Below are positions 1-64,000 of a DNA stretch of 64,000 bases, piece by piece. Source of the DNA: Polyangiales bacterium (lineage in GTDB: Bacteria; Myxococcota_A; Polyangia; Polyangiales; Houyiibacteriaceae); contig DATIUW010000103.1 in the NCBI GenBank assembly GCA_035466435.1, forward strand, positions 11,594 to 75,593, written 5' to 3'. Numbering within the stretch: position 1 is the stretch's first letter; each line of letters starts with the position of its first letter. The notes under the pieces are model-generated. The model searched no databases. It saw only the letters and a program-made list of their open reading frames with translations, and was not told the origin of the DNA. Both the position numbers and the translations under genes were made by a program.

Positions 1-183
1 AATTAGTTAGAAAGTGATCCTTAGGGGTGTATTTAATTTGTAATTCGTCTTGCACAGGCGTCCCAACGTGCGATGATTATTTAGGAAAGTGTGATTGCAT
101 TTTTCTTTCGTCACTGTTGAAAGTGCATTCCCATTGTGTGAAATAGAAGAGCAATTTTACACCTCAAACTGATTTGGAGACGC
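1..183. other. AT-rich non-coding leader at the window edge, carrying three GAAAGTG words
   Basis: Visibly AT-rich against the GC-rich flanks. GAAAGTG occurs at 10-16, 85-91 and 119-125. No convincing ORF; the 111-293 minus ORF looks spurious. Confidence 0.5.
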
Positions 184-669
184 ATGCTTCGTACACGAAT
201 GAACTTGGTTCGATCGACACTCGCGGTCGTTTGTGGCTTGGCCTTCGCCGCCTGCGGAGACAGCGGCGACAACACGGAGCCCCGGCTCCGCAACCTGGTG
301 TACTGCGAGAATCCCGAAGTCGCAGCACCTTCCTGCGCCCTCGAGGGTTACTCAGTCTCGAACGATTCCGCGCTTCGCGCGAAGCTCGACGGTTGTGCGC
401 TCGCAGGCTGTCACGGGGATTTCTCTTCCACGTTCAGCTTGGACCTCTCCGGTTCGTTGGAGGCCGGCTTGTCTGCGCTGACCATGACCACGAGCACCAG
501 CGGGGACTACATCGTCGACGACTTCGACCCGGATTGCAGCAACATCCTCACCAAAGTTACCGATCAGCCAGCAAGTGGGTTGCGGATGCCTCCGGCGCCG
601 TACCCCTCCTGGAGCAACGACGAGATCGACTGCTTCCGTGCGTACCTGAACGAGCTGTACCCGCAGTAG
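184..669 (+). CDS. Secreted lipoprotein with a cytochrome-c-like (planctomycete PSCyt1-like) region
   Basis: Signal peptide with lipobox LAFAAC. GCALAGCHGD is followed near the C-terminus by GLRMPP...SNDEIDCFRAYL, resembling the CxxCH...MP...L..E...I..WI layout, but with CX4CH spacing. Confidence 0.5.
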   Translation: MLRTRMNLVRSTLAVVCGLAFAACGDSGDNTEPRLRNLVYCENPEVAAPSCALEGYSVSNDSALRAKLDGCALAGCHGDFSSTFSLDLSGSLEAGLSALTMTTSTSGDYIVDDFDPDCSNILTKVTDQPASGLRMPPAPYPSWSNDEIDCFRAYLNELYPQ

Positions 670-685
670 CGAAAGCGAGCTCCGT

Positions 686-1717
686 TCAGCCGTGCTCGGC
701 TCGCCGGATGCCGAGGTTGACGATCTTCTGGAGCAAGGCGGGGTAATCGATGCCGGCTGCCTGCGCCGCGCTCGCGAACTCCTCTCCTTCCGCGATGTCG
801 GGGTTGGGGTTGGCCTCGAGGAAGTAGAGCTCGCCAGATTCGTCGAGCCGGAAGTCGATCCGTACGTATCCGTCGGTGCCGAGCCGCCGGCAGATTCGTC
901 TGGCTAGCGGGCCGATGCGCCGCTGCACCTCGTCGGGGAGCTTACGGGCGCGCCCGATCCGCACCCCGTACTTCTCCTGGTAGCCGAGGTCCCACTTGAC
1001 CTTGCGCGTGGCAATCTTGGGGGCGTCCTCTCGGACGTTGTCGAGGAAGAGCTCCCAGGTGGGAAGCACTTGCAGCCGATGGTTGCCGAGCACCGCCACA
1101 TAGAGCTCGCGCCCTTCGATGTACTGTTCGACGACCGCGTCGGTCTGTATCTTCTCGTGGATGAACGCGATCCGTTCCTCGAGGGCCTTGTCGTTGTAAA
1201 CCACCGATGCCTGCGCGATCCCATAGCTTCCTTCCTCGATCAGCGACTTGACGATCAGCGGAAACTCCAGGCGGCTCGGTCGAGAGATCTTCCGGTACCT
1301 GGGGAACACCTTGAATCGCGGCACGTGAATTCGGTGATACGTCAACACCTTCTTCGAAAGTGCCTTGTCGCGCGCCAACAAGAGCCCACGCGGGTTACAG
1401 CCGGTGTAGGGCGTGCGTTGAAGCTCCAGGTACCCGACTACGTGCGTATCGAACATCGCCTCGCCGCCAAACTCTTCGAGGAGATTGAAAACGACGTGCG
1501 GTTGGAACTCCTCGATGGCGGTCCGAAGCGGCGCGAGCTCGTACCCGAGGCCCACGACCATCACTTCGTGCCCCAAGAACCGCAATGATTCGCGCACGTC
1601 GAACTCGGTTTGAAAAGGGGCAATCTCGGCGGGAGAGAGCTTGCTGATGTCTTCCGGCGGGATGAGGGTTTCGTGTACGAGTACGATGATCCGTCTTCGC
1701 TTTATAGTGGGTGCCAT
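686..1717 (-). CDS. ATP-grasp ligase, D-alanine--D-alanine ligase-like family
   Basis: Start reset to MAPTIKRRRIIVLVHE (ATG at 1717). ATP-grasp hallmarks present: LIVKSLIEEGSYGI, VEQYIEGRELYV, YFLEANPNPD. The start overlaps the upstream gene's stop by 16 nt. Confidence 0.8.
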   Translation of the reverse strand: MAPTIKRRRIIVLVHETLIPPEDISKLSPAEIAPFQTEFDVRESLRFLGHEVMVVGLGYELAPLRTAIEEFQPHVVFNLLEEFGGEAMFDTHVVGYLELQRTPYTGCNPRGLLLARDKALSKKVLTYHRIHVPRFKVFPRYRKISRPSRLEFPLIVKSLIEEGSYGIAQASVVYNDKALEERIAFIHEKIQTDAVVEQYIEGRELYVAVLGNHRLQVLPTWELFLDNVREDAPKIATRKVKWDLGYQEKYGVRIGRARKLPDEVQRRIGPLARRICRRLGTDGYVRIDFRLDESGELYFLEANPNPDIAEGEEFASAAQAAGIDYPALLQKIVNLGIRRAEHG

Positions 1718-2718
1718 GTGTCCCGCCGGTGCAGAAGGTGCACCGTGTGCACCGTCAGCATGATGGCAAAGTCGAGCTTCGTTCGACGCTCCCCTTTGGT
1801 CAGCCGCAGCCGTAGCTCGCGGCACCGTCCGATGATATCACGAAGTACCTGATCGACGGTGAACTGGTATTCGCCCGTGAAGAGCGCAATCTGTTCGCGG
1901 ATTTGGCGCCGATGACGCCGGAGGAAGGAAGCGGCGGTTTCGTTGTTCCGATACTTCGGCGAGTCGCTGAAAATCTTGAACAAATCCCGATCGTATTCCT
2001 TGCTGAAGCCCGGGCTGTAGTGCGCCTGGCGGCGCTCGTAGTGAGTTCTCAGCGTGTAGCGGAGCCGAGAAAGCGAGTAGGGTCGGGCGCGAGTACGGAC
2101 CGGAGGCTTCTGGCTCGAGAGATCGGAAGCGAGCTCCTCGACGTATTCGAGCTTCCGCAGCGCAGGCCATCCTTCGTATTGCTTGCGCCAGTGGGAACGG
2201 GGTGCGAGCCAAACCGCAAACGTTTCCGCGAAGTCCTCGACTGGATGAGCCTGTGCATACCAGCCGTCGAGGTGCTCGACGAAGCTCTTGCTGACCGGGT
2301 TGGGCCGATAGAAGTCGGGGTAGGGGTCCGATGCGTGTCCGAACGTACGTTGCCACCGCTTCCGCCGTTGTAGATTGTAAGCGTGTTGCAAAGCGTGGCC
2401 TGCTTCGTGGCGCAACAAGCGCATGCATTCCGTACGCGTTCCGCCTTCGACTTCGAACATCATCTGTCTCTCGAGGCGGATTAGGCGAGGATGCGCCAGA
2501 TAGAAGGGAATGCCGATGCCCGGAATGCCGTCCGGCGAGCACCACTCGTCCGCAAGCCAAGCGTGGGGACGGAAGCGGCGAAGGTCTCTTGCATCGAGCT
2601 CTTCGTGCAGCCGCTCGACACAGTCCTCGAGCCAGGTGCCCGCGAGGGTCAGCCCCAAATCACACAGGCGAACGTCCAGGAGCTCCTCGGTTGGCAGGCC
2701 TTTCCAATCGATGGGCAC
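1702..2718 (-). CDS. Putative zinc-binding metallopeptidase (HExxH)
   Basis: LLRHEAGHALQHAY contains HEAGH. Length and layout fit the putative zinc-binding metallopeptidase family that commonly pairs with Ddl-like ATP-grasp genes. Confidence 0.7.
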   Translation of the reverse strand: MPIDWKGLPTEELLDVRLCDLGLTLAGTWLEDCVERLHEELDARDLRRFRPHAWLADEWCSPDGIPGIGIPFYLAHPRLIRLERQMMFEVEGGTRTECMRLLRHEAGHALQHAYNLQRRKRWQRTFGHASDPYPDFYRPNPVSKSFVEHLDGWYAQAHPVEDFAETFAVWLAPRSHWRKQYEGWPALRKLEYVEELASDLSSQKPPVRTRARPYSLSRLRYTLRTHYERRQAHYSPGFSKEYDRDLFKIFSDSPKYRNNETAASFLRRHRRQIREQIALFTGEYQFTVDQVLRDIIGRCRELRLRLTKGERRTKLDFAIMLTVHTVHLLHRRDTWHPL

Positions 2719-2780
2719 GACGTCCGGAGCTTGAAGGATCTATCCTCTCACGACAACGAGTGTTTGCCAGCCCGTCGCGC

Positions 2781-3440
2781 TCACCAAGGCAGACGCTCAC
2801 CGTTGGCGTGCCAGAACCCACCCGACGTTTCGAGCGTGAGCTCGTCGATTCGTGAGACGAGTCCATCGACGGCCTCTTCCACTGGAACCCCGTGATTGCC
2901 GGTCATGCGAGTAGCGACCATACCCGGATGCAGCACGGCAACGGCAATTCGCTCGCTCCGCAAGTCGTGGGCAAGGTTCACGCCGGCCATGTTCAGAGCC
3001 GCTTTCGACATGCGATATCCGTAATACCCGCCGGATCCGTTGTCGCCGATGGAGCCCATCCGGCTGGTCATGAGGATCAGCTTGGAGCCGCTGCGCAAGT
3101 GATCCCGCAAAACCGAGGTAACCAAGAGCGGACCGAGCGTGTTGGTCTCGAACTGCTTTCGAATCCCGTCGAAGTCCAGATCATGAAGAGGCTCGTCGAG
3201 CATGATGCCCGCGTTGTTGATCAACACGTCGATTTCGGCATCGCCGAGCTCGCGAGATACCATCTCGAGCGCGTCCTTCTTCGTGACGTCGACGTTCTCG
3301 ATCACCCGGACGCCGACCTCGCGTAGCTCAGGACTGGCATTTCGACACAAAGCGACGACCTCGTCGCCGCGTCCCTTCAACTGACGTGCGAGCTCCAAGC
3401 CGATACCGCGATTTGCACCCGTGATTACAACCCTCGCCAT
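2781..3440 (-). CDS. Short-chain dehydrogenase/reductase (CsgA-like SDR subgroup)
   Basis: MARVVITGANRGIGLE (TGxxxGIG), NNAG and YxxxK (YRMSKAALN). GGAGGAG RBS lies upstream of the ATG at 3440. Confidence 0.85.
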   Translation of the reverse strand: MARVVITGANRGIGLELARQLKGRGDEVVALCRNASPELREVGVRVIENVDVTKKDALEMVSRELGDAEIDVLINNAGIMLDEPLHDLDFDGIRKQFETNTLGPLLVTSVLRDHLRSGSKLILMTSRMGSIGDNGSGGYYGYRMSKAALNMAGVNLAHDLRSERIAVAVLHPGMVATRMTGNHGVPVEEAVDGLVSRIDELTLETSGGFWHANGERLPW

Positions 3441-3500
3441 GACTGTCTCCTCCTTCGGAGGGATCATAGCGCTCCTCGGGCATTGTCCAGCCCGATCCGA

Positions 3501-3938
3501 TCACCAAATGGGAACGCAGAGTCGATCGCCTGCGATCATCTCGCAGCCAAAGCCCGATGCGACGTCGCAATCGGAATCGATGACGCACCGTTCGACACAG
3601 ATTCGGGACGTGACGGGTCCTCCGAGCATGACGTGATCGATACAAGCGCCAGGGAGCGCATTGAAGTCGGAGAAGGGGCAGTCGAGATCATCGAAGCATC
3701 CCACCGTGCAGATTGCGTTGACGTACTCGGTGTACCGATCGGCCGGAAGCGCTAGCTCCTCACAATAGTTGCCCGCGTAACAGTCGATGTCCGAATAGCA
3801 GGTTTCGTACATGATGGACCTCGGCGGAGGCGCGTAGATCTCGTCGTCGTACTCCCCCACGAAAATGCAGCCTGAAAACGATGATGCGATGAGCGCGGTG
3901 GCAAACCATGGCAAACACGGAATGATTCGAAACGGCAT
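3501..3938 (-). CDS. Cysteine-rich lipoprotein, function unknown
   Basis: Lipobox SFSGC. Repeated D-x-D-C motifs: SDIDCY, DDLDCP, IDSDCD. Confidence 0.5.
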   Translation of the reverse strand: MPFRIIPCLPWFATALIASSFSGCIFVGEYDDEIYAPPPRSIMYETCYSDIDCYAGNYCEELALPADRYTEYVNAICTVGCFDDLDCPFSDFNALPGACIDHVMLGGPVTSRICVERCVIDSDCDVASGFGCEMIAGDRLCVPIW

Positions 3939-4012
3939 GGCAAACGTCTCCTCGGGGGATAGACGCTCGGCTGCGCCGTCGATTCAATCGCGATGGTGGG
4001 TGCGGAAAACCG

Positions 4013-4279
4013 CTAAATCGTGACGTGCACGACGTGGCCTTCGTAGGCCGCGACGCCTTCGTCGACCTTCTCACCAAGCTTCCGCGCCAACGTGACCAGC
4101 GCACGCGCAATGGCGAGCTCATCGCCGATCATGGGACGGTTCGGGTCCTCTGGATTCCGACGGGCCTTGCCGACTCCCACTAGCTCAGTGCCATCGATCG
4201 TGAGGCGCGCCGTTGCATCCGTCGCGTGACCCTCCTCGACGACGTTCACGTTCACGGTGAATGTCTTTGATGCGGACAT
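4013..4279 (-). CDS. DUF1876-like small protein
   Basis: Start reset to MSASKTFTV with a GGAGG RBS. ARLTIDGTELVGVGKARRNPEDP...GDELAIARAL resembles the DUF1876 family as I remember it. Confidence 0.55.
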   Translation of the reverse strand: MSASKTFTVNVNVVEEGHATDATARLTIDGTELVGVGKARRNPEDPNRPMIGDELAIARALVTLARKLGEKVDEGVAAYEGHVVHVTI

Positions 4280-4447
4280 TTGGATACCTCCTCGAGCGAG
4301 AAACCAGCATAGGGGAAGTTGGCCTTTTCCGTCCACGACTATCGCGATGCGCTTCGAGCGCGTTGGTTTCGCCGGGCTTGGCGTGCGCGGCTGGCGCTGA
4401 CGTGCCACGGTAGCGCCGCAACCGGGCAGTATCAGGGAGAGTGAACC

Positions 4448-6985
4448 ATGCGTTCATCGCGTTTCGTTTCAGTTGGTGTTGCGCTGATTTTGCTCGCACC
4501 GGCATGCAGCAGCGGCAGCAGCACGACCGGCAGTGATTGGACGGTCGATGCCGGCGCGCTCAAGCTGCGCGTGACGGATTCGCCGTGGAACATGTCCTTC
4601 TTCGACCAAGACGGAAGCGAAGTCCTGGTCGAGCATGGGGGCACGGGAGACGGCCCCACCGGAAGTCTCGCATTGCACATCGGTGAGCCGCCTGCCGGAA
4701 ACGGGCAGCAACCCACCCTTCCTCCGCTTCGAGATGGAGAGCCATCAACGCCACCTGCACGTGACACCGGCTGGGCTCACGCCGTCGCCGTGGAGTCTTC
4801 TCGGTACGAAGGCGAGTCCTACGTGGCTACGATCGCCACCTCGCTGCCGGATCGCAAGCTCGAGCTGGTCGCGTCCCCTTCCGGGGATGGCGTGATCGAG
4901 ATCACGGTGAGGCCACAGAGCGCCGAGGGGGTGCAGGCGCTCGGCATTGGTTTCTTGGCGGCGCAGGAAGAGCGTTTCGTGGGGTTCGGTGAGCGCAGCA
5001 ATGCGGTCAATCAGGCTGGCTGGGCTCTGGAGCATTACGTGGCCGACGGTCCTTACTATGACGAGGCGGAGTACACGATCATGGGCGCCGTCCTCCCTGA
5101 CTGGGGTACGCGGTGGCGACCCGACACGACCTATTTCCCTATTCCGTGGCTCTTGTCCTCACGTGGCTATGGTGTCCTGATCGACAACGACGAGATGAGC
5201 TATCACCGTGTGGCCTCCGAGACTGCCGAGGCATGGAGCCTCGAGGTCGAAACGACCGAGCTTCGGTTTCGTGTGTTTGGTGGACCTGCGCCGGCAGATG
5301 CATTGCGCCGTTACACCGAAGCGGTCGGACGACAGCCTGCAGACTACGCGCCCTGGTTCTTCGGGCCGTGGTTGCAGACCGAATCCGACACGCAAATCGA
5401 GGAATTTCGAGCGGCCGACGTGCCGACCTCCCTCAACGCGACGTACTTGCACTACCTGCCGTGCGGAAGTCAGCAGGGAAGAGAGCAAGACCAGGAAATT
5501 AGGACGGCAGCCAATCATGCCATGGGGGTAGCCATTCACACGTACTTCAACCCCATGATCTGCGTCTCATACGAATCGGCATTCAACGATGCAGAAGCGC
5601 AGGACGCGCTCATCGAGCGTGGGGACGGCCAAACCTACATCTACGACTACTGCAGCAACATCGGCAGTTGCTTCGAGGTCAGCCAGTTCGATTTTGCCGC
5701 GCCCAACGGTGTCGCTGCGTATGAAGAGCTGACCGACGAAGCGATTGGGCACGGATACGACGGATGGATGGAGGACTTCGGCGAGTACACCCCGCTCGAC
5801 GCAGTGTCTTCGAGCGGGGCTACGGGAACCGAGCTTCACAATCGCTATGCCCGCGACTACCATTGTGGCGCGTACGAAGCGACTGCCGAGGTGACCAAGC
5901 CACTGGCACGTTTCACGCGTTCGGGCTGGACCGGCTCCGCGGCCTGCACTCCGATCGTTTGGGGAGGTGACCCGACGTCAGGATGGGACTACGACGGTTT
6001 GCAATCCTCGATCTACCGGGCGCTTTCGATGGGCACCTCCGGGGTTGCGATTTGGGGCTCGGACATCGGCGGCTTCTTCCAACTCGGCCGCGCCCTGAGC
6101 GACGAGCTGTTCGATCGCTGGATAGCCTATGGCGGCTTGTCCGTCGTGATGAGAAGCCAGAAGAATGGGGTGCAGCTACCCGAGTATGAACGCCCTCAGC
6201 CGTGGCACGAGGCCCACCAACCCACGTGGCGCCTGTACGCCAAGCTCCATACGCAGCTCTATCCGTACATTCAGGCTGCTGCCGAGCAGTACTACGCGAC
6301 GGGCAGACCGATCATGCAGCATCACGTGCTGACGCACCCGGGCGATGCGCGAGCCACGGCCCGTGACGATCAATACATGTTCGGTCCGAACATTCTGGTC
6401 GCTCCGGTCTACACGGAGGGCGCGGATGAGAGGGAGCTCTATCTGCCTGAAGGCACGTGGGTCGAGTGGTGGCGTTCGGTGATTTACCGGGAGGAAAATG
6501 GCAGCTTCGCCATGGCTCCACCGGTCGTCCGAGACGGCGGCGCGACATTGACGGTATCGGCGCCGCTCCCCGAGATTCCCATGTTCATCGAGGCCGGCGC
6601 AGTAATTGCGATGCTATGGCCCGACGTGTTCACGCTGTCCGAATACGGGGATGATCCCGCCATCGTACACGCCTCCGATCGCGACGATCGCCTGCACGTG
6701 TTGGCCTTCCCTCGGGGCGAGACTTCAGGCAAGTTCTTCGCGGATGGCCAGTGGAGCAGCACGGAGGGCGATGGCATCTGGAGCCTCACCTTGAATGATG
6801 GAAAGCAACGCACCATTCACCTCGAAGCCTCGATGCGCGTTCTCGAACAGCCCTTCGACGTTTGCGGTGCGTCCGTCGACGGCGCCCCACTTTCGGAGGA
6901 CGACTGGTCGTATGACGAATCGACCGGCGTGTTCGATGCTACCTACGAAACCGGTTCTGGCACGCTGCTGCTCACCGGCTGCTGA
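4448..6985 (+). CDS. Glycoside hydrolase family 31 (alpha-glucosidase/xylosidase-like) lipoprotein
   Basis: Lipobox LLAPAC. GYDGWMEDFGEYTP (nucleophile-region analogue), VWGGDPTSGW and WGSDIGGF are typical GH31 blocks. Confidence 0.85.
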   Translation: MRSSRFVSVGVALILLAPACSSGSSTTGSDWTVDAGALKLRVTDSPWNMSFFDQDGSEVLVEHGGTGDGPTGSLALHIGEPPAGNGQQPTLPPLRDGEPSTPPARDTGWAHAVAVESSRYEGESYVATIATSLPDRKLELVASPSGDGVIEITVRPQSAEGVQALGIGFLAAQEERFVGFGERSNAVNQAGWALEHYVADGPYYDEAEYTIMGAVLPDWGTRWRPDTTYFPIPWLLSSRGYGVLIDNDEMSYHRVASETAEAWSLEVETTELRFRVFGGPAPADALRRYTEAVGRQPADYAPWFFGPWLQTESDTQIEEFRAADVPTSLNATYLHYLPCGSQQGREQDQEIRTAANHAMGVAIHTYFNPMICVSYESAFNDAEAQDALIERGDGQTYIYDYCSNIGSCFEVSQFDFAAPNGVAAYEELTDEAIGHGYDGWMEDFGEYTPLDAVSSSGATGTELHNRYARDYHCGAYEATAEVTKPLARFTRSGWTGSAACTPIVWGGDPTSGWDYDGLQSSIYRALSMGTSGVAIWGSDIGGFFQLGRALSDELFDRWIAYGGLSVVMRSQKNGVQLPEYERPQPWHEAHQPTWRLYAKLHTQLYPYIQAAAEQYYATGRPIMQHHVLTHPGDARATARDDQYMFGPNILVAPVYTEGADERELYLPEGTWVEWWRSVIYREENGSFAMAPPVVRDGGATLTVSAPLPEIPMFIEAGAVIAMLWPDVFTLSEYGDDPAIVHASDRDDRLHVLAFPRGETSGKFFADGQWSSTEGDGIWSLTLNDGKQRTIHLEASMRVLEQPFDVCGASVDGAPLSEDDWSYDESTGVFDATYETGSGTLLLTGC

Positions 6986-8613
6986 ACATCCGCGATTGCC
7001 GTGACGTGGCGCGCCGCTCTCAAGGCCGAGTAGACGCAGTCCGCGATCGACAGGCCACTCACGTATTGACGCGAGCAGACGCCGACCGCATTTCTTCCCG
7101 CGGCGTAGAGTCCGGGCACGACACCGCCTCGTTCGCTCAGCACCTGCCCCGTCTCCTCGTCGACGGCGAGGCCTCCGAGCGTCATGACCGCGCAAAGGTG
7201 ACGTTTCGATGCGAGGGAGCAATCGATGGTGTAGAAGGGACCCTCCCGCATCGCGTGCATGTTTTCGCGGTCCTTGCCGAAAGGGTCCGTGGTCCGTCCT
7301 TCTGCCGCCGCATTGTACTCGTCGAACGTCCTTCGTAGCTGGTCTTGCGGCACCCCGAGCATCTCGGCGAGCGAGGCGAGGTCCTTGGCCTTTCTGGAAT
7401 TGAAGTAGAGGTTCATGAGCGCAACGCCTCTTTGGAACCACTGGAGCTGGCCCGGCTTCGATTGTCGGATTGCGAGCCTCCTCAGGTGCTCGTCGATGAT
7501 CAGCGTCGCGACCCCCTGGTTGTGCTCCACCATGGCCTCGCCGATTTTCGCACCATACCAGAGCTCGTTCGCGAAGCGTTCACCACGGCCGTTGATCAGC
7601 ATGCCCTCTGCAAAGGCGTTCGGTGGATACAGAAAGCGCCAGGCCGAGGCTCGGTGCATCTGGTCGACCTTGCCGCCGACGCTCTGTCCAAGTCGAATTC
7701 CGAGCCCGTCGTCTCCTGCCGTCCCGAGGGCAAGCCCGGGGAGGAACTCTGGAACGTGTTGCGCCACCATCTCGCGATTGAACACGAAACCACCCGCACA
7801 AAGCACGACTCCCCGGCGACAGTGAATGCGCCTCGGCACCGAATGCTTTTCTTCGATCTCATCGCAGCGCCGTCGGAGCCGAGACGCCATCGCCGGCGCG
7901 ATCTTCGCGATGGACGTCTCCAAGCGATGCAGCCGGCGATGCATCTCCCGCCAAATGCCACCGGAGATGACTCGATACTCCGCGCCGACGACACGACCCG
8001 TTCGGTCGACGATGAGACGGCTGACGCGGGCTTGCAGCTCGAAACGCACTCCTTTTTCGTGGGCCCAGGCGCGAAGTGGCTCCGCGATGTTTGCTCCGGG
8101 GAAGGCGCCTCCGTCGCTTCGATGACCGCGTGGCGCTGGCACCGCATGGTCGCGGTACGGAGGGAAGGTCTCGTTTCCCGAGTAGTACAGGTGGTACTCG
8201 TTCGTCGGATACGAAGTCTTGACGGGGCACAAGTTTCCAAAGAACGGAACGCCACGGTCGGTCAGCCACCGCACGTTTGCTGCGCTCGTCTCGCAGAAAT
8301 GTCGCAGCGTGCGCTCCGAAACCGCGTCTTGCACCTCCAAGGACAGGTAGCGGTACATGTTCTCCACCGTGTCCTCGACCCCTGCCTCTCGTTGGATGTG
8401 GGTGCCGCCACCGGCATAGAAGACGCCCCCGCTGATCGCGGTCGCGCCCCCGCCCTCGAAGCGCTCCAGCACGACGACCTCCGCGCCCCGTTCTCGCGCT
8501 TCGATCGCCGCCGTCACCCCTGCGGCACCGAGCCCTACCACGACGACGTCTGTATGATCGTCCCAGTCAGCTTCTTCCACGTCTTCGACTACGAGTGGCC
8601 TCAGGCTGCTCAT
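6943..8613 (-). CDS. FAD-dependent oxidoreductase (3-ketosteroid dehydrogenase / fumarate-reductase flavoprotein-like)
   Basis: DVVVVGLGAAGVTAAIEARERGAEVVVLER...GGATAISGG dinucleotide fold, with C-terminal GLYAAGRNA. Start ambiguous between 8613 and 8634. Confidence 0.8.
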   Translation of the reverse strand: MSSLRPLVVEDVEEADWDDHTDVVVVGLGAAGVTAAIEARERGAEVVVLERFEGGGATAISGGVFYAGGGTHIQREAGVEDTVENMYRYLSLEVQDAVSERTLRHFCETSAANVRWLTDRGVPFFGNLCPVKTSYPTNEYHLYYSGNETFPPYRDHAVPAPRGHRSDGGAFPGANIAEPLRAWAHEKGVRFELQARVSRLIVDRTGRVVGAEYRVISGGIWREMHRRLHRLETSIAKIAPAMASRLRRRCDEIEEKHSVPRRIHCRRGVVLCAGGFVFNREMVAQHVPEFLPGLALGTAGDDGLGIRLGQSVGGKVDQMHRASAWRFLYPPNAFAEGMLINGRGERFANELWYGAKIGEAMVEHNQGVATLIIDEHLRRLAIRQSKPGQLQWFQRGVALMNLYFNSRKAKDLASLAEMLGVPQDQLRRTFDEYNAAAEGRTTDPFGKDRENMHAMREGPFYTIDCSLASKRHLCAVMTLGGLAVDEETGQVLSERGGVVPGLYAAGRNAVGVCSRQYVSGLSIADCVYSALRAARHVTAIADVQQPVSSSVPEPVS

Positions 8614-8632
8614 CTGGATTGCGCAAGCTAGC

Positions 8633-9724
8633 ATGGCGGGTCAAGTTCCGCAGCGACTGATGGAGCTTGCTGTCGATCAGAATGGCGTCGGTCCCGTTTG
8701 CTTGGTGACCGGTGGCAATGGCTACGTCGGAAGGCACTTGGTGCGCCGGTTGTTGGATCTCGGCTGCCAGGTTCGTGCGCTCGATCTGGCGCCTTTCGAG
8801 GGCGATGCACGGGTGACCAGCATCGTGGGTGACGTTCGGCGCATGAAGGACGTCCGGCCTGCTTGCGAAGGCGTGGATACGGTGTTTCACACGGCGGCCA
8901 TCATCAACACTCTGACCCTCGCCCGGCCGAGCGTCCGGCGACAGGTTTACGGCGTCAACGTACTGGGAACCGAGTGCGTAATTCGCGCGTGCCGCGAAGC
9001 GGGCGTCAAAAAGCTGATCTTCACCAGCTCGATTACCGTCGCGGTCGACGGACCGATCCGCGGAGGTGACGAGTCGGCTCCTTACGTCGGCGCCAACGGT
9101 CTCCCCGATCTCTACTCGCAGACCAAGAGCGCGGCCGAGAAGCTCGTCTTGGAAGCCGACGACCCCGAAGGACTCCGGACCGCAGCCGTCCGCCCCGGCG
9201 GCGTATGGGGCCCGGGAGAAGGAGCCATCGTCGTACAAGACTTCATCGAGCACCTCGCTGCCGGGCAATTCAAAGCGATGATCGGCAACGGGCGCTCCGT
9301 CACGGACAACGTGCACGTCGACTCGGTCGTGGATGCCCACTTTCTGGTCGCCCAAAAGCTCACCGATGATCCCGATCGCGTGGGCGGTCAGGCATACTTC
9401 GTGAGCGACGACGAGCCGACCAACCCGGTCACATGGTACCGCCCAATCGTAGAGGGGCTCGGGTATACTTGGCCCAAAATGCACATTCCGCGTCCCTTGG
9501 CCTACGCAATCGCGTACGTCGGTGAGCTGACTCACTACTTCGGAGGGCCGCATCCGATGCTCACTCGGCGCGGCGTGCTGGCCGTCACGCAGGATGCCTC
9601 CTTCAAGATCGACAAGGCCCGCGCACATCTCGGTTACGCCCCGCGAACCACCGCAGCCCGAGGGCTGCCCGAGCTCATGGACGATTTTCGCAATACTCAC
9701 GATCGATTCAGGTCCGGACGATGA
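8633..9724 (+). CDS. 3-beta-hydroxysteroid dehydrogenase/isomerase-family NAD(P) epimerase/dehydratase
   Basis: CLVTGGNGYVGRHLV Rossmann motif, YSQTKSAAE (YxxxK) and a long C-terminal 3beta-HSD-like region. Alternative start at 8660. Confidence 0.85.
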   Translation: MAGQVPQRLMELAVDQNGVGPVCLVTGGNGYVGRHLVRRLLDLGCQVRALDLAPFEGDARVTSIVGDVRRMKDVRPACEGVDTVFHTAAIINTLTLARPSVRRQVYGVNVLGTECVIRACREAGVKKLIFTSSITVAVDGPIRGGDESAPYVGANGLPDLYSQTKSAAEKLVLEADDPEGLRTAAVRPGGVWGPGEGAIVVQDFIEHLAAGQFKAMIGNGRSVTDNVHVDSVVDAHFLVAQKLTDDPDRVGGQAYFVSDDEPTNPVTWYRPIVEGLGYTWPKMHIPRPLAYAIAYVGELTHYFGGPHPMLTRRGVLAVTQDASFKIDKARAHLGYAPRTTAARGLPELMDDFRNTHDRFRSGR

Positions 9725-10449
9725 TCAAGCTGATTTATCTGCTCTGGCCTCGGCGTCCGATGGAACGCGAGGAGCGTCGCATCACCTTGCTGGAAGGGTG
9801 TGCGCCCCAGTTGCTCGAGGCGGGCGCGCGGTATCTCACGATCCACATCGACGACGATCATGCCGACGTTCCTTCGCCTACCCCGACGACGAAGCTCACC
9901 GACCCGTTCGTTGCGGAGGTGAGCATGTGGCTCGACGATGCCCAAGCCCGAGGCGCGCTCGAGTCGGTGTTGCTCGATGCGGACTTCGACATCGCCGGCT
10001 ACCGGGTGATCGAGCATCTCTACACCGACTACGGTGGGAATCGTCACGGGAGGCCTCGAGATTGGCCCGATGGCGAACGTTCGCCCGGCATCGTCTCGGT
10101 GACTCCCTTGGAGCGTCCGGGACGTATCCCGAAGGATCGCTGGATGAAGCATTGGTTCAATCGCCAGGGCCCGATGTCCGAGGCCATGCAGCCGAGAAGC
10201 CGTTACGTCCGCAACGTAGTGGAGGAGGTGCTCACGCCCGGAGCGGTACCGTACGAGGGGATCGTCGAAGAATCCTGGCCGTCGGCGGAGCACATCACGA
10301 ATCCGTTCGTTTTCTATGGGGCGCGCAATCGGCTCGAGCTCATCAAGAACATGGCCGTCATGGCCAAGAGTGTCGCAGCCTTCCTTCCCATCTGGAAGAT
10401 CACCAGTGTCACCATGAGCGAATACTTCGTGCGGAGCCCTCACCGCTGA
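9721..10449 (+). CDS. EthD-like / hypothetical protein
   Basis: ATGA overlap with the upstream stop. The N-terminus MIKLIYLLWPRRPMEREE resembles EthD-type dimeric alpha/beta-barrel proteins. This is a weak call. Confidence 0.45.
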   Translation: MIKLIYLLWPRRPMEREERRITLLEGCAPQLLEAGARYLTIHIDDDHADVPSPTPTTKLTDPFVAEVSMWLDDAQARGALESVLLDADFDIAGYRVIEHLYTDYGGNRHGRPRDWPDGERSPGIVSVTPLERPGRIPKDRWMKHWFNRQGPMSEAMQPRSRYVRNVVEEVLTPGAVPYEGIVEESWPSAEHITNPFVFYGARNRLELIKNMAVMAKSVAAFLPIWKITSVTMSEYFVRSPHR

Positions 10450-10503
10450 CACGCGTTTTTCCGCTGGACGCGTTCCGCCTTTTTGGAGATTCTTCCACGC
10501 CCG

Positions 10504-11070
10504 ATGCATAACGACCGACGCAATTTTCTCAAGTTGTCCGCCGCAGGCGCCGTGGCGCTTTCCACGATGAGCGCTGGCGCGACGCTTTCCGGTTGCACCT
10601 CGAGCGCCCCCGCAACGGGCATGAAAGTTCTGCGGCCCGAGGACGTCGAGCTGTTGCGGGCTCTCATTCCGGCGGTGGTGAAGGGTAAGATCACGCCCAG
10701 CGACTCGGCGGCCATCGACGAAACCCTGCGATCGTTCGACACGCTCATGGACGATCTGTCGGATCTGGTCGTGGAGGGCGTTCAGCAGGCGTTCGACGTG
10801 CTGAGCTTTGGTCCCACTCGAGCGCTGACCACTGGGCAGTGGTCTTCCTGGTCGAAAGCCTCGCTCGAAGATGCCGAGAGCGCCCTCGCGCGGCTGCGCG
10901 ACAGCGGCATCGGCCTGCTCAACGCCATCTACGCTGCCATGATTCGGCTCATCATCAGCGCCTGGTATCTCGTTCCACAGAACGCTGCGACCGCCTCGTA
11001 TCCGGGGCCGCCGAAGAGGGTGGCGAGCAACACGGCTTCTGCAGAACCGAGCGAAGGAGTGACGCCGTGA
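10504..11070 (+). CDS. Tat-signal small subunit (gluconate 2-dehydrogenase subunit-3-like)
   Basis: Twin-arginine signal DRRNFLKLSAAGAVAL. Lies directly upstream of a GMC flavoprotein and overlaps it. Confidence 0.65.
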   Translation: MHNDRRNFLKLSAAGAVALSTMSAGATLSGCTSSAPATGMKVLRPEDVELLRALIPAVVKGKITPSDSAAIDETLRSFDTLMDDLSDLVVEGVQQAFDVLSFGPTRALTTGQWSSWSKASLEDAESALARLRDSGIGLLNAIYAAMIRLIISAWYLVPQNAATASYPGPPKRVASNTASAEPSEGVTP

Positions 11071-12686
11071 CGGACCTCTCGACGATCACGCTGGGCAACA
11101 GCAGCGATCCATACAAGAATGCTGCTGCTCGCGGCTGGAGCATCACCGATGCGAGCGCGCTCACGTCGCCGCTCGAGCTCGAGGCCGACGTCGTCATCGT
11201 AGGAACCGGCGCCGGCGGAGGCACGGCCGCCGAGACCCTGAGCGCCGCAGGCCTGAGCGTGGTGATCCTCGAAGCAGGACCCCTCAAGACATCGTCGAAG
11301 TTCGACATGCAAGAACGCGCGGCCTACCGAGACCTTTATCAAGAGGGAACGGGTCGCGGGACCAAAGACGGCGGCATGGTGATCCTCCAAGGGCGCTCGG
11401 TGGGAGGCTCGACCACCGTCAACTGGACGACGAGCTTTCGAACGCCACCGGAAACGTTGAAGTTCTGGGCAGAGCACATGGGCGTCAGTGGATGCTCGGT
11501 CGAAGAGATGGAGCCGTTCTTCAAACACATGGAGAATCGCCTGAACATCCACGAATGGCCGCAAGCGCCCAATCCGAACAACGCCATGCTCCAGCGGGCT
11601 GCCGAGAAGCTCGGGTACTCGTGGGCGAAGATTCGCCGCAACGTGCGTGGTTGCCTGAATCTCGGCTATTGCGGCCTCGGGTGCCCGGTCGACGCGAAGC
11701 AATCCATGCTCACCACGACCATTCCGGCCGCGTTGGACAACAAAGCCAAGCTGGTGCACCACGCGCGAGTCGTTCGCATCCTGCGCCAGGGAGACGCGGT
11801 CACCGGGGTGGAAGCGGAGGCCCTCAGTCCAAACGTGAGGGGCACGACCGGGCAACGGATCTCGGTTCGCGCCACGAAGACCGTGTTGGCGGGAGGCGCG
11901 ATCAACACGCCCGCCATTTTGCTTCGTTCCGGTGTGCCCGATCCCCACGGCCGTATCGGCAAGAGGACGTTCCTGCACCCGACGACGCTGACGATGGCGA
12001 TCTACGACGAAGCGATCGATCCATTTTATGGTGCGCCTCAGTCGATTTACTCCGATCATTTCCAATGGCAGAGCGTTCACACCGGGCCGGTCAACTTCAA
12101 ATTGGAGGTGCCCCCGCTTCAGCCAGCGTTCACTGCGGGGTTCTATGCTGCCGCGGGTGAGGAGCTCACTCGAAGCATGGACCAGCTCAACCGGACCCAG
12201 TGCATGATCGCGCTTCTCCGGGATGGCTTTCACGAGCGGAGCCAGGGTGGGACCGTGGAGATCGACGACCGAGGTCGACCGCTCCTCGATTACCCTCTCG
12301 ACGAGTACCTGCTCGAAGGGGTGAAGCGCGCCTGGGGCATCATGACGGAAATGCAGTTCGCCACCGGCGCCAAGTCCGTACGTCCCGCGCACAAGCAAGC
12401 AAGGCACTACGCGTCGTGGAAAGAAGCCCAAGAAGCGATGGCTGCGCTCGATGTGGCGCCTCACAAGGCTACCGTGGGCAGCGCACACGTCATGGGCGGC
12501 TGTGCGATGGGAGACGATGAAACGCGAAGCGTGACGGATTGCGACGGAAAATTCCGTCACTTGGACGACCTCTACGTGATGGACGGCTCGTTGTTCCCGA
12601 CCAGCATCGGGGCGAATCCTCAGCTTTCCATCTACGGCCTCGTCTACAAGCTATCTAGCAAGCTCGCCAACGGGTTCCGAGCCTGA
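11067..12686 (+). CDS. GMC-family FAD oxidoreductase
   Basis: GTG start in a GTGA overlap with the upstream stop. DVVIVGTGAGGGTAAETLSAAGLSVVILEAGP at the N-terminus and HVMGGCAMG near the C-terminus. Confidence 0.85.
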   Translation: MTDLSTITLGNSSDPYKNAAARGWSITDASALTSPLELEADVVIVGTGAGGGTAAETLSAAGLSVVILEAGPLKTSSKFDMQERAAYRDLYQEGTGRGTKDGGMVILQGRSVGGSTTVNWTTSFRTPPETLKFWAEHMGVSGCSVEEMEPFFKHMENRLNIHEWPQAPNPNNAMLQRAAEKLGYSWAKIRRNVRGCLNLGYCGLGCPVDAKQSMLTTTIPAALDNKAKLVHHARVVRILRQGDAVTGVEAEALSPNVRGTTGQRISVRATKTVLAGGAINTPAILLRSGVPDPHGRIGKRTFLHPTTLTMAIYDEAIDPFYGAPQSIYSDHFQWQSVHTGPVNFKLEVPPLQPAFTAGFYAAAGEELTRSMDQLNRTQCMIALLRDGFHERSQGGTVEIDDRGRPLLDYPLDEYLLEGVKRAWGIMTEMQFATGAKSVRPAHKQARHYASWKEAQEAMAALDVAPHKATVGSAHVMGGCAMGDDETRSVTDCDGKFRHLDDLYVMDGSLFPTSIGANPQLSIYGLVYKLSSKLANGFRA

Positions 12687-13733
12687 AGCCGGCGTTCCGA
12701 TCTCCGCGAGAAACGCGAGCAGGGCTTCGTTCACGGGGATGGGTCGTTCCTGGTGTGCGAAATGGCCCGCTCCTCGGATGATCTCGATGCCTCGAAGCTG
12801 CGGAACGCGGTCGGGCATGGTGGCCAAGGATTTGGAGGTGATGAGCTGAAGAACGGGGTCCTTCTCCCCGCATAAGAAGAGAGCGGGACGATGGATTTTC
12901 GCTCGGCCGTATTTTGGATCGAATTCCCAGTTCAGGTCCATTGCCCGATAGGAGTTGAGACCGCCGATGAACGCTGTCTCGGGCCCGGTCCGCATGTACT
13001 CGGCGACCAGATAGTCGAGGTCCTCGTGGCTGAGCCACGGCCAAGGCATGGGCTCGCTCGGGTCGGCGAGCACGTCGAGGTAGCCGGTGCCTTCGGAAGG
13101 AAAGCGCTTGAAGTCGAGTAGATTTCCTCTAGCGCTCAGCGCCCAGTAGATGCGCTCGAGAAACAGACGGGGATTCGCTCCCAGCTCGGCTTCTGCGAGG
13201 CCCACCTGCTGAAAATAGTGCAGATGGAGAAAGTGGCGCTCCGCAATGGACGCGTACGTTTCGCTGGGTTTCCGGCCGCGCGAGCGTGCAGCTTCGGGCT
13301 CCGTCCTCGTCCTCGCGCCCCCTCGATCGTCCCGCGCGAAGCCGACCCCATAAGGAACGGCAATCGACACGACGCCGCGAACGCGACTGGGCGCGTGTAG
13401 CGCGGCAGCCCAAGCAGCTTGCGCCCCGAAATCGTGCCCAACCACCACCGCCTGTTCCTCGCCCAGTGCGTCGAGAACGCCCATCAAGTCGGCCACGATC
13501 GTCTGGTTCCCGTAGGCGCTTGCCTCCAAAGGTCGATCGGTCCTGCCGTAGCCCCGCATGTCCACGGCGATGGCGCGAAACCCCGCGGCGGCGATGGCCG
13601 GAAGCTGATGTCGCCAAGAGGACCAGAGCCCGGGGAACCCGTGGCACAGAAGCACGGCAGGGCCTTCGCCTGCAAGGACCGCGTGCATGCGAATGCCGTT
13701 CGTCTCGAGCTCGACGTGCTCTGCGTCTTTCAT
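12651..13733 (-). CDS. Alpha/beta hydrolase, epoxide-hydrolase-like
   Basis: Start reset to MKDAEHVELETNGIRMH. LLCHGFPGLWSSWRHQ (HGxP plus the WR motif of epoxide hydrolases) and VVGHDFGA nucleophile elbow. Confidence 0.8.
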   Translation of the reverse strand: MKDAEHVELETNGIRMHAVLAGEGPAVLLCHGFPGLWSSWRHQLPAIAAAGFRAIAVDMRGYGRTDRPLEASAYGNQTIVADLMGVLDALGEEQAVVVGHDFGAQAAWAAALHAPSRVRGVVSIAVPYGVGFARDDRGGARTRTEPEAARSRGRKPSETYASIAERHFLHLHYFQQVGLAEAELGANPRLFLERIYWALSARGNLLDFKRFPSEGTGYLDVLADPSEPMPWPWLSHEDLDYLVAEYMRTGPETAFIGGLNSYRAMDLNWEFDPKYGRAKIHRPALFLCGEKDPVLQLITSKSLATMPDRVPQLRGIEIIRGAGHFAHQERPIPVNEALLAFLAEIGTPASGSEPVGELAR

Positions 13734-13779
13734 GAAGATCGCTCGACCAGCGACCCTGGCGGGCCTTGGATGAAGAGAG

Positions 13780-14781
13780 CTACGGCTTGGAGGCTTCGGC
13801 CACCGCCTCGACCAAGCTCTTCGAGAACATTCGGCCGGTGAGGTTGTCGCGCACCTTCTTGTCCGTGGCATCCCATTCGGATTTTGCGTCGCCGGCTTCG
13901 ACTGGGACGATGCCCTTCTTCACGACGACCTCGTATGCCTTCTGGTCGTCCTTTCGGATCGTCTTGTTGAGTAGCTCGTGCGCACGATCAGCCGTGCTTT
14001 GAAATACCTCTTGAAGCTCGGGGGGAAGCTCGTCGAACTTGTCCTTGCGCATCATCGTGCCACCGGCGATGATCGCCGAGTTGTGTGCGGTCATGTAGTT
14101 GACCCGCGTGTACCACTGCAACGCGACCGCGGTGAGAGCGGATGACGAGATTACGTCTACCATTCGCGTTTGGAGCGCTGGGTAGACTTCGGGTACGCCC
14201 AGCCTGACCGCGCTCGCGCCGATGACTTGATAGAATTCGATGAAGATCGGATCGTCTTTCCATACCCATGGGCGCATCGACTTGATGTCGGACGGCGACT
14301 TGATCGGCTGCACGGAGAAAAGCCGGGTCTTGCCTGCGTCGCCCCAGCCGACGAGCTTGAAGCCTTCCTGCTCGAACATTCCTTCGAACTTGTCGGCCAT
14401 CCTCTCTCTCACGCGGTCGAGCTCTTCGTAGGTGTCGAGGAAGCCTGGCAACACGAGCACGTTCATGGCCGGGACGAGCATGCTCATGCCGGTCATGGTG
14501 ATCACACCTCCGTCGAGCTGCCCCACGCGCATCTTGCGAACGAAGTCCCGCTCGTCGCCTTGGGAGCCGCCGGGATAGAAGCGCATCTTGAGCTTCCCGT
14601 TGGTCTTCTCCTGCAGCGTGGTGTTCCACGCGTTGAGGACCTTCATCCACGAGGAGCCCGCCGGCGCGAGGGAGGCTATCCGGAGGGTGTAAGTCTCTTC
14701 GGCTTTGGTGGTCGTGGTGGTGCCTGGAATCGCGATTGCCGCAACCAGGAGTAGCAACATTGGTACAAAACGACGATACAT
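13780..14781 (-). CDS. TRAP-type solute-binding protein (DctP family), orphan
   Basis: Start reset to MYRRFVPMLLLL signal peptide. DctP-like LRIASLAPAGSSW...FYPGGSQGDE. No dctQ or dctM in the window. Confidence 0.75.
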   Translation of the reverse strand: MYRRFVPMLLLLVAAIAIPGTTTTTKAEETYTLRIASLAPAGSSWMKVLNAWNTTLQEKTNGKLKMRFYPGGSQGDERDFVRKMRVGQLDGGVITMTGMSMLVPAMNVLVLPGFLDTYEELDRVRERMADKFEGMFEQEGFKLVGWGDAGKTRLFSVQPIKSPSDIKSMRPWVWKDDPIFIEFYQVIGASAVRLGVPEVYPALQTRMVDVISSSALTAVALQWYTRVNYMTAHNSAIIAGGTMMRKDKFDELPPELQEVFQSTADRAHELLNKTIRKDDQKAYEVVVKKGIVPVEAGDAKSEWDATDKKVRDNLTGRMFSKSLVEAVAEASKP

Positions 14782-14891
14782 TCTCAACACCTTTCCGTCG
14801 TGGCAGCCGAGATTCACAGGGAACCACCTCCCCGTCAATATGAAGGATCGGCTTTTTCGAGTATTCGCGATGCTTCGCTCTCGCATAGCTC

Positions 14892-14927
14892 GACGAGGCG
14901 GCCGGGGTTTTTACTCACCGCCTCGTC
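14892..14927. promoter_or_regulatory. Perfect 10-bp inverted repeat in the divergent intergenic region
   Basis: GACGAGGCGG at 14892-14901 pairs with CCGCCTCGTC at 14918-14927, separated by a 16-nt spacer containing TTTTT. Confidence 0.3.
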
Positions 14928-15077
14928 CAGCCGGAATCCCACGATGACCTTTCCGGCGTAGCTCGGAATGCTCCAACCCACGCCCAGGCGCGCCGGATGA
15001 GGCACCCACAGCCGAGCCGCCGCTCGGGATCTCACGAGCCTTCGGTCGATCGTGAGGTGTGCTATCAGCTCGATCCG

Positions 15078-15425
15078 ATGGCTCGAGGGGTCATAGAGAA
15101 TCGCGAGAGCACGGCGCGTGACCATCTCGCCAACGAGCGAACGTTCTTGGCGTGGGTTCGGACATCCCTCGGCTTGGCGGGTCTCGGCGTTCTTCTGGAA
15201 AGGCTCGCGGCAGGAGGGGAGGGCACGATTGCCGTGGCCGCCGGCGTGGGATTCATCAGCTTCGGCGGTCTGTCCCTACTCTACGCGGTGAGTCGCTATT
15301 TGTGGGTCGCCAAGAATCTCGAACAAGGGAAGTTCCCGGTGGCCCGACGGGGCCCGATCGTCGTTGCGTTTGGTGCTCTGCTCGTCGTCGGAGGAGCGAT
15401 TCTCTACGTGCTCTTGTTGAGCTGA
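15078..15425 (+). CDS. DUF202 (YidH-like) membrane protein
   Basis: RDHLANERTFLAWVRTSLGL signature followed by three hydrophobic helices. Confidence 0.65.
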   Translation: MARGVIENRESTARDHLANERTFLAWVRTSLGLAGLGVLLERLAAGGEGTIAVAAGVGFISFGGLSLLYAVSRYLWVAKNLEQGKFPVARRGPIVVAFGALLVVGGAILYVLLLS

Positions 15426-15433
15426 GCTCTTCG

Positions 15434-15970
15434 TTAGAAGTGCGCCTCGGTGCCACACTTCGGCATCTCGCGCCCCATGTAGGGGTTCGAAACCCCTTCC
15501 TCGTGCTGCACCCATTTCTTGTAGCCTTCCGCCATCGGGCACTCGTACACGTGCAGACCTTCCTGCAGGCTGGGGGCTGCCGATAGCAGCGAGACGATCG
15601 CCCGACTGATCTCGCCGAATGCCCCGCGGGCTTCACTCAAATCGTCGGTCTCGAGCGTTCCCAAGCGTTGCGCAGCCGCCGAAAGCTCCTCCAGCGGGCC
15701 GCGAAGCGACGCGGGAGCGGTCGTCGCGGCAGCCTTGGCCGCTCCGGCGAGCTCTAGCGCCTCCGCCGTCACGTCCGCATCGTCCTCGGTGAGCGCTTTG
15801 CTGATCTTCTCGTAGGCGGACAGGGCCTCGTCGATGCTCGCGTGGGTGGCCGAGGGGATCGGCGGATGGCCCTCCGCGCCCTTCTGTTCGCTCTTCGAGC
15901 AACCCAAAGACGCGCTCAGCAGGACGGTCACCGCCGAGGCGAGCCATACGATTCGTTTTCCATGCATCAT
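15434..15970 (-). CDS. DUF3347-like metal-binding lipoprotein
   Basis: Lipobox SASLGC. C-terminal YECPMAEGYKKWVQHEEGVSNPYMGREMPKCG is the pattern I associate with DUF3347 proteins next to metal efflux pumps. Confidence 0.65.
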   Translation of the reverse strand: MMHGKRIVWLASAVTVLLSASLGCSKSEQKGAEGHPPIPSATHASIDEALSAYEKISKALTEDDADVTAEALELAGAAKAAATTAPASLRGPLEELSAAAQRLGTLETDDLSEARGAFGEISRAIVSLLSAAPSLQEGLHVYECPMAEGYKKWVQHEEGVSNPYMGREMPKCGTEAHF

Positions 15971-15989
15971 CTATCGTCTCCTTTCTACT

Positions 15990-18900
15990 CTAACTCGATG
16001 GCTGTGCGGCGAGGGATCGGCCCTTCCACACGAAGAAAATGGCCGGATACACGGTGAGCTCCAGCAGGAAAGACGTTCCGAGGCCGCCCACCATGGGGGC
16101 GGCAATGCGTTTCATGACGTCAGCTCCCGTGCCGGTGCTCCAGAGGATCGGCAAGAGGGCGATCGTCGTGGTCATCACGGTCATGAGCTTGGGACGAATC
16201 CGCCGCGCGGCGCCATCCACGATGGCTTCGGTCAGGTCTTCGGGATTCCGGAGCTTGCCCTGCTCTTTCGCCTTTCGGTGGGCAAGCGTCAGGTAGAGGA
16301 GCATCACGACGCCGGTTTCCGCGTCCAGCCCCGCCAGTGCGATCAAGCCCACCCAAACGGCAACGCTCATGTTGTAGTCCAAGAGGAACAGGAGCCATAT
16401 CGCACCGATGAGGGAAAACGGAACGGCAAGCATCACGATGGCCGTTTCGATCCACGATTTCGTGTTCCAGTAGAGGAGCATCATCACCAGGAACAGAGTG
16501 ACGGGAACGACCAACTCGAGCCTTTCTTTGGCTCGCTCCAGATATTGGAACTGGCCGGCCCATGCGAGCCATACGCCCGAGGGCAAATCCACTTCGTCGG
16601 CAACTACCTGCTTGGCGTCCCGCACGTATTCCGCAATGGCGCGGTCCGTGTCGACGAACACGAATCCGACCAACTTGCCGTCCTCGCTCCGGACCATGGG
16701 TGGCCCGGTCACGAACTCGATGTCAGCCACCTGGCTGATTGGGACCTGGGCTCCGGTTTTCGTGGTGATCAGGATGTCGCCGAGCAGCGAAGGATCGTCC
16801 CGGTATTCTCGGGCATAGCGCACACTGATGGGATAGCGCTCTCGCCCTTCTACCGTCTCGGAGACGGTCATGCCTCCGAGTGCGGTCATGATCACCTCGT
16901 TGACGTCCGCTACGCGTACTCCGTGGCGGGCCGCTTCGTCTCGGTCGATGTCGAAGTCGACGTAGAATCCGCCGGTGGAGCGTTCTGCAAAAGCGCTGCG
17001 CGTTCCGGGGATCTTCGAAACGGCTGCTTCGATTTGGAGGGCCGTGCGCTCGATCGTTTCGAGGTCGTCGCCGAAAACCTGAATGCCGAGAGGGCTTCGG
17101 ATCCCGGTCGCGAGCATCTCGGTTCGAGTCTGGACCGGCATCCAGAAGATGTTGGGCATACCGGGATAGCGGAGCTTTTGGTCCATCTCCTCGATCAGCT
17201 CCTGCCATGTCAGCCCGGCTCTCCACTCCGACCGGGGTTTGAGCACGATCGTCGTTTCCAACATGCCGATGGGTGCAGGATCGGTGGCCGTCTGCGCTCT
17301 TCCGGCCTTGCCGAAGACGGAGACTACCTCGGGAAACGCCTTCAGCTCGCGATCCATGGCCTGAAGGACGTTGGCAGCTTCGGTCACCGACATGCCGGGT
17401 GGGGCGGTCGGCATGTACAAGATGGTGCCCTCGTTCAACGGCGGCATGAATTCGCTCTCGAGTCGTAAGAAGATCGGAATGGTCGCCGCCATCGCCACGA
17501 TGGCGACCGCGATGACGGCCCATCGGTGTGCGACCACGAACCGAACCACGGGCACGTAGCTCGCGACGATCCACCGATTGATTGGGTTTTCATCCTCACG
17601 CCGGATCTTTCCGCGAATCATCAGCACGGCCAGAGCCGGTATCAGCGTCACCGATAGGATGGCAGCGAAGCCCATCGAGTACGTCTTGGTGAACGCGAGC
17701 GGCTTGAAAAGCCGGCCCTCGGCGCTCTCTAGCGTGAACACCGGCAAGAAAGACACCGTGATCACCAACAGGGAGAAGAAGATCGAAGGCCCCACCTCCT
17801 GCATCCCCGCCACGATGGTTTCGAGCCGCGACCCAGGGCCACCTTCCGCATCCCAGTGCTCTAGCTTCTTGTGGATGTTCTCGATCACGATGACGGAGGC
17901 ATCGACCATGGCGCCAATCGCGACTGCAATTCCTCCGAGGGACATGATGTTCACCGTCAGCTCTTGGTAGAACATCGGGATGAACGAGAGAATCACGGCC
18001 AATGGCAGGGTGATGATGGGAACGAGCGCGCTCCTAGCGTGCATCAGGAACAAGAAGATGATGACGCTCACCACGATCATCTCTTCGATCAGCGTGTGAC
18101 GAAGTGTGTCGATCGCCCGTTTGATGAGATCGGATCGGTCATAGGTGATGACCAGCTCCACACCGTCGGGAAGGCTGCTCTTCAAGTCTTCGATCTTTTG
18201 CTTGACCGCATCGATGACGGACAGCGCGTTCTCGCCGTACCGCATGATGACGATGCCGCCAACCACCTCTCCGCGTCCGTCGAGCTCGGCGATTCCCCGG
18301 CGCATGGCAGGACCGGTGCTGACGACCGCCACGTCCTGAACCAGGACCGGCGTCCCGCCTTCACCGAGCTTGAGCGGAATCTTGCGAAGGTCGTCCAAGC
18401 TTTGGATGTAGCCGCGGCCTCGTATGATTTGCTCGTGGCCCGCAATCTCGATGGTGCGACCCCCAGCGTCCTCGTTCGATTCACGGACGGCGCGAACCAC
18501 CTCGCCGATCCCGATGCCGTACCCCCGTAGACGGACCGGGTCGATCTGAATCTGATACTCCTTCACGAATCCGCCGACCGATGCCACTTCGGCCACCCCC
18601 GGAACACTCTCGAGCGCGTAGCGAAGGCTCCAATCCTGAAAAGAGCGAAGCTCCTGCAGGTCGTGGTTTCCGGTCTCGTCGACGAGGGCGTACTGGAACA
18701 CCCATCCTACTCCAGTGGCATCCGGACCCAGGGTAGGGCGAGTCCCTTGCGGAAGCTCTGGGAGGGCCGAGTTCAGATACTCGAGCACACGGCTTCGCGC
18801 CCAGTACATGTCCGTGCCGTCTTCGAAGATGACCGACACGAACGAGAGACCGAAAAACGACTGTCCGCGCACGTACTTCACCCGAGGCGCCGCCAAAAGG

Positions 18901-19151
18901 AACGTGGAGATCGGGTAGGTAATTTGATCTTCCACCAGGTCGGGGCTTCTGCCCTGCCATTCGGTGAATACGATGACCTGGGTATCCGAAAGATCCGGGA
19001 TTGCGTCGAGCGGCGCGTTTCGAAGCGAATAGTAGCCCCACACTGCTGCGGTGAGCGCGAAGAGAAGCGTCATGAAAGGGCGGCGGGCGCTTCCCTCGAT
19101 CACCCGGGCAACGAGTGTGTTCTCGGAGCCCTCTTCTTCAGTGGGAGTCAT
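15990..19151 (-). CDS. cusA: Heavy-metal efflux RND permease (CusA/CzcA family)
   Basis: 1053 aa with the 12-TM RND architecture. The N-terminus VIEGSARRPFMTLLFALTAAVWGYYSL and overall blocks are typical of the HME-RND family. Confidence 0.93.
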   Translation of the reverse strand: MTPTEEEGSENTLVARVIEGSARRPFMTLLFALTAAVWGYYSLRNAPLDAIPDLSDTQVIVFTEWQGRSPDLVEDQITYPISTFLLAAPRVKYVRGQSFFGLSFVSVIFEDGTDMYWARSRVLEYLNSALPELPQGTRPTLGPDATGVGWVFQYALVDETGNHDLQELRSFQDWSLRYALESVPGVAEVASVGGFVKEYQIQIDPVRLRGYGIGIGEVVRAVRESNEDAGGRTIEIAGHEQIIRGRGYIQSLDDLRKIPLKLGEGGTPVLVQDVAVVSTGPAMRRGIAELDGRGEVVGGIVIMRYGENALSVIDAVKQKIEDLKSSLPDGVELVITYDRSDLIKRAIDTLRHTLIEEMIVVSVIIFLFLMHARSALVPIITLPLAVILSFIPMFYQELTVNIMSLGGIAVAIGAMVDASVIVIENIHKKLEHWDAEGGPGSRLETIVAGMQEVGPSIFFSLLVITVSFLPVFTLESAEGRLFKPLAFTKTYSMGFAAILSVTLIPALAVLMIRGKIRREDENPINRWIVASYVPVVRFVVAHRWAVIAVAIVAMAATIPIFLRLESEFMPPLNEGTILYMPTAPPGMSVTEAANVLQAMDRELKAFPEVVSVFGKAGRAQTATDPAPIGMLETTIVLKPRSEWRAGLTWQELIEEMDQKLRYPGMPNIFWMPVQTRTEMLATGIRSPLGIQVFGDDLETIERTALQIEAAVSKIPGTRSAFAERSTGGFYVDFDIDRDEAARHGVRVADVNEVIMTALGGMTVSETVEGRERYPISVRYAREYRDDPSLLGDILITTKTGAQVPISQVADIEFVTGPPMVRSEDGKLVGFVFVDTDRAIAEYVRDAKQVVADEVDLPSGVWLAWAGQFQYLERAKERLELVVPVTLFLVMMLLYWNTKSWIETAIVMLAVPFSLIGAIWLLFLLDYNMSVAVWVGLIALAGLDAETGVVMLLYLTLAHRKAKEQGKLRNPEDLTEAIVDGAARRIRPKLMTVMTTTIALLPILWSTGTGADVMKRIAAPMVGGLGTSFLLELTVYPAIFFVWKGRSLAAQPSS

Positions 19152-20406
19152 GGGAGCCTCCCCAATACTTGGTCGCAGATCGAATTCGGCTTTCGGCAGC
19201 GATCAGGAAATTGCCTGAAGTCACCACCATGTCGCCCGGCTCGAGACCCTCCGTCACTTCGACGAAGCCATCGGCATGAGCTCCAATCTCGATCTCCTGC
19301 GGCCGGAGCCGGCCTTCTCCGAGATCGACGAACACCAGACGGCGCGGCCCGGTGTAGATCACGGCCGAGTCCTCGACGGCGAGCCTCTCACCGAGATCGA
19401 CCTCGATTTCGACGCTGGCGTACATGTCTGGCTTGAGCACCAAGTCGGGGTTCTTCAACGCGATCCGAATGCGGCCGGTGCGGGTCAATCCTGCGATCGT
19501 CGGATAGATGTAGTCGATGCGGCCTTCGAAGGTCTGCCCCGGCACGTAGGGAAGCTTCACCCGGACTGTTTGGTTCAGCTCGACGTGCGGCAGATCGGAC
19601 TCGAATACATCCGCCTCGATCCAGACCCGCTTCAGATTCGCGATTCGATAGACCCGGGTGCCGGCTTCCACACGACCGCCTTCCACGATGTTCTTCTCGA
19701 TTACGTAGCCAGTGGCAGGAGACAGCACTGGGACGTACTCCCAGGCCTCGGCGCGCCGCTCCAACTGGCGAATCTGCGATGGGCTCATCCCGAGAAGACG
19801 CAGACGCTGCTCGGAAGCCCGCGCCAGCTCGATCAAGGCGTCCGGGCTCTCCTCACGCGTTCGCCTGAGCGCAGTGATGTACTCACGCTCGGCCGCGTAG
19901 AGCTCCGGACTGTACAAAGTGAACAGGGTTTGACCCTTTTTCACGGGCTGACCCGTTTCGTCGACGTAGAGATCCTGAACCCAGCCACTCATCCGAAGAT
20001 TCACGTCTGCGAGAAGTGTCTCGTCGACTTTCACCTGCCCGACGGCGCGAATGTCCCGGGACAGCTCGCGACGTTTCACCTCGGACGTGGTTACTCCGAT
20101 CTGTTGTCGTCGCACCTCGTCGACCACGACCGTTCCGGTATTCAGATCTTCGTTCGTCACTGGCGTGAGCTCCATGCCGCAAATGGGGCACTTGCCAGGC
20201 GACGCTTGCCGGACCGATGGATGCATCGGGCAGGTGTAGTACGCCACTCCTTCCTCGTGCGCGTGTTCGGCGGCAGGCTCTGCGGTTGGCTCGGCGCGCT
20301 CATCGTACTGGAAGAACATCCACGTTCCGACGGCGGCCGCGGCGAGCAGAAGGACACCAATCGGTAGCCAATAGCGGCGCGTCTTGCGTGCGTCAGGGGC
20401 GTTCAT
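19138..20406 (-). CDS. cusB: RND periplasmic adaptor (CusB-like) with an N-terminal heavy-metal-binding domain
   Basis: YTCPMHPSVRQASPGKCPICGMELTP is followed by a membrane-fusion-protein core. Overlaps cusA by 14 nt. Confidence 0.9.
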   Translation of the reverse strand: MNAPDARKTRRYWLPIGVLLLAAAAVGTWMFFQYDERAEPTAEPAAEHAHEEGVAYYTCPMHPSVRQASPGKCPICGMELTPVTNEDLNTGTVVVDEVRRQQIGVTTSEVKRRELSRDIRAVGQVKVDETLLADVNLRMSGWVQDLYVDETGQPVKKGQTLFTLYSPELYAAEREYITALRRTREESPDALIELARASEQRLRLLGMSPSQIRQLERRAEAWEYVPVLSPATGYVIEKNIVEGGRVEAGTRVYRIANLKRVWIEADVFESDLPHVELNQTVRVKLPYVPGQTFEGRIDYIYPTIAGLTRTGRIRIALKNPDLVLKPDMYASVEIEVDLGERLAVEDSAVIYTGPRRLVFVDLGEGRLRPQEIEIGAHADGFVEVTEGLEPGDMVVTSGNFLIAAESRIRSATKYWGGSHDSH

Positions 20407-21778
20407 CGTGTCCTCCTTCGGCGGAAATTCCGGGGACGATGCCTCGCGCCCGGTCGAGCTCCGCAGCTCTTTGTCCGAGGTCTGCCAGTGAATCTTCGTA
20501 TTGGATCTCCAGTGTTCGCAGCGAGCGCTCCGCGTCGATCAGCGCTTGAAAGCTGTTTCGTCCGGTTTCGTAGCCAAACTCCGCCGCATCGATTTGAGCT
20601 CGTGCCGCCGGAATGAGCCGTTCTTGGTACAGTCGGACGACGTGCCGCGCTTCCAGCATCCGTTGGCGCGCCTGGTCCACTTCGACACGAACGTCGTCTC
20701 GCATCGCCGTGAGCTCGGCGGCAGCCTGCTGGGCTCGCGCCTCGGCCTCGTCGACCGCTCCCTTCCGGGCTCTGATTTGGAGGGGAAGATTGAGCGAAAC
20801 ACCGGTCATCCATTGATGATCGGTCTGGGCCCACATCGAATTGTACTCTCCCATGAGACCGATCTCGGGAGAGTAGTTCCGCTTGGCGAGGCTCACCGAG
20901 GAGCTCGCGGCGCGCATCTCCGCCTGGGCGGCCCGAAGCTCCGGACGGCTCTCGATGGCTTCTCGTTGGAGGCTCTCGCTCGGGCCGATGTCGGTCGGAC
21001 GCGGCTGCGTGCGCGCTGGTGGCGCAGGCAATGGGAGGTCAGGCCGCTGATGAAGGAGACCGTTGATCTGCGCGACGACCACGTCTCGTTGCGACCTCAG
21101 AACGACGCGCTGATGGATGATGTGAGCGAGCTCTACCTCTGCCTGCAGAGGATCTTGCTGAGACACGCGGCCCGCTTCGTATTGCACCATCGCGCTAGCA
21201 CGGATGTCTTCGATCAGTTGGCGGTGCTCTTCGTTGAGCTCGAGCAATCGCGTCAAGCGGTAGTACTCATCGAAGAGAGAAGAGGCCATCAAGGCGAGCG
21301 TCAGGCGGACGGCCTCGTAGTTGGCTTGCTCGGCCTCGGCTTCTGCGAGCGCCACCTGGCCGGCGAAGCGGAGCTTCCCAGGTGTCGGAAAACGCTGCTC
21401 GAGCCGCACGACCTGGCCGAACCTGACCTCGTCCGAGCGGATGCTCAGCGGTGCGAGGCTATAGCTTGCCCGAGTGTCTTCGAGTGACCGCGCTTGGGGG
21501 TGCTGGGCCAGTGCTGCCCGCCAGGCCTGCCTGGACGCTTCCAGATTCGGATTTCGGGCCAGCACCGCGTGCACCAACGCCTCGCGATGGAGCGGGCCGT
21601 CGCTAGGAAAGACGACCGGCTCTTCGGTCTGCGTTGCCTTTACGCTGCTGTGCTCTTCTTCTCGTAGGGCGCTTTGCAGCTCTTCATAGCGGTCATGCTG
21701 TCCATGTGCGCATCCGCTCCATTGTGCCCCAATCATCATCCACGGCACCGCTGCCGTCATCATCGTCAACCGGTTCAT
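20393..21778 (-). CDS. TolC-family outer-membrane efflux protein (CusC/CzcC-like)
   Basis: 461 aa with two OEP-type coiled-coil repeats. Overlaps cusB by 14 nt. Confidence 0.85.
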   Translation of the reverse strand: MNRLTMMTAAVPWMMIGAQWSGCAHGQHDRYEELQSALREEEHSSVKATQTEEPVVFPSDGPLHREALVHAVLARNPNLEASRQAWRAALAQHPQARSLEDTRASYSLAPLSIRSDEVRFGQVVRLEQRFPTPGKLRFAGQVALAEAEAEQANYEAVRLTLALMASSLFDEYYRLTRLLELNEEHRQLIEDIRASAMVQYEAGRVSQQDPLQAEVELAHIIHQRVVLRSQRDVVVAQINGLLHQRPDLPLPAPPARTQPRPTDIGPSESLQREAIESRPELRAAQAEMRAASSSVSLAKRNYSPEIGLMGEYNSMWAQTDHQWMTGVSLNLPLQIRARKGAVDEAEARAQQAAAELTAMRDDVRVEVDQARQRMLEARHVVRLYQERLIPAARAQIDAAEFGYETGRNSFQALIDAERSLRTLEIQYEDSLADLGQRAAELDRARGIVPGISAEGGHDERP

Positions 21779-21876
21779 AGCTCCTCACTCCCGTTGCTAC
21801 GCGATCAAGATCCACGGAGACGCAGATCTCCCTCGAACGGCAAAGCACGCCGTTCAACGGAGCCCGCGCGAGGAGC

Positions 21877-22260
21877 TCAATTCAGATAGGAGCAGTTCCA
21901 GACGAAGAGCGGAGGTCCGTCGCGATTCGGAGAGCCGCGCGCGAGAGGCATCCTGGCTTCGTCTGCGGGCTTGGCGGCAAAGCAATCCGAGACGTCGAGC
22001 GCTGCCAGCATCGGCAGCGGGGCATCGGCGGTTGGCTTTTCCTCGCCCTTCGCGCCCAACGGATGCTCGCCGTTCGAGATCACCCCGCCACAACAATCGT
22101 CGACACGCTTCAGCTCGGCCGGGGGTGCGTCGCTCGCCTCGTGGCAGCAGCAGGTGGTCCGGACGAGACCTTCCATGCCACACAGGTGGAAGACCGCCCC
22201 CGCCACTGCCGAGGTGACGAGGAACATCAGAGCCAATACACCTATCGCATTCCGACGCAT
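21877..22260 (-). CDS. Small membrane-anchored Cys/His-rich protein leading the RND operon
   Basis: Start reset to MRRNAIGVLALMFLVTSAVAG (one TM helix). This is followed by HLCGMEGLVRTTCCCHEASD and DDCCGG. I recognise no family. Confidence 0.45.
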   Translation of the reverse strand: MRRNAIGVLALMFLVTSAVAGAVFHLCGMEGLVRTTCCCHEASDAPPAELKRVDDCCGGVISNGEHPLGAKGEEKPTADAPLPMLAALDVSDCFAAKPADEARMPLARGSPNRDGPPLFVWNCSYLN

Positions 22261-22408
22261 CCACTCTAAGCATACCACATGGGCGGAATTAGCCAGGGCT
22301 ACCAGTGAATTCCATGCATGATGTGGCCGAAGGCGACCGCTTCCGGGTGCCCTCCACGTTCGCGCTCCCAGGGGTTCCAGGACGGGCACGAGATCCGCCT
22401 TCGCCCCG

Positions 22409-23041
22409 TCACGGAAACACGTGCAAATCGAACATGCCGACTAGGTTCATGGTCAGGAAACCTCGCTGGTCCTCCCCGGCCTCGTATCGTCCGTCCACGG
22501 CGTCGCTCACGGGATAAAGATAGAAGAACATGCCGGTCAGGTTCACGTGGAGCTCCAGCTCCGCGCCTTCCGGGATCGTGCGGGCACCTTCGGGAAACTG
22601 GGTGGTCCCGCTCAACGTGAGAGGCGAGACGGCTCGGACCTGCTCGGCTCCAATCAACGTCTGCAGCTCGATGTCGAGCATCTGCGTTCCGCCATCAGGA
22701 GGGGCGAGCTCGATCGCCAAGCCGGCATAGTCCCCCGCAGGAACCGGGCCGATGAACGGCGCTCGCTGCTCGCTTGCCGCCAGATCGATGACGGTGGGTC
22801 CAAAGAGGGGCACGTTGCCGTCGGCGCCGACGAGGGAGATCGATCGGACGGCCAACGTGCCGTCGATCAGCTCGAGCTCGCCATTCTCACTCACGATGCG
22901 GTCTCGAGACTCGACCGAGATCGCAGTGAGCTCGGATTGGCTTGTTGAATTGCCGCCGCACGCCAGCGCGCAGAGCATCCACGGCGTAAGCGCAAGGGCT
23001 AGCAATGATGGTTTCAATGGGTCTCGCTTCGCGGTTCGCAT
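22409..23041 (-). CDS. Lipoprotein, function unknown
   Basis: Lipobox CALACGGN. The body looks beta-rich. Possibly DUF4382-like, unverified. Confidence 0.5.
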   Translation of the reverse strand: MRTAKRDPLKPSLLALALTPWMLCALACGGNSTSQSELTAISVESRDRIVSENGELELIDGTLAVRSISLVGADGNVPLFGPTVIDLAASEQRAPFIGPVPAGDYAGLAIELAPPDGGTQMLDIELQTLIGAEQVRAVSPLTLSGTTQFPEGARTIPEGAELELHVNLTGMFFYLYPVSDAVDGRYEAGEDQRGFLTMNLVGMFDLHVFP

Positions 23042-23058
23042 GGGGCTATCGAGTTCCT

Positions 23059-23934
23059 CTAGCGTACCACCACCGGGCTCGGCTCGGGAGGCGCGCCAAG
23101 GGCTGGCCGATTGGATTCGGGCTGCCGTCCGTCTGCCTCGCGAATACCAAGCTCTTGCGCAAGCTCCGAGACGACGAGCACCCGGCCCGAGCGCATCATG
23201 CGCTGGGGATCACCATGCAGTGCTCGAATCACGCGCCCAACGAGATCTGGGCTTTCGGCATTGGCGAGAAACTTTCCGTAGGGACCCTTCATCGCATCTG
23301 GGTGACGAAAGAGCGGCTCGTTTCGTTCGGTACGCACGAAGCCGAGCCAGAGGCTCATCGACGCGACATCGTGATCCCGGAAGTCGACTGCCATGTCCAT
23401 CGCCATCTTGTCGACGCCAGCCTTTCCTGCACCGTACGCAGGTCCATGCATGTAGCAACGCGCGCCAAAGCTCGAAGTAAAGACGACCAGAGCTCCCCCC
23501 GTGCGCACGAGCAAGGGAGCGGCGTAGTAGGTCGCGACGTAGTGTGAGCGCTGTCCTACGTCGAGCATTTGCACCAAGTCGAGAGATTTCTCCCAAAACG
23601 GGCCAGGCTTCGCTAGATCGCGCGGGATTACGGTCGCGTTGTTGACCAAAATGTCGAGACGGCCCTGCTCGTCGCGCACTTGCTCGAACAACTTCCTCGT
23701 CTGGTCGTCATCGTCATGATCGCACGACACCGGAATTCCCCGCCCGCCTGCTTCGGTCACGGTCCTTGCGGTGTCCTGCACGGTTCCGCCCAGCGGATGG
23801 CTCGCACCCTCGCGGGTGCTCCGGCCCGTCACATAGACGGTTGCGCCCGAGGCGCCGAGCGCGATCGCAATGCCCTTTCCGACGCCCCGGCTTGCACCCG
23901 TGACGACGGCTACCGTGCTCTTTAGGTCGCTCAT
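23059..23934 (-). CDS. Short-chain dehydrogenase/reductase overlapping acr3 by 4 nt
   Basis: Start reset to [24 protein letters not shown] and YGAGK (YxxxK) present. ATGA overlap with the acr3 stop at 23931-23934. Confidence 0.8.
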
Positions 23935-24998
23935 CCAGACGCTTCTAGCACGGCCTGCTCGGGGAAGTATCGCCGGCCCAGCCGAAGCGCGACGTGGACC
24001 AGCCCAATCATGACTGGAACCTCCACCAAGGGACCGATTACCGCAGCAAAGGCGGCGCCGTGATGGATTCCGAAGGTTGCCACGGCGACGGCGATCGCGA
24101 GCTCGAAGTTGTTCGATGCCGCGGTAAACGAAAGCGTCGTGGCCACGGGGTAGCTCGCGCCGGCCGCCTTGGACAGCCAAAACGAAACGAAGAACATGGC
24201 GACGAAATAGATCAACAAGGGGACGGCGACCCGAATCACGTCGAATGGAAGCGCCACGATGCTGTCGCCCTTGAGCGAGAACATCACCATGATGGTGAAC
24301 AGCAAGGCGATGAGGGTGATGGGGCCGATGCGTGGTGCAAAAGAGCTTTCGTACCACTCGCGCCCCTTTGCTCTGATCAGGCTCATTCGTGTGAGGAAGC
24401 CGGCAGCGAAGGGAATCCCGAGGTAAATGGCTACGCTCTTGGCGATCTCGCCGATGGTGATGTCGACCACCATACCCTCGAGACCGAGCATTGCTGGCAG
24501 CCATGTCACGAAGAACCAGGCGTAAAACGAGAAGAACAAAATCTGAAAGATCGAGTTGAAAGCGACCAGCCCAGCGGCGAATTCACGGTCGCCGAGCGCG
24601 AGGTCGTTCCACACGATGACCATCGCGATGCAGCGTGCAAGGCCGATGATGATGAGCCCCACCATGTATTCCGGCTTGTCCGGAAGGAACAACACCGCGA
24701 GAACGAACATGAGCACGGGGCCGATGATCCAGTTCTGCACCAAAGAGAGCGTCAACACTTTCTTGTTCCGAAAGACGCGCCCCATCTCTTCGTAACGGAC
24801 CTTCGCGAGGGGAGGGTACATCATCAGGATGAGGCCGATGGCGATCGGTATGGAGGTCGTGCCGATGCTCATCGCGTCGAGCGCTCGCGCAAAGCCCGGC
24901 ACTCGGTAACCGAGCACGATCCCGAGCCCCATCGCGACGAAGATCCACAATGTCAGATATCGATCGAGGAAGGACAGACGACGTTTGGGGCTGGTCAC
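23931..24998 (-). CDS. acr3: ACR3-family arsenite efflux permease
   Basis: [22 protein letters not shown]...[17 protein letters not shown] is the classic ACR3 N-terminus. GTG start in a GTGA overlap with the arsR stop. Confidence 0.9.
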
Positions 24999-25357
24999 GG
25001 TGATTTCCCTTCCGGGTTGGGGTGGAGCTCGCCGAGGAGCTCTGCCAGGTACGCCAGCGCGGACCGATCGACGCAGTAACACCGACGGGGTCCGTCCACT
25101 TCGCCCTTGATGATCCCCGCCTCTTTGAGGACCTTGAGGTGCTGAGACACCGTCGACGCCGCGAGAGGGAGCTCGTCGGTCAGCTCACCCGCCACGCAGG
25201 TGTCTTTGGCAAGCAGGGTCCGGACGATGTGAACCCGGGCGGGGTGTCCCAAGGCTTTTGCAAGCCTCGCTAGATCGGCGGCTGCGTCGTGCGCAGTCAG
25301 GGCTTGCGCAACGGTCATGCGGTCGGGAGGACAGGAGCTCACTTCTTTTGTGGGCAT
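24995..25357 (-). CDS. arsR: ArsR/SmtB-family metalloregulator
   Basis: Winged HTH: [52 protein letters not shown]. Confidence 0.85.
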
Positions 25358-25359
25358 TT

Positions 25360-25398
25360 CGTATTTCGTCTAATTACGAAATACGCCCGCCGTGTCAA
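25360..25398 (-). promoter_or_regulatory. Putative arsR promoter with an overlapping perfect dyad operator
   Basis: CGTATTTCGT (25360-25369) and ACGAAATACG (25376-25385) form a perfect 10-bp inverted repeat around CTAATT. On the minus strand, TTGACA (25393-25398) lies 16 nt upstream of TAATTA. The dyad ends 3 nt from the arsR ATG. Confidence 0.55.
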
Positions 25399-25428
25399 CT
25401 CCATGGCCCTCCTCAATACTGCATTGGG

Positions 25429-26187
25429 ATGAAACGCGCAGCGCCCCATGAACATCGGAGTCCGGAACAATACGTGGTCCAAGGCCAAACGCTGACCATG
25501 CCTTGCATCGTGCGTGATGCCTGCGCGGCCACCGCGACTTGGATCGTCAGCTCCCGGGCGGCACAAGCGCTCCTGCCCGGCTCGGAGCTCGAGATCGCGG
25601 AGATCGCACCGCGCCGGGGCCTCCTCAGCGTCGCGTGCATCGACTACCGAGACAACGACCTCGGCGACTACAACGAGGTATCCGTTGCGCTGTTCGTACG
25701 CAAACGAGGTGAGCGCCGGACCGTGCCCTACGTGGGTACGGCCCTCGACATGATGCGCGGCATTCTACCGACGCACATTCTTCACCTGCCGGTCGATCAG
25801 GCGTTCACCTGTGAAGCAGGGCGGCTCATTTGGGGCTTTCCGAAGACGCTCGACGACATCGATTTCGACACCACCGGGGACAAGGCCCGCTGCGTCTGGA
25901 ACAAGGACGGTCACACCGTAATGAAGCTGACCCTGCCGCTCGGGGGACATCGCGATCTTCCAGAGCAGACCTTGCGAACGTACAGTTACATCGATGGTGC
26001 CCTACACGAGACCCGCTTTGCGTCGAGCGCGGACGGCATGGGGGTGCATCTCGGTGGTGCCCAGATCGAGCTGGGCGCGCATCCAATCGCCGACGAGCTC
26101 CGCTCGCTCGGCCTTCCCAAACCCGCGCTCATGACCATTTGGATGGGCAAGATGAGGGCTCGATTCGAAGCGCCCGAGCGCTGTTGA
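25429..26187 (+). CDS. Acetoacetate decarboxylase-family protein
   Basis: Start reset to MKRAAPHEH. Size and blocks (IDYRDNDLGDYNEVSVALFV, GFPKTLDDIDF) resemble ADC-like beta-cone proteins. Confidence 0.6.
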   Translation: MKRAAPHEHRSPEQYVVQGQTLTMPCIVRDACAATATWIVSSRAAQALLPGSELEIAEIAPRRGLLSVACIDYRDNDLGDYNEVSVALFVRKRGERRTVPYVGTALDMMRGILPTHILHLPVDQAFTCEAGRLIWGFPKTLDDIDFDTTGDKARCVWNKDGHTVMKLTLPLGGHRDLPEQTLRTYSYIDGALHETRFASSADGMGVHLGGAQIELGAHPIADELRSLGLPKPALMTIWMGKMRARFEAPERC

Positions 26188-26197
26188 ACGCGCGGGG

Positions 26198-26755
26198 CTA
26201 ACGCTCGGATCGGTTCACGTCCCGGAGTGCAGACAACCCCGTGGTCACGTATTGGAGCACGCTGATGGCGATGGTGACTAGCACCGCAGCTCCCAGCGCC
26301 TTCAACCATGGAGCGGACGGCCAACCCCGCCAGGCGTGCGTGATGACCAAGAGCGCGAACGCGATCTGAAGCACCGTATTGAGCTTGCTTGCGAGGGTCG
26401 GGCTACCTTGAACCGGCCCTACGAGCGAGTGGTACGCGATGATACCAGCCACGATGATCACATCGCGACCGATGACGATTGCAGTGAACCATACGGGTAC
26501 CCACCCCAGCCAACTCAGCGTCAAGAACAGACTCAGCATCAGTAGCTTGTCGGCAGTGGGGTCGAGCAGGCCTCCAAGCTGCGTGCGCCAATCAAACCGC
26601 CGCGCCAAAAAGCCGTCCAGGGCGTCGGAGAGACCCGCGCTCAAGATGAGCAGTAGCGATAGACCGTAGCGCCCATCCACCAAGGCCCAGACGATCGGCG
26701 CCACCAAGAAGATGCGAACGACGCAAATCAGGTTCGGGATGTACTTCAGCTTCAC
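26198..26755 (-). CDS. CDP-alcohol phosphatidyltransferase (PgsA-like)
   Basis: DALDGFLARRFDWRTQLGGLLDPTADKLL matches D-G-x2-A-R-x8-G-x3-D-x3-D. Confidence 0.85.
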   Translation of the reverse strand: MKLKYIPNLICVVRIFLVAPIVWALVDGRYGLSLLLILSAGLSDALDGFLARRFDWRTQLGGLLDPTADKLLMLSLFLTLSWLGWVPVWFTAIVIGRDVIIVAGIIAYHSLVGPVQGSPTLASKLNTVLQIAFALLVITHAWRGWPSAPWLKALGAAVLVTIAISVLQYVTTGLSALRDVNRSER

Positions 26756-26772
26756 AGATCCCGCCGTAGAAG

Positions 26773-27606
26773 CTATTTCGCCGTGAGCTTCGCGTAGCCC
26801 CTCGTGATGCCCTGGTAGCTGGAAGGCAGTAAACGAACCATCCAGTCGAAAACCTGCGCGTCGGGACCGACCAGCACGCGGCGCTTGTTTGCCCGCACGG
26901 CTGCGAGGATGACGCAGGCAGCCTTGTTCGCGCTCGTGATGAAGGCTCTTTCGAACTTCTCCCCTGCCTTCACCTCGTCGATGCCGAGGTCCCGGATGCT
27001 GGGATCCACCCGGGCGGACCGTGCGATTGCGGTCTTGATGCCGCCTGGATGAACGCTAGTCGCGCTGACTCCGCACTTGATGATGTCGAGCTCTTGGCGA
27101 AGCGCCTCCGTGAAGCCGCGGACGGCGAACTTGGCGGCGTTGTAGGCGGCCTGGCTGGGGATGCCGGCCAACCCGAAGACACTCGACATGTTGACGATGT
27201 GACCGTCGCCAGATGCTCGGAGATGAGGCAGGAACGCCTTGGTGCCATAGACCACACCCCAGAAGTTGATGCTCATGAGCCACTCGAAGTCTTCGTAACT
27301 CATCTTTTCGACGGTACTGCTCAGTGCGACACCCGCATTGTTGAAGATCAGGTTCACCTTGCCGTGATCGGCTGCGACCTGCTCCGCCCACGCGTACACG
27401 GCGTCGCGATCGGCCACGTCTACCGTTTTCGAGGTGACCCGCACGCCGAAAGCGCGAGACAGCCCGACGGTTTCCCGCAGTCCATGCTCGTTCAAGTCAG
27501 AGAGCGCTAGGTCACAGCCTTGGCGCCCAAGCTCGATCGCCAGCTCGCGCCCGATGCCGGATGCGGCACCCGTGATTGCAGCTACTTTGCCTCTGAAGTC
27601 TTTCAT
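26773..27606 (-). CDS. Short-chain dehydrogenase/reductase
   Basis: Start reset to MKDFRGKVAAITGAASGIGRE. NNAG and YNAAK present. Confidence 0.85.
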   Translation of the reverse strand: MKDFRGKVAAITGAASGIGRELAIELGRQGCDLALSDLNEHGLRETVGLSRAFGVRVTSKTVDVADRDAVYAWAEQVAADHGKVNLIFNNAGVALSSTVEKMSYEDFEWLMSINFWGVVYGTKAFLPHLRASGDGHIVNMSSVFGLAGIPSQAAYNAAKFAVRGFTEALRQELDIIKCGVSATSVHPGGIKTAIARSARVDPSIRDLGIDEVKAGEKFERAFITSANKAACVILAAVRANKRRVLVGPDAQVFDWMVRLLPSSYQGITRGYAKLTAK

Positions 27607-27687
27607 CTGCTGGCTCCCCTGCCGATTGGTAGCCCATGACGCTCCGCGGGCAAAGCCCCATCGGACGAGATGTGATATGGAATTGTC

Positions 27688-29145
27688 ATGCAGACGCACC
27701 CCGTGACGCCCACGGACGTGGTGAGCGCGTTTTGCGACGACGTTCTCGGTGGCGCAGATGCAGTCGAGATCGCGAAGCGCATCCGATCCCGCGAGATTCA
27801 TGCGCGTCAAGCCGTGGAAGCCGCAATTTCGCGGGCCGAGCGGGTGAATCCATTGCTCAATGCGATCGCAACGCCGCTCTTCGACTCCGCGCGGGAGCGG
27901 GGGCTGTCGCCGCCGCCTGGTCCGTTTGGCGGGGTGCCCTCGTTCATCAAGGATACCGACGAGGTGGCAGGCTCGCCCCTCTTGTTCGGATCACGGGGAA
28001 TGCCCCGCACACCCGTTCACAAGACATCGCCTTTTGCCGAGCAATTCTTGTCGCTCGGCTTCATCAATCTGGGAAAGACCACGACACCCGAGTTCGGGCT
28101 CACCGGAACGACTGAGGCGCTGGTTCATGGGCCGACTCACAACCCTTGGAAGCCAGGATTTTCTACGGGCGGTTCGTCGGGGGGCTCGGCGGCCTTGGTC
28201 GCAGCGGGTGTGGTGCCCATGGCCCATGCGAACGATGGCGGAGGCTCGATTCGAATCCCCGCGTCCTGCTGCGGCCTCGTGGGGCTGAAGCCCTCGCGCG
28301 GTCGCGTGGCGGAAATCGAAGGCTCCGAGCTCTTGCCCGTCAAGATCCTGCATCAGGGCGTGGTCAGCCGCACGGTACGCGACACCGCGGTCTTCTTCCA
28401 CGCCGCGGAACAGTATCGTCGCAACCCGAAGCTTCCGCAGATCGGTTTGGTGACGCGTCCGGGCAGGCGACTGCGGATTGGATTCTTCGTCGAGCTCGGT
28501 GCGAACGCGCCGGCTCATCCCGAATGTGTGGCGGCCGTTCATGACGTGGCTGCGCTCTGCGAACGGCTGGGTCATTCGGTCGAAGAGGTGCCGGTGCCTT
28601 TCGACGAGGGCTTTCACGAAGATTTCTTTCTCTTGTGGTCGACCATGGCTTTCGTCATCACTCGCTTCGGCAAGCAGCTCATTCACCCGGAGTTCGATCG
28701 AACCAAAATCGAGCCATTCACCGAGGGCCTCGTCCGTCATTGCAAGGACAATGCGCTCAAGGTTCCTGCCGCCGTTTTGCGGCTTCGCAGGTTTGCGCGT
28801 CACTACGATCGCGGCTTCGAGCAATACGACGTCTTGATGAATCCAACTCTGGCAATGCCACCTCCGAAGCTCGGTTTCCTCGGACCCGAGGTTGCTTTCG
28901 ACGTCGCGCTGGAACGCTTGAAATGGTTCATACCGTTCACACCCGTGCAGAACGTGGCCGGCGGCCCGGCCATCTCGCTTCCGCTCGCGATGAGCAGCGA
29001 AGGCCTCCCGATCGGCGTGCAGCTCGCCTCGCGTCTGGGCCAAGAGCGCACCCTGCTGGAGCTCGCGCTGGAGCTCGAAGAAGCAGCACCCTGGCCTACG
29101 GTTCCCCGTCAGCGACCGAGCAGCTCCGAGAGCACCGCAGGTTGA
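27688..29145 (+). CDS. Amidase-signature family amidase
   Basis: [14 protein letters not shown] and [12 protein letters not shown] signature blocks. Confidence 0.9.
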
Positions 29146-30167
29146 TCGGTGATGATCGCCGTCGAGCCTTTGTCGATGTTCGCTTGCATGGATGTGGCGG
29201 TGTTGACCGTCCACACGGTCACCTGGAGTCCCTGATCTAGAGCGCTCTGGACCGTATCCGCAGATACGGTGAGGAAGGGATGGATTGCGTCTTGGCCGAG
29301 GCGCAGCGCGTCTTCGACCAGTCCGTTCTCCGTCTCGCTTCGGATCAGCGCGGAGTAGTAACCCGGCTCTTGCATCTTGATCAGCTCGACTGCGAGAGTG
29401 TCGAACGACGAGAAAATCGTTCGGTCGGCAGCGCCGATTCGGGCCATCTCTTCGAGCACGGCCGTCACCAGAGCCTCTGGGCCCGTGGTTGCCGTCAGGC
29501 ACGGGGGCTCGAAGATCTTCAGCTCGATGTTGACGAGGGCGTTCGAGCCGATCGCTTCATAGACTTCGATCAAGCTAGGCGGCCGCTCCTCGGTCGGGTT
29601 GCCATCTCCGTCGAGCAATCGGCAAGCGCGAATCTCCTCGAAGCTGAGCGTGCTGACGCAACCCGTACAGTCGGTGGTCCGATCGAGGGTGTCGTCGTGC
29701 ATGACGATGAGCTCACCATCCTGCGTAATCTCGACGTCGAGCTCGATCCCGTCGGCGCCCTGCTCGATGGCAGCCAAAAACGAGGAGATGGAATTCTCCG
29801 GGAAAGGATGGCCTTCGCGCGTCGGGCCGGTGCCCCGGTGGCCAATGGTGGCCGACGGTGCCAGGGCTTCGATTCGCTCTCGAACGATGTCCTTGGGGGC
29901 ATTTCCCATGCAAACCTCTCGTGCCGACCATTGGTCTTCGCATGCCGTCACGTCGCAGGCGTTGTCCGTCACGCACTGGTAATATGCGCGCGTTTCGTCG
30001 GGGCAGGCCGTGGTCAGGGCGTCGGTCACGACGCGCTCGCAACTCGCGAACTGGGAGCACGCAGCACAGTACTCCGTAGCGAGGGGGTCTACGTCGGCGG
30101 AGTCGGACGAGCCGCATCCGAATGCGGCCAGCGTCAGGCCCAATCCCAGGATCCACGGCCATCTCAT
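29109..30167 (-). CDS. Glycerophosphodiester phosphodiesterase-family lipoprotein
   Basis: Start reset to MRWPWILGLGLTLAAFGC. IGHRGTGP...ENSISSF...GADGIELDVEIT.DGELIVMHDDTLDRTT is the GDPD motif set. A Cys-rich N-terminal module precedes it. Confidence 0.8.
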   Translation of the reverse strand: MRWPWILGLGLTLAAFGCGSSDSADVDPLATEYCAACSQFASCERVVTDALTTACPDETRAYYQCVTDNACDVTACEDQWSAREVCMGNAPKDIVRERIEALAPSATIGHRGTGPTREGHPFPENSISSFLAAIEQGADGIELDVEITQDGELIVMHDDTLDRTTDCTGCVSTLSFEEIRACRLLDGDGNPTEERPPSLIEVYEAIGSNALVNIELKIFEPPCLTATTGPEALVTAVLEEMARIGAADRTIFSSFDTLAVELIKMQEPGYYSALIRSETENGLVEDALRLGQDAIHPFLTVSADTVQSALDQGLQVTVWTVNTATSMQANIDKGSTAIITDQPAVLSELLGR

Positions 30168-30204
30168 CGCGATCTCTCCGCCCATGCCCCTGATGGAAGG
30201 TATC

Positions 30205-30612
30205 TCACGCTCCGGGAATCGTCTCGTGCGTTTCGAGGTCGGCGGCATGGACGTACCATGGAGCGCGTGAGCCGAAAAAGACGTTGAGTTGCGGCCTGGC
30301 TCCTGGATCATCCAGGAGTGCGCCGGCGCCGACCACCATGGCCTTCCCGTTTTTCGTGAGCCAGGGCATCGCCGAGCCACATTCCTCGCAGAATGCGGTA
30401 CGCCAGTACTTCGCGGTGGGAAGCTCGTATTGCTTCACCTGGTCCTCCCCGCGCTCCCAGGCGAACTGCCCGATCGGCACGAAGATGTTTGCCGCGTGAG
30501 CCGAGCCGGTTTTCATCCGGCAGCGGCTGCAATGGCAGTATTGAAAGCCCCGAAAAGGACCCTCGATACGAAAGGCGACCGCACCGCATACACATGATCC
30601 TCGAGCTTTCAT
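30205..30612 (-). CDS. GFA / CENP-V-family Zn-thiol protein
   Basis: Start reset to MKARGSCVCGAVAF. CHCSRC and CEECG zinc ligand pairs. Confidence 0.75.
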   Translation of the reverse strand: MKARGSCVCGAVAFRIEGPFRGFQYCHCSRCRMKTGSAHAANIFVPIGQFAWERGEDQVKQYELPTAKYWRTAFCEECGSAMPWLTKNGKAMVVGAGALLDDPGARPQLNVFFGSRAPWYVHAADLETHETIPGA

Positions 30613-30659
30613 GGCATACGAGTACCGAAGAGCTCGTTCGGACGCAAGCGTAAGCGTTG

Positions 30660-31778
30660 CTACCGTGGGCCGCCGAGCCAGCCCCGGCGTCGAAAGTAGT
30701 AAACCAGGCCGCCTCCAACGACGGCCATGAGGGCGAGCACGATCGGATAGCCGAAGGCCCAACCGAGCTCGGGCATGTTGTACGGCGACGCGTCCGGGTC
30801 GAAGTTCATTCCGTAGACGCCCGCGATGAAGCTCAGAGGCATGAAGACCGCGGCAAAGACGGTGAGCACCTTCATCACTTCGTTCAAGCGCTGGCTCGCC
30901 AGGCTGAGGTGTATGGAAACCAGCGCTGAGACCGTCTCGTTGTAGCTCTCCGTCACTTCGTTGAGCTGTACGATGTGGTCCTGACAATCTCGAAGGTAGA
31001 TTTTGGTGTCATCGGAAACCAACGGGCCTGCGATAGACGCCATCGCGGCGACCGCATCACGAGCCGGGTTCAGGTTGCGGCGCAAATGATTGAGATCGCC
31101 GCGAAGATCCAGCAAGCGCTGTACCACGGACGAATCGGATCTCGATAGAATCGCTCGCTCCATCTCGTCGATTCGATCGCCCATCGAATCCGCCAACGGC
31201 AGGTACTGGTCGATGGCGGAGTCGAGAAGCGCATAGGCGAGATAGTCCGCCCTTCCGTTGCGCACTCGGCCTTGCTTGCGGCGGATGCGCTCCCGCACCG
31301 CGTCGAAGCAATCCCCCTCTTCTTCTTGGAAAGTGAGGACGAAATCTCGACCGAGGAACACGCTGACCTGCTCGAACGTCGTAGCGCCGTCGTGCAAGTG
31401 CGGGATTCGAACGACGATGAATAGCGTGTCCCCGTATATCTCGGACTTCGGACGCTGGCGCTGATGAAGGACATCCTCGACCGCGAGCGCGTGGAGATTG
31501 AAGGCCGTGACGATGTGCGCCAGCGCTTCGGCGCTGCCGAGTCCGACCACGTCCAGCCAAAGAACTCGGCCGACTTCGGGGTGGAGCTTGTTCTTGGGGA
31601 TGGCCTTTTCGAAACGCTCTTCGATGAAGCTCTCGGCATCGTAGACCATTCTACGAACGACCGTGGGCGCGGCTTCTGGATGAGCTTCCAGGACGCCTGG
31701 CGGAGACCCAACCCGGTAGCGATTTCCGAGATCCAGGTAGTGCCGGGAGCGGCGGTTCTTGCGGCGAGCTTTCTTCAT
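30660..31778 (-). CDS. corA: CorA-family Mg2+/Co2+ channel
   Basis: YGMNF motif in the loop between two C-terminal TM helices. Overall length is typical. Confidence 0.9.
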   Translation of the reverse strand: MKKARRKNRRSRHYLDLGNRYRVGSPPGVLEAHPEAAPTVVRRMVYDAESFIEERFEKAIPKNKLHPEVGRVLWLDVVGLGSAEALAHIVTAFNLHALAVEDVLHQRQRPKSEIYGDTLFIVVRIPHLHDGATTFEQVSVFLGRDFVLTFQEEEGDCFDAVRERIRRKQGRVRNGRADYLAYALLDSAIDQYLPLADSMGDRIDEMERAILSRSDSSVVQRLLDLRGDLNHLRRNLNPARDAVAAMASIAGPLVSDDTKIYLRDCQDHIVQLNEVTESYNETVSALVSIHLSLASQRLNEVMKVLTVFAAVFMPLSFIAGVYGMNFDPDASPYNMPELGWAFGYPIVLALMAVVGGGLVYYFRRRGWLGGPR

Positions 31779-31853
31779 GAGTTGGGTTGCGACTATACGA
31801 CGAGTGGCGTTGGTTTCGTAAGGATCGCCATGAGACCGGGTTGCGACTGGGGC

Positions 31854-32849
31854 TTAGCCGGTGGAAGCCGCAATGTGTGCGATGGCATCGCCGCGGTGCA
31901 CGAGCGCCGAAGTCGCGTGCCCGATGACGATGCCCGGGCTGTTTGCTCGGACCAGGGTGCGATCTCGCCCCAGGGCGTCGAATATTACTGCGACACTTTC
32001 TCCTTCTGCCACGGCCGTGCCCAGGCTCACCATCATTTCGCAAAACCCGGTGCGGCGTGCGCGGACCCAGGAACTAGCGCGGTAGACGTGTGGTGGCTGT
32101 TCGGGGGACTCCACGCCGTAGTCGATCATGCCAAGTGCCTTCATGACGCGAAGCACGCCGCCCACTCCGAGCGCGATGGCGTGTGCGTCGAATCGGTTCG
32201 CTTCGCCAGCCTCGTAAACGAGGATAATCTTTCCTCTTTCCGTCGCTGCCGCACGCAAGGAACCATCGCGCAGACGCGAGTGCAATAGCACCGGCGCGCC
32301 GAACTCACTTGCAAGACGAAGGGTGTTCGGCTCAGTCAAGTCGCAACGCACCTGTGGTAAGTTGACGCGCCCATCCGAGCCGGTGTGTACGTCGAGGCCA
32401 ACGTCGGCGCGCGCCACCACTTCTTTCATGAACAGATGCGCCAACTGCGAGGCAGTGGAGCCGCGTTTGGAGCCGGGAAAGCTTCGATTGAGATCGCGCC
32501 GATCGGGCAGGTACCGCGACTCCTGGATCAACCCGAAGACGTTGATCACCGGCACTGCCAGGACCGTGCCGCAGAGATCGTTGGGATCGATGCGATCCAG
32601 GACCCGGCGGATGATCGGTATGCCCATCAGCTCGTCCCCATGAATGGCTCCGCTGACCCAGATCACGGGACCGTCTTTTCGGCCGTGCAAAACCCCGACC
32701 GGAAGTGAAAGCCACATGCCGGTGGGCAAACGCGCCACTTGGAGCTCGATCTGGGTCAGCTTGCCGGGCAGGGCTGCGACGCCGTCGATCTCGAAAGGGG
32801 CGCGTGGCTCACCCTTCGATCCGGTCCTTGGTCTTTCCTGGCTTCGCAT
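31854..32849 (-). CDS. Succinylglutamate desuccinylase/aspartoacylase-family (M14-like) deacylase
   Basis: [10 protein letters not shown] zinc-site block, DLNRSFPG and [14 protein letters not shown]. Overlaps the rimK 3' end by 41 nt. Confidence 0.8.
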
Positions 32850-33711
32850 GCTTCTCCAAGTATTCGATGATCGCTCCGGCCACGTCTTTGCCGCTGGTGG
32901 TCTCGATTCCCTCGAGCCCGGGCGAAGAATTCACCTCCATGACGACCGGTCCGTGATTGGAGCGCAGCATGTCGACGCCGGCGACACGGAGACCGAGCTT
33001 CTTCGCGGAACGCACTGCGGTGCTGCGCTCTTCGGGCGTGAGTCTCACCCGGGTCGCCTTGCCTCCGCGATGGAGGTTCGACCGAAACTCTCCGCGCGGC
33101 CCCTGCCGCATCATCGAGGCCACGACTTTGTCACCGATGACGAAGGCACGAATGTCTGCACCTCCGGCTTCCTTGATGAACTCTTGGACCAAAATGTTGG
33201 CATCGAGTTGGCTGAAGGCCGCCATGACGGATTCCGCCGCCTTGTCGGTTTCCGTGAGCACCACGCCAATGCCTTGTGTTCCTTCGAGAAGCTTGATGAT
33301 CAGCGGGGCACCACCGACCAGCTTGATCAAGCCCTGAATGTCCTTCGTGGAACGGGCGAATCCGGTCACCGGCAAGCCAATGCCCTCCCGCGCCAACAAT
33401 TGGAGCGCACGCAACTTGTCGCGAGCCCGAGAAATAGCTTGGGAGGTGTTCAGCGGGTACGTGCCCATCATCTCGAACTGTCGCACGACCGCAGTTCCGT
33501 AGAACGTATGGGACGCGCCAATACGCGGAATGACCGCGTCGAACTGCAGGGCGGTTCCCGCCAAGAGCACCTGAGGACGATGCGAAGTGATGTTCATGTA
33601 GCACCGCGTGAAGTCGACGACCCGCACCGTGTGACCTCGCTCCGCGGCGGCTTCTTTCAGTCTCTTGGTCGAGTAGAGCCTCGCATTCCTGGAAAGGATT
33701 CCGATCTTCAT
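32809..33711 (-). CDS. rimK: RimK-type ATP-grasp alpha-L-glutamate ligase
   Basis: [18 protein letters not shown]...[12 protein letters not shown]...[13 protein letters not shown]...[10 protein letters not shown]...[25 protein letters not shown] is close to canonical RimK. Confidence 0.9.
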
Positions 33712-34160
33712 GCCTCGTGCCTCTTCCTGCGCTTGGGAACCAGCCCACGACACAAGTATGAGCGCCCCGGCTCCACCACGAATCGCCCGCGAATGGCCTC
33801 GCGCCCGAGCAGCATTCTGAATCCCATTGCATCACGCGTAGTTAGGGTCAGATCGATCGGCCATCGCTCGGCTCCGAGCGCGAGGGACGTTCGAATGATC
33901 GGCCGGTACTCCCGGTGCCCGCTCGAGCTCTTCACGTGACGATGCTCGTGGAGCTCTGCCACACAGTGGATCGTCGTCTTCGTCTCTCGTTGCACCGGGT
34001 GAACGACGAAACGGACGTAGTCACGCGAGCCTCTCGAGAATACTTCGATGTCGTACGCATGAAGCGACGAGCTACGAGCGCCCGTGTCGACCTTCGCTTT
34101 GATCCGTGAGATGTCGAGGTCGGGCAACGCCACCCACTCACGCCAGCCGATGACCTTCAT
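33708..34160 (-). CDS. Retropepsin-like protease annotated as 'ATP-dependent zinc protease' (RimB-like, DUF785)
   Basis: [12 protein letters not shown]...[16 protein letters not shown] is the aspartyl D-T-G block. ATGA overlap with the rimK start. Confidence 0.75.
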
Positions 34161-34234
34161 GTCGCTCACGCCCACGAGCGTTGCCCTCGAAATTGCGAAA
34201 GTCAACGCGCTCTTTCAGTGTACCCTGTCGAGCC

Positions 34235-35674
34235 ATGTCGCTCCGGGACTATCTGACGCCACTCGATTTGTCTGCGATGTTCGGGCAGCTCGCTGGGTTG
34301 GTCCGAATGATGGGGGGGCTCTTGCTGGCGCCCGCTGCAGTCGGGTGGCTGAGTGGCGAATTTGTGATCGCCGGACTGCTTTCTGCGGTCAGCTTGCTCG
34401 GCTTGGGTCTCGGGCATTGGGGCCGCCGCTTGCTCTCGAGGGAGCTGGCTGCCCGCGAAGCCTTCTTGGTGACCGCACTCGCGTACCCGATCTTCTCGAT
34501 CGCCGGCGCAGTGGCCTTTCTTCCCGTCGCCCCTTTCATCGATGGTTTCTTCGAGAGCATGTCGGGTTTCACGACCACGGGACTCAGCGTCGTGCCGCTG
34601 GAAGACATGCCGCGAACGCTTCGCTTTTTTCGGTCGTACATGCAGTGGATTGGGGGCGCAGGCATCGTGATCTTGACGGTGGCGCTTCTCAACGCCACCC
34701 AGCCCGCAGGGTTCCGCTTTCGTCTCTACGGCTCCGGCTCGGAAGACGAGCGCATCGCAGGCGGCGTCCGCTCGACTGCTCGCGATCTGCTGAAGATCTA
34801 CGCGGTGCTGACCGGAGCCGTATGTTTGGCGCTCGTCGTGGTGGGAATGCCGATGGAAGACGCGGTGCTGCACGGGTTGGCCACGGTCTCCACCGGGGGC
34901 TTTTCGCCTCACGCCACCAGTATCGGCCACTACGTGAACGAGCCGCTGGTGCTCATCATCACCATGGTGGGCATGCTTCTCGGCGCCACGAGCTTCGCCA
35001 TTTACCAGCGTATCGCGCGACGCAACAAGAATCAGAACGACGAAACCGGGCGAGATCCCCAAGGCTTCGCCCTGGTGACCATCGTCTTGACAGGGGCGCT
35101 GCTGCTCTTCGTCTTGGAGGGAGAAGCTTGGCATGCCGTCTTCGATACCGTGACTTCCATCACCACGACCGGATTCTCGCTCGATGATCCGGCTGGATGG
35201 TCGCCTACGAGGAAGTTCTTCACGACCCTTTGGATGATCATCGGCGGCTCGACCGGCTCGACCGCGGGCGGCTTGAAGCTCATGCGATTTCTCGTGCTCC
35301 TCACCCTCGTGAGGTGGACCGTTCACAGACTGATGGTGCCAGCGGAAGCGAGGATCGCGCTCAAGTACGCAGGCGTGCCGATCGAGGCCGAGTCTCTGCG
35401 TCACTTGCTCGGTTTCATCGTGGCTTATCTCGCGTTGCTTCTCGCAGGTAGCGCCGCACTGGTCTTTGCCGGGTTCGATCCTGGCGATGCATTGTTCGAG
35501 AGCGCATCGGCCGTCGGAACGGTGGGGCTCTCGTGCGGCATCACGAACGCGACGCTACCTTCTTGGCTCAAGCTCGTGTTGAGCTTCCAGATGTGGGCTG
35601 GGCGACTCGAGGTCATCCCCGTGCTAGTGGTGTTCTATCCAGCAACCTGGAAGCTACGCAGGAGGTCGCGATGA
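34235..35674 (+). CDS. trkH: TrkH-family K+ uptake permease
   Basis: Multi-TM protein with repeated pore-loop blocks SGFTTTGLS, STGGFSP, TTTGFSL and SAVGTVGLS. Confidence 0.9.
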   Translation: MSLRDYLTPLDLSAMFGQLAGLVRMMGGLLLAPAAVGWLSGEFVIAGLLSAVSLLGLGLGHWGRRLLSRELAAREAFLVTALAYPIFSIAGAVAFLPVAPFIDGFFESMSGFTTTGLSVVPLEDMPRTLRFFRSYMQWIGGAGIVILTVALLNATQPAGFRFRLYGSGSEDERIAGGVRSTARDLLKIYAVLTGAVCLALVVVGMPMEDAVLHGLATVSTGGFSPHATSIGHYVNEPLVLIITMVGMLLGATSFAIYQRIARRNKNQNDETGRDPQGFALVTIVLTGALLLFVLEGEAWHAVFDTVTSITTTGFSLDDPAGWSPTRKFFTTLWMIIGGSTGSTAGGLKLMRFLVLLTLVRWTVHRLMVPAEARIALKYAGVPIEAESLRHLLGFIVAYLALLLAGSAALVFAGFDPGDALFESASAVGTVGLSCGITNATLPSWLKLVLSFQMWAGRLEVIPVLVVFYPATWKLRRRSR

Positions 35675-36324
35675 GGGTGATCATCGTGGGCATCGGCAGT
35701 ATTGGTTACGAGCTTACGAGAGACTTGACGCGCGGTGGCTCACACCAAGTCGTGCTGATCGACAACGATCCGGAGCGTTGCGAGGATCTGAGCGAGCAAT
35801 TCGATGCCTTCGTTCTCGAGGGTGACGGTACGAATCCCGAGTTGCTACAAAAAGCGCTCGTCGAAGAAGCGGACGCGCTGATTGCCAGCACGAGCTCGGA
35901 TGCGCTCAACACGGTCATCGCCATGCTTGCGAAACGATTCGACGTGCCGACTGTCATGGTCAAGCTCAAGGATCTCGGCCTGCGCGCCGCCTGCAAAGAG
36001 ATCGGCGTCGCACGGATCGTCACGCCCAGCATCTCGGCCGCGGCAGAAATGCTGGCGGCCTTGCACGGATTTGGCAGGCCCGACCTGTCCCTCGTGACCC
36101 GAGGAGGCCTGCGATTCGAGGAGCTCGAAGTGCAAGGAATCGATCCGACTTCGATACGTGAGCTGAACGTTCCGGACGGGGCCTTGATTCTCACGGTGGT
36201 TCGGGGTGAAGAAGTGCTGCTCGCGCGCGGCAGCACCCGCGTCCAGCAAGGCGACCTGTTGTTGCTGCTCGTCGAAAACGAACACGTGCTCGAACAGGTG
36301 CAGAGCCTGGTCGCTTCGAGCTAG
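35671..36324 (+). CDS. trkA: TrkA-type RCK (NAD-binding) regulatory subunit
   Basis: MRVIIVGIGSIGYEL Rossmann motif plus a C-terminal TrkA_C-like domain. ATGA overlap with trkH, with a GGAGG RBS. Confidence 0.85.
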   Translation: MRVIIVGIGSIGYELTRDLTRGGSHQVVLIDNDPERCEDLSEQFDAFVLEGDGTNPELLQKALVEEADALIASTSSDALNTVIAMLAKRFDVPTVMVKLKDLGLRAACKEIGVARIVTPSISAAAEMLAALHGFGRPDLSLVTRGGLRFEELEVQGIDPTSIRELNVPDGALILTVVRGEEVLLARGSTRVQQGDLLLLLVENEHVLEQVQSLVASS

Positions 36325-36327
36325 CGG

Positions 36328-36345
36328 CGGTCCCTGCGAGGACCG
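36328..36345. terminator. Weak hairpin between the convergent trkA and acidic ORF
   Basis: CGGTCC-CTGCGA-GGACCG. No clear U-tract. Confidence 0.2.
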
Positions 36346-36346
36346 A

Positions 36347-36610
36347 TCAATCTTCGGCTTTTCGCTTGGTGCGCCGGCGAACCGGTCCCCACCCGTCGTG
36401 CTCGTCCTCGTCAGACTCTTCGTCCTCTTCGCTTTCGCTCCAGGCGTCCAAATCCTCGTCCATCGTTCCCCATACGTCCGGATCCCAGTCGTCTTGACTG
36501 TCTTCCAACGAAGCTAGATCCGGATCTGACCACGGGTCTTCTGCGAACCAGTCCAGGTCGCTCCTGCGGTGATCACGGTCTCGCTTCGTTCTGTCGCCTC
36601 GTACCGGCAT
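36347..36610 (-). CDS. 87-aa hyper-acidic Trp/Asp-rich protein with basic termini, function unknown
   Basis: Start chosen at MPVRGDRTKRDRDHRR, 37 nt downstream of the predicted minus-strand -12 element. The core is DLDWFAEDPWSDPDLASLEDSQDDWDPDVW...EEDEESDEDEHDGW and the tail is RRRTKRKAED. No family recognised. Confidence 0.4.
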   Translation of the reverse strand: MPVRGDRTKRDRDHRRSDLDWFAEDPWSDPDLASLEDSQDDWDPDVWGTMDEDLDAWSESEEDEESDEDEHDGWGPVRRRTKRKAED

Positions 36611-36657
36611 GACGTTCCTCGCTTTGCTGTTGGGAAAGTCCCTGCTCTGCGGTCCGA

Positions 36658-36672
36658 GCACGTTCCGTGCCA
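36658..36672 (-). promoter_or_regulatory. Sigma-54 (-24/-12) promoter, minus strand
   Basis: The minus strand reads TGGCACGGAACGTGCT against the consensus TGGCACGrNNNTTGCW, with one mismatch (T to G at -14). Lies about 50 nt upstream of the ATG at 36610. Confidence 0.6.
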
Positions 36673-36743
36673 CTGAGCGCGGCGGGATCGATGATTGCAG
36701 CCGACGAGGATTTCGCGGTGGGGTGGGACGCAAGCATCGTCCC

Positions 36744-36794
36744 GGTGCAGAACCTGCACCCGGGACATCGCCGGATCCATGCAGGACTTGCACC
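36744..36794. promoter_or_regulatory. Two tandem 17-bp dyads (candidate bEBP upstream activating sites)
   Basis: Site 1 (36744-36760) is GGTGCAGAACCTGCACC, a perfect GGTGCA-N5-TGCACC dyad. Site 2 (36778-36794) is CATGCAGGACTTGCACC. Centres are 34 bp apart and both sites lie between the two -24/-12 elements. Confidence 0.5.
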
Positions 36795-36853
36795 GACCCC
36801 TCGAAAGTGGATTCCCGGGGTCGTTTTTCGTGGCGGTTAAGGGACAGTTTCCG

Positions 36854-36869
36854 CGGCACGCCCCTTGCT
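36854..36869 (+). promoter_or_regulatory. Sigma-54 (-24/-12) promoter, plus strand
   Basis: CGGCACGCCCCTTGCT against TGGCACGrNNNTTGCW. GG, GC and the spacing are exact. Lies 31 nt upstream of the ATG at 36900. Confidence 0.65.
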
Positions 36870-36899
36870 CTGGTTGGGCTCTATGAATCAGAGAACACC

Positions 36900-37142
36900 A
36901 TGACGCGTTCCCGGCTCGATTTGGTCACCCCCGAGGTCGTTCAGAAGATACGTTCGGAGAATCGCCTTCTGCTGGAGAGGACCGAGAGCATGCAGGCGAG
37001 CATCGAAACCGGACGGTTCGACGAGGCCGCGCCGATTGCTGCCGAGCTCGGCCGGGCTCTTCGAAAGCACGTTTTGCTCGTCGATGGAGTGCTGGACGTC
37101 TTGAGCCCCGATGACGTCCTCCCGGCACGCCGCCGGCGCTAG
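36900..37142 (+). CDS. 80-aa protein of unknown function
   Basis: This is the in-frame internal ATG of ORF 36609-37142 located just downstream of the plus-strand sigma-54 promoter. The sequence MTRSRLDLVTPEVVQKIRSENRLLLERTESMQASIETGRFDEA looks helical. Confidence 0.4.
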   Translation: MTRSRLDLVTPEVVQKIRSENRLLLERTESMQASIETGRFDEAAPIAAELGRALRKHVLLVDGVLDVLSPDDVLPARRRR

Positions 37143-37148
37143 AGCGGA

Positions 37149-38543
37149 TCACTTCTCGCCCGGCCATGCGCTTCGTTTGGTCACCCCCCATTCCTGAAGT
37201 CGGTACTGGATGGTCCGTTTGCTGATGCCGAGAATCGCGGCTGCCTTCGTCGGCGAACCCCCCACCGCTTCCAGGGTTCTGAGGATCGTATACCGTTCGA
37301 CCTCGGCCAAGGTCACGCCCGGCACGAGCAAGCTCAACGGCTCGACCTCCGGATCAGCCGCCCGGATTGGCAGGTCTTCCGCGCCGATGAGGTCTTGTTC
37401 ACAGAGGACCACCGCTTGCTCGATGGCATGTTGGAGCTCGCGGACGTTTCCCGGCCAAGGATAGCCGAGAAGCGCCTCGCGAGCGCGCGGCGTGAAGCCA
37501 CGCACCTGCTTGCCGTTCTCTTCCGAATAAAACCGAAGAAAATAATCGGCGAGAAGGGGAATGTCACTCGGGCGCGCGCGAAGCGGGGGTACGTCGAGCA
37601 CGACGACCTTGAGCCGGAAGTACAGATCCTCGCGAAACCTCCCGTCGTCGACCAGCGCCCTCAAGTCTCGGTTCGTGGCGGCGACGACTCGTACGTTGAC
37701 CTTGACGGTCTCGTTGCCGCCCACCCGCTCGAACTCCCGCTCCTGGAGAAAGCGAAGCAGCTTGACCTGCACCGAAAGCGGCATTTCGCTGAGCTCGTCG
37801 AGGAAGAGCGTGCCGCGGTCGGCCTGCTCGAACCGGCCGCTGCGTCGCGTCACGGCTCCCGTGAAGGCTCCCTTCTCGTGCCCGAAGAGCTCGGATTCGA
37901 GGACGCTTTCCGACAGCGCTGCGCAATTCAGCCGAATGAGAGGCCCCTCGCTCCGCAGCGAGTGCTCGTGCACGGCCTTGGCAATCAGCTCTTTGCCGGT
38001 CCCGGTCTCTCCCTGGATCAGCACCGTCGACCTGCTCTTGGCAGCCTGAAGCATTCGCTTGAAGAGCCGCTGCATCGAGGGATGCGCCCCGACGATGTGA
38101 TCGAGTCGCGTCGTCGGAAAGGACGCGGCAGCCTCGGCTCGCGCATTGATCGCGTCTCTCGCATGGATGGGCTTGTCGAGTGACCGCTCGACTACGAGGG
38201 CGAGCGCATCGGGTCGTATCGGCCTGGTGAGGCAGCGATCGGCGCCACTGGTCAAGGCTTTGACCGCCGTGTCAGTCGAGCCGGAGCTCGCGATCGCGAT
38301 GAATGAGGCCGAAGGCAGAAGCGCCCGAGCCTGCCGAAGGAACTCGAATCCGTCCATCCCGTCGAGATCGAGCTCGACGAGCACCACGTCGGGCATCGAC
38401 CGTTCCACGAGCTCGAGTGCCTCGGCGCCGTCGGGCGCCGTATCCACCGTGTGCCCGATCGCCGTGAGCTGAGCCTCCAGCTCGGATTGGACCTTCGCAT
38501 CGCCTTCGACGACCAGGACCCGGCCGGTCTGCTGCGGCATCAT
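37149..38543 (-). CDS. Sigma-54-dependent response regulator (NtrC-class bEBP)
   Basis: Receiver domain (VLVVEGD...[15 protein letters not shown]). AAA+ domain with [14 protein letters not shown] (GAFTGA loop) and ATNRDL. C-terminal Fis-type [23 protein letters not shown]. Confidence 0.9.
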
Positions 38544-38600
38544 GGCGCAAGGATGGCTCGCGCCGTCGGGGCCGTCCATAGTCGGTCGGCCACAAAGGTC

Positions 38601-38635
38601 GTGCGCGAAATCCGAGCAGGTGTCAGATTTGCGCA
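38601..38635. promoter_or_regulatory. Imperfect inverted repeat between the bEBP and kinase genes
   Basis: GTGCGCGAAATC (38601-38612) pairs with GATTTGCGCAC (38625-38635), giving 11-bp arms with one bulged G. Confidence 0.3.
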
Positions 38636-38643
38636 CGATCATC

Positions 38644-39504
38644 ATGCGCTGGGACGTGCTTCGAAACACCGGGAGCAAATCCGCCTCTCCGGCCCTCAAG
38701 GCGCGGCAGATGCTGGGCAAGTACCGCATCCGCCGTCGAATTGGCGCCGGGGCGTTTGCCACCGTCTACGAGGCCTACGACACGATCGAGGGCGCCCCGG
38801 TCGCCCTCAAGATTCCCCACCTCGACCAGCTCGACCAAGAGTCGCTGAATCTCATTCGCCGCGAGGTTCGGCTGACCGCGCGCCTGGAGCACGAGAACAT
38901 TCTTCCACTGCGCAACGCGATGATGATCGACGGACACTTCGTCATCGCGACGCCCCTCGGACAGCAGACGCTTGCCGACCGGTTGCACAGACGCCTCGGG
39001 CCCAAAACGGCGTTGTCGTACACGGAGCAGTTGCTTTCTGCCCTGGCGTACGCGCACGAAGAGCGGATCATTCACTGTGACATCAAGCCGGACAACGTGA
39101 TCCTCTTTCCCGGCGGGGTCGTCCGGCTCGCCGATTTCGGAATCGCGAAGGTCGCACTCAGAACGCGAACCATCATGGGGTCGGGGCAGGGAACCGTCGG
39201 CTACATGGCGCCGGAGCAGGCGATGGGGAAGCCGTCGTTTCGGTCCGATGTCTTCTCGATGGGGCTGTTGATCTACCGAATGTTCGCGGGGGAGCTCCCG
39301 GAGTGGCCGTTCGACTGGCCGCTACCGGGGGCGGAACGTCTCCGCCGAACGGTCAGCCGGGACTTCATCAGCTTCATCCGTCGCGCCATGGAGATTCGCG
39401 AACGCAAGCGGTATCGTGATGGGGTGCAGATGGAGCGGGCCTTCCAAGCCGTCCAGCCGCGAGCCCTTCGAAGCTCGACGCGTGGCGGGAGGTCGGCGCG
39501 GTGA
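38644..39504 (+). CDS. Ser/Thr protein kinase, catalytic domain only
   Basis: GAGAFATVY...ALK, HCDIKPDNV, DFGIAK and GTVGYMAPEQ. Start is 38644 or 38710. Confidence 0.85.
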   Translation: MRWDVLRNTGSKSASPALKARQMLGKYRIRRRIGAGAFATVYEAYDTIEGAPVALKIPHLDQLDQESLNLIRREVRLTARLEHENILPLRNAMMIDGHFVIATPLGQQTLADRLHRRLGPKTALSYTEQLLSALAYAHEERIIHCDIKPDNVILFPGGVVRLADFGIAKVALRTRTIMGSGQGTVGYMAPEQAMGKPSFRSDVFSMGLLIYRMFAGELPEWPFDWPLPGAERLRRTVSRDFISFIRRAMEIRERKRYRDGVQMERAFQAVQPRALRSSTRGGRSAR

Positions 39505-40328
39505 GCGAGACCCACATCTTCACGGATGTGGACACGACGCGAGGCGAGCGGTTCGAGCTCGGGGCTGGGGAAGCCGTCGTGCTCAGCATTCCAAAACCCG
39601 GACGCGACGGGCCGAACGAGGATGCCGCCGCGCTGATATCCCTCGCTGAGAATGCTGCCGTCGCCGTGGTCTCCGATGGGGCAGGCGGCCACCCTGGAGG
39701 CGCGGAGGCGGCATCGCTGGCCGTTCGGGCGGTCTGCGACTCAGTCGAGGAGCTCGGAGACGATCTCCACAACCTGAGGGATGCGATCATCAACGGCTTC
39801 GAATCGGCGGATCGAGCGATCTCGGCACTCGGCACGGGCGCGGCGGCCACCCTCGCGGTGGTCGAAATTCAGGGCAATCACATGCGGGCCTATCACGCGG
39901 GCGACTCCATGGTGCTCGTCACCGGTCAGCGCGGGCGGATCAAGTGGCTCACGATTCCGCACTCGCCCGTGGGCTATGCGGTCGAGGCCGGCCTGCTGGA
40001 TCGGGGCGATGCGCTGCACCACGAGGATCTTCACCTCGTATCCAACCTGCTCGGGGGTCAGGGAATGCGGATCGAGCTTGGTGCCGCTTTGGAGCTCTCG
40101 CCTCGCGACACGGTCGTTCTGGCGAGCGATGGGCTGAGTGACAATCTCCATCTCGACGAGATCGTCGAGCGTGTCCGAAAGGGACCGCTTCCCCGTGCCG
40201 TGGCCGAGCTGGCCGCATTGGGCCGCGAGAGAATGGCTGCGTCTTCCGACGGCGCGCCCTCGAAGCCAGACGACCTCACGTTCATTGCGATAAGGCGGCG
40301 CCGTTCGTCTGGCCGCAAGCGCCGTTGA
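39501..40328 (+). CDS. PP2C-family Ser/Thr phosphatase
   Basis: GTG start in a GTGA overlap with the kinase stop. NEDAAA, VSDGAGGHPGG and LASDGLSD blocks. Confidence 0.8.
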   Translation: MSETHIFTDVDTTRGERFELGAGEAVVLSIPKPGRDGPNEDAAALISLAENAAVAVVSDGAGGHPGGAEAASLAVRAVCDSVEELGDDLHNLRDAIINGFESADRAISALGTGAAATLAVVEIQGNHMRAYHAGDSMVLVTGQRGRIKWLTIPHSPVGYAVEAGLLDRGDALHHEDLHLVSNLLGGQGMRIELGAALELSPRDTVVLASDGLSDNLHLDEIVERVRKGPLPRAVAELAALGRERMAASSDGAPSKPDDLTFIAIRRRRSSGRKRR

Positions 40329-40938
40329 ACGCTTCCAGCTCGCGGACCGAGCGATAGCCTTTGCCCCAGCGAGCGAAGTGCTGGACGGCCGTCGCCGTCA
40401 CCGCGTCGACCAGGTGCCACAGAGGTTGCTCCACCTGCTCGACGAGCTTGAGGGCCGATTTGATCTGTGCGTCCCATCGCTCCGAGTAGCGATCGAGGTC
40501 GCCGGCCTCGACCCTCTTGCGACAGGGCCCGGTCGAGCACCGAAGCTCCATGCCTTCTGGAAGATTGAACATTCCGTACTCGTCGGTGATCTGTTCTCCC
40601 GCCTCGATGTCCCGTATCGCAATCTCGAAGCCATACGCCGTGCTCATGGTGTTGGCCTGGCAGCAGTGATTGACGAACTTGGCGTGGTCCCAGCTCACGA
40701 TGCGGACGCCATTCGGGTCGATGTAGGAATAGCGTTCGATGATCGGCGCAAGCGTGGGATCTTGGAGCCTCGGGTCCTCGGGCAGGATCTCGATCTCGAG
40801 CGGGTCCCAGACATAGGTGATGGTTCCCTTGGTGAGCCTGGCCTTGGCGAAGACTCCCAAACCGACGACGTCATCGATGTATCGCACTTCTGTGGATGGA
40901 TGAATCACGGTGCGGCCCGCGTGCAGGATCAGTGCCAA
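40282..40938 (-). CDS. SET-domain protein (putative lysine methyltransferase)
   Basis: GLGVFAKARLTKG..., FVNHCCQANT (NHxCxPN motif) and GEQITDEYG. Its 3' end overlaps the PP2C gene by 47 nt. Confidence 0.75.
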   Translation of the reverse strand: MALILHAGRTVIHPSTEVRYIDDVVGLGVFAKARLTKGTITYVWDPLEIEILPEDPRLQDPTLAPIIERYSYIDPNGVRIVSWDHAKFVNHCCQANTMSTAYGFEIAIRDIEAGEQITDEYGMFNLPEGMELRCSTGPCRKRVEAGDLDRYSERWDAQIKSALKLVEQVEQPLWHLVDAVTATAVQHFARWGKGYRSVRELEAFNGACGQTNGAALSQ

Positions 40939-41100
40939 GTGGGGCGGAAGTCAAGAGCCTCAGAACGCGGGAGGCGAGCGGCTCCTCGGTGCAAAACTTG
41001 CCCTCACGGGATGCGCAAGCCTTGCACTGGTGCCATTTCGGCCCCGTGGAGTAGGGCACGTGCGCGGGCCGCGGGGCGATGTCAGAGTTGCCCGCACCAG

Positions 41101-42147
41101 ATGAAAGGCGACCTTCGCAACGGCGCGACAAGTCCGGTCTTCCGCAATCGCGAGCTCGTCATCGAGGACTTTCCGCGGGGGGAGGTTTCACGCCTCTACG
41201 TCGATCTCGTCGCGAATGGCCTGGCCCAAGACATCCTACTTCCGGTCTTGGTGGCGCGGGGCAAGCGCGATGGTCCGGTTTTCGGGCTGACCGCTGCCGT
41301 TCACGGCAACGAGCTGAACGGCATCCGCGTGATTCACGACCTCATGCATCATATCGACCCGCGGCAGCTCCAGGGCGCGCTGGTAGCCGTGGTCGTCGTC
41401 AACGTCCCAGGTCTGCATCGGCATCAACGGGAGTTCGTCGATGGTGGCGACCTCAATCACATCTTCCCAGGTCGTGAGGATGGGAACGTCGCCGAGGTCT
41501 ACGCTCACCGAATCCTGGATCGAATCGTCAAACGCTTCGACTATTTGGTAGACTTGCACACGGCGAGCTTCGGCAGGGTCAACTCGCTCTACGTGCGCGC
41601 CGACATGACACAGCTCTCGACAGCGACCATGGCGTACCTGCAGCGGCCGCAGATCATCGTCCACAATCCACCCTCGGACTACACCCTACGGGGCGCAGCG
41701 ATGGATCTCGGGATTCCTTCCATCACCTTGGAGGTAGGCGACCCCCAGCGCTTTCAGCCGGGCTTCGTGAAATCGTCGCGCATTGGTCTTCGAACCGTGC
41801 TGGCCGCCGCGGGCATGCTCCCGAGGCGTCCCGTCGCCGAAGGCCACGAGCCTGTCCTGTGCGAGCGTTCCTTTTGGATGTACGCCGATCGCGGCGGGCT
41901 TTTGGAGGTGCTTCCGCGTCCCACCGAGCTGGTGAGTCGCGGTGAGCGCGTCGCCGTGCTTCGGAATGCCTTCGGAGACGTGATCCGCGAATACCACGCG
42001 CCGCAGGACGGCATCGTCATAGGCAAGAGCGCCAACCCGGTGGGCCAAACCGGCGCTCGGATCTTGCACTTGGGCGTCATCGCGTCGGCGGAGCACGGCT
42101 TTCAACGGCGGCCGGCGAGCCCTGCGGTTCTGCAAGGGAGCCATTGA
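41101..42147 (+). CDS. Succinylglutamate desuccinylase/aspartoacylase-family (M14-like) deacylase, second copy
   Basis: Start reset to MKGDLRNG at 41101. AAVHGNELNG, DLNHIFPG and VDLHTASFGRVNSLYVR parallel the copy at 31854-32849. Confidence 0.8.
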   Translation: MKGDLRNGATSPVFRNRELVIEDFPRGEVSRLYVDLVANGLAQDILLPVLVARGKRDGPVFGLTAAVHGNELNGIRVIHDLMHHIDPRQLQGALVAVVVVNVPGLHRHQREFVDGGDLNHIFPGREDGNVAEVYAHRILDRIVKRFDYLVDLHTASFGRVNSLYVRADMTQLSTATMAYLQRPQIIVHNPPSDYTLRGAAMDLGIPSITLEVGDPQRFQPGFVKSSRIGLRTVLAAAGMLPRRPVAEGHEPVLCERSFWMYADRGGLLEVLPRPTELVSRGERVAVLRNAFGDVIREYHAPQDGIVIGKSANPVGQTGARILHLGVIASAEHGFQRRPASPAVLQGSH

Positions 42148-43124
42148 TGCGGGTGTGCTTCGTCGTGAACGATCGGCGGGAGCCTTCCGCCGAGCAGACC
42201 ACCACGCTCTTGATTGCCGCCGCTGCGCGAAGAGGGCACGAGGTTCTGGTCTGCGGTGTTTGCGATTTCACCGTGACCGACGACGGCACGCTCCATGTCC
42301 TCGGTCGTCGCGTGGAAGCAACGGAGCCGTCAGCCGTCGTCGAGGAGCTCCTCGGAGGCCAAGCGCACAGTCAGGCGCTCGGCGAGCAGGACTTGTGCGT
42401 CATCCGGACGAACCCGGGTCGGGACGAGGCGCGCCGCGCCGAGCACGTGGCGGCGCTTCGTCTCCTCGAGCAACTCGATGAGCAGGGTGTTCGCGTCCTC
42501 AACCACCCACGGGGCCTCTCGCGGGCGCTCACCAAGCTCTCTCTTCTGGAGGTCCCGCCTTCCTCGAGGCCGCGTACCCTGATCACGCGGGACGTTGCGA
42601 CGATCGAACGATTTCTCCACGACGCACCGGACCGGATCGTCATCAAGCCCCTCGATGGAACCCGAGGTCGCGATGTCTTCGTCCTCGATCCGGCAGGCTC
42701 GCGGGCCAACGTGAAGCAGATCATCGAGGTCGTGCTCCGGCGCGGCTATGCGATGGTGCAGGAATTCGTACCCGGGGCCGACCGTGGGGACGTTCGGGTG
42801 ACCGTCGTGAACGGCCGGGTCCTCGAAGTCGATGGCCAGCCGGCTGCCATTGCGAGAGTACCGAGGGGCGGAGATTTTCGAAGCAACCTTCACGCTGGCG
42901 GGGCTGCCGAGCCGTCCGACGTCACCGACGCCATGCGAGACGCGATTGCAGAGCTTGCCCCTCACCTACGACGGGAAGGACTCTTTCACGTGGGCGTGGA
43001 TTTCGTGGGCGGCCGCATACTAGAGCTGAACGTGTTCAGCCCAGGTGGGCTCCATCCGAGCGAGCGTCTCTATGGGCAGGATTTCAGCGGCGCGGTCGTC
43101 GAGGCGTTCGAGCAACGAGCTTGA
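42144..43124 (+). CDS. ATP-grasp ligase, glutathione-synthetase/RimK-like
   Basis: ATGA overlap with the upstream deacylase. GshB-like N-domain (RVCFVVNDRREPSAEQTTTLLIAAAARRGHEV). IVIKPLDGTRGRDV, DFRSNLHAGG and VGGRILELNVFSPGG. Confidence 0.8.
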   Translation: MMRVCFVVNDRREPSAEQTTTLLIAAAARRGHEVLVCGVCDFTVTDDGTLHVLGRRVEATEPSAVVEELLGGQAHSQALGEQDLCVIRTNPGRDEARRAEHVAALRLLEQLDEQGVRVLNHPRGLSRALTKLSLLEVPPSSRPRTLITRDVATIERFLHDAPDRIVIKPLDGTRGRDVFVLDPAGSRANVKQIIEVVLRRGYAMVQEFVPGADRGDVRVTVVNGRVLEVDGQPAAIARVPRGGDFRSNLHAGGAAEPSDVTDAMRDAIAELAPHLRREGLFHVGVDFVGGRILELNVFSPGGLHPSERLYGQDFSGAVVEAFEQRA

Positions 43125-43137
43125 TCGCCACGAGCGT

Positions 43138-44691
43138 TCAGTCTCTTGGAGGGTCCGGCACGACGGCCTTTGCGCCCTTGGCACCCGCACGGATCTCCTC
43201 GAACAGCGCATCATCGTCATCGAGAGACCGGAACAGCCCGCGGCGAAGACCCCCTTTTCGCGTGAGCAGCATCGCGGTCATCTTGTCGATGGCGATCGCT
43301 GCCAGCACCGACTGAATGTAGGCCTCGATGAGATCGTCGGTGCCGATCCCGATGGTGTTGAAATCACGCCGGTCCATCAAGAGCAGGCGGTCGGTCGACG
43401 CAGTCCAGCTACCATCGGGCTGTCGCTCAGAAAGATTGGTTCCGAGCACTTCCCATGATGATTCGCCTTCCTCGAGGACGGCTGGGAGAGGTCTTCTCGA
43501 GCGTCGCGCGTACACCGCGAGAGGGCGAAAGCCCGTTGCGCCGCCGCACACCATCACCCTGAGGTCGGCGACGTAAATGTGGCCGTGCCGATCGGGAATG
43601 GTGCCGACGTGATAGAAACGCCCGGCACGCTCCACCGAGCTCCATACGTAGTTCCCGATCAGGCTTTGCACGACGAAGCGATCGTACGGATGATCCATAT
43701 CCATGAACCGCCCCAGCTCGCCCTCGTTGACGATCGTGTACACGCCCTGACCTGCATTGCTGTAAGGGACTTTCACGACGGCGTGACCGCCGAAGCGGCG
43801 CACCCAAAGCGGCACCTCTTCCTTGGCCACGTCTCCGATCGTCTGCGGAGTTCGGATCTGTAAGCCGGAGGCTTCGAGCTCGGCGTTGTAGAGCTCGTAC
43901 GCCTTCATCGCGACTAGCTTGTTGCGCCCCCCCGAAAGGCAGGTCACGACCGGGTTCAAGATGCGGGTGCGCGTTCGAACTGGAATTCGATTCCAGGGCT
44001 TCTGGGTTACGTAGCGAAACGCCGCGCGGATCGGTCTCCACCGTCCCTGTGCATCTCTGATTTCCAGTAAGCCGTCGGTGAACCTCGCTGGAGGATCGTC
44101 GATCGCGTCCGGAAACGGCGTGAGAAAGACGTCTTCTCCGGTGAGGTCGGCAATTACCGCGGCGTATCCGGAGGCTTCCATGTGGTTCTTGTCGAACAAA
44201 ACTGCCAGGTCGCCGGAGGTCGCTTTTCGTTTTGAAATCAAGGGGAGAAACGCAGTTTCGATCAGCTTGCGATAGCCGGCCTGCTCGTCGTCGTCTGATG
44301 GGATGGGCATCGACTTGTTGCCCGAGGGACAAGAGTTGGTTTCGACTACGACCAACCTTCGATTTCCCGCGGCCGTGGTGGTGCAGAAAAGGTCGGCGCC
44401 GGCCCACTGGAAATGCTTGGGTGAGTAGCTCAGGACCTCTTCCAGCGCCTGCGGATCGACTCGGGGATTCAAATGACAGTATCGGTTGACGATACGGCGG
44501 TTGGACATCCGCAGAAAGAAGGACACCAAGGGGTGGATCTGAGCGTTCAGCACCCGAGCGTAGAAGTGGTTGCGAGGCTCGAATGAGCCCGGTGGGACCA
44601 AGGTCGCGTGCTGGCGATGCAACGCTGCCCGGGAGGCGGTGACATCCATGGGTCTCGAGCCGATGCTGCGCCGCGAATGCAACGCTGGCAA
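43138..44691 (-). CDS. Large uncharacterised protein with ATP-grasp-like motifs
   Basis: HAVVKVPYSNAGQGVYTI (K-P..G.G-type phosphate loop), FVVQSLIGNY, YVADLRVMV and LVVVETNSCPSG. The motif order is unusual and I recognise no named family. Start ambiguous between 44691 and 44649. Confidence 0.45.
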   Translation of the reverse strand: MPALHSRRSIGSRPMDVTASRAALHRQHATLVPPGSFEPRNHFYARVLNAQIHPLVSFFLRMSNRRIVNRYCHLNPRVDPQALEEVLSYSPKHFQWAGADLFCTTTAAGNRRLVVVETNSCPSGNKSMPIPSDDDEQAGYRKLIETAFLPLISKRKATSGDLAVLFDKNHMEASGYAAVIADLTGEDVFLTPFPDAIDDPPARFTDGLLEIRDAQGRWRPIRAAFRYVTQKPWNRIPVRTRTRILNPVVTCLSGGRNKLVAMKAYELYNAELEASGLQIRTPQTIGDVAKEEVPLWVRRFGGHAVVKVPYSNAGQGVYTIVNEGELGRFMDMDHPYDRFVVQSLIGNYVWSSVERAGRFYHVGTIPDRHGHIYVADLRVMVCGGATGFRPLAVYARRSRRPLPAVLEEGESSWEVLGTNLSERQPDGSWTASTDRLLLMDRRDFNTIGIGTDDLIEAYIQSVLAAIAIDKMTAMLLTRKGGLRRGLFRSLDDDDALFEEIRAGAKGAKAVVPDPPRD

Positions 44692-44754
44692 GTCAAAGGA
44701 AAGCCCGAGCGCGCTATGGTGCCAAAGCGTTACAATCGTATACTCCTCACAGCC

Positions 44755-45069
44755 ATGACTGAGGAAACAGAGGAAATCGAGCTACACGTCGAGGTCGAAG
44801 AGGGCGAGCCGCCGAAAGGCCGTCTAGTTTTGCTAGATGAATCGAATCGCGAGCTCGGCGAGATGCTCTTTCGCCGGGAGGGCGAGAGCATCGTGGTCAT
44901 CGAGCATACCGAGGTGGACTCTTCGCTCCGAGGCAAGAACGGCGGGCGACGGTTCTTCGAGGGGATGGTCGGATGGGCCCGCGAGACCGGCACCCAAATC
45001 CGGTCGGAGTGCCCATTCACCACTAAAATGTTCGAACGAGAGCCATCGAGCCGCGACGTTCTGGCGTGA
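44755..45069 (+). CDS. Small GNAT-like acetyltransferase (YjdJ / Acetyltransf_CG type)
   Basis: Start reset to MTEETEE. IEHTEVDSSLRGKNGGRRFFEGMVGWARETGTQIRSECPF matches the single-domain GNAT_CG pattern. Confidence 0.6.
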   Translation: MTEETEEIELHVEVEEGEPPKGRLVLLDESNRELGEMLFRREGESIVVIEHTEVDSSLRGKNGGRRFFEGMVGWARETGTQIRSECPFTTKMFEREPSSRDVLA

Positions 45070-45117
45070 GGCTCAGACGCTCCGCGCGTTGCGAGCCAAG
45101 GCGGTGAGCTTGATGGT

Positions 45118-46425
45118 ATGGTCCGCGCCATGTTGGCTCGGCTTGGAGAGGTGTTCAGCCGTTGGGCTGATCGATGGGTGCCTGATCCCTTCGTCCTTGC
45201 GCTCGCACTGACTCTGATCACGTTGTTCGGGGGCTTTGCGCTCACCGGATCCGCGAGCGCCGTATTTCGAGGTTGGTATGGCGGCTTTTCGAGCACGCCC
45301 CTGCTCGCGTTCGCACTGCAGATGTGCCTGATTCTAGTGACCGGACAGGCGTTGGCGGCGAGCCCGCCGATCCAGAGAGTAGTTCGCGCAGTGGCACGAT
45401 TACCCAAGCGCACTTCGTCGGCTGCCGGCATGGTGGCTGTGATCGCCTGCCTCACCGGGTTGATTCAGTGGGGGCTCGGCGCGGTGGTGGCCGCTTTCGT
45501 CGTGCGCGAGATCGCCCACGGTGCCGCAGAAGAAGGCCGACCGATGGACATTCCCGTGTTGGGGGCCGCAGCATACACGGGACTTGCCGTTTGGCACGGA
45601 GGGCTGAGCGGCTCAGCGCCCCTCAAGGCTGCCGAGTCGGTTCGTTTCACGCAGGGTGGGGCTGATGCGATCCCCGTCAGCGAAACGCTGTTTTCGCCTC
45701 TCAATTTGGTCGTCAGTGGAGGCCTCCTCGTGTTGCTTCCCTTGTTGTGCGTTGCGCTCGCACCGAAGGAGTCGAGCGTTCCAGAACCGCTACCGAGCAA
45801 GAACGAGCCGGCGGGGCCTCAGAAGCGGTCCCTTTTTGGTCTCTTGGTCGGCGGGGCGGCCGGAGTGCTGGTCGTCGTGAGCTGGGTGGGTGGTGATCTG
45901 TCTTTCGATCTCAACTCCGTGAACCTCTTCTTTTTGACGTTGGCGCTTGCTGCACACGGGTCGATTCGCAGTTTTCTCGATTCCGCATCCGAAGGCGCTC
46001 GCGGCGCCGGCTCGATCATCGTGCAGTTCCCGCTTTACTTCGGCATCCTCGGCGTGATGCAGGCGAGCGGTATGATCGAGGGCCTTTCCTCGCTGATGTC
46101 GACGATTGCGTCTACTACGACGTTCCCCGTGCTGACCTTTCTCAGCGCCGGCGCCGTGAACTTCTTCGTTCCGTCTGGCGGCGGCCAATGGGCTTTGCAG
46201 AGCGACATACTCTTGACGACTGCCAGCGTCCTCGAGCTTCCGCCGGCAAATACCATCATGGCGTTCGCCTATGGCGACCAGTGGACCAATCTGTTGCAGC
46301 CGTTCTGGGCGCTGCCTCTTCTTGCGATTACCGGCTTGAAGGCGCGTCAAATCGCTGGCTACACGGCGATCTTGGCGATCGGCATGGGTCTCTACGTCGG
46401 GGCCGTGTTGCTGGTGGTGGGTTAG
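45118..46425 (+). CDS. atoE: Short-chain fatty acid transporter (AtoE family)
   Basis: [23 protein letters not shown] at the N-terminus and a multi-TM body. [12 protein letters not shown] block. Confidence 0.85.
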
Positions 46426-47069
46426 AGGGCTTCGGAGACCTGGTAGGTCGCTTCGGTATTGTCAGCGACTTCGTCGAGCGTCACCCCTTCGGCCAGCTCG
46501 ATCAGCGTCATACCCCCATCGCCCCTCTTGTCGATCTCGAAGACCCCGAGGTCGGTGATGACCAAGTCGACGACCTTCGTCCCGGTCAGCGGTAGCGTGC
46601 ACTCCTCGAGAAGCTTCGGCTTGCCCTTCGCCGTGTGCTCCATGACGACTACGACTCTCTTCACGCCGGCTACGAGATCCATGGCGCCACCCATGCCCTT
46701 GACCATCTTGCCCGGAATCATCCAGTTGGCGAGGTCGCCATTCCCCGCGACCTGCATCGCCCCGAGAATCGACAAATCGATGTGTCCGCCACGAATCATC
46801 GCAAATGACTCCGCGCTCGAGAAGAAGCTCGTCGACGGCAGCTCCGTGACCGTCTGCTTTCCTGCGTTTATCAGGTCGGCGTCTTCCTCGCCTTCGTAAG
46901 GGAAGGGCCCCATGCCCAGCATTCCGTTCTCACTCTGCAGCTGCACCCTGATTCCCTCGGGAATGTAGTTGGAAACGAGGGTTGGAATGCCGATGCCGAG
47001 ATTCACGTAGAAGCCATCTCGAAGCTCTTGCGCGGCACGGGTTGCCATCTGTTCGCGGGTCCAGGCCAT
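46422..47069 (-). CDS. scoB: 3-oxoacid CoA-transferase subunit B
   Basis: [27 protein letters not shown] and GGAMDLV blocks. Confidence 0.9.
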
Positions 47070-47079
47070 CGTCTCCTCC

Positions 47080-47784
47080 TCAGGGGCGCGGACGCGTGGT
47101 CCGCTTCTCGATGTGCTTCGAGGGGTTCGGGTAGTGAATGATCCGGTCCACGTAGATTCCCGGAGTCATGACGTGATCCGGCTCGAGCTCGCCAGGATCG
47201 ACCAAGTGCTCCACCTCCGCGACGGTTACTCTTGCGGCCGTGGCCATCATGGGATTGAAGTTTCGGGCGGTCTTGCGATAGACGAGATTGCCCTCCGTAT
47301 CGCCTTTCCATGCATGGACGATTGCAACGTCGGCGAAGAGCGCGCGCTCCATCACGTATTGCTCGCCGTCGAACTCACGAACCTCTTTCCCTTCCGCGAC
47401 CACGGTTCCGACGCCCGTCTTCGTGTAGAACGCAGGGATTCCCGCACCACCCGCACGAATGCGTTCGGCGAGCGTGCCTTGGGGATTGAACTCCACGGTC
47501 AAATCGCCGTCGAGAAACTGCTTTGCGAACAGCTTGTTCTCTCCGACGTAGGATGAAACCATCTTGCTGATTTGACGTGTTTCGAGCATCACGCCGAGAC
47601 CAATTCCATCGACGCCTGCGTTGTTCGAGATCACGGTCAAATCCTTCACGCCAGATTTCGCGACAGCCTCGATCAGGGCCTCGGGGATTCCACACAACCC
47701 GAACCCTCCCGACATCAGCGTCATGCCATCGCGCAAGAGCCCATCGAGCGCTGCCGAGGCATCTGGATACAACTTGTTGACCAT
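47080..47784 (-). CDS. scoA: 3-oxoacid CoA-transferase subunit A
   Basis: [23 protein letters not shown] and [24 protein letters not shown]. Confidence 0.9.
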
Positions 47785-47828
47785 GGTTCGTCTTTAACTC
47801 CCGCCACCGCGCGTGACAATCCGGGGTT

Positions 47829-48686
47829 TCAATCGAGACCCAGCATTTTCCTCGCTTCCGTGGGCGTAGCGACCTCTCGACCTGCGTTTCGTGCGCACTT
47901 CGCGAGGGCCTCGATGAGCGGTCCATTGCCCGAAGCCTTGTCCCCATTGGGCAGGTAGAAAGTATCCTCGAGGCCGGTCCTGAGCATTCCGCCTAGCTCC
48001 GCCGCACGTTGATGTGTTTCCCAGATCTCTTCGCGGCCGATTAGAGTCGCCTGCCAGTGTGCGTCACCACTCTTGTACTTCATCAGAAGCTCGAGCAGCT
48101 CGGGGTCACATGGCATTCCGGAGGCAACTCCCATCACGAAGTTGTAGTGCATCTCTTTGGCCATGCCGGCCCGCAAGTAGAGTCCGACGGAACGAACGAT
48201 TCCCACGTCGAAACACTCCATTTCCGGAATGGTGTTGGTCTCGGCCATCGCATCGAGCATCCTCTGGATCTTGTCCACGCTATTGAGGAACACGAGGGGA
48301 GGCCATGCCCACGTGTTGTCCTTCTTGAGCTTCAAGTAATTGAGGCTTCCCGCGTTGCACGCTGCAATTTCGGGTTTGATGCGGCGTAGGCAGGCGACGG
48401 GCCCCGAGATGTCGTCGTCCATCACGCCCGTGGTCTGATTGATGATCACGCCGGGACAAGCTTCCCGGATCGCATCGCTCGAGGCGGCGGCGATGTCCGG
48501 ATCCCAGCTCGGGAAGTGACCCATGCCGGGCTCCTGTCTTCGGAAATGAACGTGCATGATCGACGCTCCGGCGTTGTACGCGTCGCTTGCAGATGCGGCC
48601 ATTTCCTCCGGCGTTACGGGGACTGGATGTTGCTTCGGGTTGGTGAGCACGCCGGTCACGGCGCAGGTGATGATTGCCTTGTCCAT
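47829..48686 (-). CDS. Beta-keto acid cleavage enzyme (BKACE / DUF849, 3-keto-5-aminohexanoate cleavage-like)
   Basis: Start reset to MDKAIITCAVTGVLTNP...PVTPEEMAASASDAYNAGASIMHVHFR, the signature BKACE N-terminus. Confidence 0.85.
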   Translation of the reverse strand: MDKAIITCAVTGVLTNPKQHPVPVTPEEMAASASDAYNAGASIMHVHFRRQEPGMGHFPSWDPDIAAASSDAIREACPGVIINQTTGVMDDDISGPVACLRRIKPEIAACNAGSLNYLKLKKDNTWAWPPLVFLNSVDKIQRMLDAMAETNTIPEMECFDVGIVRSVGLYLRAGMAKEMHYNFVMGVASGMPCDPELLELLMKYKSGDAHWQATLIGREEIWETHQRAAELGGMLRTGLEDTFYLPNGDKASGNGPLIEALAKCARNAGREVATPTEARKMLGLD

Positions 48687-48733
48687 GTCGCTCTCTTGGA
48701 TGCAGGTAATTGAGCCCGCGAGCTCGCGGCTTA

Positions 48734-48753
48734 GGTTTACGTATACGTAAACC
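48734..48753. promoter_or_regulatory. Perfect 20-bp palindrome, candidate MerR-family operator
   Basis: GGTTTACGTATACGTAAACC lies in the 129-bp divergent region between the BKACE and merR-family genes. It occurs only once in the window. Confidence 0.65.
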
Positions 48754-48815
48754 ACATGCGATGCAAGTAAATCTTCTGTTGTCACGGCAAGGAGTCGGCG
48801 TTATTCTGGCGCGAC

Positions 48816-49286
48816 ATGGCCGCAGCGTCGAAATCTACCGCCCGCACGGATGCCGCAAGAGCATTCGTAGACGCGCATGGTCCCGCGGAGACGCCGGACT
48901 TCTTCTCCATTTCAGACCTCTCGGAGGAGTTTTCCATCACCCATCGCGCCATCCGCTTCTACGAAGCAAAAGGCCTGTTGTCGCCCAGGCGGCTCAATGG
49001 CGCCCGCATTTATTCTCGGCGTGATCGCGCGCGGCTTCACATCATCGTTCGGGCGAAATCACTCGGTTATAGCCTCGAGGAGACGAAGGATTACCTCGAC
49101 CTCTATGGGCGCCAGGGCGAGGGCCGCATCAAGCAGTTGGAGCTCTCGGTCGACAAGAGTGAAGAGATGATCGCCGAGCTCGAAGCGAAGAAGCGTCAAA
49201 TCGACGAGAAGATCGAAGAGCTCCGCCTCATCAACCGTGTGTGCCGGCAAAAAATCGCGCAAAAGCGGGCCAAGAACGCCGGCTGA
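48816..49286 (+). CDS. MerR-family transcriptional regulator (LiuR-like)
   Basis: FFSISDLSEEFSITHRAIRFYEAKGLL HTH plus a C-terminal coiled coil. Confidence 0.85.
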   Translation: MAAASKSTARTDAARAFVDAHGPAETPDFFSISDLSEEFSITHRAIRFYEAKGLLSPRRLNGARIYSRRDRARLHIIVRAKSLGYSLEETKDYLDLYGRQGEGRIKQLELSVDKSEEMIAELEAKKRQIDEKIEELRLINRVCRQKIAQKRAKNAG

Positions 49287-49295
49287 GGCCGGGTG

Positions 49296-51080
49296 TCAGA
49301 ACCAATCCGCCTCCGCGTCGATGTACGAGCGTTCGTTCGACAAGCAGAGGTTCGCCAAAATCGCAATCCGCGGAATCTCGGTTTGGATCCAGTATTGCGC
49401 GGCAGCCTCGATTCCCCGTTTTTGCGTTGCGGAAATGGACGATGTGCGCGCAGCCGCATCCATGACCATCCATTGCCAGCCGATCACCAGCGTGGCGAAC
49501 ATGTCGAGGTAGTCGAAGCTGTGTCCCAACATGCCATCGGTGTCACCCGACATGCCGCGTCGGCCCAACTCCATCGTGGTCGCGCCCACCGTTTCGACGG
49601 CCTTTTCGAGCGCATCACACAGATCTCGATCACAACCCGACTCCCTCGCGCGGCCGATGGTCTTGGTCAATTCTTCGGCAAGAGCTCGCAGCGGCGCGCC
49701 GCCCTTGGACATGACCTTGCGGCCCAGGAGGTCCATGCTCTGGATTCCGCTCGTTCCTTCGTGAAGGGTGTTGAGCTTCTGGTCGCGCAGGAACGCTTCG
49801 GGAAGATACTCGCTCGTATAGCCGTATCCACCGTGGATCTGAATTGCCAGCGCATTCGCTTCGAACCCACGCTCGGCAGGGAACGTCTTGGCGACGGGAG
49901 TCAACAAGTCGAGCAGTAGCTGCGCTCGTTCGCGCTCCTGCTCGTTCGCTGCGTGCTCCGCCACGTCCATGTACTTGGCGACGGTGGCCAGGAGGGCGAG
50001 ACTGCCTTCGACGATTGCCTTTTGCCTCAGCAACATGCGCCGGACGTCTGCGTGCTCGATGATCGGCACCGGGTTTCTGTCACGCGTGCCGAGCTTGCGT
50101 CCTTGTTTGCGATCGAGCGCATACAGGCGCGATTCGTGATACGCCACGGAAGCCGTGGCCGCCGCGTTGACGCCGACCATGATGCGGGCTTCGTTCATCA
50201 TCTGGAACATGTACCGGAGCCCTTGGTTGGGCTCTCCCACGAGCCAACCACGGCAGTCTCCTTCGTCGCCGAATTCGAGCGCCAAGCTCGGGAGACCTCT
50301 CCAGCCGATCTTGTGGATGAGGCCCGCCACCGTGACGTCGTTGGAAATCAGCCCGCCGCCATCTTCGCGCAGCTTGGGGACGGCGAATAGAGAAATGCCC
50401 TTGGTTCCTTCCGGGGCACCTTCGATGCGAGCCAAGGTGAGGTTGACCACGTTGTCCGTGATGCCGTGGTCCGCGCCGGAAATGAAGATCTTGCTGCCCT
50501 TGATCAGGTAATAGTCGTCGTTCGTGGGAGTGGCGGTCGTGGTAATGTCGGCCAGGCTGCTTCCGGCGTGGGGCTCGGTCAGAGCCATCGTACCGGTCCA
50601 CTCGCCATCGTACATGCGCTCCATGAACCGCGTCTTGAGCTCGTCGCTGCCGAAGGCTTCGATGAGATGTGCTGCGCCGTGCGTCAGCCCGATGAAGCCA
50701 TACGCGCCGAGGTTTGCCGCCATGAGATATGCGCTGGCGAGCGTGTGTACCAGCAGCGGCATCTGTTGGCCGCCGACCGACTCGGGTCGAGTTGCGGTCA
50801 GCACCCCCAAGTCCACCATCTGCTCGAAGAGCGCCGGAAGCGCCGGGTGCGTGTGGATGCGGCCGTCCCGAAACACGGGCGGGTGCTCATCCATGGGTTT
50901 GTACGTGGGCCACAGGTCTTGGCGCGCAAAACGTCGGACGCTGTCGATGTACAGGTCGAAGGTTTCTTTGGAGTGCTGCTGGTAGCTTTCGAGCCGACAG
51001 AGCGATTCGGCGTCGAGGACCGTGTAAAGGAGAAAGTCGACGAGCCCGTCGTCGATGAGAGGATTACCCTGCGCTGGCAT
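49296..51080 (-). CDS. Long acyl-CoA dehydrogenase with a C-terminal extension domain
   Basis: 594 aa. ALTEPHAGSSL, KIFISGADH and IHGGYGYTSEY blocks. Confidence 0.85.
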   Translation of the reverse strand: MPAQGNPLIDDGLVDFLLYTVLDAESLCRLESYQQHSKETFDLYIDSVRRFARQDLWPTYKPMDEHPPVFRDGRIHTHPALPALFEQMVDLGVLTATRPESVGGQQMPLLVHTLASAYLMAANLGAYGFIGLTHGAAHLIEAFGSDELKTRFMERMYDGEWTGTMALTEPHAGSSLADITTTATPTNDDYYLIKGSKIFISGADHGITDNVVNLTLARIEGAPEGTKGISLFAVPKLREDGGGLISNDVTVAGLIHKIGWRGLPSLALEFGDEGDCRGWLVGEPNQGLRYMFQMMNEARIMVGVNAAATASVAYHESRLYALDRKQGRKLGTRDRNPVPIIEHADVRRMLLRQKAIVEGSLALLATVAKYMDVAEHAANEQERERAQLLLDLLTPVAKTFPAERGFEANALAIQIHGGYGYTSEYLPEAFLRDQKLNTLHEGTSGIQSMDLLGRKVMSKGGAPLRALAEELTKTIGRARESGCDRDLCDALEKAVETVGATTMELGRRGMSGDTDGMLGHSFDYLDMFATLVIGWQWMVMDAAARTSSISATQKRGIEAAAQYWIQTEIPRIAILANLCLSNERSYIDAEADWF

Positions 51081-51168
51081 GTTGAGCTCCGCTGCGGGCG
51101 CACCCTAGCACCAAGAACGACCTACTTCCCGCGTGAATTCCGAGCTTGGTTGCGGTATTAGACCAGCC

Positions 51169-52377
51169 ATGGATTTCGAGCATTCGGAGCGGGCAAAGAA
51201 CTTGATGCGTCAGGTCGAGCGTTTCGTGCGTGAGCGGGTTCTGCCCAACGAGCAGACGTATCTCGACCAGCTCGTGGGCACCGATGATTGGCGGAAATGG
51301 AAGATCCCTCCCATCATCGAGGAGCTCAAAGCGGAAGCGAAGGAGCTCGGGCTCTGGAATCTCTTCTTGCCGGACGAGCAGTACGGCGCAGGACTAGACA
51401 ACCGGGACTACGCGCCCATCGCCGAAATCACCGGCCGGAGCTTTCTGGCGCCGGAGGTGTTCAACTGCAGCGCACCCGATACCGGGAACGCCGAGGTCTT
51501 GGTCAAGTACGGCTCGGACGAGCAAAAGAAGCGTTGGCTCGAGCCATTGCTCGCCGGAGAGATCCGGTCCGGCTTTGCGATGACCGAGCCGGCGGTAGCC
51601 TCGAGCGACGCTACGAACATGCAGGCAACTTGCGAGGTCGTGGGCGACGAGGTCGTGCTCAACGGTCAGAAGTGGTGGACGAGCGGGGCGGGGGACCCAC
51701 GCTGCGGATTCTACATCTTCATGGGAGTCACCGATCCCAATGCGGGGCGCCACGAGCGCCACTCCATGGTGTTGGTGCCTGCCGACGCCCGAGGGGTGAA
51801 GGTCCTTCGCATGGTGCCCGTCTTCGGACACTTGGACGAGCCTCACGGCCACGCGGAGATCCTGTTCGAAGACGTGCGTCTGCCGGTGAGCAGCATCATC
51901 GCAGGGCCGGGTCGTGGCTTCGAGATCGCACAAGGACGCCTGGGTCCGGGGCGCATTCATCACTGCATGCGTGCCATCGGTGCGGCGGAGCGCGCTCTGC
52001 AGCGCCTTTGCGAGCGTGCCGTCCACCGGGTCGCTTTCGGCAAGCCGCTCGCCAATCTGGGCGGCAACCGCGACATCATCGCCAACTCGCGGATGGCGAT
52101 CGATCAAGCTCGACTCCTCACCCTCAAAGCCGCATGGGCGCTCGATACGCATGGGACGTTTGGCGCCCTGGTCGACATCTCGGCGATCAAGGTCGTGGCC
52201 CCAAACGTATTGCAGTCGGTAGTCGATGCAGCGATCCAGATACACGGCGGCGAAGGCATGGCAGATCCAGAGCTCACGCGGCTGCTGGCCATGGCTCGGG
52301 CGCTGCGTATTGCCGACGGGCCCGACGAAGTGCATCGAGGCATGGTCGCGAGGCTCGAGCTCAAGAAGTACGCTTGA
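51169..52377 (+). CDS. Acyl-CoA dehydrogenase (FadE2 / ACAD10-like)
   Basis: Start reset to [38 protein letters not shown] and IHGGEGMAD. Confidence 0.85.
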
Positions 52378-52383
52378 GTCGGC

Positions 52384-53166
52384 CTATCCGGTCTGGTTGA
52401 GCCAGTGCGTGATCTTTCGGATCAATGACCTCGGCGAGAAGCGGATGCTGAATGCCGCCAGCCGATTCATGAGCCCTTCGATGGCAACGGCCCTGCCTTT
52501 CATCATCGACCGATACGCGTGCCGGGCAACCTTCTCAGGCGACGCTGCGCCGAGCTTGAAGAGGAAGCTCTGCGCGTTGCCTGCCGTTTGTGCGAAGTTG
52601 GTGGCGGTGGCTCCGGGGCAATGCGCCGTGACGGTGACCCCCTGGCTTCCGACCTCTTCGGCGACTCCCTCCGAGAACATGATGACGAACGACTTGGTTG
52701 CATAGTAAACGGCCATGTTGGGGCCGGGTTGGAATCCCGCCGTGGACGCGATGTTCAAGATTCGGCCTTTGCCGCGGGCAAGCATGCCTTGCAGCGCGAG
52801 ATGGGTGAGGGCGACCAACGCGTCGATGTTCACTTGGAGCATGTCCATCTGAAGCTGCAAAGGAAGCTGCGCAAAGGCGCCAGTGGCTCCGAACCCGGCA
52901 TTGTTCACCAGATAGTCGATCTGCAGGCCTCTTCTTTCGAGCTCCTCGAACAGCTCGGTCGGAGCCGACGGGTTGGAAAGATCGGAAGGCACGACGTGAG
53001 CGGTGATTCCGTGCGCGGTCTCCAGCTCCTGGGCCAGGCTACGGAGCTTGTCTTCGGTGCGGGCTACCAAGACGACGTCGTGACCATCTGCAGCGAAGAG
53101 CTTTGCCAGCTCCGCGCCAATGCCCATCGACGCGCCCGTGATCAAGGCGACTTCGCGCGTAGTCAT
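52384..53166 (-). CDS. Short-chain dehydrogenase/reductase
   Basis: Start reset to MTTREVALITGASMGIGAE. NNAGFG and YYATK. Confidence 0.85.
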   Translation of the reverse strand: MTTREVALITGASMGIGAELAKLFAADGHDVVLVARTEDKLRSLAQELETAHGITAHVVPSDLSNPSAPTELFEELERRGLQIDYLVNNAGFGATGAFAQLPLQLQMDMLQVNIDALVALTHLALQGMLARGKGRILNIASTAGFQPGPNMAVYYATKSFVIMFSEGVAEEVGSQGVTVTAHCPGATATNFAQTAGNAQSFLFKLGAASPEKVARHAYRSMMKGRAVAIEGLMNRLAAFSIRFSPRSLIRKITHWLNQTG

Positions 53167-53236
53167 CGTCGGTTCCTCATGGATACTCTCTTCTGTGAGC
53201 GTGAGATGCCCGGTGCATGGTATCTTCCAGAACCAT

Positions 53237-54952
53237 ATGACGAGCAAGGATTCTTTCACGCCAGACTGGTTCGAGGGGTCGCTGCCAGAGCGCTCGTATC
53301 GGGCGGCATTCAAATGGGGAGCGCCGGAGGCCTACAAGCACCCGAATCCCCGGCTGTACGCGCTCATGAAAGAGACGTTCGACCTCGACGACGAGTACTT
53401 TCGGAAGCCACAGAAGCTCGGCCTGGAGGAAGTGAAGGTCGAAGTGCCCGTCTCGCTTCGGCCCGAGCACATCGCGTTTTTTCGCGGCCTTCTGGGCGAC
53501 GAGAACGTGAGTGACGACGAGTACGACCGGCTCCGCGTCTCCTACGGGAAGACGATGCTGGACGCGCTCCGCTTGCGCAATCACCAAGTCGAGAACCTAC
53601 CCGACCTCGTTCTACATCCTCGTCACGGCCAAGACGTAGAGGAGATCGTTCGTTACTGCCACCAGCACGGAATCCCTCTCTACACCTTCGGCGCTGGTTC
53701 GAGCGTCACGCGCGGGACCGAGTGCTACCAGGCGGGAGTATCGATCCATCTGGGCACGCACATGAACCGAATTCTGTCGCTCAACGCGGTCAATCAGACG
53801 GTCACCGTCGAGCCGGGAATCCTAGGGCCTGCCTTGGAAGAAGCGCTCAACGATGCGCGCCAGCGCTTCAAAGCGCCCCACGCGTACACCTGCGGTCAGT
53901 TCCCGCAGTCTTTCGAGTATTCGTCCGTCGGAGGTTGGGTCGTGACACGCGGTGCGGGTCAGAACTCCACGTATTACGGCAAGGCCGAAGACCTGGTGCT
54001 GAGCCAGAAGTACGTCACACCGGTCGGCACGATCGAGACCGTCGACGTGCCTGCCTACGCCACGGGACCAAACCTCGACCAGATCATGATCGGCAGCGAA
54101 GGAGCCTATGGCATCCTGATCGAGGTCACGCTGAAGATCTTTCGTCACAACCCGCAAAACACGCGCCGATTCAGCTTCATTTTTCCGGATTGGCCCCGTG
54201 CGGTCGCTGCCGTACGAGAGGTGATGCAAGGCGAGTTCGGGTTTCCTTCCGTCTTCCGGTTGTCCGATCCGGAAGAGACCGACATCGCCTTCAAGCTCTA
54301 CGGTGTGGAAGGCACCCCCATCGATACGATGGTCAGCCTGCGAGGGTTCAAAAAGGGACAAAGGTGCCTGCTGCTCGGCACGGCGGACGGTGACGCCGCC
54401 TATACCAGCATGGTGAAGCGGCGCCTCCGCCAGGTTTGCAGCGATCATGGCGGAATGTACACGACCGGCTTCATCACGAAGAAGTGGGAGCACGGACGAT
54501 TCACCGATCCCTACATGCGCGAGGACTTACAGGACTTCGGCATTCTCATCGATACCCTCGAGTGCGCGACCAACTGGGAACAGCTGCCGAAGGTGCACGA
54601 ACACGTGCGGGCCTACGTCAAGAGCCGGCCCAAGACCATTTGCATGACACACATGTCTCACTGTTATCCCCAGGGAGCAAATCTCTACTTCATCTTCATC
54701 GCGAAGATGGGACAGGAAGAGTTCGTCGAGTTCCACCGAGGCATGCTCGATGCAATCCAGTCTTCGGGCGCCACGATGAGCCACCATCACGGCATCGGGA
54801 AAATGACCGCGCCGTGGCTCGAAGGCCAGCTCGGCAGCAACGAGCTCGAGGTGTTGCGAGCGCTCAAGCGACACTTCGATCCAAACAACGTGCTCAACCC
54901 CGGCGGTACGCTGGCGCTCGACCTGCCCGACGAGGAACGTCGGTTGCCGTGA
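53237..54952 (+). CDS. FAD-linked oxidase, alkyl-dihydroxyacetonephosphate synthase (AGPS)-like
   Basis: A roughly 150-aa N-terminal extension precedes the PCMH FAD domain (PDLVLHPRHGQDVEEIVRYCHQHGIPLYTFGAGSSVTRG). C-terminal MSHHHGIGK. The extension favours AGPS-like over GlcD-like. Confidence 0.75.
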   Translation: MTSKDSFTPDWFEGSLPERSYRAAFKWGAPEAYKHPNPRLYALMKETFDLDDEYFRKPQKLGLEEVKVEVPVSLRPEHIAFFRGLLGDENVSDDEYDRLRVSYGKTMLDALRLRNHQVENLPDLVLHPRHGQDVEEIVRYCHQHGIPLYTFGAGSSVTRGTECYQAGVSIHLGTHMNRILSLNAVNQTVTVEPGILGPALEEALNDARQRFKAPHAYTCGQFPQSFEYSSVGGWVVTRGAGQNSTYYGKAEDLVLSQKYVTPVGTIETVDVPAYATGPNLDQIMIGSEGAYGILIEVTLKIFRHNPQNTRRFSFIFPDWPRAVAAVREVMQGEFGFPSVFRLSDPEETDIAFKLYGVEGTPIDTMVSLRGFKKGQRCLLLGTADGDAAYTSMVKRRLRQVCSDHGGMYTTGFITKKWEHGRFTDPYMREDLQDFGILIDTLECATNWEQLPKVHEHVRAYVKSRPKTICMTHMSHCYPQGANLYFIFIAKMGQEEFVEFHRGMLDAIQSSGATMSHHHGIGKMTAPWLEGQLGSNELEVLRALKRHFDPNNVLNPGGTLALDLPDEERRLP

Positions 54953-55857
54953 GGTCGGCGAACGACGAGCTCCGTGCGCGCGTTTCCGGTCGCAACGTCG
55001 TGGTGACCGGCGCCTCCAGCGGAATCGGGGAGGCCCTCGCACACCGTTTGGCGGACGCGGGAGCCACCGTCTTGCTAATCGCTCGGTCGGCGGAGAAGCT
55101 CGACCAGATCAAGCAGGAAATCGAAAGTCGGGGCCGAGCCGCGTTCGTCTATCCCTGCGACCTGTCCAATGGCCCAGACACCGAGCGAGCCATCGAGGCC
55201 ATTCTCCGCCAGCACGGACACGTCGACATTCTCGTCAACAACGCAGGGATTTCGATCCGCCGAAGCGTGGCAAAGTCTCATGATCGTATCCACGACTTCG
55301 AGCGAACGATTGCGCTGAACTTTCTCGGAGCCGTGCGACTCATCCTCGGTTTCGTGCCGGGCATGCGTGAGAGAAAATTCGGACACGTTCTCAACGTGTC
55401 GACGATCGGGGTCCAAGTGAACGTGCCGCGCTACGGTGCCTACCTCGCAAGCAAGGCGGCGCTCGATGCGTTCAGTCGCGTCTTGGCGGTGGAGACCCTC
55501 CAGGATGGCGTAAAGGTGACCACCATCTACATGCCTCTGGTCAAGACGCCGATGATGGCGTCGACGACCATTTACGATGCATTCCCCATGCGTTCCGCCG
55601 AGGAGGCCACGGAGCTCATCGTCGATGGCATCGTCGACAGGCCCAAGCGCGTCGCCACGCCGGTCGGAAACGCCTTCGAGCTCGCGTATGGAATGGTGCC
55701 GCGGGCGGTCGATCGAGCTCTGAATGCTGCTTATCGGCTGTACCCCGAGTCGGGCAAGAAGACCGATCAGCGTGCGCCGGTGTCGCGGGATGCGGCCGTT
55801 TTCGAGCGAGTCTTCGACGTGGTCACACGTCGAGCGCGACGCCGAAGCCGGTCCTAG
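54949..55857 (+). CDS. Short-chain dehydrogenase/reductase coupled to the AGPS-like gene
   Basis: GTG start in a GTGA overlap with the AGPS-like stop. VVVTGASSGIGEA, NNAGIS and YLASKAAL. Confidence 0.8.
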   Translation: MRSANDELRARVSGRNVVVTGASSGIGEALAHRLADAGATVLLIARSAEKLDQIKQEIESRGRAAFVYPCDLSNGPDTERAIEAILRQHGHVDILVNNAGISIRRSVAKSHDRIHDFERTIALNFLGAVRLILGFVPGMRERKFGHVLNVSTIGVQVNVPRYGAYLASKAALDAFSRVLAVETLQDGVKVTTIYMPLVKTPMMASTTIYDAFPMRSAEEATELIVDGIVDRPKRVATPVGNAFELAYGMVPRAVDRALNAAYRLYPESGKKTDQRAPVSRDAAVFERVFDVVTRRARRRSRS

Positions 55858-55858
55858 C

Positions 55859-57547
55859 TCACGGCGCTTCTGGCGCCGGGGACCAAGCGAAGCGGGTTGC
55901 GCTTTGGCCGGCGGACAGAGGTGGATTGGCCTTCTGGTTGGCCGAGCCGTCGAGCTGGCTCGAGTAGATCTCGAACACGTCGCTCGTGTCTTGGGCCGCA
56001 CGATAGGCGATGCGAGCACCGTCCGGACTCCATTCGAACACGTTCACGTCGCCATCCGGCTGCAGCACGTCGTTGATCTTGGCATTTCCCGAGCCGTCGA
56101 TGGCGCTGCTATAGAGCTCGAGCAGGTTTGGATTGTCCTGGTTGGCGCGATAGGCGATGCGCGCCCCATCTGGGCTCCAGACGTAGCTCGCAACCTCGCC
56201 GCCCTGCGGCTGAAGAACGCCGTTCACCTTTCGGTTGTCGGACCCGTCGGGCCGCGATGCGTAGAGCTCGAACACGAAAGCCGTCTCTTGATCTGCCTGG
56301 TAGGCGATCCAAGCGCCGTCCGGGCTCCATTGAAAAGCAATCACCGTTCCCAAGCCCCCCTCTGAGAGGGGGCCGTTGACCTTGTGACCACCCGAGCCGT
56401 CAGGTGCCGCAGTATAGAGCTCACGAAGCGCGAGGCTGTCTTGATTCGCCAGATACGCCACGCGTGACCCCTCTGGGCTCCACGCAAAGCCGCTCACGCT
56501 CTGCCCGGGCCCATAATCCGGATTCACTTTGCGATTGTCGGCGCCGTCGGGCGTACTCGTATAGAGCTCCTGAACTCCGACGCTCTCCTGATCGGTCTGG
56601 TAGGCCACGTGCGATGCATCCGGGCTCCAAGCGTAGAGCGAGGCTTTCAGACCTTGTGAGCCCGACACCAGCGCACCGCTAACCCGTTGGTTTTGCGCTC
56701 CGTCCGCGGTGCTCACGAATAGCTCGAATAGATTGTCGACGTCTTGGTCCGCCACATAGGCGATGTGCGCGCCGTCCGGGCTCCATTGGAAGCCATTCAC
56801 TTGCCGATCCGTGGCGAGCTCGGCGCTCACTCTGCGATTGTCCGAGCCATCGGCGAGGTTGCTGTACAACTCCCGAACGTTGTCGGTGGCTCCGTATAGT
56901 AGATAAGCCACACGGCCGCCGTCAGGGCTCCAGGCGTAGTCGACGACCTCGTCTCCAAGCAGGACTGGGCCATTCAACTTCCGAGTGTCCGTGCCCGCTG
57001 GCGTGCTCGTGTAGAGCTCGGGCGTGTGCGTCGATTCTTGCGTGGCGAGGTAAGCCAGCTTGGTTCCGTCGGGGCTCCAGCGAAAGCTCTCCACCCTTCC
57101 GCCGTCCACTAGCTCGTCACTGACGCGCCGGTTGTCGGTTCCATCTGGGAGGCTGGTGAAGAGCTCTTGCCGACAGGTCGCGCAGCCGGGGAATAGGTCG
57201 GTGTCATCGTCCGCCAAATAGGCGATGCGGCTTCCGTCGGGGCTCCACGCGAAGTCCACCACGCGACCCACCTCCAGCTCGTGACTGACCCGCTGGTTAT
57301 CAGCCCCATTGGTACGTCCGACGTACAAATCGTCGAAGCCCACGCGGTCCTGATCAGCCAAGTACGCCAGCGCGAACGAACCAGGTACGCCGCCGAAGCC
57401 GCCTGAGCCGCCATTTCCGCCCGACCCACCGGTTCCGGAAGCGCCTCCCGATCCTCCTTGCCCTGCCGAGCCCTCGTCGCCGCTCCCGCCGCAACCGACA
57501 CATGCGCTGCCCAAAGCGCAGACGAGAATCAGCCAACGAGACGTCAT
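55859..57547 (-). CDS. PD40/TolB-like beta-propeller lipoprotein with a Gly/Ser linker
   Basis: Lipobox-like CVGCGGSG, then a GGSGG linker, then 9-10 repeats of ELY....DGS.N.KVN......(F/Y).WSPDG..IAY. Confidence 0.8.
   Translation of the reverse strand: MTSRWLILVCALGSACVGCGGSGDEGSAGQGGSGGASGTGGSGGNGGSGGFGGVPGSFALAYLADQDRVGFDDLYVGRTNGADNQRVSHELEVGRVVDFAWSPDGSRIAYLADDDTDLFPGCATCRQELFTSLPDGTDNRRVSDELVDGGRVESFRWSPDGTKLAYLATQESTHTPELYTSTPAGTDTRKLNGPVLLGDEVVDYAWSPDGGRVAYLLYGATDNVRELYSNLADGSDNRRVSAELATDRQVNGFQWSPDGAHIAYVADQDVDNLFELFVSTADGAQNQRVSGALVSGSQGLKASLYAWSPDASHVAYQTDQESVGVQELYTSTPDGADNRKVNPDYGPGQSVSGFAWSPEGSRVAYLANQDSLALRELYTAAPDGSGGHKVNGPLSEGGLGTVIAFQWSPDGAWIAYQADQETAFVFELYASRPDGSDNRKVNGVLQPQGGEVASYVWSPDGARIAYRANQDNPNLLELYSSAIDGSGNAKINDVLQPDGDVNVFEWSPDGARIAYRAAQDTSDVFEIYSSQLDGSANQKANPPLSAGQSATRFAWSPAPEAP
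55862..57376 (-). repeat. Intragenic tandem PD40 repeats (period about 47-50 codons)
   Basis: WSPDG/WSPEG/WSPDA recurs 9 times, and a truncated WSPAP ends the protein. The repeats are protein-level and the DNA copies have diverged. Confidence 0.7.
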
Positions 57548-58710
57548 GGCGACGGTTGATCCGCAGCCACGGGGACGGGCGTCACGCGCAACACCTTGCC
57601 ACCACCGCTGCCTCCGTCCGTGGTGATGTAGAGAAGTCCGTCCGGACCCTGGCGCGGCGATCGAAGGCGTCCCTCGTCATCGATCACCCGTCGTTCGCCA
57701 GTCACCCTTCCTTCAGCATCCATGAGATAGATGTGGAGGTGTTGGGCTTTCAGGGTTGCGACCGCCAAGACGCCGTCCCAATCGCCCCATGCGTCTCCCT
57801 CGATGAAAGTCGCGCCAGACAAGGCGAGGGTGGGTGCACCGCTCGACCAGACCGCCTCGATGGCGTCGGGAAACTTGTCGAGATCGGTCATCGGTACGGA
57901 CTCGTTGTACCCGGGCACCGGATCCCATCCGAAATTGCCGGGTACGAGTCGATTGATCTCATCATCGACGTCCGGGCCGTGCTCCGCGGACATCCCGAGC
58001 CCATCGGAGCGAAATGCCATCCCTTGGATGTTGCGATGCCCTTTCGAGTACCAGCGATACTCTCCTGGGTTGCCGGGGGCGGCATTGCCGTCACGGTCGA
58101 TGCGTAGGACCTTGCCGCCCAGTGAATCGTCGTCTTGAGGTGTGGTTCCAATCGCGGCATCGCCCGTGCCCACCCACAGAAAGCCATCCGGGCCAAAGCG
58201 TGGGCGGCACCCGCTGTGCCTCCCGGTGCTGTACGGCATGCCGGTGACGATGTCTTCGCGGTCCAGCACTGCTCCGCCATCGGGGGTGCGCATCGTGAGC
58301 CTGATGACGCGCACGTCGGTTTCGGCCCCTGCGCTCGAGGTCGTACACAGGTAGATGTAGCCATTGTCGCTGAAGCTCGGGTCGACCTCGAGGCCCATGA
58401 GCCCGCCTTCACCGCGCGCCACCACGTCGGTTATTGGACTGACGACCGGCTCGGCCTCCGGGCCGTTGGCGTATACGCTGAGCCGCCCCGGCCGTTCGGT
58501 CACCAACACCGTGCCGTTGGGAAGCCACGCGATGTCCCAGGGCTTGTCGAAACCGGTCAAGTAGTCGTCCACCTGAAGGCGGATGTCGGTCGGCCCTCCG
58601 CCCGCGTCGCAGCCGCTCGGTCCACAGCCGTCGTCGCCACAGCTGGCGCTCGTGACGCAACAGGTGATCAGCAAAGCAAAGGTGTTTCTGTTTCTCCAGA
58701 TATTTCCCAC
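57544..58710 (-). CDS. PQQ-dependent sugar (glucose/sorbosone) dehydrogenase-like beta-propeller
   Basis: PWDIAWLPNGTVLVTERPGRL, GGLMGLEVDP, GCRPRFGPDG, GHRNIQGMAF and GGKVLRV. ATGA overlap with the downstream propeller gene. Confidence 0.85.
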   Translation of the reverse strand: MGNIWRNRNTFALLITCCVTSASCGDDGCGPSGCDAGGGPTDIRLQVDDYLTGFDKPWDIAWLPNGTVLVTERPGRLSVYANGPEAEPVVSPITDVVARGEGGLMGLEVDPSFSDNGYIYLCTTSSAGAETDVRVIRLTMRTPDGGAVLDREDIVTGMPYSTGRHSGCRPRFGPDGFLWVGTGDAAIGTTPQDDDSLGGKVLRIDRDGNAAPGNPGEYRWYSKGHRNIQGMAFRSDGLGMSAEHGPDVDDEINRLVPGNFGWDPVPGYNESVPMTDLDKFPDAIEAVWSSGAPTLALSGATFIEGDAWGDWDGVLAVATLKAQHLHIYLMDAEGRVTGERRVIDDEGRLRSPRQGPDGLLYITTDGGSGGGKVLRVTPVPVAADQPSP

Positions 58711-58820
58711 TGTTGCTCCAGTCGTACCCTACCGATTGTGTTCGATGAGGACATGGCAATTTAGCATCGCTGGCCGTCCCGAATAGGTGTTATACGTTGG
58801 ACCGCTTTTCGGGAGGAAAG

Positions 58821-59303
58821 ATGGCTGGATCCACTAACGGTGTACCGCTTAGCCAACGAAAATGGGACATTTTCTTCGTCATCAGCTTTTCGTTTTTTGC
58901 GTTTTCGTCCTTCTTCTCAGATTCGTGGCATGCGCTCGGTCTGCTCGAGGGGGATGCCTTTTGGTCTCGCGCCAACCGTTGGTACGGAGAGATCGCACAA
59001 GACCACTTCTTCATGGCCGACCACAAGTACGTGCGCGTCAACACCGGGATCTCCGGTCTCGTCTATGGACCGTTCTATCTCTTGCTAGTCTACGCGTTCA
59101 TCAAGGGGAAGAACTGGATTCGGCCCATGGCGCTCGTTTACGTAGGCGCCATGTTGCACGGCTGCACCGAGTTCCTCATCTACGAGTACTGGATCGGCCC
59201 GCCCCCAGGCAACCCTCTCGTCTTCTGGGCATTCAACGGACCATACTGGGTCATCCCTTTCCTACTCGGCGTTCGCATGTGGAAACCCAACCCCTTCTCT
59301 TGA
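58821..59303 (+). CDS. Four-TM membrane protein, EXPERA (TMEM97 / EBP)-like
   Basis: Start reset to the ATG preceded by GGGAGGAAAG. Aromatic-rich TM helices. YGPFYLLLVYAFIKGKNWIRP...GCTEFLIYEYW resembles DUF2781/EXPERA as I remember it. Unverified. Confidence 0.45.
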   Translation: MAGSTNGVPLSQRKWDIFFVISFSFFAFSSFFSDSWHALGLLEGDAFWSRANRWYGEIAQDHFFMADHKYVRVNTGISGLVYGPFYLLLVYAFIKGKNWIRPMALVYVGAMLHGCTEFLIYEYWIGPPPGNPLVFWAFNGPYWVIPFLLGVRMWKPNPFS

Positions 59304-59340
59304 AGAGGCACGCACCGAAGATCCGGAGGGCTTTCGGTAG

Positions 59341-60741
59341 CTAAGGTGTCGCCGAGAAAAAGACGCCTCTGAGGTCTTCTGTCCGTGATAGGGGCCTGTC
59401 GTTCACGTCGAAGGACGTGACCCGGAATTGGTAGAACATGCCCGACTGCAGGGCGGGTCCTTCGTAGGGGACCTCGGGGTTGCTGCCGCTCGATCCCGGA
59501 ACGTCGGCATCACTCCAGATCGTCTCGCCGAAGGTGTCCAACACCTCGATGAGGTACCGAGATTCACCGCTGTCATCGACCCATGAAAAGACAGGGGTCC
59601 CAGAGACTTCTTCCGGCTCCTCCGAACCGGGTGAGATGACGTCGAGCGCTCCGGTGATCTTGAAGCTCGGCGCTTCGACCGTTTGGCCGGCGGCGACGTC
59701 CACGCGAACGATCTCCGTGTTCCCCTGTCCGAAATCCGGATCGCGCACGAGGCGATCGTTTTCGAAGGCCCCGAGAACCTTGTAGCTCCCGGCGGGCACC
59801 CCTTCGATGATCCAACTGCCGCTGTCGATGAACGCCGTTCCTTCGGGGGCGCGAAGCCCAGGTGGAGTCTCGCCGCGGGCAAGCGCCTCGTCGAACGTAG
59901 ACTCGACGACGAGGATGTATGAAGTCCCGTCTCCATCGCCCGGATTCACGATCTGGACACTACCCGTGACGCTTCCGGTTGCATCACCAGACAACGAAAG
60001 ATCGACACGTGCCTCTTCGCCGCCGCTCACTGCGACGGTCTCTGCGGCGTAGCTCGAGCCTTTCGCATACCCCAGCACCGAAAAGTCTCCATCCGGGACG
60101 TTGAAGATCCGGTAGGTGCCATTCCTGTCGGCGATCGCGGTGAAACCCTGCGGGGTGGAGCCCGAGGTCTCGGCCACGACCAGAACGCCCGTGCTGGAGT
60201 CCGGGATCTCGACGGTTCCGAAGATCTCGTTGCTTCCCGCACCGCTTGGAAGCGTGATCAACCCCACGTCGGTCGCAGACGTCTCGACTACCAGTAAGCC
60301 GCTAGACTCGACGGGGTTGGAAAGGTCGATCGGGAGCGCCTGGCGGACACCCGAGGGAAACGTCTGATAGCCGCTTGCGTCTGCGCGGAGCGTGACATCC
60401 TCTCCGGCGGGATTCCCCTCCGAGTCACGCTGCTGAGCTACCCGAACCTCGTAGTTGCCGGCAAGGTCGGTCACGGCAACGGTGCTCACCGGCGCGCGAT
60501 TGGCATCCAAGGCCACGACCGTGGCGTCTTCGATGCCACCACCATCGACGAGGTCGAATACGCTCCCCCGGACCACGACGGGCATGAAGCAACCGGGCTC
60601 CCCGTCGACGATCTCTTCACAAACGAACCCATCTTCGCAACCGGTCTGCGCAATCGGATCGCAAGCGTCTCCACCACTCGAGCAGCCCATCATCAACAAC
60701 GACGAAACGGCCGCCATGCTCGTCCAACGAATCATCATCAT
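59341..60741 (-). CDS. Secreted lipoprotein with carboxypeptidase-regulatory-like beta-sandwich repeats
   Basis: Lipobox LMMGCSSG. VRGSVFDLVDGGGIEDATVVALD...TDLAGNYEVRV and FGTVEIPD...DRNGTYRIFNVPDG are CarboxypepD_reg-like. Confidence 0.6.
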   Translation of the reverse strand: MMMIRWTSMAAVSSLLMMGCSSGGDACDPIAQTGCEDGFVCEEIVDGEPGCFMPVVVRGSVFDLVDGGGIEDATVVALDANRAPVSTVAVTDLAGNYEVRVAQQRDSEGNPAGEDVTLRADASGYQTFPSGVRQALPIDLSNPVESSGLLVVETSATDVGLITLPSGAGSNEIFGTVEIPDSSTGVLVVAETSGSTPQGFTAIADRNGTYRIFNVPDGDFSVLGYAKGSSYAAETVAVSGGEEARVDLSLSGDATGSVTGSVQIVNPGDGDGTSYILVVESTFDEALARGETPPGLRAPEGTAFIDSGSWIIEGVPAGSYKVLGAFENDRLVRDPDFGQGNTEIVRVDVAAGQTVEAPSFKITGALDVISPGSEEPEEVSGTPVFSWVDDSGESRYLIEVLDTFGETIWSDADVPGSSGSNPEVPYEGPALQSGMFYQFRVTSFDVNDRPLSRTEDLRGVFFSATP

Positions 60742-60875
60742 GACTCCCCCATACCGGTCGCGTCCCCACGCGCCCGATCCCTACAGCCTATCGCGTGCAA
60801 GGTATGCGCGAAAAGCACACAAGAGCGCACAGCCATCGAGCCTTGGAGCCCGCTGTTTTCCACCGAGCGCGGAAA

Positions 60876-61787
60876 TCAAAAACCGTTGAGCGTATCGACG
60901 ACCGTGAAGAGGTCACCCACGTCGTAGAAATCTACGGCAACGAAATTGGGAAGCGCGTTGCCTTCCAGCTCACACTGCTTGGCGCGGTCGATGAATAGCG
61001 GATTGAAGTTGACCATTTCGGCGAGCTCGAGGCTTCCGCCGAACGGAGACGTGAGGAAATGATTGAGGAGGAATAGCGGATTACCCGCGTTGCCCCGATT
61101 CGGATCGCACACGAAATCCTCTGGCGCCGGGAATGAGAACGGAGTCTCCCAGGCGTGATCCCAGATGTTCATCAGCCACGGAAATTCGTCTTCCTGGGGT
61201 AGCTTTTCCTGAAAAACCACCAGTCGGGTGTCGGCCTCGACGAGATTCGCCAGCGTCGGCCACGGAGTGCCGAGCGGGTGGGCGTAAACGAAATCGATTA
61301 GGCCGCTCTCCTCGAAGGCCGCCGCTGTCTGTGCATGGGTGATGTAGTTCTCGAAGATGATCGACAGGACTTCTTCGGGATTGCTCGCAAGAAAGGCCCT
61401 GATCTCGTCGAGCCCTTCGACCAGTGGCTGGCTTCCGAGGGAGCAATAGACGTGACACAGCAAGAGCACGCCGTCCTCTTCGTAGGTGTCGAGCATCATG
61501 CCGCGAACACCATCGTCGAGCTGACGCGTGATGCCGAAGCGCTGGTTGGGCAAGAGCCACCCTGCCTCGGCGTTCGACATCGCGTTGTGAGTCATCGGAA
61601 AGCTCACCTCGTCGAAGCGCCGGCTGCACAGCTCTGCGTGCCCGTTACAAACCGCATCCGGCTCGCCTCCGTCGGGCTCGAGGCCGCCATCGACACCCGC
61701 ATCGGCTCCGCCCCCGTTGCCGTCGCTGCACGAAGCACACAAAAGCACTCCGAACACCGCCAGCTGCATTGCTCGCCTACCGCTCAT
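60876..61787 (-). CDS. PLC-like phosphodiesterase (PI-PLC X-domain-like) lipoprotein
   Basis: Lipobox LLCASCS. FPMTHNAMSN...RQLDDGVRGMMLDTY is typical of PI-PLC X-domain-containing proteins. Confidence 0.7.
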   Translation of the reverse strand: MSGRRAMQLAVFGVLLCASCSDGNGGGADAGVDGGLEPDGGEPDAVCNGHAELCSRRFDEVSFPMTHNAMSNAEAGWLLPNQRFGITRQLDDGVRGMMLDTYEEDGVLLLCHVYCSLGSQPLVEGLDEIRAFLASNPEEVLSIIFENYITHAQTAAAFEESGLIDFVYAHPLGTPWPTLANLVEADTRLVVFQEKLPQEDEFPWLMNIWDHAWETPFSFPAPEDFVCDPNRGNAGNPLFLLNHFLTSPFGGSLELAEMVNFNPLFIDRAKQCELEGNALPNFVAVDFYDVGDLFTVVDTLNGF

Positions 61788-62317
61788 GTTTCCTGCTCTC
61801 CCGGTCCTTCGGGGGCCGCATTCCGGACCTCGACGATCTCGTACGTCACTTCGCCTCTCGGACGCTGGATGGTGATCTCATCCCCGACCTCCCGCGACAA
61901 GAGTGACCTTCCGACGGGGGAGTCCATGCTGATCCATCCTTTCTTCGCATCGATCTCGTCCGGACCGACGATTCGATGAACGTGGACGGCGCCATTTTCG
62001 TCTTCGAGCCTGACCCAGCTCCCGAAGTAGACCCGCCCGTCGTCTGGCGGCTTTGCGTCTACGATCGTCAGCACCTCGAGCCGTTGTCCCAGAAACCGAA
62101 GCCGTCTGTCGATCGCGGCGAGTCGCTGCTTACTGTACTGATACTCGGCATTCTCCGAGCGGTCCCCTTCGGCGGCTGCGACCTGGACGGCCTTGGCCAT
62201 CTTCGGGCGATCCTCGTTCCACAGCCGGTCCGCCTCTTCTTCGAAGCGTCGATAGCCTTCGGGCGTGATGTAGCCAGGCTTGCCAGAGGTGTCAGGTCGT
62301 GTGCGGCGCCTGCTCAT
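61784..62317 (-). CDS. greB: GreB-like transcript cleavage factor
   Basis: Start reset to MSRRRTRPD. YITPEGYRRFEEEADRLWNEDRP...GDRSENAEYQYSKQRLAAIDRRLRFL plus a C-terminal FKBP-like domain. ATGA overlap with the downstream PLC-like gene. Confidence 0.8.
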   Translation of the reverse strand: MSRRRTRPDTSGKPGYITPEGYRRFEEEADRLWNEDRPKMAKAVQVAAAEGDRSENAEYQYSKQRLAAIDRRLRFLGQRLEVLTIVDAKPPDDGRVYFGSWVRLEDENGAVHVHRIVGPDEIDAKKGWISMDSPVGRSLLSREVGDEITIQRPRGEVTYEIVEVRNAAPEGPGEQET

Positions 62318-62404
62318 CAGTTCCTCTTTACCACGAGCAGGCCAAGCGCACACCAGCTCGCTAGTTGCGCTCGCTCGAGAGACGTTGGACATTAGACGGC
62401 CGGC

Positions 62405-63514
62405 ATGAGCGCAATCATCCCCACTCGCCTCGTACCAAGCGTCGAGGCCGCGGACGCGAGTCCCAGGCAAGTGAGACGCGACTTCCAGAAGCTGATCGAG
62501 ACTGGCGCGAAGATTCGACCGGCGGGCGAGGCCAAAGACGATCCCGCCACGCTGCTCTCTTCGGGATACCTGCCCAGATACGAGCTGTCTCTGTTCGATA
62601 CGCGTTTCTATCTCACGAACGTTCGAAAGAACCCCGCCATTCGGTTTCTGGTCGCCTACGTCGTCCAGCAGCGGCGAACGGGTGGTCGGCTCGAAATCTT
62701 CCCACGCATCTTCTACAAAGACCTATCACTCGTATGGCGTGTGGCTTCCCACATGATCGCGGCCGATGGCGACTTTTGGATCGGGAAGGGAGACGTCAGA
62801 ACCGTGCGCCGCGGCGAGTTCGAGCACACCGAGTGTGTGGAATCGACCACCGACTTGCCCCTCGAGCTGCAAGACGCGCTCGACACGATCAACGAGGCCA
62901 CACGTGGAGCCCGAATCGACCACCGAGCGTTGTTTTTGGTGCTACGCAACGCGCCACGCACGCGGATCGCGCCCTACGACGATTTCTCCAAGCCGCGTAG
63001 AAAGGCGGCAGAGAATCGACGCAACCTGATCAATGGGGGTCGACGCATTGCTTGGTTCACCCGAAACGACGATCCCACTTCGCTCCGGATCGTCGACGGA
63101 TTCGAGCCTGACTTCGCGAAGGGAGTGTTCGAGGTGAGCGAGCTGAAGAGTGTGCTCTACCACGGAGACCTCCAGAGGTTTCGCATTCTTTCGCGGAACG
63201 GCCGAGTTCAGTACATGTTCGTGGCCGGTCCCAAGCACGCTTGGATCATCCCACCTCAGGCGCTGACTACGGAGCTTTCGACATACGGGGTTCGCACGGT
63301 CGACGTGGTTGCGGATGAAAACCTGTTCGTGCCGGGCTACGAGTATCACTATCTCGACGAGACGGCTGAGGGTCCCGTGCAGTTCAGTCAGATCCCCGAG
63401 GGTTTCGCTGGAGCCCAAAGCGAGCATCAAGACGACCGAGCAGACGCATCGGCATGGCTCGACGAGATTCCACTCATTCGCGAGTTCAGGCGAAAGGTCT
63501 TGGGTCGACGCTGA
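62405..63514 (+). CDS. Conserved-looking hypothetical protein (369 aa)
   Basis: Long ORF with coding-like composition. No motif I can name. Confidence 0.55.
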   Translation: MSAIIPTRLVPSVEAADASPRQVRRDFQKLIETGAKIRPAGEAKDDPATLLSSGYLPRYELSLFDTRFYLTNVRKNPAIRFLVAYVVQQRRTGGRLEIFPRIFYKDLSLVWRVASHMIAADGDFWIGKGDVRTVRRGEFEHTECVESTTDLPLELQDALDTINEATRGARIDHRALFLVLRNAPRTRIAPYDDFSKPRRKAAENRRNLINGGRRIAWFTRNDDPTSLRIVDGFEPDFAKGVFEVSELKSVLYHGDLQRFRILSRNGRVQYMFVAGPKHAWIIPPQALTTELSTYGVRTVDVVADENLFVPGYEYHYLDETAEGPVQFSQIPEGFAGAQSEHQDDRADASAWLDEIPLIREFRRKVLGRR

Positions 63515-63575
63515 CCCGGGCGAAGGCTCCAGCCACGGGCCCATGACGCCACGGCCGTGGCCTGCTAGCGTCGAC

Positions 63576-64000
63576 GATGGCCAAAAGTCAAACACGTAGA
63601 AAGCGCCGCGTCGTCGTGCGGCAGCTCCGAAGGTCTGATTTTCGTGATGTGGTGCGCGTTCACAGCGGCGCTTACCCGGAGCTCGGTGCCTGGACCAAGG
63701 AACAGTTTTCGAGTCAGCTCGACCTCTTTCCAGAAGGACAGATTTGCGTGGAGGTAGACGGGCGCGTCGTGGCTACGTCGAGCTCGCTCATCGTCAACCT
63801 CGAAGATCTACCGAAGAGCCACACGTACCACGACGTGTGTGAGAGCGGCATGATCCGCAGCCACGATCCGGATGGCGACACGCTCTACGGAATCGACATC
63901 GCGGTGGACCCGAAATTCCGAGGTCAGCGCTTTGCGCGCCGCATCTACGACGAGCGAAAAGAGCTCGCCCGGCGACTGAACCTGCGGGGCATCGTGTTTG
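63576..64000 (+). CDS. GNAT-family N-acetyltransferase, 3'-truncated by the window end
   Basis: I translated it by hand from the ATG at 63576: MAKSQTRRKRRVVVRQLRRSDF...GIDIAVDPKFRGQRFARRIYDERKELARRLNLRG, the acetyl-CoA-binding Q/RxxGxG/A-like block. It is absent from the ORF track because it has no stop in the window. Confidence 0.6.

Follow-up and report, generated by a model that had tools for sequence, protein, structure and literature searches.

A putative bidirectional sigma-54 control region between two small-protein genes in an uncultured Polyangiales genome

Between two small open reading frames in a 64-kb stretch of DNA from an uncultured Polyangiales (myxobacterial) genome, hereafter the window, lies a gap of 289 bp (36611-36899), which raises the question of whether this gap is a regulatory switch and, if so, which genes it serves and how it is controlled. 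A preliminary description had read it as two divergent sigma-54 promoters with a common tandem-dyad enhancer, driving two small proteins beside a gene for a bEBP, and had proposed as checks the scoring of the window with a position weight matrix (PWM), a search for the same architecture in relatives and a test of whether the two small open reading frames are conserved and translated there. All four DNA elements were found, each at most 1 nt from where it had been placed, within a switch region of ~215 bp, and footprinting in 20 other species-level genomes agrees with the core of that reading. Taken as a whole, the gap is probably best explained as a bidirectional sigma-54 control region, a regulatory reading that comparative genomics strongly supports. 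The regulation is of a known kind; the cargo is uncharacterised.

The promoters, the dyads and their geometry

The comparison covers 21 genomes, all of them uncultured MAGs, consisting of the window and 20 species-level Polyangiales/Myxococcales MAGs whose loci were recovered by searching for p80, the 80-aa protein encoded to the right of the gap. Across these genomes the two promoters and two dyads are the sole conserved parts of the intergenic region, with a column identity of 0.82-0.90 compared to 0.42 outside the four blocks, and the architecture was indeed recovered in the relatives, 19 of the 20 having both promoters.

The leftward promoter, TGGCACGGAACGTGCT on the minus strand (36657-36672), faces the gene of an 87-aa acidic protein, with a predicted start at ~36646 and a leader of ~36 nt; the site described earlier is real, and only its left edge, given as 36658, had to be moved by 1 nt. 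The rightward promoter, CGGCACGCCCCTTGCT on the plus strand (36854-36869), faces p80, with a predicted start at ~36880 and a leader of ~20 nt. Both sites carry the GG and GC doublets at the required spacing within TGGCAC-N5-TTGCW flanks, and each agrees with the consensus TGGCACG-N4-TTGCW at 11 of 12 positions, a single mismatch at which the whole 64 kb yields 3 matches against 0.68 expected, the third being without the GG. In the orthologous sites of the 20 other genomes the two doublets, with 10 nt between them, are invariant and exactly spaced; the minus promoter is kept as TGGCACrrAAnnTGCT in 19 of these species, being lost only in L028, and the plus promoter is kept as nGGCACGnnnnTTGCT in all 20. 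Promoter and dyad PWMs, derived exclusively from the orthologous sites in other species, were scored over the 64-kb window. The two promoters rank first and second, at 24.2 bits for the minus site and 18.4 bits for the plus site, and since 20 shufflings of the window gave best scores averaging 14.2 and as high as 21.4, the plus promoter is not above chance by score alone.

Between the promoters lie the two strandless dyads, dyad 1 (GGTGCAGAACCTGCACC, 36744-36760), with 7-bp arms and a 3-bp spacer, and dyad 2 (CATGCAGGACTTGCACC, 36778-36794), 34 bp from the first, both of which are putative bEBP sites (UAS). The dyad pattern has two exact matches in the window, and five when up to two mismatches are allowed, against 0.37 expected. 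By PWM the reported dyads rank first in the window at 24.4 and 23.6 bits, both above the maximum of 18.8 bits reached in shuffled sequence (mean 13.6). Their conserved cores are GTGCAG-N3-CTGCAC for dyad 1 and TGCAG-N4-TGCAC for dyad 2, in which the TGCA starts are 9 bp apart, and the outer GG/CC vary among species. The classical NtrC enhancer (glnAp2) has the form TGCACC-N5-GGTGCA, and the half-sites had been described as its hexamers in everted order; this likeness is not conserved, the core being a different one and the outer bases variable, and the dyads are rejected as NtrC-consensus sites.

The enhancer geometry proposed earlier stands, with corrected distances: instead of the ~70-105 bp first given, the dyad centres lie, from the coordinates, ~106 and ~94 nt from the predicted starts of the nearer promoters. 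Among the relatives, the centre of dyad 1 is 94-96 bp from the -12 GC of the minus promoter in 16 of the 19 loci that keep this promoter (the exceptions being 98 bp in L020, 64 bp in L017 and 62 bp in L022), the centre of dyad 2 is 80-86 bp from the -12 GC of the plus promoter in nearly all loci, and the dyads are spaced 33-34 bp apart. Spacing exceptions differ by ~31 bp (L017, L022) or ~10 bp (L019), that is, by whole helical turns, so that helical phase is preserved. A metagenome scan with a loose dyad-pair pattern gave at least 120 matching contigs, mostly chance matches; nine of those listed have both promoters at the right distances and all nine carry p80, and among the matches listed from these at least 120 loci the cassette was never seen away from p80.

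A third sigma-54-like promoter, TGGCACTGATCCTGCA (40922-40937, minus strand), lies 4 kb away and faces a SET-domain open reading frame (40282-40938, minus strand, likely start GTG at 40908). It is kept as TGGCA(C/T)-N5-nTGCA in five lineages with diverging flanks, and related strandless dyads, GTGCAAAACTTGCCC and GCGCAAGCCTTGCAC (40989-41027), stand 24 bp apart at 72 and 96 bp from its -12 element. With 15.4 and 14.3 bits these dyads rank fourth and fifth by the dyad PWM, within the range of the shuffled sequence, so that the case for them rests on conservation, both being conserved in L001/L011, L004/L010, L007, L012 and L013. The SET promoter probably belongs to the same regulon as the cassette. 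A lone site at 1729-1743 ranks between the reported dyads and those of the SET promoter.

The activator and the two small proteins

The bEBP gene (37149-38543, minus strand) encodes a degenerate receiver, an AAA+ sigma-54 interaction domain with GAFTGA and a Fis-type HTH_8, and its stop is 7 nt from that of p80, at a convergent junction in which neither a terminator nor an unusual structure was found (fold z-score 0.12), a result that speaks neither for nor against antisense read-through into the bEBP gene. Its Sigma54_activat domain (PF00158) is matched at E = 1.5e-71, and the AAA+ domain, Walker A and B and GAFTGA expected of a sigma-54 activator are all present. ZraR and NtrC4 are the closest solved structures, with GAFTGA and the Walker motifs, including FLDE, in alignment, and no other protein in the window has a GAFTGA. 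With an HTH_8 in the protein and the dyads at the distance expected of UAS sites (~80-150 bp upstream), binding of the bEBP to the dyads is predicted. Transcription from sigma-54 promoters starts ~11-13 nt past the -12 element and needs both rpoN and a bEBP that hydrolyses ATP. The rpoN gene, on which both promoters would depend, is absent from the 64-kb window, and its presence in this genome is taken for granted from knowledge of Myxococcota.

The activator had been presented as a receiver-type, NtrC-class protein. That it is a bEBP in this position is correct; its receiver is degenerate, and against the NtrC equivalog model TIGR01818 it scores 389.8 bits where the cut-off is 558.6, so that it is not an NtrC equivalog. 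When aligned to NtrC4, the phospho-acceptor Asp is replaced by E57 in the protein of the window, and in the receiver alignment, which comprises the window and 19 orthologues (L019 is truncated), this position is E in nine sequences, A in six, G in three and D in two, the Asp being kept in L025 and L028. Elsewhere in the pocket, DD has become (S/G)D, Thr has become A/G, and Lys has become R in 17 of the 20. This is not a phospho-accepting receiver by its residues, and since the acceptor pocket is missing, what switches the bEBP is most likely a partner protein or some other modification instead of a histidine kinase. The "signal-controlled module" of the preliminary description is thus probably not a histidine-kinase phosphorelay; no histidine kinase gene was noticed adjoining the bEBP gene in the flanking open reading frames, part of which were run against Pfam.

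The p80 gene (36900-37142, plus strand) lies behind the plus promoter and converges on the bEBP gene in every one of the 20 loci, which were themselves found by the p80 search. More than 100 homologues were found at 61-100% identity, and an exhaustive profile search returned only 28 clusters. The AF2 model (pLDDT 84) confidently predicts a helical hairpin, with helices at 11-37 and 40-67, of a generic kind; its resemblance to the hairpins of CHMP3/ESCRT-III is non-significant (E above 1). Each of four distant homologues on short contigs is preceded, on the correct strand, by a sigma-54-like 16-mer, and one distant homologue on a short contig has no bEBP adjoining.

The gene of the acidic protein (36347-36610, minus strand) has a GAGGA ribosome-binding site and is the first behind the minus promoter. 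Its 87-aa product (pI 4.2) contains 32 D+E, 13 K+R found only at the termini, and 6 Trp, and a core of 60 residues holds 27 D+E and no K+R at all. We found 79 homologues, every named one from Polyangiales/Myxococcales MAGs, across which the motifs LDWFAEDPW and GWGPVRRR are invariant. AF2 gives no secondary structure (pLDDT 60, pTM 0.19), and intrinsic disorder is predicted. In both small genes changes are in excess at the third codon position (275:266:560 at positions 1:2:3 for the acidic gene and 304:242:810 for p80), which shows that both are coding. Neither protein had been recognised earlier, and searches of both against Pfam, NCBIfam, PHROGs and PADLOC, PDB sequence and profile searches and Foldseek returned nothing meaningful, no curated family or solved structure being matched; a JetA match (E = 0.008) and a match to a de novo helical barrel were dismissed as generic coiled-coil noise.

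Two roles were considered and rejected for the acidic protein. LysW-type amino-group carriers are zinc-ribbon proteins of ~54 aa with a conserved C-terminal EDWGE, and the acidic protein has no Cys or zinc ribbon, is predicted to be disordered, and carries a basic tail after GWGP. As to a substrate of RimB or RimK, Pseudomonas RimB needs at least 5-6 Glu in a row (PMC11957791), and the longest such stretch here is 2; moreover, the C-terminal residues differ among homologues (ED, DD, RE, RG, GP, SG), and this lack of conservation argues against a RimK substrate, for which an acidic C-terminus that is conserved would be expected.

Neighbouring genes, the proposed mechanism and its rivals

To the left of the acidic gene, Pfam and NCBIfam identify, all on the minus strand, a rimB-like gene (33708-34205), rimK (32809-33753), an AstE/AspA-like gene (31854-32849) and corA (30660-31778), and Pfam identifies trkH-trkA (34181-36324, plus strand) between the acidic gene and rimB. 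RimK exceeds the cut-off of the S6-glutamate ligase equivalog model NF007764 (426.5 against 331 bits), while the RimB model scores 138.8 against a cut-off of 200, although membership of the family PF05618 is clear. The locus also holds a GshB-like ATP-grasp gene beside the AstE/AspA-like one, and no EAL (RimA) gene was seen in it. The trkHA pair occupies this position in the window, L001/L011 and L013; in L004/L010, L007 and L012 it is missing, and there rimB-rimK-astE-like-corA come directly after the acidic gene on its own strand. In five further loci (L024, L027, L060, L068, L074) rimK starts 40-100 nt past the minus promoter, and in L025 and L106 a truncated rimK-like frame (81 and 71 codons, respectively) lies behind it. 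The earlier account of two small-protein outputs beside a bEBP gene is upheld, with the addition that the predicted outputs in relatives include rimK. In L004 and L007 the gap of 86-107 bp before rimB contains a conserved CATAATGG, with a hairpin too in L007, and rimB may have its own promoter there. Because trkHA on the opposite strand separates the acidic gene from rimB, the acidic gene is monocistronic in the window, and its link to RimK is there given only by homology of arrangement. In the relatives, the position of rimK behind the leftward promoter ties the regulon to RimK-type C-terminal glutamylation and to cation-transport genes. Control of rimK by sigma-54 and a bEBP is not described in the RimK literature searched.

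On the other side, a Ser/Thr protein kinase gene (38542-39504 as the longest open reading frame, the true start probably being later; plus strand) and a PP2C phosphatase gene (39501-40328, plus strand), both divergent from the bEBP gene, were identified by Pfam. They adjoin the bEBP gene in only 8 of the 20 species loci, which weakens them as a universal signal input and leaves them as a candidate input that is not universal.

In the mechanism that we propose, adjacent bEBP dimers would bind the two TGCA-type dyads via the Fis-type HTH and assemble into an AAA+ ring, which by DNA looping could remodel sigma-54 holoenzyme at either of the outward -24/-12 promoters ~95-105 bp away. Rightward transcription would yield p80 and leftward transcription the acidic protein, and in relatives the leftward promoter would serve acidic-rimB-rimK-astE-like-corA (L004/L010, L007, L012) or rimK directly. 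Always linked to the bEBP gene and predicted to be made under the control of the bEBP itself, p80 may then act as a feedback partner, as in FliX-FlbD, PspA-PspF and ZraP, and is the best candidate for such a role.

The same cassette may instead serve chiefly an ionic or osmotic stress regulon, in which the acidic protein would be hydrophilin-like or cation-buffering and its association with RimK would reflect a shared stress response with no direct biochemical link. K+/Mg2+ transporters and an MscS-like channel (TrkAH, CorA, MgtE, MS_channel) recur in the neighbourhood, and the disordered, acidic core and the features that speak against a RimB or RimK substrate fit this reading. However, only some of the transporters share the strand of the promoter or stand directly behind it, and the invariant motifs of the acidic protein point to binding of a specific partner and not to bulk physicochemistry. 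We consider this reading unlikely, though reasonable. A wider proposal is a doubtful one: that p80 is a FliX- or PspA-like partner replacing phosphorylation, that the acidic protein is at the same time a regulator, decoy or adaptor of RimK/RimB, and that the whole island (SET, kinase/phosphatase, AstE-like, ATP-grasp) forms a sigma-54 "protein-tail modification" regulon of marine Polyangiales.

A different question is whether the adjacent bEBP is the right activator. The promoters may be real and the dyads bound by a protein encoded in trans, a true NtrC or another bEBP, with the adjacent bEBP regulating elsewhere. Myxococcota encode many bEBPs, the half-sites contain TGCA/GCAC as NtrC sites do, and on an unrelated contig (L091) signal-peptide proteins are driven by divergent sigma-54-like 16-mers accompanied by a dyad pair of similar form, which means that the motif class is not unique to this locus. 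Yet L091 too carries a bEBP homologue, all 20 species keep the bEBP gene next to the cassette while all else rearranges, and the HTH of this bEBP is nearly invariant in the 20 orthologues, as is the dyad core. For NtrC in particular, the TGCA starts would have to be 13 bp apart instead of 9, and the outer bases vary. An activator in trans thus appears improbable, and control by the adjacent bEBP is preferred. Finally, although high-GC genomes yield many spurious open reading frames, the idea that the conserved blocks are some other DNA or RNA element and the small frames non-coding is already disfavoured and most improbable, given the invariant doublets with exact -24/-12 spacing and correct outward orientation across the compared genomes, no Rfam family matched in 36000-38800, the third-position excess in both frames, the confident fold of p80, and a 170-aa extended frame spanning the gap that is not conserved.

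Comparison with known systems

As the regulatory architecture is textbook, the value of the locus lies in its cargo and wiring and not in a new mechanism. It offers a natural example of one enhancer for two sigma-54 promoters, with spacing that preserves helical phase, in at least 21 species, and the cassette may be useful for learning how a single bEBP ring decides which of two promoters to serve. It also suggests a possible transcriptional input, through sigma-54 and a bEBP, to rimK and hence to adaptive ribosome modification. Moreover, stress signalling in this uncultured, widespread sediment lineage can be approached through the pseudo-receiver bEBP and the two small protein families, both of them conserved.

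In zraP/zraSR of E. coli and Salmonella, ZraR drives the divergent sigma-54 promoters of zraP and zraSR, and ZraP represses ZraSR (PMC4987338). There, as here, sites lie between two outward sigma-54 promoters, one of which drives a small accessory protein that in the case of ZraP feeds back, and ZraR is the best solved-structure match to the bEBP of this locus. However, the second zra promoter drives the sensor and bEBP genes, whereas here the bEBP gene lies behind neither promoter in any of the 20 loci; ZraR accepts phosphate from a cognate kinase, whereas the present receiver has no acceptor Asp and no histidine kinase gene was noticed alongside; and ZraP is periplasmic, whereas p80 has no signal peptide noticed by eye and no sequence similarity to ZraP. 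FlbD of Caulobacter crescentus has a divergent receiver in which key phosphorylation residues are missing and no cognate kinase, and is controlled by direct binding of the small trans-acting partner FliX instead of by phosphorylation (PMC3096577). The same logic is proposed here for the bEBP and p80, whose interaction would be the counterpart, although p80 has no sequence relation or demonstrated structural relation to FliX and the targets are not flagellar. PspA, a helical coiled-coil product of a sigma-54 regulon, binds and inhibits its own bEBP, PspF. The AAA+ domain of the present bEBP has PspF among its structural matches, but PspF has no receiver, and PspA is ~220 aa long with an ESCRT-III-like fold. 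As for the NtrC enhancer, its tandem dyads, which lie ~100-140 bp before a sigma-54 promoter and have GCAC/GTGC in their half-sites, resemble those of the gap, while half-site order and spacing differ.

On the side of the cargo, RimK systems are regulated adaptive modules (PMC7343187, PMC11957791), and as in Pseudomonas RimABK, the genes for RimK and a RimB-like retropepsin stand side by side, and in relatives they follow the leftward promoter. The present locus differs in having no RimA (EAL) gene, in an acidic protein with no counterpart in Pseudomonas, and in the addition of AstE/AspA-like and GshB-like ATP-grasp genes.

Promoters and dyads of the intergenic cassette

Reading of 36200-38700 confirmed that the two predicted sigma-54 promoters and two dyads claimed for the 289-bp gap (36611-36899) are all present. 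The sigma-54-like 16-mers TGGCACGGAACGTGCT (36657-36672, minus strand) and CGGCACGCCCCTTGCT (36854-36869, plus strand) each carry one mismatch against TGGCACG-N4-TTGCW, a pattern matched at one mismatch or fewer three times in 64 kb, compared to 0.68 expected, with the third match lacking the GG. Between them lie dyad 1, the palindrome GGTGCAGAACCTGCACC (36744-36760; 7-bp arms, 3-bp spacer), and dyad 2, CATGCAGGACTTGCACC (36778-36794), and their pattern has two exact matches in 64 kb, where the expectation at two mismatches is 0.37. The preliminary description had proposed scoring the window with a sigma-54 position weight matrix (PWM); with promoter and dyad PWMs trained on sites of other species only, the window's own being excluded, the promoter pair and the dyad pair each came out at ranks 1 and 2 of the 64-kb scan. 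The third-best sigma-54 match, TGGTACAGCGCTTGCT (31111-31126, minus strand), falls within the corA coding region and scores 15.2, inside the range of shuffled sequences.

For comparison, GTDB species representatives were scanned with an alignment of p80, the 80-aa protein behind the plus promoter, giving 20 loci, and further contigs were added through exact-protein look-ups (handles beginning with L denote loci and contigs used for comparison). The plus-strand promoter nGGCACGnnnnTTGCT is found upstream of p80 in all 20 loci, and in 19 of them TGGCACrrAAnnTGCT stands on the minus strand at a distance of about 195-201 bp. The aligned cassettes show four conserved islands, one for each promoter and each dyad, with a column identity of 0.82-0.90 inside the blocks against 0.42 outside, where the sequence is unalignable; the two dyads have GTGCAG-N3-CTGCAC and TGCAG-N4-TGCAC as their cores. 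Geometry is nearly fixed, with 94-96 bp from the dyad 1 centre to the minus -12 GC, 80-86 bp from the dyad 2 centre to the plus -12 GC, and 33-34 bp between the dyads. About 31 bp, or three helical turns, are missing on one side in L017 and L022, and about 10 bp, or one turn, on the opposite side in L019; such whole-turn changes are as expected if helix face matters for enhancer-promoter contact. A loose dyad-pair pattern run against metagenome contigs retrieved at least 120 loci, and among those listed both promoters stand at the right distances in nine, all of which carry p80. The finding is real and well conserved, conservation in relatives being a check that the preliminary description had suggested; its regulatory interpretation was essentially right, and we regard the architecture as read as very probably correct.

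Several further features of the gap were observed. T-tracts at about 36700-36706 and 36824-36829, roughly halfway from promoter to dyads on both sides in a window of 62% GC, are partially conserved in relatives and may serve as intrinsic bends, or as sites for IHF or HU, that aid looping. Immediately after the predicted start, the leader of the acidic-protein mRNA (about 36625-36645) contains a short inverted repeat, GGGACTTTCCC, which at the orthologous positions of L014, L015 and L022 reads GGGTATGTTCCC, GGGGATGTTCCCC and GGGCAGGTGCCC; its sequence varies while pairing seems to be kept, and it may form a 5′ stem-loop. On an unrelated metagenome contig (L091:776-1186), two divergent, weaker sigma-54-like 16-mers enclose the dyads TGCAGGCCTTGCAC and TGCAGGTGTTGCAC, which resemble those of the cassette; a signal-peptide-like segment opens the one flanking frame translated, a sigma-54 activator homologue is encoded on the contig as well, and the arrangement may represent a family.

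The two small proteins and the genes behind the promoters

The two ORFs are as previously described: the acidic gene (36347-36610, minus strand) encodes 87 aa behind a GAGGA ribosome-binding site, and the p80 gene (36900-37142, plus strand) encodes 80 aa. Among orthologues, p80 shows 304:242:810 and the acidic gene 275:266:560 nucleotide differences at codon positions 1:2:3, a third-position excess typical of purifying selection at the protein level, and on this sequence evidence both are real, conserved genes; a longer reading frame of 170 aa across the gap has no conservation among orthologues. Homologues number more than 100 for p80, and 14 directly and 79 at profile level for the acidic protein. 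Those with a named source all come from Myxococcales/Polyangiales MAGs, including 'Myxococcales bacterium SG8_38' and one Polyangiales MAG whose p80 is identical to that of the window. Structure prediction, also proposed earlier, gave a confident two-helix hairpin for p80 (pLDDT 84), for which Foldseek returned generic hairpins only (E > 0.3), and a profile search that exhaustively covered 1.8 billion representatives yielded only 28 clusters. In four of four distant homologues (L030-L033) a GG-N10-GC sigma-54-like 16-mer lies upstream on the coding strand; in L033 a TGCAC-N-type dyad is found about 90 bp farther upstream, and in L031 a REC-AAA-HTH activator is encoded 1.5 kb away.

The acidic protein is predicted to be disordered, containing 32 D+E, six Trp, K+R confined to the termini, and invariant LDWFAEDPW and GWGPVRRR segments within variable acidic sequence. 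Two roles considered for it were rejected: a LysW-like carrier, as it contains no Cys, and a RimK/RimB substrate, as its C-terminus is not conserved and it has no run of 5-6 or more Glu, whereas Pseudomonas RimB requires at least 5-6 (PMC11957791).

The predicted target of the rightward promoter is p80 in every case. In L019 (5878-6657) and L028 (6270-6995) an additional gene (about 240-260 aa; weak PcrA/UvrD tudor-domain match) intervenes, so that p80 comes second in an operon; at L020 and L022 the distance from promoter to p80 is just as long (764-790 bp), and no comparable gene was identified between them. Leftward, the acidic gene stands alone in the window because trkH-trkA (34181-36324), on the opposite strand, separate it from the rimB-like gene, rimK, an AstE/AspA-like gene and corA. 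The same pair intervenes before rimB in SG8_38 (L001/L011) and L013, so that in all three rimBK is uncoupled from the sigma-54 promoter. The trk genes are absent from that position in L004/L010, L007 and L012, where acidic gene, rimB, rimK, astE-like gene and corA form one same-strand string. The rimK start codon lies 40 nt past the minus promoter in L027, L060 and L074 and about 100 nt past it in L024 and L068, rimK-like frames of 81 and 71 codons start about 84 nt past it in L025 and L106, and MscS-like and MgtE genes precede rimK in L016 and L029. In L025 (2561-6495), which also has an apparently truncated rimK, and L026 (4121-6503), the minus promoter is followed by a cluster encoding N-formylglutamate amidohydrolase (FGase), a GshB-like ATP-grasp protein and MATCAP (tyrosine carboxypeptidase-like). 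What these gene sets share is cation transport together with amidoligases and peptidases, which add or remove acidic residues at C-termini.

Where the acidic gene precedes rimB, the sequence separating them (L004:5295-5380, L007:5280-5386) conserves CATAATGG and in L007 also contains the hairpin CCCCAC-TTTTTT-GTGGGG; besides read-through, rimB may depend on a promoter or attenuator of its own. The window RimK exceeds the curated S6-glutamate ligase cut-off. A RimK-related physiological role is proposed with moderate confidence. RimK regulation in Pseudomonas involves RimA, RimB and c-di-GMP (PMC7343187, PMC11957791); neither sigma-54 control of RimK nor its link to such a cassette is described in the RimK literature retrieved.

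The activator and a predicted third promoter

A receiver-type activator had been reported 7 nt from the 80-aa ORF, and its location and domains were borne out, although the phospho-acceptor Asp of the receiver is replaced. This AAA+ sigma-54 activator (bEBP; 37149-38543, minus strand, 464 aa; Response_reg, Sigma54_activat, AAA_lid, HTH_8) has its stop 7 nt from that of p80, and its gene, at 72-96% identity, is convergent with p80 in 20 of 20 loci. Its AAA+ domain aligns with ZraR, NifA and NtrC4 and keeps Walker A (GETGTGKE), Walker B and GAFTGA intact; no other protein of the window has GAFTGA, and the bEBP falls below every NCBIfam equivalog cut-off. Across 20 orthologues the HTH is almost invariant, matching the invariance of the dyad cores. 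Aligned to NtrC4, the receiver (residues 8-110) is degenerate: the phospho-acceptor is Glu57 in the window, E, A or G in 18 of 20 orthologues and rarely D, the DD pair has become (S/G)D, the signature Thr is Ala or Gly, and Arg replaces the signature Lys in 17 of 20. The NtrC mutant D54E, which is constitutive, has the same substitution as E57. Among the genes beside the loci, some of which were run against Pfam, no histidine kinase was noticed; a Ser/Thr kinase and a PP2C phosphatase flank the bEBP gene in the window, and do so in only eight of the 20 species.

In the dyad-PWM ranking of the window, a lone site at 1729-1743 is followed by GTGCAAAACTTGCCC (40989-41003) and GCGCAAGCCTTGCAC (41013-41027), both in the gap that separates a SET-domain gene from a second AstE-like/GshB-like pair. 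A third sigma-54-like promoter, TGGCACTGATCCTGCA (40937 to 40922, minus strand), faces the SET-domain gene and has these two dyads upstream, at 72 and 96 bp from its -12 element. Promoter and both dyads are kept in five lineages whose flanking sequences have diverged, and this promoter is probably controlled by the same activator. Its predicted start in the window precedes the likely GTG start codon at 40908 by only about 3 nt, so the SET mRNA would be near-leaderless. On the far side of the island are the second AstE/AspA-like gene and the GshB-like ATP-grasp ligase (41098-43124), a pair that directly follows the bEBP gene in L018 and L027; a conserved GGTGTCAGAGTTGC lies just upstream of the second AstE-like start, where the window reads GA in place of GG.

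Proposed mechanism and known parallels

The standard enhancer-dependent model is the best-supported reading: the bEBP would bind the tandem dyads, assemble, and by looping activate whichever closed complex it contacts. At the junction of p80 and the bEBP 3′ end no terminator and no unusual structure were found, and antisense read-through transcription into the bEBP gene is a secondary possibility. The cassette is of a known regulatory kind with uncharacterised cargo, and its mechanism is not new. The closest known architecture is zraP/zraSR, where ZraR activates a pair of divergent sigma-54 promoters and ZraP exerts feedback (PMC4987338); unlike ZraR, the bEBP here is neither autoregulated from the cassette nor a phospho-accepting regulator. 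For control of the bEBP the best precedent is the bEBP FlbD, which has a divergent receiver and is controlled by its small partner protein FliX (PMC3096577). By strict linkage and predicted sigma-54 dependence, p80 is the leading partner candidate, and with low to moderate confidence we suggest that it would act on the bEBP as FliX does on FlbD.

Follow-up and report, generated by a model that had tools for sequence, protein, structure and literature searches.

The 64,000-nucleotide stretch of DNA analysed here (the window) contains, between positions 40282 and 45069, a 517-amino-acid ORF which an earlier note on this sequence had been unable to place in a named family. The question raised by this locus is what enzyme the ORF, here designated CPAG, encodes, and what it makes together with the genes beside it. 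The five ORFs described in that note, their domains and their positions were confirmed by an ORF check and profile searches. The features are as follows.

40282-40938, minus strand: SET-domain methyltransferase (PF00856, E 1.2e-8); likely start GTG 40908
40922-40937, minus strand: candidate sigma-54-type promoter TGGCAC-N5-CTGCA, matching the consensus with one mismatch
41101-42147, plus strand: AstE/AspA-family Zn amidohydrolase (AstE_AspA_cat, PF24827, E 6.5e-33)
42144/42147-43124, plus strand: GshB-type ATP-grasp ligase (GSH-S_ATP 9e-42, GSH-S_N 7e-12, RimK 8e-16)
43138-44691 (likely gene 43138-44649), minus strand: CPAG, the 517-aa ORF, without Pfam or NCBIfam match
44755-45069, plus strand: GNAT_CG protein of 104 aa (PF14542, E 2.2e-15)
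31854-34205, minus strand: paralogous module, given as context and outside the cassette, with genes for a Zn_protease/RimB-like protein (33708-34205), RimK (32809-33753) and an AstE-like hydrolase (31854-32849)

The last of these, approximately 9 kb upstream, contains the RimK and AstE-like pair that had been described as mirroring the cassette genes, together with the RimB-like gene. The two AstE-like paralogues of the window are 35% identical, while the upstream RimK shares 29% identity with the GshB-like protein of the cassette. The cassette has no PF05618 gene, and such a gene occurs only in the upstream operon.

Extent and distribution of the CPAG family

The CPAG ORF reaches TTG 44691. 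Almost all homologues, at approximately 485-508 aa, begin where M15 stands in this ORF (MDVTASR...). ATG 44649 is therefore the likely start, and the gene probably spans 43138-44649 and encodes 503 aa in place of the 517 aa first proposed. No matches to CPAG were found in Pfam even at E=10, in NCBIfam at E<=0.01, or among PDB sequences at E<=10. More than 3649 homologues were collected, giving 905 representatives at 50% identity, and a GTDB scan placed the family in at least 554 bacterial species genomes from several phyla. Nuclear genes judged to be real were found in Naegleria, fungi, Fonticula, Cyanidium, Reticulomyxa and Trichinella/Trichuris; by group, the eukaryotic carriers are Naegleria, early-diverging fungi, Fonticula, red algae, foraminifera and trichinellid nematodes. 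Sequence identity is 57-65% between phyla and 42-57% to eukaryotes. No annotation of the family was present in Pfam, NCBIfam, the source names listed for the homologues or one RefSeq record, and no paper on it was found within the literature searched. CPAG is a member of a large, highly conserved family which so far has no name.

Fold and active site of CPAG

The earlier note had recognized four ATP-grasp-type blocks in an order foreign to the standard fold. All four occur in the 517-aa translation, VVVETNSCPSG coming first. Curated sequence profiles were silent, and the AlphaFold (AF2) model (pLDDT 93.7, pTM 0.93) matched permuted ATP-grasps. The best Foldseek matches were yeast glutathione synthetase (GSS; 1m0w, E 1.8e-9), 3n6x (1.8e-8) and the potato and human GSS. 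The longest and best matches (415-467 aligned columns) were to permuted enzymes, namely yeast, human and potato GSS, nematode GSS-like effectors and 3n6x, while Ddl, RimK, LysX and synapsin, which have the standard order, ranked lower. The first structure model of CPAG likewise favoured permuted enzymes, and every match at E<=1e-3 was to an ATP-grasp enzyme. The three-domain fold of the superfamily, its conserved lysines and its acidic/Asn Mg ligands were all found in CPAG; no curated Pfam/NCBIfam model recognizes it.

Eight residues (D86, E103, K244, K293, Q328, D362, R364 and R382) are invariant. Among 55 sequences down to 27% identity, D86, E103, K244 and K293 do not vary, and at least 90% retain N105. 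The Mg-ligand hairpin D86…E103-x-N105 stands N-terminal to the ATP-binding lysines K244 and K293. Alignment by hhalign to a GshB-like profile (94.6%, E 6.7e-8) paired K244, K293, Q328, D362-x-R364 and N405 with the standard-order profile, and no D…ExN hairpin was present at the CPAG C-terminus in this alignment. The sole local match to human GSS (hGS), which is non-significant (hhalign E 0.24-0.54), sets D86, E103 and N105 on hGS D127, E144 and N146. Glu144 of hGS is a Mg/ATP-site residue (PMC10106969). Based on the fold search and the motif order, and not on similarity to the hGS sequence (E 0.24-0.54), CPAG is predicted to be a circularly permuted ATP-grasp, permuted like eukaryotic glutathione synthetase, which bears out the permutation considered in the earlier note. 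The last beta-hairpin with its Mg ligands (D86, E103-x-N105) would have been moved ahead of the N-domain. From these residues and the model, CPAG is predicted with moderate confidence to be an active ATP-dependent carboxylate-amine ligase.

The hydrolase and the second ligase

The AstE-like hydrolase carries the HxxE…H zinc site and catalytic Glu of the AstE/AspA Zn-deacylase family; of the 49 partners compared, 48-49 retain H68, E71 and H153 (Zn) and E211. The Arg after DLN, which we take to be equivalent to ASPA R71 and carboxypeptidase R145, is replaced by His in 29 of the 49. Its best PDB sequence matches were 3cdx and DoeB (6twm). Assignment as DoeB, AstE or ASPA proper was rejected, since the bit scores were 69, 20 and 26 against cut-offs of 403, 306 and 180, respectively.

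The junction with the ligase gene reads ...CCATTGATGCGG. The ATGA overlap reported previously was not found: the sequence at this point is TTGATG, which allows either a TTGA overlap or, more probably, a 1-nt TGA/ATG overlap with the start at ATG 42147. The GshB-type gene is predicted from this TGATG/TTGA arrangement to be translationally coupled to the hydrolase gene. It is convergent with CPAG, the two stops lying 13 nt apart. E. coli GshB (1gsa) matched its product at E 1.9e-32, and a weak TIGR04187 match (1.2e-8) was also seen. As a glutathione synthetase equivalog it fell below all three NCBIfam cut-offs (NF009110, 281 vs 408; NF003573, 194 vs 272; TIGR01380, 184 vs 299). Membership in the RimK-RimB system of S6 modification was rejected as well (RimK equivalog, 48 vs 331).

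Gene neighbourhoods

Partners within 2.5 kb of CPAG were counted across 56 species loci whose flanks extended for 2.5 kb or more. The most constant was the AstE-like hydrolase, found in 41 loci at 41-95% identity, followed by a GshB-type ligase in 24; adjacency was often accompanied by overlapping start and stop codons. Tight CPAG-AstE-GshB operons were identified in Rhodothermales and one cyanobacterium. In Saprospiraceae, SET, CPAG, GshB-like (likewise GSH-S_ATP) and AstE-like genes form a single operon, which also holds a P4H-type 2OG-Fe(II) oxygenase gene. A RimK-type ligase gene comes after CPAG in Naegleria. The functional link proposed in the earlier note between the orphan, the deacylase and the GshB-like ligase is upheld by an adjacency kept over at least five or six bacterial phyla.

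The SET gene recurs as a fourth partner in two phyla, being seen in Myxococcota and Saprospiraceae (9/56 loci, 37-87% identity), and lies inside a same-strand operon in loci L030 and L082. Its product has the NHxC motif and C-terminal Tyr of SET-domain methyltransferases, N90-H91-x-C93 and Y121 being conserved in 11 partners. Since the homologues begin MIHP..., its start is probably GTG 40908. A sigma-54-type promoter just upstream of this codon is a candidate for driving the gene. Six such one-mismatch sites occur in the window against 1.43 expected, and a sigma-54 activator gene is located at 37149-38762. By eye, TTGGCA(C/T)-N5-xTGCA was also seen upstream of SET in loci L010, L012 and L013; a regular-expression search for the sigma-54-type site upstream of SET homologues gave zero matches.

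GNAT_CG is divergent from CPAG and adjoins it only in the nearest relatives (L011 and L012, 2/56 loci), and its membership of the cassette is doubtful. Other GNAT types occur elsewhere, as a GNAT+CN_hydrolase fusion in 10-11 loci and as an Acetyltransf_3 protein of the RimJ/RimL-type family in Chondrinema. The neighbourhood survey thus bore out the recurrence of AstE-like, GshB-type and SET genes beside CPAG and restricted GNAT_CG to the closest relatives; five genes as one co-conserved set was an overstatement. CPAG, the GshB-type ligase and the AstE-like hydrolase are a conserved cassette to which SET is a frequent add-on.

MscS genes were found near CPAG in 12 of 77 loci, including a two-gene CPAG-MscS unit in Lewinellaceae. 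Enzymes of small-molecule nitrogen metabolism (PAD_porph, the GNAT+CN_hydrolase fusion, DDAH) were also nearby, and PP2C and Ser/Thr kinase neighbours recurred, PP2C overlapping the CPAG stop in locus L035. Tightly packed operons showed no room for a precursor-peptide gene (among ORFs of at least 70 aa) and no transporter. No transglutaminase or alpha-E gene was found in the CPAG neighbourhoods examined.

Nature of the product

The cassette probably makes and breaks an amide-linked product. Starting from the observed fold, catalytic residues and gene linkage, we infer the following order of steps, product and physiological role. The two ligases would act in series through acyl-phosphate intermediates, joining amino acids to a small acceptor rich in carboxylates, at its carboxylate group, to give a glutathione- or NAAG-like acidic di-/tripeptide or an N-acyl peptide. 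The AstE-like enzyme would re-hydrolyse the terminal amide so that the pool can be reset, and in some lineages the product may undergo further modification by SET, a 2OG oxygenase or GNAT, or be released through MscS. We give about an even chance to a product that is a small, acidic, peptide-like metabolite and might act as an osmolyte, and a role as compatible solute or K+ counter-ion is the leading guess. We lean to a small molecule because the closest relatives of both ligases are tripeptide synthetases, because the best PDB/NCBIfam matches of the hydrolase are N-acyl-amino-acid deacylases, because the packed operons leave no visible room for a precursor gene, and because MscS recurs, and nitrogen enzymes lie, near CPAG. 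Each of these last links is confined to few lineages and may reflect synteny by chance. A precedent also favours a small molecule: RIMKLA/B, which are of RimK type, attach Glu to either N-acetylaspartate or citrate (PMC3872778).

Other evidence casts doubt on a small metabolite and would suit C-terminal tagging and untagging of a protein or peptide, as by RimK/RimB on S6 or TTL/TTLL and CCP on tubulin. In that scheme CPAG would begin a tail of amino acids on a conserved protein and the GshB/RimK-type ligase would lengthen it; the AstE-like enzyme, of carboxypeptidase fold, would cut it back, and the tagged protein would also be a substrate of SET and the 2OG oxygenase. Such enzymes normally act on proteins, and in Saprospiraceae both share one operon; the AstE-like paralogue of this window sits in an operon with RimB and with RimK, which modifies ribosomal protein S6; and the Naegleria neighbour is of RimK type. 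The unusual conservation of CPAG would equally fit a conserved macromolecular target, that of the AstE-like protein being very high as well, and the PP2C and kinase neighbours and the Chondrinema RimJ/RimL-type GNAT point the same way. Against tagging, the cassette holds no conserved candidate target gene, SET is present in few loci, the Lewinellaceae CPAG-MscS units are hard to explain, the folds nearest to CPAG are those of tripeptide synthetases, and the AstE/AspA-family enzymes characterised so far use small N-acyl amino acids as substrates. Tagging is considered rather unlikely.

Synthesis of glutathione or an analogue, in which the GshB-like protein would serve as the regular glutathione synthetase and CPAG would replace gamma-glutamylcysteine ligase without being homologous to it, is highly improbable. 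The best named matches of 42147-43124 are indeed glutathione synthetases and the CPAG fold is nearest the eukaryotic enzyme, but the GshB-like protein scores below every relevant NCBIfam cut-off and moves with the cassette, as would not be expected of the housekeeping enzyme that the earlier note had held open. It is also a less constant partner than the hydrolase, which is itself ill-suited to a biosynthetic pair, and the hGS segment NRSD faces AGAD in CPAG in an alignment that is non-significant. The canonical pathway is expected to be present already in the eukaryotes carrying CPAG. A graspetide-like RiPP maturation cluster, or a chance neighbourhood without shared function, is barely credible. 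Two ATP-grasp ligases with a GNAT and a methyltransferase recall microviridin-type clusters, and the weak TIGR04187 match would also fit, but the packed operons have neither visible room for a precursor-peptide gene nor a transporter, and CPAG is nearly invariant across phyla and occurs in eukaryotes, unlike RiPP enzymes. Chance is excluded because the AstE linkage extends over 41 of 56 loci across phyla.

Comparison with known systems

Eukaryotic GSS (2hgs, 1m0w, 5oes) has the same circularly permuted topology and gave the best Foldseek matches (E 1.8e-9 to 1e-6 over 420-467 columns). Both enzymes have the D…E-x-N hairpin ahead of the N-domain, the lysines and a Gly-rich loop (K293-PYSNAGQG in CPAG, K364-PQREGGGN in hGS). 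However, identity is just 10-14% and TM ~0.40, the Pfam GSS model is silent (hhalign E 0.24-0.54), no matching substrate site was found, and the partners of CPAG are different, being an AstE-like hydrolase and a GshB-like ligase of bacterial type. The CP_ATPgrasp protein 3n6x (Mfla_0391, "putative glutathionylspermidine synthase") is likewise a permuted bacterial ATP-grasp, and was the top or third match (E 1.2e-7 and 1.8e-8). The usual CP_ATPgrasp partners are transglutaminase and alpha-E; neither was seen in the CPAG neighbourhoods examined, and CPAG has no Pfam match to CP_ATPgrasp_1/2 at E up to 10.

RimK/RimB and the upstream RimK-AstE-like operon resemble the cassette in combining an ATP-grasp ligase with a potentially reversing hydrolase. 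The cassette differs in having no RimB-like protease, an extra permuted ligase, and a standard-order ligase of GshB type with a GSH-S_N domain. Three enzyme classes are shared, by analogy only, with mammalian NAA/NAAG metabolism (NAT8L GNAT, RIMKLA/B ATP-grasp, aspartoacylase), which makes and breaks a small acidic N-acyl dipeptide (PMC3872778). Orthology is unsupported (ASPA model 26 bits vs a cut-off of 180), and that system has no counterpart of CPAG.

Significance

A family so conserved and widespread yet without a model or name is uncommon, and the fixed pairing of CPAG with a hydrolase and a second ligase gives rise to a hypothesis open to direct biochemical testing. The small size of the gene set would allow reconstitution, and cultured hosts exist (Enhygromyxa salina, Chondrinema litorale, Naegleria). 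Together with its GshB/RimK-type partner and the AstE-like hydrolase, CPAG may, with a probability somewhat short of even, constitute an undescribed amide-bond pathway of many bacteria and scattered eukaryotes, producing a new small peptide metabolite or serving an ancient reversible tagging of protein tails with its own methyltransferase and hydroxylase. The identity of the product could reveal a new osmolyte/peptide metabolite or a new reversible protein modification, and would annotate thousands of "hypothetical proteins", including those of the pathogens Naegleria fowleri, Trichinella and Trichuris.

Gene organization

All five genes reported between 40282 and 45069 were recovered from a six-frame ORF list combined with Pfam and NCBIfam scans. 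The orphan, which matched no family, is called CPAG here, for the circularly permuted ATP-grasp ligase that it is proposed to encode.

Genes of the 40282-45069 region (all except CPAG assigned by ORF and Pfam/NCBIfam scan)
40282-40938 (-), SET-domain protein
41101-42147 (+), AstE/AspA-type zinc deacylase (AstE-like)
42144/42147-43124 (+), GshB-type ATP-grasp ligase (GshB-like)
43138-44691 (-), CPAG, ORF of 517 aa, no family match
44755-45069 (+), GNAT_CG protein, 104 aa

The GshB-like and CPAG genes are convergent, with 13 nt between their stop codons. The 517-aa ORF exists as described, while its length needs correction: because homologues are about 485-508 aa long and start at the position of Met15, the gene is probably one of 503 aa (43138-44649). 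For the SET gene, GTG 40908 is the probable start. The ATGA overlap ascribed to the AstE-like and GshB-like genes was a misreading of TTGATG, which gives either a one-base TGA/ATG overlap or a TTGA overlap. The mirror-image module upstream, comprising genes for a RimB-like protease, RimK and a second AstE-like protein, was confirmed at 31854-34205 (-); its AstE-like protein shares 35% identity with the one encoded at 41101-42147.

The AstE-like hydrolase retains the zinc residues H68, E71 and H153, plus E211, and the SET protein retains N-H-x-C and the C-terminal Tyr; judged from these residues, the cassette partners look catalytically competent. Residue 120 of the AstE-like protein (window 41458-41460) is the last of a conserved D-L-N-x motif. 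Among 49 hydrolases linked to CPAG this position holds His in 29 and Arg in 14; the paralogue linked to RimK reads DLNR. The Arg following DLN presumably corresponds to the residue with which ASPA and carboxypeptidase A bind the terminal carboxylate of their substrates. Since this position differs, CPAG-linked and RimK-linked hydrolases may recognise different substrate ends.

Fold of CPAG

An AlphaFold2 model of CPAG built from 55 sequences (pLDDT 93.7, pTM 0.93) was compared with the PDB using Foldseek. The best match was yeast glutathione synthetase (1m0w, E 1.8e-9), followed by 3n6x (1.8e-8), the potato and human glutathione synthetases (GSS) and nematode GSS-like effectors, the top matches spanning 415-467 aligned columns. 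Ddl, RimK, synapsin, LysX and PurK ranked lower, with weaker and often shorter matches. The ranking was unchanged with an earlier, mediocre model from 22 close homologues (pLDDT 74.7), since superseded. Human GSS was reportedly found to be circularly permuted by Polekhina and colleagues in 1999, and we take the 3n6x family to be a circularly permuted ATP-grasp, after the Pfam description of CP_ATPgrasp.

A profile of GshB-type partners aligned collinearly with CPAG residues 88-485 (hhalign, 94.6%, E 6.7e-8), placing K244, K293, Q328, D362-x-R364 and N405 on their GshB counterparts. At the place equivalent to the final GshB hairpin (GVDFV…ILELNVFSPGG) CPAG has helices only; a hairpin of the same pattern, W-A-G-A-D86-L-F…V-V-E103-T-N105-S-C-P-S-G, occupies residues 82-105, before the N-domain. 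The best local alignment with human GSS (sequence identical to 2hgs) puts CPAG D86, E103 and N105 on D127, E144 and N146, Glu144 being an Mg/ATP-site residue of the human enzyme (PMC10106969). Alignments of human GSS with the CPAG profile gave E values of 0.24-0.54, not significant alone, although the best of them was the one predicted; when the N-terminal hairpin was transferred to the C-terminal end, hhalign gave the same score as before. It is therefore the fold search and the order of motifs that support the predicted permutation. The guess of the earlier note that the orphan is a permuted ATP-grasp thus finds support in structure prediction, Foldseek ranking and motif order. The permutation is that of eukaryotic glutathione synthetase. 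TM-scores of about 0.40 and identities of 10-14% set CPAG apart as a separate family and not a glutathione synthetase.

Family size and distribution

Neither the single CPAG sequence nor its profile matched anything in Pfam (up to E=10), NCBIfam or the PDB sequences. Nor were there matches in PADLOC (defence systems), Rfam or phage genomes. A word-indexed search returned more than 3649 matches, with 905 representatives at 50% identity, and at least 554 confirmed matching stretches turned up when GTDB was scanned with one genome for each species. In the 55-sequence alignment, which reaches down to 27% identity, D86, E103, P115, A149, G240, K244, P268, K293, G300, Q328, D362, R364 and R382 are invariant, and N105 and many further positions are at least 90% conserved. 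Long family members carry no informative domain fusions, being eukaryotic gene models or mis-fusions; the most divergent member lies on a contig of 1.7 kb and hence has no gene context.

Bacterial hosts include Myxococcota (Polyangia, Nannocystaceae such as Enhygromyxa salina, and Kofleriaceae), Bradymonadia, Bacteroidota (many Saprospiraceae, Lewinellaceae), Rhodothermales, Bdellovibrionales, Bacteriovoracaceae, Burkholderiales, Gammaproteobacteria, Planctomycetes and one Leptolyngbyaceae cyanobacterium. By protein identity (95%) the window itself lies nearest to "Myxococcales bacterium SG8_38". The cultured Bacteroidota member Chondrinema litorale carries GNAT, AstE-like and CPAG genes, in that order, on a plasmid of 152 kb, its CPAG being named "hypothetical protein" in RefSeq; genes for acetoacetate-CoA ligase and L-2-hydroxyglutarate oxidase lie nearby.

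Strong eukaryotic matches were found in Podila verticillata, Rhizoclosmatium globosum, Fonticula alba, Naegleria fowleri, Reticulomyxa filosa, Cyanidium caldarium, Trichinella pseudospiralis and Trichuris suis. Their names are of the "hypothetical" or "uncharacterized" type, except for the Trichinella model, which takes its name from a CTF18-like protein fused to it. The gene is nuclear in all five eukaryotes whose surroundings were examined (Naegleria, Podila, Fonticula, Rhizoclosmatium and Cyanidium), in some cases with introns, and has ordinary eukaryotic neighbours (cyclin, RB, cullin). In Podila two genes for acidic ribosomal stalk proteins (Ribosomal_60s) stand beside CPAG (L092, 13399-17290), which may or may not matter. 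Eukaryotic and bacterial sequences are 43-57% identical, about as much as eukaryotic sequences are to one another, and the eukaryotic genes may reflect ancient inheritance or repeated horizontal transfer.

A conserved cassette

The five window proteins were compared by tblastn with 80 species loci from the genome scan. Counts refer to the 56 loci in which CPAG is flanked on both sides by at least 2.5 kb, a partner being a gene within 2.5 kb. Independent gene calls with precomputed Pfam matches agreed with these counts.

Partners of CPAG (loci; number co-directional with CPAG; identity to the corresponding protein of the window)
AstE-like hydrolase: 41/56; 30; 41-95%
GshB-type ligase: 24/56; 15; 25-87%
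SET protein: 9/56; 8; 37-87%
GNAT_CG protein: 2/56; not counted; 79-81%

The order CPAG-AstE-GshB, with genes overlapping or abutting, occurs in a Rhodothermales (L061), a cyanobacterial (L077) and a Bradymonadia-like (L007) locus. In Saprospiraceae locus L030 the order on one strand, with gaps of 20-40 nt, is 2OG-Fe(II) oxygenase-SET-CPAG-GshB-like-AstE-like, and in L082 it is MscS-SET-CPAG-GshB-like-AstE-like. From the counts and these operons, therefore, the core of the cassette is CPAG with the hydrolase, usually joined by a second ligase of standard order. The SET protein is a genuine partner, though an optional one. The proposal that all five genes form one system is supported for the AstE-like, GshB-type and SET genes and not for GNAT_CG, whose gene probably just happens to lie next to CPAG at this locus; other types of GNAT do recur near CPAG.

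Five Lewinellaceae loci (L064, L065, L067, L069 and L085, ~6007-8350) lack both AstE-like and GshB-like genes within 6 kb of CPAG. There a gene for an MscS-type mechanosensitive channel follows 4-40 nt 3' of CPAG, forming a two-gene unit between genes recognised by eye, from their sequences, as pyrF and fhs. In Naegleria fowleri CPAG is followed on the same strand by a RimK-type ATP-grasp gene (L090 7440-10586, L091 7873-11001), a bacterial-style gene pair within a eukaryotic genome. These ligases are 37-42% identical to the window RimK, and the two Naegleria CPAG genes are near-identical (97%).

The kind of enzyme that CPAG is predicted to be, an ATP-grasp amide ligase with the permutation of eukaryotic glutathione synthetase, is already known. 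As far as checked, the family itself with its bacterial and eukaryotic spread, and the fixed cassette of CPAG, AstE-like hydrolase and GshB-type ligase, often with SET, are undescribed: neither appeared in the literature searched, a scope outside which lies the likeliest earlier catalogue, Iyer et al. 2009 (Mol Biosyst).

Candidate promoter and surrounding genes

A candidate sigma-54-type element, TGGCAC-N5-CTGCA, was identified at 40922-40937 (-), which places it 14-29 nt before the probable start of SET, and a similar TTGGCA(C/T)-N5-xTGCA is visible by eye upstream of SET in three relatives (L010, L012, L013). No such site was seen by eye upstream of the AstE-like gene. The window encodes a sigma-54 activator/response regulator at 37149-38762; genes for sigma-54 activators are a recurrent feature, present in 12 loci.

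After the upstream mirror operon comes CorA (30660-31778, -), and opposite the operon stand TrkH/TrkA potassium uptake genes (34181-36324, +); a RimB-like gene also adjoins CorA in L006. These neighbours may tie the paralogous ligase/hydrolase module to cation or osmotic homeostasis. Downstream (45118-48785) lie a short-chain fatty acid transporter gene, SCFA_trans (45118-46425), and ORFs at 46422-47784 (-) resembling by eye the two subunits of 3-oxoacid CoA-transferase, a putative assignment.

Proposed function

The cassette brings together, in conserved linkage, two ATP-grasp ligases with intact active sites and a zinc amidohydrolase. From family chemistry, each ligase would convert a carboxylate to an acyl phosphate and couple it to an amine, and the hydrolase would cleave an amide to release an amino-acid-like moiety. 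A glutathione pathway is an unlikely setting, as the GshB-like protein scores under all three curated glutathione-synthetase cut-offs, which argues against the housekeeping enzyme considered in the earlier note.

The main rival is a reversible system for tagging protein tails, which we regard as possible but rather doubtful. It would accommodate the presence of a SET protein and a P4H-type oxygenase, the membership of an AstE-like paralogue in the RimK-RimB operon, the RimK neighbour that CPAG has in Naegleria, the fact that CPAG is unusually conserved, and the recurrent PP2C and kinase neighbours. Ser/Thr kinase and PP2C phosphatase genes flank the window SET gene (38542-40328); PP2C homologues occur in 9 loci (e.g. 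L024, 8457-9269), and in L035 a PP2C ORF (7428-8684) overlaps the CPAG stop. The packed operons seem to have no space for a substrate gene, in a search of ORFs of 70 aa and above, and this favours a small product instead. A RiPP reading is unlikely, as is the glutathione one.

The chances are about even that the product is a small acidic peptide or N-acyl-peptide, whose synthesis would take two steps and which the hydrolase would recycle. This small product is favoured because both ligases are related most closely to tripeptide synthetases and the hydrolase finds its best matches in N-acyl-amino-acid deacylases, including DoeB. It is favoured also by the recurrence of MscS channels near CPAG (12/77 loci), the Lewinellaceae two-gene unit included, and by nearby enzymes of small-molecule nitrogen metabolism: PAD_porph (agmatine/peptidyl-arginine deiminase family), a GNAT+CN_hydrolase fusion and DDAH. 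The PAD_porph gene overlaps the CPAG start in Bradymonadia-like genomes (L007, 5718-7004) and the DDAH gene lies 4 kb upstream of CPAG in Fonticula alba (L093, 3186-5706); either may or may not matter. For a small acidic product made and recycled by the CPAG cassette, a close analogue that adds to its favour is the mammalian trio of GNAT, RimK-type ligase and aspartoacylase, which handles N-acetylaspartate and NAAG (PMC3872778).
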